A stretch of 33,207 bases of DNA from Octopus bimaculoides (Eukaryota). Within the stretch, counting starts at the first letter, position 1, and every line of letters starts with the position of its first letter. A model generated the notes under the pieces. The model was given only the letters and a program-made list of their open reading frames with translations. It had not been told where the DNA came from and made no database searches. The stretch covers positions 1,063,456 to 1,096,662 of the forward strand of contig NC_069009.1 in the NCBI RefSeq assembly GCF_001194135.2, in the 5' to 3' direction. The position numbers and the translations under genes are program-made. Of the stretch, positions 1 to 33,207 are shown in pieces.

Positions 1-479
1 AATGCAACAAAAATTCATTAGGTTATAGCAGTACGTACGTTTCGTACAAACTTCATTTATTTATGTAGTAAGAACACTACATAAGATGTGCAATGAAAAT
101 GTACTCCTCAGCTGCATAATAGAAGTTCATTTTAGAAAGTCATTTTGTAAATGTGTGCAAATACAAGAGTAGGAGATGAAGAAAATACCATCTTGACTGG
201 GCTGTTAATCATCAGTCTAGTGAATCAAACATGAATTTAATTTCAATATATTCTAATTGGAGGGGTAAGATAGCAGTAATTTCAATTTAGAGGAAGGTAG
301 ATTAAGTAGTAAGAGACAGCAGGTTAGGGGTTAATCAAGCAAGAGAAAAAACTTCCATTTCTTTGTAAATTATAAGTGTCATTGTATTCAATCTCACATC
401 CTCCTACTATCTTTCCCCCTCTTTCATTTTCTTTGTAAATGATTAGAAATTCAAATGAAATAGTGAGTCACTATATTTA

Positions 480-558
480 GGATATAGTAAATCTAGAGAA
501 TGTTTTATTCGAAGCAGAAACTTGTCGTGTTAGGAACCCGAGCTAAAGAAAGTAACAG
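480..558 (+). other. Candidate non-coding 5' exon of gene A (start approximate)
   Basis: Strong donor CAG|GTAAGG at 558/559. The signal-peptide exon begins with an acceptor 15 nt before its ATG, so an upstream exon is expected. Confidence 0.3.
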
Positions 559-2060
559 GTAAGGACAATTCAATATACCTTCACATGTGGGCACCTTCCC
601 AACTCCCCCTCCTTTCGCGAGCGCGCATTTATTATTTTTATATTCGTTCAGAGCAAGTAGTTTTACACCTATTACACTATTTTCCTTTTATTTTTGTGCT
701 CGGGTCAAACGCTTTAGTTTAACCATTTTGTGAAAATAAATCATCACATCATTGCGACATCAAATCTATGAGATAATGTGTGATTAATTCAAAACCATGT
801 GAATAAATAAGTATTACATTTGACTGAGTAATCTGAATGCTAAAGGGTTAATACTTTTGCCATGGAACTTAAATGGTAAAATGTGAAATAGAGACTACCA
901 AATTAAATTAGACATCTTATTACACTTAGCCTAACAACTTTTAATTTAATGAGATTTATGTTTACTGAGTCATGATTTCATCAGACACTACGTGTAGCCA
1001 CTCCCATCTACCCGTATACAATGTGGTGTCACCACAACGTACGAGGAGTTTTAGGCGGGCAATTTAAACTGGTTGTGTGCATACGTACATATATATGTAT
1101 ACATTCAGATATGTAAATATATCGTATGTTGTATATATATATATATTTGTATTTATGTGCTTTTCTGAGTGTATTCCACTGATGAAGGCAGAGCATTTCT
1201 TATGCAGAGCCAGAAATCCGGGATCTGGAATTATCCAGCAGTTTTTTGCTTGTTCATTTTGTCTCTCTCCTGGTGCTATATGAACATTTATAGTGGTTTT
1301 AGAGTCAAGTTTTGACTGCTATTTTCAGCGTGGTGGTGTCTCTTAGATACCCTAAATTATAATTATAATAGTTATTACCTTTCATGGTTTTTATTCCCAT
1401 GCTGGCCACCTGATAAAATCGATATTTAAATATCGATCTTATCCTCATTTATATAAATTGATATATTCATTTCGTCTGACCATATCGCACGAGGAGTTTT
1501 TAGGCGGGCAATTTAAACTGGTCGTGTGCATCCATGCAATCGGAACCTTTCCCCACTTGATTAGTTTTTTTTTTTAATACGGAATCCCACGTTTTAGGCT
1601 ATGGAGATTCCGATTCTGGAAACAGATTTNNNNNNNNNNNNNNNNNNNNNNNNNNNNNNNNNNNNNNNNNNNNNNNNNNNNNNNNNNNNNNNNNNNNNNN
1701 NNNNNNNNNNNNNNNNNNNNNNNNNNNNNNNNNNNNNNNNNNNNNNNNNNNNNNNNNNNNNNNNNNNNNNNNNNNNNNNNNNNNNNNNNNNNNNNNNNNN
1801 NNNNNNNNNNNNNNNNNNNNNNNNNNNNNNNNNNNNNNNNNNNNNNNNNNNNNNNNNNNNNNNNNNNNNNNNNNNNNNNNNNNNNNNNNNNNNNNNNNNN
1901 NNNNNNNNNNNNNNNNNNNNNNNNNNNNNNNNNNNNNNNNNNNNNNNNNNNNNNNNNNNNNNNNNNNNNNNNNNNNNNNNNNNNNNNNNNNNNNNNNNNN
2001 NNNNNNNNNNNNNNNNNNNNNNNNNNNNNNNNNNNNNNNNNNNNNNNNNNNNNNNNNNAG

Positions 2061-2158
2061 TTAGGGTTATGAGTATTTTTGCCAAATTTGGTGAAAATCT
2101 GTTCAATACACTGCCACAAATTTTTCACCAAATTTGGCAAAAATACTCATAACCCTAA
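2061..2158. repeat. Perfect 37-bp inverted repeat with 24-nt spacer
   Basis: 2061-2097 is the exact reverse complement of 2122-2158. Confidence 0.9.
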
Positions 2159-2289
2159 ACCTAAACCTAAAATCCTAAAGCTAAAACCAGTACAAACGCA
2201 CGAACGATGTTATAAATAACAGTACCGCCTATAGTTGTTGTTGACAAACAACAGCAGTAATTTTATTCAAGGGAAAAGATCCTATTACA

Positions 2290-2520
2290 CCGCTAGAACG
2301 TGTTGTTTACAATCCACAGCAGTAATTGTTTTCACCTCAATAGACGTCAGTGATTGGTTGAAATTACCGAAATATGACAACTTTTAACATGAAATAACTT
2401 GGAATATGAACATTTTTCTCTGTTCTATAAGACAAAATGTACAAGTATACGAAGTTTGAAAGTGTTTCAGTAGAAAACACACTAAATAAAAAATGGTGTC
2501 CGCCAAATCAGAAAGATCCC
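2290..2520. mobile_element. Partial copy of the 19356-19939 MITE upstream of gene A
   Basis: gtcagtgattggttgaaattaccgaaat...ctgttctataa...aagtatacgaagtttgaaagt matches 19755-19880. Confidence 0.6.
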
Positions 2521-2716
2521 GTTTTTGTCCCTCTAAAGATCTTTTCTGCTTGGCTGCCAAGATTTCAAAAATTAAAGTTTATCAAAAATTTTTAAATTTG
2601 GTAAACCAATGTAAATATTAAGATCCATAAATATTGTAAGTTTCTCATATTAGTCATGCTCTGACAATTAGCTTTCATTTTTGGGGGAAATTATTTTTCA
2701 GATCATCGATGTTGAA

Positions 2717-2750
2717 ATGTTGTTCATCATTGTGCTTGCATTGTGTCTTT
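2717..2750 (+). CDS. Gene A signal-peptide exon (MLFIIVLALCL)
   Basis: Acceptor ttatttttcag ends at 2701, ATG at 2717, donor gtaagt at 2751, phase 1. Confidence 0.75.
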
Positions 2751-5700
2751 GTAAGTTTTCTTTTTCTTTTTCTTTTTCTTTTTTTTGTTTCGGGTTATTC
2801 TCGCACATCCTTAGTGGTGGATATCTGTCCGCTAGAGATAGCAGTAGTTCGTTCTAGCTCGCAAAACATAGAAAAATAAATGACAACTAGTCACTGTTAC
2901 TTCGTTAACATTTAGTTTTTGTAAAAATAATCATTTCAGGTATAATTTACATTAATTTCGTGAATAATTGTTATTTAATTATTGTGATATAAATAGTAAA
3001 TGATCCTGTTGTAAAATCTGAAAATCAAAAGCTTTCCTTTTTCATCTTTTACAGGTTTGACGGGAACACAACATTATAAAATTATCCAAAGTGGTAAATG
3101 GATTAACAAACCTTTTCTTCCTTTTAAACTAGATATTACCTTTTCAATTCTCTTTATTAATTCTTTCTCTTAACTCATAGTTTTTAGTCACTGCTTTTTT
3201 TAAAAAATGTTTTATTTCAACCAGGCAGTTCACTAGCGCAACTCAATCACTGATAGTGGCTGTGCTTTAGATAAAGCTACGGATTTGAATCTGCCCAGAG
3301 TTATCTCTCTTTGGTGTTTCCCATTGAGGAAAGCTAATGAGCTAGAAACATGCATGGGGGAATTTGCTGGGGCAGTGGATTTCAACTGGGGTTGATATGG
3401 CTGTTGCAGGTTCATATAGTATTTTGTTACTAAAGTTTATGTACAATTAATTGGTTAAAATTTTACAGTTCACAAAATATTGTAACAGTGTTTTTTGTTA
3501 TACAATTCCTAATGTTTAATTATGAAAATATAATGGAATTTTTTAAACATGTATTTTAAGCCTGAACCTCTAAGTTATAGGGATGTAAACACACCAATAC
3601 TGGCCAGCCTGAAGCTATAGTGGAACACACATCCCCAATTTTCCACACAGTGGGACTGAACTCAAAACCATTTGGTTGAGGTGCATACTTCTTACCTGAT
3701 TTCTTTATTTCAGAAAATGTTGTCCTCAATAAAAGCACCACTCTTCGGATTGTGGTGCCAAATATGCGAAGACCGGTTGCTTGGAGTTGTGGTAACTATA
3801 GATATGAATGTGACACAACATGCATTAACAGCCCTGATTTTAAAGTGACTCAGAGTGAAAACTCATCTACTGTTTGGATCCGAAAAGTTACTAAGGATTC
3901 TTTGTCTTGGACATTTTACGACTTAAACTTCAACAGTGGGAAAATTGATTTAAATATAAACGGTAATTGATTTATAATAATAATGATGATGATGATGATG
4001 ATAATTTCTTTTATTTACTATCTCGGTGTAGGACGAAGGGGACAGTACAATGACAGACTTTAAGTGTGTGGGTTACATATAATGAAATGATAAAAAATAA
4101 TTGAAAGTATGCATTGGTATACAATAAACAAAGAAGGGAAGTATACATAGTATAGAACAGTCGGAGAAAAAAAGATAAGAGTGATGTGATCCTCCTGATA
4201 CAAGAGGGCCTTTAAGGATAACTGAAGAACCCCACTGAACACCAAGGGCAAGTGCCCACTCCGATTCTTATTCTCCAACTCAAAGGTCTACACTTAAAGT
4301 AGTATCATCCTCTCTTTCTATTTTTGTAACTTTCACCCATCTTTCAATTAATAATAATGGTTTCAAATTTTGGCACAATGCCAGCAATTTCTGGGGAGGG
4401 TGGTAAGTTGATTACATCGATCCCAGTGCTCGACCAGTACTTATTTCATTGACCCCGCAAAAGGGTTTAAGGCAAAGTTGGCGTCAGCAGAAATTGAACC
4501 CAGAACGTAAACATAGCTGAAATGCAGCTAAGCATTCATTATCTTGTTTCAACATTTTGGTGATTGTTTATGTTTGAACTGACATTGTTGGGTAGGTGTG
4601 AGAGGCTGAACCTGGTCACATATGTTCAATGCCTTCATTCAAACTGTCACTGTATATAAGGTGTAATAATATCTACAAGTGTTAATTATTGTAACAAAAA
4701 TAGTAATCAACCCCCTTATCTAATCTAAAATCTGAAAATCAATATTTTTGTTTTCATCTTTTACAGGTTTAAGAAAATCAGAAACTTATGAAATTTCTCA
4801 AAATGGTAAATAGATTAACAAAACTTTTCTCCTTTTAAACTAGACACTACATTTTCAATTCTGTCTTCCATCTCTTTCTCTTAACTCATAGTTTTTAGTC
4901 ACAGATTTGTATTTTAATTTCTTTAAGTGTTTATTCCGACCAGGCAGTTCACTAGCACAACTCAATCACTAATAGTGACTGCTTTTTTTAGATAAAGTTA
5001 TGACTTTGAATATGCCCAGAATTCTCTCTCTTTTGTGTTTCCCATTGAGAAAGGCTAAAGAGCTAGAAACATACATTGGGGAATCTGCTGGAGTAATGAA
5101 TTTTAACTGGGATCCTTGACCTGAAGAAAATTCTAACTGGGCCCCACCTGCGAGGTCATGCGCTGTTTATCACCACACAACACCACACACCGCACTACAC
5201 ACCACATCGCACCACACCACACGCAAAGTTGAAACATTAAGCATTATAACAATGATTATCTTTTACTTGTACCAGTCAATAGACTGCAACCATACTGAAG
5301 AATTTTCACTCAAATGAAGCAGACTTCTTACCTGATTTCTTTATTTCAGAATATGGTGTCCTCAGCGTAAGTGGCTATCTTCGCATTGAAATACCAAACA
5401 TGAAAAGACCAGTCATTTGGAGATACCAGAATTATAAATATGAATGTGACCTGACATGCGCCAACAGCACTGAATACAGAGTGACACAAAGTAGGAATGT
5501 TTCGACTTTTTGGATCCGAAACGTAACTAACGAGCGTTTAGATTGGACATTTTGTGACGACAACCTCAACTATGGAAAATTTGATTTGAAGATGCACAGT
5601 AAGGAAATGACTTAATATTAATAATAATAATAATAATTATAATAATAATGATAATAATAATGATAATGATAATTAATAATGTCTAATATTTGTACTCTAT

Positions 5701-8490
5701 TCACTGTACTCTTTCCATTCATTATAGTAAACATCACAAATCTTACCAATGGAGACCATCACCAATTTCTTTGAATTCTGTGAAAACAATCAACCATATG
5801 TTCAATGCTCTCATTTAAACTGCCCCTCTATATAATGTATAATTCTATTTAACAAGTCTTAATTATTTAATTATTGTAACATAAACTGCAATCAATCCTG
5901 TTGATCAAATTTAAAATCTGAAAATGAAAAATTTTTCTTTCCATCTTTTACAGGTTTGACAAAAGCAGAAACTTATATTACCCAAAATGGTAAATGAATA
6001 AATACACTTTTTTCTCCTTTTAAAGTAATCATTGTCTTTCCAATTCTGTCTTCTATTTCTTTTTTTCTAACTCGTACTTTTTAGTGCCATTTTAAAAAAC
6101 TTTTTCTCTGGCTCAATTTCATTTTAAGAGCACCAACCATAAGCATCATTGTTTAATGGCCTCCTTTGATGCTGGAATGAATTGGATAATTAAACAGGAC
6201 CCGACAGGCTGCAGGACTGTGTCAAGCACTTCAACATTTGCTTTGGCATGGTTTCTATCATTGGATACCCTTCCTAATGCCAACCAATTCTACAGAGTGT
6301 ACAGGATGCATGTTTTCATTGCTCAAACACTCTTGAGGTCACCACGTAATTAGGGTTATGGCAGTCATAATAATTATGATTGTGGTTATGATGTTCATCA
6401 TTATCATCTTCATCATCACTGTTATTTAACATCCATGTTCCATGCTGGCATGAGCTGGATGTTTTGACAGGATACAAGTCCGAGGACCATGTCAGGCTCC
6501 AGTGTCTGTTTTATTATGGTTTCTACATGTCAATGCCCTTCCTTACACCATCCAATCTAGAGTGCATACTACATGATATTTTCATGAATTTCTTTTCTAA
6601 TTCTTTTCTAGATTCCACTCTGAGAATGAGACCATTAGCATATAGTAGTCCCCAAGGACAGCCAATCTTAAATTGCTCTGCTAGAGTTTGGGGGACAATG
6701 ATGTATAGGAGGATGCTAAGAACCTGTGACTAAATTCGTTGCTGTACTTATGGCCAACTCTCACCTTACTGACAGAATCCATATACATGGTGTGTACAGC
6801 CATTACAAGCCAATCGTCAACTCCTAGCTTCCTTAGAGACCACCATGTCATGTCAAAGGCTTTCTCCTGCTCAACGAATGCAAGGTGAAATGGTTTACTT
6901 CTAGTTAAATACATCTGAAGTTGTTTTACTAAGAAGATGGAAACAGTAGTCCTTCTTCTNNNNNNNNNNNNNNNNNNNNNNNNNNNNNNNNNNNNNNNNN
7001 NNNNNNNNNNNNNNNNNNNNNNNNNNNNNNNNNNNNNNNNNNNNNNNNNNNNNNNNNNNNNNNNNNNNNNNNNNNNNNNNNNNNNNNNNNNNNNNNNNNN
7101 NNNNNNNNNNNNNNNNNNNNNNNNNNNNNNNNNNNNNNNNNNNNNNNNNNNNNNNNNNNNNNNNNNNNNNNNNNNNNNNNNNNNNNNNNNNNNNNNNNNN
7201 NNNNNNNNNNNNNNNNNNNNNNNNNNNNNNNNNNNNNNNNNNNNNNNNNNNNNNNNNNNNNNNNNNNNNNNNNNNNNNNNNNNNNNNNNNNNNAAGACAG
7301 GAAGAGTGTACAATTGTACACAAAGTAAACACTGCTCCCAAGTATGGAAAAATGGGTGTTAGATTGGCAATGATGACGAAAAAAAATCTCTGAAATTTTT
7401 TCATATTGGAAACAAATCAATAATATTGATTTATCTTTCTATTTCAGTACCTGTTATGCTAGGAGGAAATGTTACTATTCGTGTTGAAGCAAGCTTGATA
7501 GAAACACCCATTTCATGGACAAACGGGCGAAATAATCTCCAATGTATGATAATTTGTGACAAGAACAACAAATATGAAATTACTCACTTTGGTAACGTCT
7601 CAATTCTTTCGATCCGAAATGTAACAGAAGAAGATTTCACTTGGCGTTTTTGTGACTTCTATTTCTGCTCTGAAAATTATACTTTATTGAGGAAAGGTAA
7701 GGAAATTACTTCTGCTAATAATAACAATAATAATTCTTTCTAATTTTGGCACAAGGTCAGTAATTTCATGTGGAAGAGGTTCCTCAGTTACATCAACTTG
7801 AGTATATTTGGCCAGTACTTGGAATACAAGTTTACTAGAAGTTTTGATGGAAGGTTTTACTTTAGATCTCTTTCAAACAGGGAAATGTGTCATATAACCA
7901 GCTGGAAACGATGTTTCCTGGGGCTAAACAACAGTAACATTCATCCCATCCAGGACAGCCACATTATGTTGGCAAATAGTCTTTACTTTAAAGAACTGTT
8001 ACTGAATATCACTCTTTGAGAGATTTAGAAATAATATTTCTATACGTTGCCTTTATTTCAATAAATTTTGAAAATAATGAAGTATTTAATGAAATGACCT
8101 TCTCATTACTAAGCTAGTGTTTGGAAGACAAGTTTACTTGAAATTTGATGGAAGGTTTAGTTTAGATCTCTTTAAAACAGGGAATTTGTACAATAGAAAC
8201 AAAGGCAGTTTTAAGTAGGATAGTATGAAAATGGTTAAACCTGGCAGATATTCTTATCTTTTATTAAAAACAAAAAGTATATATTTTATTGTTTATCTTT
8301 TGCAGATATGGAAACAAAGAACAATTTTGGAGCAAATGGATCAGAAATCAGAATCTTTGCCATAGCCATCTCTTCTATATTTGTCTTTGGAGTCATCCTT
8401 CTCACAATATTCTTTACCATATCCAAATACAGCTCTCGCAACATTTGTAAGAGATACAAAAGCCTCATTTTACAAGGCAGCATTAGTTAG
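2717..8490 (+). CDS. Gene A: spliced gene for a type I membrane glycoprotein with three non-canonical Ig-like domains (359 aa); join(2717..2750,3055..3093,3714..3962,4767..4805,5350..5598,5954..5989,7448..7696,8306..8490)
   Basis: All seven introns are GT-AG and phase 1; the joined exons total 1080 nt and read open from ATG to TAG. Product: hydrophobic leader MLFIIVLALCLCLTGT, three homologous 83-aa domains, TM IFAIAISSIFVFGVILLTIFFTI, basic stop-transfer KYSSR and 10 N-x-S/T sequons in the ectodomain. An extra exon could lie in the gap 6960-7293. Confidence 0.85.
3055..3093 (+). CDS. Gene A 39-nt exon (CLTGTQHYKIIQS)
   Basis: catcttttacag acceptor, gtaaat donor; homologous to 4767-4805 and 5954-5989. 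Confidence 0.8.
3714..3962 (+). CDS. Gene A Ig-like domain 1 exon (249 nt)
   Basis: ctttatttcag acceptor, gtaatt donor; ENVVLNKSTTLRIVVPNMRRPVAWSCGNYRYECDTTC...WTFYDLNFNSGKIDLNIN. Confidence 0.88.
4360..4535 (-). mobile_element. SINE family 1 copy
   Basis: Reverse complement similar to 17274-17480 (gattacatcgatcccagtgctcgaccagtacttatttcattgacccc). Confidence 0.7.
4767..4805 (+). CDS. Gene A 39-nt linker exon (GLRKSETYEISQN)
   Basis: catcttttacag acceptor, gtaaat donor, phase 1-1. Confidence 0.8.
5350..5598 (+). CDS. Gene A Ig-like domain 2 exon (249 nt)
   Basis: Same acceptor context as 3714, donor gtaagg; 47/83 residues identical to domain 1 by hand alignment. Confidence 0.88.
5615..5680. 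repeat. (AAT)n / (GAT)n microsatellite after the Ig exon donor
   Basis: Direct reading; similar short runs follow the donors at 3963, 7697 and 28731. Confidence 0.85.
5954..5989 (+). CDS. Gene A 36-nt linker exon (SLTKAETYITQN)
   Basis: catcttttacag acceptor, gtaaat donor, phase 1-1. Confidence 0.8.
6724..6959 (-). mobile_element. RTE-clade LINE reverse-transcriptase fragment in a gene A intron
   Basis: TTVSIFLVKQLQ...LAFVEQEKAFD...WWSLRKLGVDDWLVMAVHTMY...SKVRVG matches RT subdomains of RTE/BovB-type LINEs; truncated by the gap. Confidence 0.85.
7448..7696 (+). CDS. Gene A Ig-like domain 3 exon (249 nt, more divergent)
   Basis: ctatttcag acceptor, gtaagg donor; VPVMLGGNVTIRV...ISW...CMIIC...SILSIRNVTEEDFTWRFCD shares the motif and length of domains 1 and 2. 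Confidence 0.85.
8306..8490 (+). CDS. Gene A stalk / transmembrane / tail exon
   Basis: atcttttgcag acceptor, phase 1; DMETKNNFGANGSEIRIFAIAISSIFVFGVILLTIFFTISKYSSRNICKRYKSLILQGSIS*. A possible internal donor (gtaaga) lies at 8447. Confidence 0.8.
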
Positions 8491-9654
8491 TGATGTTTTT
8501 CATTTTTATACCTTTTTATAGACGTTTTTTTTATCAATTATCTCCATCATCATCACTGGATTAGAATCATCTGTTCCACAATTCTGCTCCATCTTACATC
8601 TTGTCTTCTAACATCTACTTTTACATGGAAAAGTAGATGTTATAATGTTGTTGATGATGATAATATCTTCCACTGAAATACTCTGTTTTCAATTAATTTT
8701 GGAGAAGAAGAATTTAGTAAAATATCTGTCTTTATGAAACTGGTATTTGGAATATAAATTAACATAAAATTTTGATGGAAAGTTTTAATTAAGAAACATG
8801 AAAAAAATTTTTTATTTAACTGTTTCTTATAAAAAATAAATTGTTCTTATGCATGGCAACTTTTGAATCACCCTGTACACACCAAATATATTGGAATTTG
8901 ATGGGAGAAAATTTTCTGCAAAAACCATGTGATTTTTGTGATTATGTATGTGTGCTTTCTCACCAATTTTTATTTTCATGTGAAATTCCAAAATAATCAC
9001 AATCTACACTCTCTGAAAGGTATTTGTTGAAATGTTCATTTTTCTCAAAGTTATGAGGAAACAATAAAATATACTGTCTATTTTTTAAAAGTATTCATGG
9101 GCCAGATCAAAATTGTATGTGCAATAATTTTTCTTTGTGTATGTGTGTATAAAATGTATGTAAATACACATTTATGCTTGAAGTATTCAAATATATTTTT
9201 TGATTTTTATAATAAAGACTCAACATGAATACATTTTGTGTTATATTTTGTTTATATTTAAAACATGCATTATTAAAATCAGATTATTTTATAAATTTTA
9301 CAGGGAAAATATTTTTCTGAGAACAAATGTCGATTTGTAACATTGCTACTATGGGAAATAATTCTTTGCTTTACAAGCTTTCACTTTACGAGTGGCTTTC
9401 GGTAGTAAATTATCTCAAATATATCAAAGAATTATTGTACATAGCATTTGAATTTGAAATAAAGAAATATATTTTTGATTTGTACAATGAAGGCACAGTT
9501 AAAATGCATGAATGCATTTCGTGTTATATTTTGTTTATATTTAAAATGTTTGTGCATTATCTAAATCAGATTCCCATTAGGAACATTTTTTTTTGGTTTC
9601 AAAAACTTGCAGGCTCAAATCTCCGATGTCCAGTTTTTGAGGCACCTTCTAAAC

Positions 9655-9840
9655 CAGTACTCTTCAACTGATATACTGCGGCACACTGGTGTGCCATGAG
9701 ATGATGCTAGGTGTGCCACAGTGTAACCTGAATATAATTTTTTTCTCTATACTTTTAATTATATTTTTAGTTCAGGTGTGCCACCAAATTTTGCAAAGAA
9801 TATAAAGGTACCATGAGTAAAAAAAAATTGCAGAGAACTG
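9655..9840. mobile_element. Degenerate hAT-like MITE
   Basis: cagtactcttcaac...gcggcacactggtgtgcc...aaaaaattgcagagaactg resembles hAT MITE ends. Confidence 0.4.
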
Positions 9841-10409
9841 ATCTGAGCATTTGGGAATTATCCTTTAGATTTTTCTTGTTCAGTGGGCAGAATCCTGCTT
9901 TAAGAACCCCATATAACCCCTGGTATCTTTCTTCATTTTTTGCAATTTTCAGAAAACTTTTGCAAATTTGTATTGTACAAATATGCAAAAAACAAAACAA
10001 ACAAAAAAATTTGTGATTTAAGGGATACTTAGCTGTTATTTTTAGTGCATCTCACAACCACCTAATACTGTCCTCATCTGTCTGTCCATCTGATGAATTG
10101 GTATTCTTTAATATCTTTCTCCCCGCAGACACATTTAATAGTCCATTACCGGGATTTAAACTGAAAATTCGGACTCTCCATATTTTAAACCATTATTTCT
10201 TTAAAGATTTGAAAAACGTTTAAAAAATCTGTTTTAAATTTGGAAAAATAATTTTTTTTTTCCAATGCCGTGTAACTTCCTATGTGTAGAATGCAAATTT
10301 GCAAACATTTTCTGAAAACTCCAAAAAATAAAAAAAGCTACGAGGAGTATATATGGGGTACTTGAAACAGAATTCGGCTGTTCAGCGTACATGTGCAACT
10401 GTATCGGTT

Positions 10410-10610
10410 TGGTCGTGATGTGAATGAATGAGGATATTTGCGTAAATAAGGGCCAAGCACTGTAAGTGGAGGGAAGTTGTGGAAGGCGGAGACTCAGGAA
10501 GACATGGGAGGAAGTATTCAAGGTCGATCACAAAACGTTAATCCTTATGAAGGGGATGATAAAGAACCGATATACGTGTCACATTGCTTTACACAAGAAG
10601 ACCAACCACC
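10410..10610 (+). mobile_element. Degenerate RTE LINE 3' end
   Basis: MNEDICV...VEGSCGRRRLRKTWEEVFKVD resembles the G-RGRPRKTW-E-V--D motif at the end of RTE ORFs. Confidence 0.65.
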
Positions 10611-10669
10611 ACAACAGAAGTGATTGCCTAAAACCAAGGTGCCACGTAAAAAGTTCTTTTAATTGTTGA

Positions 10670-11010
10670 TTGGGTCAGTTGCGAAACAAGATTCCTTACA
10701 CTGGGATCAGCCATCTGACAATAATTTTATATGTTGTCGTTGAAATAGAGAAGAAGCAAATGTTTTAGAAATATAACAGACGAGTCTTTTTCTCAGACAA
10801 AAATGTTTTATTTAACAATAATACAAAGAATAACCTGGTTACAGAGAAAAAAGTACAGAAGTAAAGAAATAACAAAGAATAACCATTCTTTAAATATTAC
10901 ATTCGGAAAGTAAATATGTGAACTTATCTTTGTGTACAACAGAATGTTCCTGAGCATATGACAGAAAAAGAGGTGAATGTTTGTGAAAGAGAGAAATATT
11001 TGTGCCATTT
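10670..11010 (+). repeat. About 330-bp segment repeated at about 31125-31420
   Basis: ggtcagttgcg...tgttttagaaatat...ttttctcaga...aaaagtaca...cattcggaaag is shared; each copy lies 0.8-1.2 kb past the stop of genes C and D. Confidence 0.8.
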
Positions 11011-12173
11011 TAGCAAGTGGTCTACCTGACCATTTACACTTCAGCGTGTAGACTAATATTAACCATAATCCTAACCCTAAACCATTTTCCTAACTTTAAA
11101 CCGAAGTCCTAACCCTAACCTTTAATCCAGATCTGGTCATTTCACAGCAGTTTAGACTACACCACTGTAAACCACACACTGATGTAGTGCCGATATATTT
11201 TCCATTACCAAGTTGAACATCGATTCGTGCTGGTGAAAAATAAACTGTGAAATAAGGAACCCAACAAGACATCAGCTTTTCGGAGGCGTAGCCAGTTTCT
11301 AAAGTTACAGGCATCGAGCACATACATAAAGGCACCGTGATGCATATCAAACAATTTTTAGCTCGTTTTTTCTTATATTACGCGAAATATTTCATTAGTT
11401 ATGATATACTTAATTGTATTCTACATTCATTTATTTCGTGTTTCACTAACAACGTCATTATGTACGAAACTTACAACTGATATAGTTGATACGTGAAAAA
11501 GATGAAACTCCACTGGATCGTCCAGTGTCCAGAGGTTATGACGTCAGAGTTTGTTGTGGTTCTTCAGATGTCGGCGACCGTCAATACATCACAGGAAATT
11601 GAGTAGACAATAAAAAAATAGAAGAGACTGGTCAAATAAATAAATGATTCGAGAAAGTTCTTCCGAGGTTATCTGATTAATAAAAAGAAAGAGATATTCG
11701 ACTTTTATCGCAGAAGTGAGCTAAGCAGTTAATAATAATGTTGAAAAGACACCAATTTTGAAAAATGTGCTCGTGGGTAGCGATCGATAACTTTATTCCT
11801 CTATTAACGACATCACTGCAGCTTTTACATTGTAAAACAAACTCAGGTGTACCCTTCAAGAATTTGAGAAACGTGTAAGAAAGTTTGTAGTGTGATTGGT
11901 TAAAAACACTACAAATATAACGGACAGGTCATGTGTTTAATTCTCACAGTGTTAGAAAATATTTTATCACACCCTTAGGCGTAGAAATAAGTACTTGTAA
12001 TATATTCATGTAAATTTAAATGGTAATTCCATCCCAGCAAATTATTTTCTTGCTTGTATTACCATATACTATAATATTTCGATTCAGATCCAGTGTCGAC
12101 GATCGTGTAAAATATGTATATATGTATGTATGTATTTATTTAAGAATATGCCGTTTCTGGAATAATATGTATT

Positions 12174-12223
12174 CTACTTTAATTGTACTGAGACGACCAG
12201 GGCTTCTAAACTCACTTTCGTTC
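12174..12223 (-). CDS. Gene C terminal exon (GTKVSLEALVVSVQLK*)
   Basis: tttttttcag acceptor, TAG at 12176-12174; same 50-nt coding length as the paralogous exon 32175-32224. Confidence 0.78.
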
Positions 12224-14101
12224 CTGAAAAAAACGAAGGGAAAATTTGTTAATTAAGTTAACTTTGAATTTCACGATGATCATAGATATACGCATGCACA
12301 CACACACACATACATATATATAAATTCTATGAATCTATCTATCTGTGTATATATGTATCTCTCCCCCCTCTCTCTATATACACACACACAAGGTGCGATG
12401 GGTAAATTGTCGCCAATTTATAGCCGGAACCTCGTGGAGCTTTAGGTGTTTTCGCTCAATAAACACTCACAACGCCCGGTCTGGGAATCGAAACCGCGAT
12501 CCTACGACCGCGAGTCCGCTGCCCTAACCACTGGACCATTGCGCCTCCTTGAAATATTGAAATACGAGGTAATAGTACGAACCATCGACCTGTATTATTA
12601 GTTTTTTCTTATAACTGGCTTTGTTTTGGCTCTTTTACTCTTTTACTTGTTTCAGTCTTTTGACTGTGGCCATGCTGGAGCACCGCCTTTAGTCGAGCAG
12701 ATCGACCCCAGGACTTATTCTTTGGAAGCCTAGTACTTATTCTATCGGTCTCTTTTGCCGAACCGCTAAGTTACGGGGACGTAAACACACCAGCATCGGT
12801 TGTCAAGCGATGGTGGGGGGACAAACACAGACATACAAACACATACACACATATATATATACATATATACAACAGGCTTCTTTCAGTTTCCGTCTACCAA
12901 ATCCACTCACAAGGCATTGGTCGGCCCGAGAACATTTATATATATCAAACAATGATTCATGTAAACTACGCGCGCGCACGCGCACATTTGCATCATTTGC
13001 ATTCAGATGAAGAGGATATATTTTAATCACTACCTTTGATGTTTAGAAAAATATCGAATTCTTCATTATTTCCAGGTTTTCTTCTAGCTTCGAAGAATCC
13101 TTGTTGAGCTGAAGCTCCCCACTCGATTCTGAAATGCGGGTCCCTGAAACCAATATATTACAATTGACAAATTTAATAAAAAAATAATTAAAAGAAAAAA
13201 ATTTCACGATTGTATTTACGACAATCATTTCTGTTTAATTAAATCGATGAGTTTATCATTTCATTTCTGAAATTAGTGCTTCATACCCAGGTTGTTGTTA
13301 TTCATTGATATAGAAGGTGATAATGACATGTAATTTGGGTTAATGAGATCTTGTTACTTTAGCTTCAGTTCGGCTATGACCAAGGAGATTTGTGATTAAA
13401 AGCCATTCCAACCATAACAATCCGGTCGTATTTCCTTCTAAAACAGAATGTATGTCGGACCAAAGCAACCAGAGATAATACAGTGTTATTTGAGTGGAAA
13501 TAAACATAGGTTATTGAAAAAGGTTGCAAGACGCAACGAAAATTTTAGGAAAATAAAAATAAGAAATAAGTGGAAATTTTAACGGTGTGTGTGTGTGTTA
13601 AATTTCAAGGCACAATAAGAAAATGACTCTCCCCAGACACAACAGAATATGCTTCAACACACGAAATCACATAAAAAAAATCTTGCAAACCAAATCCAAA
13701 AACGAAACATAGATTGTTATAAAAAAACAAAACAGGATATTCTATCAACTCCCACTTATTCAATTATCGGAATCACGTATTTTTTAACGCATTGCCTGAG
13801 TGAAAGGATTTCTTCTGAGCATGAGGTAATAAACTGAAGAAGGNNNNNNNNNNNNNNNNNNNNNNNNNNNNNNNNNNNNNNNNNNNNNNNNNNNNNNNNN
13901 NNNNNNNNNNNNNNNNNNNNNNNNNNNNNNNNNNNNNNNNNNNNNNNNNNNNNNNNNNNNNNNNNNNNNNNNNNNNNNNNNNNNNNNNNNNNNNNNNNNN
14001 NNNNNNNNNNNNNNNNNNNNNNNNNNNNNNNNNNNNNNNNNNNNNNNNNNNNNNNNNNNNNNNNNNNNNNNNNNNNNNNCAAAACTTATGGTTAATAAAG
14101 A

Positions 14102-14138
<37 letters not shown>

Positions 14139-16935
14139 GTCATCGTCGTCGTCGTCATCGTCATCGTCATCGTCATCATCATCATCATCATCATCATCGT
14201 CGTCGTCATCATCATCCTCCACTGTGAAAGTGTCCAAATGAACTGTTCTTAAATAATTAAAGGTTATTAAATATAAATGCCACCTCAATGTAATATTAAT
14301 GCTTTGTGGAGAATTGAAGGGAGCCATCAGGACCGGAAGCGACATCATGTCAAGAAGCGGGGATTTTGGACGGCTTCTTTCTTGGCCAAGACTATGAGGT
14401 GAAGACACGTGAGGAGCGGATGTCAGAGGGATTGTAGTTTCTGGCCAGATGTTCGGGTAGAGTACGTTTGTAGGTACGTCTAACACGATCTTCTGATCCC
14501 AGTGCATGATACCCTGTTTGATATTTATCTCTCACTAGATGGGAGTATTTCTTTTGTCGAGTCTACCTTATGGGATCTTTCAAAAGAACCATTATTATAT
14601 AATTAAAGATGTTCAGGGAAATAATATATATACTTCTCTTTGAAAGTAAGGTTCCGTAGAACCTGATTCTGTTGATTTACAATGATTTTATCTTTCTGGA
14701 ACCACGATGTAGAATCCGTCCCCGTTCCATTGAAAACTAATAAGTAATCATCTTCATTTACACGTGTTTTTCTCACTCGAAATTCCACCTGAAAATAGAA
14801 AGTTGACGCTGATCAGTAAAGAAACTAAGAGAGTGAGGAAGGATAGACTTGTATAAAGAGAAAGGAGACTAGGATATGATTATAGGGAGGGAGTAGGTGG
14901 GCGAGAAGGAGATTGGGAGAGAAATAGAGTAAGAGAGACCCAGAGCAAAAGAGAATAAGATTAGAGATGTCGCGAAAAAGGAAGAGAAAGAGAAGGAGTG
15001 AAAGTGAGAGGACGGAATGTAAAATAGAGATTGAAGAATTGCTAGATTAAGACAGAGAGGGGAAAAGAATTTGGATTTAGGAGCAAAACACAGGGAAATT
15101 AAGTNNNNNNNNNNTTTTGGTTTCGGAGTCTTTGCTAAAGATTCGTTGCATCTTCGTAATGCAGAGTACGAAAAGCATTAATGACACCATTGCAATATTG
15201 ACAGAAAAAAAAGGTAAAAAGCTAAATACGCACAAAAGATATCGGATTGACAAATATGTAGATTGTTTATTAAATGAGAATCATTTTAAAGTTTCAAAAA
15301 TTCATTACCTTTTTAATAGGAAGTTTGTCCCAATATAAATACACAGGACTTCTTTTAAATGACTTTACGGTCATCTCAAACACTTTCTGCCAGCTTGTAC
15401 CTGTATCAGCAACAAATAGTAATCAATAATTTAGATGTAAAGATACAGACAGGATGTTAACCGTTAAACGGTAGGAAAGGATTGCATAAACGTGTTTGAC
15501 AAATGGGCGAAAAACGAAAAAATATCTCTTTTATATAAGGATAATTTTTATACTTGTGGAGGCGCAATGGCCCAATGGTTAGGGCAGCGGACTCGCGGTA
15601 TTAGGATCGCGGTTTCGATTCCCAGACCGGGCGTTGTGAGTGTTTATTGAGCGAAAACACCTAAAGCTCCACGAGTCTCCAGTAGGGGATGGTGGCGAAC
15701 CCTGCTGTACTCTTTCACCACAACTTCCTCTCACTCTTTCTTCCTGTTTCTGTTGTACCTGTAATACAAAGGGTCAGCCTTGTCACACACTGAATATCCC
15801 CGAGAACTACGTGTCTGTGGAGTGCTCAGCCACTTGCACGTTGATTTCACGAGCAGGCTGTTCCGTTGATCGGATCAACTGGGACTCTCGATGTCGTAAG
15901 CAACGGAGTGCCAACAACAAATTTTTATACTTATTTTCACTTTAAAAAGGTACAAATAATATTATGATTATTGTTAGTCACTCGTATGATAACATTTACA
16001 ATCTCCGTTTAAAGTGCAGTTTCATTTGCATCCGGTATGAGCATAAATTCATTTGAGACACCTGTATTGCTGTAATCAAGCGAATGTACAAATTGAGAAA
16101 AGTCGATGCACTTTATCGATCTAGAGCTAGTTGAAGCTTGACTTTCTTCTGTTCTATCTAGAACATCATCTATTTCATCTCACGAAGAAGAAATTTGGGA
16201 AAAATCCTCTTCATTGCGGCACCAAAACTACGAAATTCTTCACGCTTTCTTCTATCATTGAAGCTAAGATAAATATATTTTGGTTAAAAGTAATTTAGAT
16301 CTAATCTTAATTGGAGGCATTACTTACTCTCCTATAACGTCGCTACAAATTTTAATGTAAATTTTTTTCTACAGGACTAAATCTCAATTTTTTAATGCCA
16401 AAATGTAGCTAGGGACAAATCATCTTCAAAAATGTTAACGGTCTTCCATTTGGTTACGAACTGAATTAGCGAGAAGCTCTGAAAATGCTGCGTGTGAGTA
16501 AATTGCGGCCTTGAGAATATTATTAAACTGCTACCGTAAATGATATGACATAGGGTTAATAATTATAAAAATTTGAAAAGCACGCAGGAAAATTGTGATT
16601 TACTTACTGTTTCCAGAGATTAAAATATACGATAAGCAGTTGCAATCAGAATCTTTAATTTCTTCGTCATAAAATGATTGATGCATATAACATAGGTTTT
16701 TACAGTAAGTAAAATATTCGCATTCATTCTGTAAAATACACTGAAGCGCACAGTCTTCGGCAGATGTCGTGTTTCCAGTTATTTTATTCGGATCAGTTAA
16801 GCATTTTGATGCAGTGACTTCTCTGAAGAGGACTTCTATACACGCTGATTCTCCAGTTCTCGCGGTCACGAAAAATACAAGAACTAAAACCGGCAGCGAT
16901 ATGAGAAGCAAATGATATTGGATTGGTGTTTTCAT
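12174..16935 (-). CDS. Gene C: secreted protein with PAN/Apple domain plus uncharacterised C-terminal domain (244 aa); complement(join(12174..12223,13034..13143,14634..14788,15309..15400,16608..16935))
   Basis: Four GT-AG introns with matching phases (1,0,2,1); 735 nt open to TAG. Hydrophobic leader followed by the PAN-type pattern SAEDCALQCILQNECEYFTYCKNLCYM; second domain SWQKVF...YWDKLPIKKVEFRV...LVFNGTGTDSTSWFQKDKII...LEALVVSVQLK*. The last two exons are corroborated by the paralogue at 32175-32544. Confidence 0.82.
12385..12548 (-). mobile_element. SINE family 2 copy (5' part)
   Basis: Reverse complement of the 15558 head. Confidence 0.78.
12632..12910. mobile_element. Third SINE-like dispersed repeat
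   Basis: tactcttttacttgtttcagtc...tgactg(t/c)ggccatgctggagcaccgccttt recurs at 29398-29455 and degenerately at about 5262-5300 and 31915-31970. Confidence 0.6.
13034..13143 (-). CDS. Gene C exon (DPHFRIEWGASAQQGFFEARRKPGNNEEFDIFLNIK)
   Basis: tggtttcag acceptor, gtagtg donor, phase 2 to 1; homologous to 32438-32544. Confidence 0.78.
14100..14217. repeat. Compound (AAT)n / (TCG,TCA)n microsatellite
   Basis: Direct reading; source of the poly-D, poly-Y and poly-M ORF artefacts. Confidence 0.95.
14634..14788 (-). CDS. Gene C exon (VEFRVRK...LVFNGTGTDSTSWFQKDKII...TFKE)
   Basis: ctattttcag acceptor, gtatat donor, phase 0 to 2. Confidence 0.78.
15309..15400 (-). CDS. Gene C exon (STSWQKVFEMTVKSFKRSPVYLYWDKLPIKK)
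   Basis: gatacag acceptor, gtaatg donor; 92 nt bridges phase 1 to phase 0 exactly. Confidence 0.75.
15558..15920 (+). mobile_element. tRNA-derived SINE, family 2
   Basis: Head ggaggcgcaatggcccaatggttagggcagcggactcgcgg...ggtttcgattccc (A/B boxes); near-identical heads at 30280 (+) and 12548 (-). Confidence 0.8.
16608..16935 (-). CDS. Gene C first coding exon: signal peptide + PAN/Apple domain
   Basis: Acceptor tcatttttcag two nt before the ATG at 16935; donor gtaagt after 16608; C-x3-C-x5-C-x2-F-x-Y...C spacing typical of PAN domains. Confidence 0.85.
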
Positions 16936-17273
16936 CTCTGAAAAATGAAAAATATGAAGGGAGGAAATATTTCCGAGAGGAAGAGAGGAGGGGGTTAGAT
17001 GAAATGGGGAGGAGAGTTGAGCCCATGTGATAATTTTCTTACAATTTTTTTCTCTGATCAGAGAAAGGGAATGACTCCAATATAAATGACAATATCAGAA
17101 GCAACAATATCTAAACGGATGTTTCTATCGATCCGACACTCCACCACTTTCGATTTTTTTTCTATATTTACAATGTCTTATGATCGTTCTTTTGATTCCG
17201 TTTAATTATTTTAATCCAAACCCTTCTCTACAATTCTTTCTTCATTCATTAACTTAATACTTTTTTCGTACAG

Positions 17274-17480
17274 GGCGGCGAGCTGGCAGAATCGTTAGCA
17301 CGTCGGGCGAAATGCCTAGCGGTATTTCGTCTGCCGTTACGTTCTGAGTTCAAATTCCACCGAGGTCAACTTTGCCTTTCATCCTTTCGGGGTCGATTAA
17401 ATAAGTACCAGTTACGCACTGGAGTCGATGTAATCGACTTAATCCCTCTGTCTACCCCAGTGGGCAATAAAGAAATAAAT
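17274..17480 (+). mobile_element. tRNA-derived SINE, family 1 (near full-length copy)
   Basis: Pol III A-box-like tggcagaatcg and B-box-like gagttcaaatt, then a body (gactttgcctttcatcctttcggggtcgat...aagtaccag) repeated many times in the window. Confidence 0.8.
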
Positions 17481-18152
17481 ACGTTTCTCGTATGTTTCTA
17501 CGCATTCAAGGAAGTTATTCCAAAATCATTAGTTTCATAATACAAAATGTTGAGATGGTTAATCCTGATTTGGTTGTTTGATAACTATTTTTATTAAATT
17601 AAATACCCAAAGAATTGTTATTCAACAGCTCCATAATTATAACCGTAAGGATTATTATTCTATTTGTATATGAATTCATTTACTTTGAATCTATCTATCC
17701 AAATTAAATCCTAAATCCCAGCGGGATTCGAAATCAGAACCTAAAGTTTATTGTAATTTTGCTAAATACGAAAGAGAAAGTCGAATAGAGATTAAATACT
17801 GGCATTTTAACGTCAGTAGATTCACTGGTTCCATTTACTGTCCTCTGTCTAATAACGATTTATGTTATAGACATAAAGAACATAGGAGACAGGTAAACGA
17901 ACGGCATACTCCGCCACGGTGGATTCGAAATACGAACGTAAAGGTACGTGACTGAATACTAAAGATATTGTATTAGCCGACCCACGATTTCAACAAATCC
18001 ACCCCTTCCTTTCTACCCTCTTTGGAAATGAGAAATGATAAATCCAATTTAATGAAAGCACAAATCAGCTACAATACTTTATAATATAGAATTATGAAAA
18101 CAATTTTAGTTATTACCTCTCTTTTCATTCTTAATATCATTAATTCACTTAC

Positions 18153-18300
18153 CTTTAAGATTCATGACTGTTACAGAGTTGTTAAATAAACTTCACTTTT
18201 AGTTGAAAATCGACAAACCAGACGTGTTTCACTGGAAACAATACCTTCTGCCTCTTAATGTCACTTTTTTTTTCTAGTTTCGATAAGCAGGTTTTCTTTT
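18153..18300 (-). other. Candidate non-coding 5' exon of gene C (start approximate)
   Basis: Consensus donor AAG|GTAAGT after 18153. The first coding exon has an acceptor 2 nt before its ATG. Confidence 0.35.
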
Positions 18301-18449
18301 ATTTATTTTTATTCTCTTCGTTCTGACAGTTTAAAAATAAATTTTGAATACTTCACAGTTGATCTTTTTTTTTTGCATTTGCTTCCAAAAGATGATAAGT
18401 TCTTAGAACAATATTTCCAGTTTTTTTCCACCCTTATAAAGATAGAAGC

Positions 18450-19140
18450 TCAACTAAAACGTTCTTCTCTCTCTAACTCAAGAACTTGTCGCCAGTTTAT
18501 TTCACACTCTTAAATTCGTGGTCTTCTATTGTCGTTTCTTTTTTTCCAAATTACTTTGCTTTCAAGATCATAAGTAAATTGTCTGTTTCACCCTCAGCTT
18601 CGCTAGTTTTCCGACCAATGACTGCCTCTAACCATCGATCTTGGAAAATACGTCTCTTGAAAAACAAGTCACCCGTTATTATACGCTTGGTGAACAAATC
18701 AACTGTAACTTCGCAATATAATCGATAGCTTTCGATTTGTTCATGCTTTGCATTTTGCACTCGATATATTATGATCAATGCTGTTAGATGAGGTGTTATC
18801 GGCGAAGGCTTGTCTATGTTTGTATGTTGGTGTCAAGTAGACATTTATAATGCCACCCGAGAAAGATATGGACAATAGCAAACAAAAACTTCACGGTTTA
18901 TACGAAATTGGCCTTCGATCGTTAAAGGTGCTAATAATATATTAAGGTTGATCGATTTACGTTGATCTACCCAACAAACTTTAAACGTGTTACAAGTAAA
19001 AAAAAAAAAAGAAGAAAACTTTGAAGAAGAAGAACAAATAACGTTTTTGAAATGACGGACAAAGAAGAGACGATTTGTGGGTAGAGTCAGCTGATTCAAA
19101 GAAGTGTATGTCATTTTAACGGAAGACATCTTGAAATTTT
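18450..19140 (-). mobile_element. Possible highly decayed Penelope-like or other retroelement
   Basis: Broken frames with weak resemblance to the GIY-YIG region (KSINLNILLAP..., HNI..., WLEAVI); no diagnostic motif intact. Confidence 0.25.
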
Positions 19141-19355
19141 GGTATCCTAAATTGCTGTCGTTTAGTCACAAATTTGATTGAGTCTCGAGTAGCCTTTTTA
19201 TCAATAATTGTAGCCATTATCATGTCTTTATCATGTCGTTTTTGTTTTGTTACAAAAAACGCATTAACCAAATATGTTTTTGTAAATCAATGAAAGATGA
19301 TATAATAGATATTTGGTTGTAATTACTAATACATTAAGCAACTGCTCAGAGATTA

Positions 19356-19939
19356 GGGATCTAGTTCAAAACGGGGGCACCAGTATTTTCTTAACGAAAC
19401 ACTTTGAAACTTGGGACACTGGTAGAATGTGTCATATAAAACATCTTTTTCTCTCAGTCTTTTTAACAAAAAAACGTACATCGCAAGTTATTCCATGTTA
19501 AAGTTGTCGTATTTCTGTAATTTCAACCAATGACTGACGTCTATTCAGCCGAATACATTAAGTGCTGGGCGGTGATAAAATTATTATTTCCTTGTCAAAA
19601 AATGGCTGAAGCATATTGGCAGTAGGGTTAGGCAGTAGCTAATAAACCTTTCATACAGTTCAGGCAGATGTTAACGAAATTATAAATGGAGATTAAATAC
19701 GCTTTACACCGCTTAAACTGCCAAAGGAGTAACTGTAAACAGGTGAATACTTGTCAGTGATTGGTTGAAATTATCGAAATAAGACAATTTTTTTACATGA
19801 AATAACTCCGAATACAAAAAATTTTTTCTGTTCTATAACACAAAATAGATAAGTATACGAAGTTTGAAAGTCTTTCGGTACCAAAAACACTACATAAAAC
19901 ATAAATGAAAACTGGTACCCCCGTTTGGAACTAGATCCA
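19356..19939. mobile_element. MITE with about 27-bp terminal inverted repeats (possibly PIF/Harbinger-like)
   Basis: Left ggatctagttcaaaacgggggcaccag versus right ctggtacccccgtttggaactagatcc (2 mismatches); long subterminal inverted similarity (ttgaaattaccgaaat / atttctgtaatttcaa); a related right half lies at about 2290-2520. Confidence 0.65.
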
Positions 19940-20130
19940 GTGGATGGTTACTTTTCAATACATTTAGCTGCGGATTAACATAATTAATGTAGCATCTAGA
20001 AGCGACTTTTCTTCAATTGAAACTACACCTATAATTAGGAGACAAACCATTACGTTAATGACAATTACTTAACAAAACAGGCAAGGGAGAAAACACCGAA
20101 ATACTTAATTTCAAGGTGCCACGCGCTTGG

Positions 20131-22010
20131 GAAGCAAGCTTATATACATACATTCAGAAAGAGAAGGGGTTTAGCTTGCTAGATGGATGGATGGATGGAT
20201 TAGTAGACAGACAGACAGACAGATAGATAGATCGGTATGTAGGAAGGTAGGTAAACAGATAGATAGATAGAGATACGGGGGAATTTATACGCAACAAAAT
20301 TCGGGAAACCGGCATTATGAGCCTATGATTCACACACACGTGTATGTGTGTGTGTTAATATGTACTTCTGCATATACAATCATTAAAGGTTCATTGATCA
20401 AGCGTGATACATTTGACCCACGCGTAACGTAAATATTAAGAATGGCAAAAAAAAAAAGGCTGATTGATTTAAGAGAAGTAACAAGTTCAAGCAAGAAATA
20501 TCCGATTGTTCTTTTAAATGTTTGAGGCATAAATTGGTTAAATAATTTCGAGGGAATAAAATGGAAATATTTGCTTCAAATTTTGGCACAAGGCCACCAA
20601 TTTCGGGGAGGGTTTAAGTTGATTACATCGAACCTCAGTGTTCAGTTGGCATTTATGTTATCGACTCCGAAAGGATAAAACGCAAAGTCAACAATGGCGG
20701 AATTTGAACTGAGAACGTGATGGCGGAGGCAATGCCGCTTAGCATTTTGCCCGGAGCGGTAACGATTCTGCCAGCTCGACTCCTTGTAAACTAGAAAGAT
20801 TGATAACTCCCAGATGCTGATTTTTATAAAACAAACTAGAGGATAATCAATATTGATTGATTTATTAAAAGCATATTTTTATCTTCTCAAAAGCTATCGT
20901 GTTATGACTATTTTACACGTTTAAGTAGCCATATTTTTCATCAATATAAACAAACGGGCGTATACTTACATATTCATATATATATATATANNNNNNNNNN
21001 NNNNNNNNNNNNNNNNNNNNNNNNNNNNNNNNNNNNNNNNNNNNNNNNNNNNNNNNNNNNNNNNNNNNNNNNNNNNNNNNNNNNNNNNNNNNNCTTAATT
21101 TATAATTTTCTCAGAGATATTTTACATGTTTTGGTTCTTGAAAAAACGAACCTTATCAAAAATACATATTTTTTAAAAAAATGTTATTAAAAGAAAAGTT
21201 CTTAATTGTTTCTTACTGGTGTCCATATATATACATATATAGAGGCATATATATACATATATAGATAGATATATACATATATAGAGGCAATTATGTGGAT
21301 AAACAAATTTTAGAAGACACTTGCCCAAGGTGTCGCGCAGTGGGACTGAATCCAAAACCATGTGGTTAGGAAGCAAGCTTATATACATACTTTCAGAGAG
21401 AGAGAGAGAGAAGCAGGTTAGCTTGATGGATGGATGGATTGATAGACATACAGATACGCAAACAGACAGACAGACACATAGATAGATAGATAGATATTTT
21501 AGAGATATGGAGGAATTTATATGCAACAAAATCCGCGGAAACGGCCTCTTGAACCTACTATTCATACACACACACGCGTGCGCGCGCGTGAATGTGTACA
21601 TATGCATATACAATCATTAAAGGTTCATTGATCAAACATGATACATTTGACACGCCATTGATAAACTCACGCGTAACGTAAATATTAAGAATGGGAAAAA
21701 AAAGGCTGATTGATTTAAGAGAAGTAACAAGTTCAAGCAAGAAATGTCCGATTGTTATTTTAAACGTTTGAAGCATAAACCGGTTAAATAATTTTGAGGG
21801 AATATAATGGAAATATTAATAACTCCCAAATGCTGTTTCTATAAAACAAACTAGAGGCTAATCAAGAGATAATCAATATTGATTGATTTATTAAAAGCAT
21901 ATTTTTTATCTTCTGAAAAGCTATCGTGTTATGACTATTTTACACGTTTAAGTAGCCATATTTCTCATCAATAAAAACAAACGGACGTATACTTACATAT
22001 TCATACATAT
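20131..22010 (+). repeat. About 0.65-kb local tandem duplication (20131-20990 and 21370-22010)
   Basis: Long shared blocks such as catatacaatcattaaaggttcattgatca and aagctatcgtgttatgactattttacacgtttaagtagccatattt. Confidence 0.85.
20572..20795 (-). mobile_element. SINE family 1 copy inserted in one arm of a local duplication
   Basis: Reverse complement similar to 17274-17480; absent from the sister copy at about 21817. Confidence 0.75.
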
Positions 22011-22599
22011 ACTTATGTATGCATGTACGTACGTACGTATATGTATGTATGTATGTATATGTATATATACATACATATATAATAAATCAAATAGAGATAT
22101 TCAGTTGACAATCTAACAATTTATATATAATTTAATATAACAATATACTATGAATATAATATAAGATAACGTAAAAATTATTAAGATAACCAAAAAAGCC
22201 AATAATTTGTTTCTATCTATATACATTATTTGATTCATATCTATGTATATAAGTCTCTTCAGGATTTTGGTTCAAAAGACAGACGAAATTCCGTGCGAAA
22301 GGACAGCCAAATTGCAACAATGTTGATTCAAATTTCAATAAACACTCACAACACCCGTTAGAGTTAAAAGGACAAATTTATATTAGGGACTTTTAACTTA
22401 GGCTATCAGTGTCATGTTCAGACAGAGGAAATTTCTTAAATGACACCGCCTACATTAGGTTTCTAATTTGTTTAGTTCATTTCATCATCTTGTGTGTGGT
22501 AATCAAGTCATATTAAGTTAAACTTATTTCACATCCCAACAAGTTGTTAAAATTTATATCTTGTACCCTGGTACAAGATATAAATTATATCTTGATATA

Positions 22600-23760
22600 T
22601 ATGGACAAATTGTGAGAACTAAAGAGCTTTGTCAAGGTATTAATTTATGTCAGGGACTTTTAATGGATGACACCGGTGTCATTCAAACAGCAAAAATTTG
22701 CCGGCAACATCCTTTACTCTACATATTTCTAACATAACCACTGAGAACTGATCTTAATATATACACACCAGTTAACAAACGATATATATTCTCCGTGGCA
22801 AAACGTAAGTAACTTGTTCCCCCATTTCGAACGTGCAGCAAACATATTCGCACTGATAATAACATTGATATTTCTAACTAGTTCTGCTAATATAATATAA
22901 ATGTTGGCACTATCATGCTATTAGCTCTCCAACGCGGAGTATAGGCCACTTATAATTGAATTCCATGTCGCATAATTTTCCGCTTCTGTACTTATACTCT
23001 GCCATGAATGTCCCCCTTTCTCTAGTTTCTTTTGTGTTGATCTACGCCACGAGTTCTTAAGCCTACCCCTCTTTCTATATCCATCCGGATTCCACTGTAA
23101 AGCACTTTTCGCTACATTTGGTCTGTCTTTTCTAATTGTGCTACCAATCCACTTCCACTTTTTCTTAAATATTTGCTCCCTAATCGAAACTTGATTTGTT
23201 CTTTGCCATAGCTCCATATTGCTTCTGTGTTCGGGCCATCTGATTTTAAGTATACTACGCAAGCACCTGTTGATGAATGATTGTATTTGCTTAATTGACT
23301 TAACTGTTTTTCGCTATGTCTCAGCCCCAAACAATAACACCGCTTTTACGTTAGTGTTAAAAATTCTTATTTCGTTCTTTATTGAAATTACACTAGTTCG
23401 ACTAACTTAATTAATTTCATTATGTGACGTTGAGGTAAACGTTAATGTTTGTGGGATAAGTTAAAAGTGAGCTACATGTTTCAGTGTCGGTGTTCCATAG
23501 GCTTCGTGATTAGACATTTCATTTCATCCGCAAGCTACAGCGTTAATTGGTTGTCCTCTAATTAACAGGAACAGGACCAAACGAACAAATAAGCTCTTCA
23601 TCAGCCACAAATGAACGAATGGTTTTCTTCAGTTTTTAGTTGACTTTCAAATAGAAAACAGTAATTATTATTTGGATGACCGTAACAGAAAAAGAAATTG
23701 GCTCGCTTTTCCTTCAGCCCGTAGTGAACAATCGTCGACGTCTGACAACTGACTTGGTAG
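22600..23760 (+). repeat. Dispersed element with an inverted copy at about 29790-30270
   Basis: Shared blocks include agggacttttaa, gatgacaccggtg, aaaagtgagctacatgtttc, gactttcaaatagaaaac and tggctcgcttttcct. This copy is split by the RTE insertion. Confidence 0.8.
22891..23391 (-). mobile_element. 5'-truncated RTE-clade LINE with probable target-site duplication
   Basis: IFNTNVKAVLLFGAET*RK...FINRCLRSILKIRWPEH...KWKWIGSTIRK...ALQWNPDGYRKRGRLKNSWRR is the RTE C-terminus. Flanked by actagttctgctaa (22877-22890) and actagttcgactaa (23392-23405). Confidence 0.88.
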
Positions 23761-23799
23761 ACACCCGCAAAATTATTAATTATTGTGCCAACAACCATC

Positions 23800-24000
23800 C
23801 TGAACACCTTTTGAGCTCCATGTGTCTAACATATGTAGGCATGCTTACAAAGTCAGTAAACAGCACAACAAATTTGAGAACTACATTAGGGGTTCACATG
23901 TTTGTGGAGTACTCAGCCACTTACACATTAATTTCACAAACAGGCCATTCTGTTAATCAAATCGACTGGGACACTCATTGTAACTAATGGAGTACTCAGC
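23800..24000 (+). mobile_element. SINE family 2, degenerate 3' part
   Basis: gtggagtactcagccacttacacattaatttcac...gttaatcaaatcgactgggac matches 15816-15890. Confidence 0.55.
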
Positions 24001-24085
24001 CATTGTTTATCATTATACAAATGTTGATAATCAATTTTCTTTTTTTGTATCCTTTATAGTATATACTGTTTCTTTGATGTTTCAG

Positions 24086-24932
24086 AATACTGGATGACAT
24101 TGGAATTAAAGAAAGTCTTTCATAGAAGGAGAATATCTATGTTCCAGTGAAAGGAGAATAATTATAGAAAATGGATTGTGTAAGAACAAGTGTGAAAAGG
24201 TTGATTTTACTGATGGAATTCCAAAGGATACATGAAAAGCATTTTACCACTGTGACGTCTTTAAAAAGACATCATTCTCTCAAAAAGGTAACCACACTAC
24301 TCAGAAATGTTTTCTTACAGGACGGAAGCCATATCACTGAGGTAACTATGGAAAATCATTCTTTGAAACAAGTAAATTAACTACACCCAAACTTACTCAT
24401 AGAGGAGAGAGAGAGAGGCCATATCGTTGTGAAATCTATGGTAACTCATTCTCTCAAACACATCACTTAATTGAACATAAATGTATTCACATTGGAGAAA
24501 CCATATCACAGTGAAATCTGTGGAAAATCTTTCTCTCCTGGAAATAACTATACATAAGCATATTCATACAGGCAAGAAGCAATATCACTGTGACATCTTT
24601 TGTGAACATTTCTCAGACAGAAGTTAATTACCTGCACAAAAATGCATTCATACAGGTGATAAAATATATGACTTGATATCTGTAGTAAATCATTCTCAAA
24701 GAAGTCACTTAATTGAACATAAATTTATTTGGAAAGCAGAGAAACCATTTCACTGTGAAATCTGTGGCAACTCATTCTCTTGAAAGACATAAATTAATTA
24801 CACACAAACTCTCTCATCGAGGGGAGAGAGGCCATCTCACTGTGACATCTGCAGCAACATATCTTTACAGGAGAAAAACCATATTTCTATGATATCTGTT
24901 GTAAATCTTTCTCTCAAATAAATATATTAATT
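24086..24932 (+). pseudogene. Decayed 5' part of the zinc-finger exon (several frameshifted and stop-containing fingers)
   Basis: Acceptor gatgtttcag ends at 24085, followed by recurring remnants such as ccatatcactgtgacatc, aaatcattctct and attcatacagg with indels and stops. Confidence 0.75.
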
Positions 24933-26132
24933 ATGCAGAAAGGTACACATTCAAAAACGAATCTTTATCAGTGTTCTGTTTGTGGTAAATTATTCTCTCA
25001 CAATGGTCATTTTACTAAACACAAATTCACTCATAGAGGTAAACCATATCACTGTGATATCTGTAGTAAATCATTCTCTCAAAGCTATCACTTGACTAAA
25101 CACAAGCATGTTCATACAGACGAGAATGCACATCGCTGTAAAATCTGTGGTAAATTATTCCCTGAAAAATATTCCTTAGCTACACACAAACGTATTCATG
25201 CAGGAAAGAAGCCACATCGTTGTGAAATCTGTGATAAATCATTCTCTCACAGTAATAGCTTAGCTACTCATAAATTCACTCATACAGGAGAAAAACCACA
25301 TCACTGTGAAAAGTGTGGTAAATCATTCTCTTACAAAAGTACCTTAACTATGCATAAACGTATTCATACAGGAGAGAAACCATATCATTGTGATATCTGT
25401 GGTAAATCATTCTCTGAAAGATCTTCCTTAACTACACACAGACGTATTCATACAGGAGAGAAAGCGCACCACTGTGAAATCTGTGGTAAATTTTTCTCTC
25501 AAATAGGTATCTTGGTTACACACAAACGTATTCATACAGGTGAGAAACCATATCATTGTGATATCTGTGGTAAATCATTCTCTCAAACTGGTGGCTTAAC
25601 TAGACACAACCGCATTCATACAGGAGAAAAGCCATATCATTGTGATATCTGTGGTAAATCTTTCTCTCGAAATGGTGACCTAACTAAGCACCACCGTATA
25701 CATACAAGAGAAAAGCCATATCACTGCGATATCTGTGGTAAATCTTTCTCTCAAACTGGTGGCTTAGCTAAACACAACCGTATTCATACAGGAGAAAAGC
25801 CATTTCATTGTGAAATCTGTGGTAACTTATTCTCTGAAAGACATTCCCTAACTGCACACAAACGTATTCATACAGGAGAAAAGCCCTATCACTGTGAAAT
25901 CTGTGGTAAATTTTTCTCTCAGATAGGTATCTTAGTTACACACAAATATATTCATACAGGAGAAAAGCCATATCACTGTGATATCTGTGGTAAATCTTTC
26001 TCTCAAAATGGTGGCTTAACTAGACACAACCGTATTCATACAGGAGAAAAGCCGTATCATTGTGATATCTGTGGTAAATCATTCTCTGCCAGGCATTCCC
26101 TAACTGCACACAAACGTATTCATACAGGGTGA
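24933..26132 (+). CDS. C2H2 zinc-finger protein, 14 tandem Kruppel-type fingers (399 aa)
   Basis: Fourteen C-x2-C-x12-H-x3-H units, mostly with TGEKP linkers, in one open frame; no KRAB or other effector domain visible. The start Met sits inside a degenerate finger, so the true start is uncertain. Confidence 0.88.
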
Positions 26133-26315
26133 AAGCCAAATCACTGTGATATCTGTTGTAAATCTTCCTCTGAAAGTTCTGCCTTGTTTAAACACAACAG
26201 TATTCATACAGGGGGAAAGCCATATAATTGTGATGTCTGTGAGAATCCATTCTCTGAAAGTGAAAATTTAAATGAACACTTACCTAGTCATACATGTGTA
26301 AAACCATATCACTGA
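26133..26315 (+). pseudogene. Two further in-frame C2H2 fingers after the ZNF stop codon
   Basis: After TGA at 26130-26132 the same frame reads KPNHCDICCKSSSESSALFKHNSIHTGGKPYNCDVCENPFSESENLNEHLPSHTCVKPYH*. Confidence 0.75.
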
Positions 26316-26662
26316 CATGTTTACGACGAAACTGATCAATTTTTATTTATTCTTTTAAATTTTATTTTGCAATTTCCGTAAAAANNNNNNNNNNNNNNNN
26401 NNNNNNNNNNNNNNNNNNNNNNNNNNNNNNNNNNNNNNNNNNNNNNNNNNNNNNNNNNNNNNNNNNNNNNNNNNNNNNNNNNNNNNNNNNNNNNNNNNNN
26501 NNNNNNNNNNNNNNNNNNNNNNNNNNNNNNNNNNNNNNNNNNNNNNNNNNNNNNNNNNNNNNNNNNNNNNNNNNNNNNNNNNNNNNNNNNNNNNNNNNNN
26601 NNNNNNNNNNNNNNNNNNNNNNNNNNNNNNNNNNNNNNNNNNNNNNNNNNNNNNNNNNNNNN

Positions 26663-26701
<39 letters not shown>

Positions 26702-26860
26702 TATACATACATACATACAAACATCTTATTTTGCTTTCACGAATTGGTTATGTATTTTTATGTAAGTATATATATATATATATATTTGTATATTAATGTA
26801 TAGGTGTGTGAGAGTATGAATGTGCAAAAAACCATCTATGATAATTCAATCAGTGAAAGT

Positions 26861-27103
26861 CTATAACAGGGCTGACCAAAATCGAAATGAAATTAAAAAC
26901 AATGTTTTCTCCTTTAAGAAAAGTAAAAGAAACCCAGTGAGCTGATGTCTGTCATTGTTTCTTGGATTTCTTATGAAACTTGTAAATTTAGACATCAAAA
27001 TCACCAAAGCAACGCCAAGTATGCCGAAGACGAGTATGATATGGATTTGTAGGCTGCTGGCTCCTGTTGCATTAGTTTCAAGATCGTTTGTTGTGGTTTT
27101 TAT
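26861..27103 (-). CDS. Gene B stalk / transmembrane exon (IKTTTNDLETNATGASSLQIHIILVFGILGVALVILMSKF...)
   Basis: ttcatcttttgcag acceptor homologous to that before 8306; hydrophobic segment with the VFG motif shared with gene A; one nt longer than gene A before the aligned AAC codon. Confidence 0.6.
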   Translation of the reverse strand: MKTTTNDLETNATGASSLQIHIILVFGILGVALVILMSKFTSFIRNPRNNDRHQLTGFLLLFLKEKTLFLISFRFWSALL

Positions 27104-27747
27104 CTGCAAAAGATGAACAATAAAAGATATACCTTTTGGTTTTAATAAAGAATATTAAAATACCAACCTGCTCAAAATTGCTTTTGTTTCTATTTTACAA
27201 ATTCCCGGTTCTAAAAAGATCTAAAATAAAATCTTCCATCAACTTTATGTTCCACACTCTAGCTTAGCAATGACAAGGTTATTTTACTAAACTTTTCATT
27301 GTCATAAAATTTTATTGAAACAAAGGCAATGCATTTCAACAAAAACAAGGTTAGAAAAGGGTTAACACCCACTAGTATCCTAGACTAAAATGATAACATC
27401 TTCAGATCAGTCCATCATTTAGAAGGGTATTTTGCATCAGCAGTTGTGTCAATTTTTGTTATTAATGATATTTTCCTCTTTGAATTCTTGTTTCACAAAC
27501 AAGAGACTGGAAAATGTCATTCATTTCTATAACAATTAAATAGTACAATAGACAGATGATCCTAGACAATAAAACTAACTAATCCAGTCCTTCAACTATA
27601 AAAATATCCCACCATGGGTTATTATCAAAACTTATCAATTCAAAGCAGAGAAGAAAAACTAACACAGAAGCAAACCTTAAAATTGTCAAGTTACAAATTT
27701 TGAATTTGCCTAAATATTATGAAAATATTTGCACCACTATTATTATC

Positions 27748-28105
27748 ATTATCTCAGCCTTAGCGAAGGTGGGGGTATTATTTTCAGTTTGTTTATCCGT
27801 GGGCAAGGTATCTCAAGAACCGCTGGATGGATTCAGATGAAACTTTCAGGGTTGTTTGGCCTCGTGACTGGCATGAACTGATTATATTTTGGGATCGATC
27901 CGGTACTAAACAAGGATTATGGATTATTTTTCCTGCTTTTTTTTTTTACATAATTTTTGAGAGCGGTCAGGTTCGTTTTTAGTATTCTTGTTCATGAGAG
28001 CAATCTAGTTTATTTCAGATATTCTCATTTTAAAAGTCATCTCTAGCTAATCGTTGAGAGGACATTGGTGTTGCCTTGGTAGAGGTTTGTGCTCTCTGTG
28101 TGCTC
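27748..28105 (+). mobile_element. Non-autonomous Helentron/HINE-like element
   Basis: 5' attatctcagcctt...ggggtattattttc, internal gctggatggattcagatgaaactttcagg and 3' gccttggtagaggtttgtgctctctgtgtgct resemble the DINE-1/HINE layout recalled from known elements. Confidence 0.5.
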
Positions 28106-28117
28106 ATTATTATTAGT

Positions 28118-28730
28118 GGGAAAGCGGAGAGGTAGCAGATAAGTTAGCGCATCAAACAAAATGCTTAGCAACATTTTGCCCATCTTTATATTCTGAGTTC
28201 AAAATCCACTAAAATCTACTTTACTTTTCAAGCTGCCTTCCCTGAAATTACTGGCATTGTGCCATAATATGAAACCATTATTATTAATAATATGATGAGG
28301 TGCTGGCACAATCGTTACAATGCCAGGCAAAATGCTTAGCGGCATTCTGTCTGTCCTTACTTTCTTAGTTCAAATTCCACCAAGATCAACTTTGCCTTTC
28401 ATTCCTTAGGAGTCAATGTAATAAATACCAGTTACGCAGTGGGGGTCGATGTAATCAACTTACCCACCCCCACAAAATTTCAGGCTTTAGGTCTATAGTA
28501 GAAAGGATTATTATTATTATTATTATAAATCATTTTCTTACTGTCCTTACTTTCTGAGTTCAAATTCCACCAAGGTCAACTTTGCTTTTCATTCCTTAGG
28601 GGTCAATGAAATAAATACCAGTTACACAGTGGGGGTTAATGTAATCAACTTACCCACCCCCACAAAATTTCAGGCTTTAGGTCTATAGTAGAAAGGATTA
28701 TTATTATTATTATTATAAATCATTTTCTTA
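28118..28730 (+). mobile_element. Cluster of SINE family 1 copies, including a 190-bp tandem duplication
   Basis: Repeated aaatgcttagc / gagttcaaattccacc / tttgcctttcatt motifs. Confidence 0.7.
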
Positions 28731-28734
28731 CTGT
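28351..28734 (+). repeat. 190-bp tandem duplication
   Basis: ctgtccttac at 28351 and 28541, ctgt at 28731; the 3' halves are identical. Confidence 0.9.
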
Positions 28735-28974
28735 TTATCTTCAAATCGATTTTTGCAATATTGAGTTTGTTATCATAAAATGTCCAAGATGAAGGTTCCT
28801 TTATTACGTTTCGTATCCAAAGAGTGGAAATGTCACCAGTGTTCATAACTTGAAATTCAGGAATGGTGCAGCATGTCCCGTCACATTCATAATTCAGACA
28901 TTTCCATGTCATCAGTCTTCTCATATTTGGTATTTCAGTATGAAGAGTGGAACTTCCTTTAAACACAACATTTT
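28732..28974 (-). CDS. Gene B Ig-like domain exon (81 codons, open)
   Basis: cctgatttctttattttag acceptor, gtaaga donor; most similar to gene A domains 1 and 2. Confidence 0.75.
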
Positions 28975-29271
28975 CTAAAATAAAGAAATCAGGTAAACAT
29001 GGTGGCATGTAAAAAGCATCATTCAACTATTTCCCCCCAACTCTCATATTAAATTCTGATATAATCGTCATCTACACACTCTGAAAGGAATTTGTTGAAA
29101 ATTCCATTAAAAAGTACCCATTTTTCTGAAAATTGTGAGGAAACAAATCTGATTTGTGTGAATTTTCCGAAAGCACTTTCCAGCCATCACAGAAATTTTG
29201 TTTTCACAATATATTTCAATATAATCGGAATCTACACCATCTGAGTGGAGGTGCAATGGCCCAATATAAAT

Positions 29272-29275
<4 letters not shown>

Positions 29276-29328
<53 letters not shown>
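29276..29328. repeat. (TA)n microsatellite
   Basis: Direct reading; others at 26663-26720, 29563-29586 and 33180-33206. Confidence 0.95.
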
Positions 29329-29332
<4 letters not shown>

Positions 29333-29789
29333 TGTAAATCCAAAAAATAACAACAAAACTACTAAGGATTCCGCGGTACACGTGTTTCAAGCTTTATATA
29401 CTCTTTTACTTGTTTCAGTCATTTGACTGCGGCCATGCTGGAGCACCGCCTTTATATGTGTATAATTTACAATATAAAGCTATCCTCAGCCGCAAAATTA
29501 TTTCTCTCCCAGGAAATTAACGTCCGTTTTCCACGCTGGCATGGAATATATAATATATAAATTATATATATATATATATATATATAAATGTAACTTACGC
29601 GGGTCACCGCCCACTTCAGTTTCTTAACACAAATTAAGCCAAGTTAATTATTATTTCGGTCTTTTGAAATAAATTAAAGCGAATTAATAACCGTTTTATA
29701 ATTTGACTAACAGTTAAGCAAGTATTTCTAGAACATGACTTACCTGTTTCGAAGTATTTTCTTATTGATTTCTGTAATTCGGAGTAAGC

Positions 29790-30270
29790 CGAGTCCATTT
29801 GTAGTCCTAATAAATGAGGTTGTTCATTATGGGTTGGAGGAAAAGCGAGCCAGTGGCTTCCGTTACCGTCATCCAAATAATTATTACAGTTTTCTATTTG
29901 AAAGTCGACTAAAAAGTGAAGAAAGACGAGGAAAGCTATTCGTTCATACGTGGCTGATTAAAAACTTCGTTTAGGCCTGCTCTTGTTAATTAGGGAACAA
30001 CCAATTAACGATGTAGTTTGCGGGTGAAATGAAGTATATAATCACGAAGCCGATGAACTACTGACCTAGAAACATGTAGCTCACTTTTATCTTATCCACA
30101 AACATGTCACATAATGAAATTTACTAAATTGGCTGAACTTATTAGAAATATGTACATTGACGGTGTCGCTGCTAAAATTTACCTGTCTGAATTTTGTCAC
30201 CGGTGTCATCCGTTAAAAGTCCCTAACGTAAATTAATATATTGCGAAATCCCTTTAGTTCTCTGTTCCTT
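29790..30270 (-). repeat. Uninterrupted inverted copy of the 22600-23760 element
   Basis: Reverse complement aligns across the RTE insertion point of the other copy. Confidence 0.8.
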
Positions 30271-30279
30271 CATTTAAGT

Positions 30280-30515
30280 GGAGGCGCAATGGCCCGGTGG
30301 TTAGGGCAGTGGACTCGCGGTCATAGGATCGCGGTTTCGATTCCCAGACCGGGCGATGTGAGTGTTTATTGAGCGAAAACACTTTAAGTTCCACGAGGCT
30401 CCGGCAGGGGATGGTGGCGAACCCTGCTGTACTCTTTCAAAAAACTTCCTCTCACTCTTTCTTCCTGTTTCTGTTGTGCCTGTAATTCAAAGGGTCAGCC
30501 TTGTCACACACTGAA
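30280..30515 (+). mobile_element. SINE family 2 copy
   Basis: Closely matches 15558-15795. Confidence 0.8.
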
Positions 30516-30759
30516 TATTTGTTTATAAGCCAATAGCGTGTTCTACTGCGTCAGCAGTATTGATGGAAAATAATTTTAACTTAATATAACTTGATTATAA
30601 GACATAATACGATTTCTGTAAATCCTCGAGTATAGTCCGCTCTTGAGTATAATACGCGGGGGATTTTTAGGGGGCTGTACTTCTGAAAAATCTAAACTTT
30701 GTGTATAATACGCAGCCCTTCTCTAACTTCAGCCAAGGAAGTCAATATAACGTCCTTGG

Positions 30760-30935
30760 TTTGTAAACTATAGTCGATTACATCGACCTCCAGCACACAA
30801 CTGGTACTTATTTTATCGACCTCGAAAGGATAAAAGGGTAAGTCGACCTCGACGGAATTTGAACTCAGGACGTATCGACTAAAGACGTGCTGCGAAACAT
30901 TTTTATCCGGCGCGCTAACGATTTTGCCATTTCGC
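30760..30935 (-). mobile_element. SINE family 1 copy
   Basis: gtcgattacatcgacctccagc...ctggtacttattttatcgacc...gaatttgaactcag. Confidence 0.72.
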
Positions 30936-31414
30936 CGACGAAGAACCAGCAGCAGCAGCAGTAGTAATGACACTTCCAGTTGTTCAGTACAGTTTTAAAA
31001 TCATTAACTAGAATTGTTTGGAACTCCAACGCATGGACAGAAAGCCAAGGAAATTATTAACACCTAAAAACATGCACCACCCTAAGGGAGACACTGACCG
31101 TCTTAAGCGTTTTCTAATCGTTGGTTAGGTCAGTTGCGGAATAAAATTTCTCATATCGGGGTCACCCATTCAGCATGAATGTTATGTTATACGTGGCAGT
31201 TGATATAAAGAAGAAGGGAAGTGTTTTAGAAATATGACAGACGCGGCTTTTTCTCAGATAAAAACGTTTTATTTAACCACAATAAAAAGAATAACTGAAT
31301 CACAGAAGAAAAAAAGTACAACAGTAAAGAAACAATAAAGAATAGTCACACTTTGAATATCACATTCGGAAAGCAAATGCATGAACCAGTCCTTGTGCGT
31401 AACAGAACGTTCCA

Positions 31415-31720
31415 GAACGGCGGAATTCGAACTCAGAGCGTAACGACAGACGAAATACCGCTAAGCATTTCGCCCGGCGTGCTAACGTTTCTTATTTCTT
31501 TATTGCCTACAAGGGGCTAAACATGGAGGGGAAAACAAGGACAGACAAAGGGATTAAGTCGATTACATCAACTCCAATGCGTAACTGGTACTTAATTTAT
31601 CGACCCGAAAGGATGAAAGGCAAAGTCGACCTCAGCGGAATTTGAACTCAGAACGTAACGGCAGACGAAACACCGCTAAGCATTTCGCCCGGCGTGCTTA
31701 GCGTTTCTGCCAGCTCACTA
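31415..31720 (-). mobile_element. Two adjacent SINE family 1 copies (one partial head, one near full-length)
   Basis: gcggaatt(c/t)gaactcag...accgctaagcatttcgcccggcgtgct occurs twice. Confidence 0.75.
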
Positions 31721-32078
31721 CCTTTATACATGTAATTATTACAAAATGATAATAATAAAATAAAAGTGAGTACAACAGTGTGTGTATGTTTTTAATGGCT
31801 GATAAAACAGTGAAACGATTCAGTTTGTTTTAGTCCCCATCAAAATCATCTCCGATTAAACCACGTTTGAAAACAAGTGCAACTCAGCAATGTATATCCG
31901 GTTATCATTCTACTGGCTGCAATCATTAGACTTGCAGCCATGCTTGGGCAACGTCTTCAAGTGTTTAGTCGATCATATTCGAGTTTGTTGCTAATTCTCT
32001 CAACTGATGGTCGAGTCAATGTGTCAGCTAACATAAAAGACACAACATAAAATGGACGTTTTTAGATCCGCGCAAACT

Positions 32079-32080
<2 letters not shown>

Positions 32081-32128
<48 letters not shown>
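32081..32128. repeat. (TATC)n microsatellite
   Basis: Direct reading. Confidence 0.95.
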
Positions 32129-32174
32129 AAATGTATGTATGTATGTATACGTAGTTTCTGGAATAATATCCATT

Positions 32175-32360
32175 CTACATCAAAATCACTGAGATGACCA
32201 AAGCTTCATAACTGTTGAAGGTACCTGAAAAAAAAAAAAATAGAAAAAAAAAATGAAGGGAAAATTTTGTTAAAAATATATATTTTTTAAAATTAAAATC
32301 TTTGTCTGAAGNNNNNNNNNNAAAACGTTTATATATCTATCAGACAATGCTTCATGAAAA

Positions 32361-32399
<39 letters not shown>

Positions 32400-32544
32400 T
32401 TTGAATTCAAATCAAGAGGATATATGTTACTTACTACCGTCTTTGTTTCTGATAGAAATATCATACTCGTCCTTGTTTCCACTTTCTTTTGCTGCTTGAA
32501 ATCGCTTTTGTTGAGTCATCCACTCGATGCTAAAAGAAGGCTCT
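32175..32544 (-). CDS. Gene D: 3' end (last two coding exons, 32438..32544 and 32175..32224) of a paralogue of gene C; upstream exons lie beyond the window
   Basis: Exons read EPSFSIEWMTQQKRFQAAKESGNKDEYDISIRNKD / GTFNSYEALVISVILM*, with the same phases as gene C; the flanking introns (32140-32940 vs 12110-13800) align by eye. Confidence 0.75.
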
Positions 32545-33173
32545 CTGAAAGAAATAAATTACAATCGATAGGGAATTTTCACGATTGTTTTTACAAAAAT
32601 CTGTTCTGTTTGATTAAATCGATGAGTTTACCATTTTATCTCTGGTATCAGTGTTTCATACCCAGTTTATTATTCGCGACAGAGAAAGTAAAAATGACAA
32701 GAAATTTGGGTAAATCAAATCTTGTTCATTCAGTTTCACTTCCGCTATGAACTAGATTAAAAACCATCCCAACCACGACAATCATGTCATATTTCCTCCT
32801 TAGATACATGTATGTCGAACCACATCAACCAATGATAGTACAGTATTATTTGAGTGGAAACTAAAGCAGATTGTTATAGAAGACATGATATTCCAGCAAC
32901 TCACACTTGTTCTACTATCGGAATCACATATTCTTTAACCCAAAGAATGCGGTGTTTTTAGTTCTAAAAGATAATACAGTTACTATGCAGTTACTATACG
33001 TGTTTCATAATCAAATTTTAAAATAGAAAATAAAATATATTTAAATCGATTAAATCGATCGAAAATCAATTCTATTCAAAAATATAGCTAATCTTCAGGT
33101 CAAAATACAACAACAATAATAATAATAAAAGAATTTAATTGAGTTTTTACCAGTAAACTTGGATTTTTATCCC

Positions 33174-33207
<34 letters not shown>

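Follow-up and report, generated by a model that had tools for sequence, protein, structure and literature searches.

The canonical I-set domain of the immunoglobulin superfamily (IgSF; PF07679), as found in obscurin, titin, NCAM and sDscam Ig1, is a sandwich of strands A/A'-B-C-C'-D-E-F-G without a C'' strand, with a Trp in strand C, a disulfide between strands B and F, and a D-x-G-x-Y-x-C tyrosine corner. The B-F disulfide is typical of the IgSF, but it is not obligatory for membership. Domain 1 of CD2, a protein of cell-surface adhesion, is an extracellular Ig domain that naturally lacks it, and hydrophobic packing takes the place of the intersheet disulfide. The Alr proteins of Hydractinia form a lineage-specific, clustered group of type I IgSF molecules whose Ig domains escape standard motif-based detection; the folds predicted for these domains are canonical Ig folds, with non-canonical disulfides inside a sheet (PMC9546547). 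Many Alr domains have neither the core Trp nor the disulfide; the N-terminal domain is of the V-set, the membrane-proximal fold is Fn3-like, and many of the tails carry ITAM or ITIM motifs (PMC9546547). In molluscs, the FREPs combine IgSF domains with a C-terminal fibrinogen domain.

The locus described here lies in a 33,207-nucleotide stretch of the Octopus bimaculoides contig NC_069009.1 (the window), which holds four copies of a domain of ~95 residues, three of them in gene A and one in gene B. Gene A occupies 2717-8490 of the + strand in eight exons, with GT/AG at every splice site and phase 1-1 in all internal exons, and its 1080-nt ORF encodes 359 residues with no premature stop. The product is identical (100% over 100% of the length) to A0A0L8I036_OCTBM, a 359-residue “uncharacterized” entry of UniProt/UniRef. 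Exon 1 (2717-2750) provides the ATG and a short hydrophobic signal peptide (MLFIIVLALCLC). Each Ig-like domain is then encoded by a mini-exon and a larger exon. For domain 1, these are the 39-nt exon 2 (3055-3093, phase 1-1), which covers the linker and the A/A' strand, and the 249-nt exon 3 (3714-3962, phase 1-1) with strands B-G; for domain 2, the A strand is in mini-exon 4 (4767-4805) and strands B-G are in exon 5 (5350-5598); and for the membrane-proximal domain 3, the A strand is in the 36-nt mini-exon 6 (5954-5989) and strands B-G are in exon 7 (7448-7696), which has the C81-C86 type of cysteine pair and a sub-threshold Pfam I-set match. This two-exon module has been duplicated together with its introns. 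Exon 8 (8306-8490) adds the short stalk, the transmembrane helix and a cytoplasmic tail of ~22 residues with one YKSL, and ends in the stop TAG.

Two features of this gene model deserve comment. The signal peptide is minimal, with 12 hydrophobic residues and without a charged n-region, since the ancestral start codon has become ATC: this in-frame codon, at 2705-2707, stands at the place of the first Met (MDVQMLFF...) of the O. sinensis relative P0056. The other feature is an assembly gap (a run of N at 6960-7293) within intron 6, between exons 6 and 7, adjoined on its left by a LINE reverse-transcriptase-like fragment on the minus strand (6681-6959). The gap leaves the reading frame undisturbed, exon 6 exiting and exon 7 entering in phase 1, and the junction of ...TYITQN with VPVMLGG... 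is the mini-exon-to-domain junction of every paralog. An extra two-exon module inside the gap would take up at least ~1.6 kb, whereas the gap is estimated at 334 nt; since all modules are of phase 1-1, even a hidden one would keep the frame. A tRNA scan run to classify the SINE-like repeats found nothing.

A motif linking the four domain copies had been put forward in the initial annotation, and it matches exactly at gene A residues 48-94, 144-190 and 239-285 and at gene B residues 24-68. When each domain was searched against the window by tblastn, only exons 3, 5 and 7 of gene A and one minus-strand exon of gene B (28974-28732) were found, the E-values among the four copies being 1e-9 to 1e-29, far beyond chance. 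All three gene A domains keep the invariant residues of the family core (W36, C45, C49, S64, I68, W78 and D82).

The overall layout proposed earlier for gene A, with a signal peptide, ten sequons, one transmembrane helix and a short tail, was confirmed from the spliced ORF: there are ten N-x-S/T sites, and the single hydrophobic span at ~residues 313-337, which has only an Arg at its outer boundary, follows domain 3 after only ~16 residues. Scanning of the family tails turned up no ITIM or ITAM pattern in any of them, in contrast to KIR/LILR/CD22-like receptors. Unlike the FREPs, gene A ends in its helix and short tail, and scanning its full length with Pfam found no fibrinogen domain. A full-length AlphaFold2 (AF2) model built from 8 sequences reached a pLDDT of 51, which is too poor to use for the domain arrangement. 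We think it rather probable that gene A encodes a type I membrane glycoprotein of the IgSF with three divergent, tandem I-set-like domains, which presumably meets a binding partner at the cell surface.

The proposal that the domain has an Ig fold is borne out by structure prediction, structural search and profile comparison alike, each of which gives an I-set-like Ig domain. The AF2 model of domain 1, based on a 54-sequence domain alignment, has a pLDDT of 94.7 and a pTM of 0.85 and shows eight strands, in the order A', B, C, C', D, E, F, G. In the Foldseek search of the PDB, its top matches were all Ig domains (probability 1.00, TM 0.6-0.69), including obscurin Ig32, titin I27/M1/M4/I10, an antibody VL and sDscam Ig1. 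By hhalign, the family matches canonical obscurin-type I-set domains with 95.6% probability (E 1.2e-8), and the whole-protein profile matches vertebrate obscurin-like Ig arrays with E down to 6.6e-57, a value summed over repeats. Weak Pfam I-set matches occur in 14 of the 54 family domains, the best score in gene A being 21.7 bits, under the gathering cut-off of 23.7. A divergent, I-set-like Ig fold is thus fully supported as the predicted structure of the domain, by the model and the alignments together.

The residue mapping also upholds the details claimed at the outset. The Trp of strand C is retained: Trp36 aligns with its canonical counterpart and does not vary in any of the 54 domains. 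The E-strand pattern is likewise kept, with an E strand and turn of the S-T-L-x-I-x-N-V kind, and strand B is of the G-x-x-V-T-L type. At the position of the B-strand Cys, hhalign places Ile25 (Ile, Val or Thr across the family). In strand F, W-x-F replaces Y-x-C: Trp78 aligns with the Tyr, and Phe80 with the Cys, 44 of the 48 octopod domains having Phe at this place. Phe80 is preferred to the ungapped hhalign placement of position 81, which we rejected; positions 76, 78 and 80 (L, W and F) form a conserved hydrophobic face, alternating with variable residues at 77, 79 and 81, and a one-residue gap is needed in both the titin and the abalone alignment. The octopod domains thus have no B-F intersheet disulfide and no D-x-G-x-Y-x-C corner, the place of which is taken by [DC]-L-x-W-x-F-x-D, shorter by a one-residue deletion. 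The CxxxC that had been noticed after strand C (ECDTTC) is placed by hhalign as a six-residue insertion following strand C' and is present in 52-54 of the 54 domains. CD2 is among the weak PDB sequence matches; it has no specific sequence relationship to the octopod domain and no CxxxC insertion.

The cysteines beyond the CxxxC call for a change to the earlier reading. Domains 1 and 2 do have three Cys each, as stated there, and domain 3 has four; the third Cys, however, is better read as an orphaned half of one of two accessory disulfides, which co-occur in paralogs, than as a free residue for bonds between domains or chains. Across the domains C38 occurs with C75 and C81 with C86, and in Haliotis C10 occurs with C91, so that these predicted pairings derive from co-occurrence rather than from coordinates. 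The likeness to Alr has to be qualified as well. It holds as a conceptual one, both being clustered type I IgSF molecules of invertebrates; the octopod proteins, however, keep the Trp, are I-set-like throughout, and have neither an Fn3-like fold nor ITAM/ITIM motifs, and no sequence homology to Alr is claimed.

The nearest relatives outside octopods are abalone proteins. Haliotis LOC124119024, LOC124122840 and XP_071095869, all uncharacterised, have tandem domains of ~95 residues followed by one transmembrane helix, and their consensus W...C-N-P-S-C...S-T-L-T-I-x-S-V...D-x-G-T-W-x-I-x-D has the CxxxC and the W-x-hydrophobic-x-D at positions aligned with those of the octopod domains. In hhalign comparisons, the Haliotis domains match the octopod profile at 91.4% (E 9e-7) and the canonical I-set at 65.9%. 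Identity to domain 1 of gene A is only ~17-20%; the abalone domains keep the canonical D-x-G spacing, in contrast to the one-residue deletion in octopods, and have an extra N-/C-terminal cysteine pair (CPGG ... VCQL) and no A-strand sequence of the mini-exon type. Their F strand, D-A-G-T-W-x-I-x-D, is intermediate between the canonical and octopod forms. The link suggests that molluscs have an old Ig sub-type overlooked by present domain libraries.

A profile search returned 45 matches, among which members proper came only from O. bimaculoides, O. sinensis, O. vulgaris and Argonauta hians; there were no cnidarian proteins among the 45, and no members from squids, cuttlefish or Nautilus in the protein libraries searched. 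About 35 related protein clusters from the three Octopus species and Argonauta were collected, none named for a function; the labels are “uncharacterized” or “hypothetical”, except for the “zinc finger protein 239-like” P0034, whose model looks chimeric. A word-indexed homolog search with the domain alignment added one further protein, P0056. A single 21.3-Mb scaffold of O. sinensis carries at least 9 loci, and a single 34.6-Mb scaffold of O. vulgaris at least 8. Giant profile matches of up to 7323 residues were considered as huge arrays of the domain and discarded, being vertebrate obscurin-like proteins with canonical Ig repeats, 0 of which have the motif. A fish CD22-like match, P0047, is likewise a generic canonical-Ig match. 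Pfam, PDB, profile and literature searches matched no characterised family, and searching by accession, LOC number and topic found no paper on the octopod family. On sequence grounds, genes A and B are members of a multigene family of octopods that is so far uncharacterised and has distant abalone relatives.

Gene B (29798-27078, minus strand) has a single domain copy, in an exon of 243 nt (28732-28974) that encodes strands B-G of one Ig-like domain with two codons deleted relative to gene A. Its annotated first exon (29744-29798, minus strand; MDSAYSELQKSIRKYFET) is unrelated to the signal-peptide exon of the family and encodes no hydrophobic leader, and DNA similarity to gene A located no signal-peptide exon or A-strand mini-exon for it in the window. 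A homolog of the stalk/transmembrane exon is present at 26978-27103 on the same strand, with an A-run at 27099-27103. Read through the family's phase-1 junction, it gives NKNHNKRS and then a stop (27078-27080); the transmembrane-like peptide sits in another frame. The idea that gene B is an intact receptor has to be given up, its product (P0029) having no signal peptide, no A-strand mini-exon and a transmembrane exon out of frame. Judged by these sequence features, gene B is a truncated or pseudogene-like copy, apparently in decay.

The features above can be accommodated in one proposal. Each gene A domain is built from a mini-exon of 36-39 nt for the A strand and a 249-nt exon for strands B-G. 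A hydrophobic Ile/Phe pair replaces the canonical B-F disulfide, and the invariant C-x3-C of the C' insertion would pin the fold instead, supplemented by accessory cysteine pairs that vary between lineages. The family would expand as the two-exon module, or a whole gene, is duplicated in tandem, and would also lose copies, gene B being one in decay. The gene A product would stand on the cell surface and bind its partner, homophilic or heterophilic, through the membrane-distal domains. We infer for it a role in adhesion or recognition, possibly as a ligand-binding subunit, and not that of a self-contained signalling receptor.

Between modules, exons are 69% identical and flanking introns 85% (p 1.3e-6), and between genes A and B the figures are 66% and 84% (p 4.7e-5). 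Exons less conserved than their introns are what might be seen in a recognition system (for innate immunity, self/non-self or gametes) that diversifies rapidly, evolving by birth and death with accelerated or diversifying exon change, as in the polymorphic IgSF recognition genes of invertebrates. The family is also lineage-restricted, multigene and partly clustered, with a decayed gene B adjoining an intact gene A; domain 1 shares only 78% identity with its closest O. sinensis relative, and the cysteine pattern differs between close relatives. However, pairwise dN/dS of the domain exons is 0.33-0.56 in the closer pairs, which indicates some constraint, and divergence is inflated to the same degree at synonymous and non-synonymous sites, which selection on the protein does not account for. 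As the tails, moreover, have no ITIM/ITAM, we regard such a system as unlikely. It is likewise improbable, in our estimate, that an octopod-specific recognition code (self/non-self, gamete or neuronal identity) was built on a molluscan CxxxC, W-x-Φ-x-D Ig sub-type older than the cephalopod-gastropod split, with exons driven to change faster than introns, and with duplication and alternative splicing varying the number of domains and the A-strand mini-exons.

The same dN/dS values, being moderately high, could be taken as a sign that gene A, too, is a paralog in decay or without function, its ORF being still open only by chance and the functional members lying elsewhere. Its ancestral start codon is lost and a minimal leader is left, domains 1 and 2 are without the partners of the accessory disulfides, and the neighbouring gene B is plainly degenerate. 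Yet the ratio is below 1, the eight in-frame exons have intact GT/AG sites over 1080 nt, and every invariant core residue is present in the three domains, which makes decay of gene A quite unlikely. Far less probable still is that the domain is some other β-sandwich, be it Fn3, cadherin-like or a viral CR1/RL11-type domain acquired from a virus. Domain 3 has a weak Pfam match to Adeno_E3_CR1 (E 0.004), and Foldseek matched Ig-like proteins of adenovirus, cytomegalovirus and EEHV at E ~1e-3; the viral domains in question, however, are Ig-like too. Both the profile-profile comparison and the best PDB matches lead to cellular I-set/V-set domains, the weak PDB sequence matches are all IgSF except for a few marginal ones at E 0.5-0.9, and exons of phase 1-1 are the typical arrangement in animal IgSF genes. 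A viral origin from adenovirus CR1 or CMV RL11 was rejected, the similarity being only generically Ig-like. An IgSF surface protein with an adhesion or recognition role remains our preferred reading of gene A.

To our knowledge, cephalopods have no adaptive immunity. Among their surface receptors, the protocadherins are known to have expanded, alongside the C2H2 zinc fingers (PMC10084454). An octopod-restricted, unstudied membrane family would add candidate molecules of adhesion and recognition beside the protocadherins. If exons diverge faster than introns across the whole family, it may also have followed an unusual evolutionary regime; the basic classification, as a predicted IgSF membrane protein, would be unchanged. 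The family would further offer a clean example of an Ig fold that tolerates the loss of its hallmark disulfide and may be pinned anew by other cysteine pairs.

Gene A of Octopus bimaculoides, the three-domain gene on the plus strand at 2717-8490, is real, intact and annotated in databases yet unstudied; it belongs to an immunoglobulin superfamily (IgSF) family that is restricted to octopods and whose Ig domain is non-canonical. Its spliced protein is 100% identical, over all 359 residues, to the UniRef entry A0A0L8I036_OCTBM ("Uncharacterized protein"). There are eight exons with GT/AG at all splice sites: the leader MLFIIVLALCLC (2717-2750), three modules that each join a mini-exon of 36-39 nt (3055-3093, 4767-4805 and 5954-5989) to a domain exon of 249 nt (3714-3962, 5350-5598 and 7448-7696), and a last exon (8306-8490) for a ~16-residue stalk, the transmembrane (TM) helix and a ~22-residue tail. 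The domain motif that the initial annotation had described was matched exactly at residues 48-94, 144-190 and 239-285, with its fourth copy at residues 24-68 of the minus-strand gene B. When each domain was compared with the whole window by tblastn, these four domain exons and no others were found, with E values of 1e-9 to 1e-29 between copies; judged by sequence, the copies are repetition by descent, and chance is ruled out. The ten N-glycosylation sequons and single TM helix claimed earlier were also borne out, the latter as the only hydrophobic span (~313-337), and the protein has 13 cysteines in total.

The leader of gene A is minimal in length, and 12 nt upstream of the start lies an in-frame ATC where P0056, the closest O. 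sinensis relative (N-terminus MDVQMLFFLVLALCLCLT...), has its initiator Met; that gene A is itself in decay nevertheless seems to us unlikely. An N run (6960-7293) falls within intron 6, and, gap lengths being estimates, an extra domain module could conceivably be hidden there. Such a module would, however, require at least ~1.6 kb, and it would leave the frame unchanged because all modules are phase 1-1. Exon 6 leaves phase 1 and exon 7 enters phase 1 through a normal polypyrimidine/AG acceptor, and their join (...TYITQN/VPVMLGGNVTI...) is the mini-exon-to-domain junction of all three-domain paralogs. A LINE reverse-transcriptase-like ORF fragment (6681-6959, minus strand) enters the gap from the left, which indicates that the extra length of intron 6 is a transposon insertion. 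A second such fragment lies at 22921-23262 (minus strand); neither has a Pfam match at E<=0.01. Six more assembly gaps are found at 1630-2058, 13844-14079, 15105-15114, 20991-21093, 26385-26662 and 32312-32321.

Read-through past the exon 7 donor (7697-7744, plus strand) would give GKEITSANNNNNNSF and a stop, and isoform X2 of the paralog LOC106882146 (P0003) ends in the homologous retained-intron peptide, GKEITFANNNNNNSFQFWHK.... The family thus includes an annotated isoform that lacks the TM helix and is probably secreted, and one is possible for gene A too.

The initial annotation had proposed an Ig-like fold, and we hold this classification with high confidence. With eight sequences, AF2 modelled the full-length protein poorly (pLDDT 51); for domain 1, a model built on a 54-sequence single-domain alignment reached a pLDDT of 94.7 and a pTM of 0.85, with strands at 9-11 (A'), 21-26 (B), 34-38 (C), 41-45 (C'), 55-60 (D), 63-68 (E), 77-81 (F) and 87-91 (G). 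Its top Foldseek matches in the PDB were Ig domains only (probability 1.00, TM 0.6-0.69), including obscurin Ig32 (E 5.5e-5), titin I27/M1/M4/I10, antibody VL, shark vNAR, sDscam Ig1 and Kirrel3; among viral models, only Ig-like proteins were returned. Profile-profile comparison of the family with the canonical obscurin-type I-set gave 95.6% probability (E 1.2e-8), and a repeat run agreed. The weak matches in PDB sequence searches were nearly all IgSF proteins, and Pfam I-set matched 14 of the 54 family domains weakly; domain 3 had sub-threshold matches to I-set (21.7 bits, cut-off 23.7) and Ig_3. A non-Ig fold, the outcome that the initial annotation had named as refuting its proposal, was thus not what these comparisons showed.

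All four of the earlier structural inferences proved correct. By hhalign, TTLRIV lies over FTLRCE, which places Ile25 at the B-strand Cys; Trp36 takes the C-strand Trp, the E-strand pattern is retained, and ECDTTC, which carries the CxxxC pair, is a six-residue insertion past C'. For strand F, altered to W-x-F, HMMER alignment to titin with a one-residue gap puts Trp78 at the canonical Tyr and Phe80 at the canonical Cys. The placement is settled by the abalone domains, whose canonically spaced D-A-G-T-W-x-I aligns with D-S-G-D-Y-S-C and, with a one-residue gap, with octopod D-S-L-S-W-T-F. In the column statistics, positions 76, 78 and 80 are conserved hydrophobic (L, W, F), whereas 77, 79 and 81 are variable. 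The family is IgSF by fold and profile homology, though it lacks two textbook features of the I-set, the B-F disulfide and the D-x-G-x-Y-x-C motif.

CxxxC is present in 52-54 of the 54 domains and supplies the sole cysteines of seven; its two cysteines most likely form a bond that spans the C'-D loop, as cysteine co-occurrence suggests. There are also three accessory pairs whose partners strictly co-occur: in 14 domains, C38 of strand C (Trp+2) is accompanied by C75 of the E-F turn; in the nine membrane-proximal domains, C81 is accompanied by C86 of the F-G hairpin; and the abalone domains have an N-terminal/C-terminal pair. In gene A, domain 1 has C38 but lacks C75, and domain 2 has C81 but lacks C86. 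The cysteines once described as free in these domains are real, but are better read as halves of accessory bridges left without a partner.

A profile built on eight full-length proteins was run with no word index over 1.84 billion cluster representatives and had 45 matches. The motif is borne by matches from O. bimaculoides (at least 12 loci, genes A and B counted), O. sinensis, O. vulgaris and Argonauta hians, all of them labelled "uncharacterized" or "hypothetical" except P0034, a chimeric-looking model labelled "zinc finger protein 239-like". Squid, cuttlefish and Nautilus proteins did not appear, a result that depends on library content, and we found no paper naming these loci. At least nine O. 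sinensis loci lie on a single 21.3-Mb scaffold and at least eight O. vulgaris loci on a single 34.6-Mb scaffold; others map to different chromosomes. Members carry one to four domains, many loci have multiple predicted isoforms, and several models skip the A-strand mini-exon (e.g., P0004 and P0007 versus P0005). The very long matches turned out to be obscurin-like proteins of vertebrates, whose Ig repeats are canonical, a result that in itself supports Ig homology. In three Haliotis proteins, tandem domains share this CxxxC together with W-x-I-x-D, scoring 91.4% to the octopod profile versus 65.9% to the canonical I-set, so this Ig sub-type may be old in molluscs.

Tandem duplication of a unit made up of mini-exon, intron and domain exon gave rise to the three modules of gene A. 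Between modules 1 and 2, the intron flanks are 83-86% identical (370/435), against 69% for the domain exon (172/249) and 64% for the mini-exon (exon vs intron p 1.3e-6); between genes A and B, the last exon is 66% and the preceding intron 84% identical (p 4.7e-5). Across all stretches compared (modules, 2971-4005, 4619-5646 and 5795-6105; genes A/B, 8046-8305 and 27104-27330), intron flanks show 76-86% identity and exons 64-70%. Among domains 1, 2 and B, dN/dS is 0.33-0.56, and pS, at ~0.5, far exceeds intron divergence; synonymous sites have diverged as much as the rest. Selection on the protein alone does not account for this pattern. Gene conversion limited to introns, replacement of exons by other paralogs and accelerated exon evolution are each possible explanations. 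A (TAA/ATA/ATG)n microsatellite within ~10-20 nt past the donor of every domain exon (3968-4000, 5613-5680, 7720-7740 and 28690-28715) seems to belong to the duplicated module.

Gene B is a decaying copy, unless the A-run at the start of its TM exon is an assembly error. Its annotated product, P0029 (107 aa), is put together from three segments: a first exon unrelated to the family (MDSAYSELQKSIRKYFET; 29798-29744, minus strand), the domain exon (28974-28732, minus strand) and a homolog of the TM exon from 27103 (minus strand), whose first codons in the family phase read NKNHNKRS-stop; the TM-like peptide (…LQIHIILVFGILGVALVILM…) sits in another frame. Neither a signal-peptide exon nor a mini-exon was detectable for it within the window. 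The family evolves by birth and death.

A ~190-nt SINE-like repeat has at least seven copies in the window (4349-4536, 17311-17441, 20566-20746, 28331-28516, 28547-28706, 30772-30874 and 31555-31684), in which ARAGORN detects no tRNA-like structure; two tandem copies (TRF 28351-28734, 95% identical) start at the donor of the gene B domain exon and duplicate the donor region. Adjoining the 3' end of gene B, a 399-aa ORF with at least 11 C2H2 zinc fingers (24933-26132, plus strand; 84-nt unit, tandem repeat 24866-26260) heads toward the gap at 26385-26662, which is bordered by (AT)n and (TATG)n repeats and lies ~300 nt downstream of the final gene B exon. P0034 of O. sinensis fuses zinc-finger sequence to one family Ig-like domain; the adjacency may recur, or annotation may merge the two. 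Farther off, a 111-aa ORF (16600-16935, minus strand) has a hydrophobic leader, a cysteine-rich region and a sub-threshold PAN/Apple match (20.1 bits, cut-off 21.4); it may be one exon of a further gene that encodes a secreted protein.

The gene A protein is type I in topology, has the potential for heavy glycosylation and carries a short, variable tail with one YKSL; ITIM and ITAM were absent from all family tails scanned. Such tails favour a surface molecule over an autonomous signalling receptor, and we tentatively infer an adhesion/recognition molecule or ligand-binding subunit, a reading to which we give a little under even chances. The likeness to Hydractinia Alr proteins drawn earlier is only conceptual: in these the first domain is V-set, the spacer is Fn3-like, the tails bear ITAM/ITIM, and the core Trp is missing from many Ig domains (PMC9546547), features that set them apart from the octopod family. 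FREP identity was rejected for want of a fibrinogen domain; nor is the protein a KIR/LILR-type receptor. A diversifying immune or self/non-self role of the family we consider unlikely. The fold and architecture of gene A are ordinary for animal surface proteins; what makes the family worth following is its restricted distribution, its re-wired disulfides, the link to abalone and the divergence of exons over introns.
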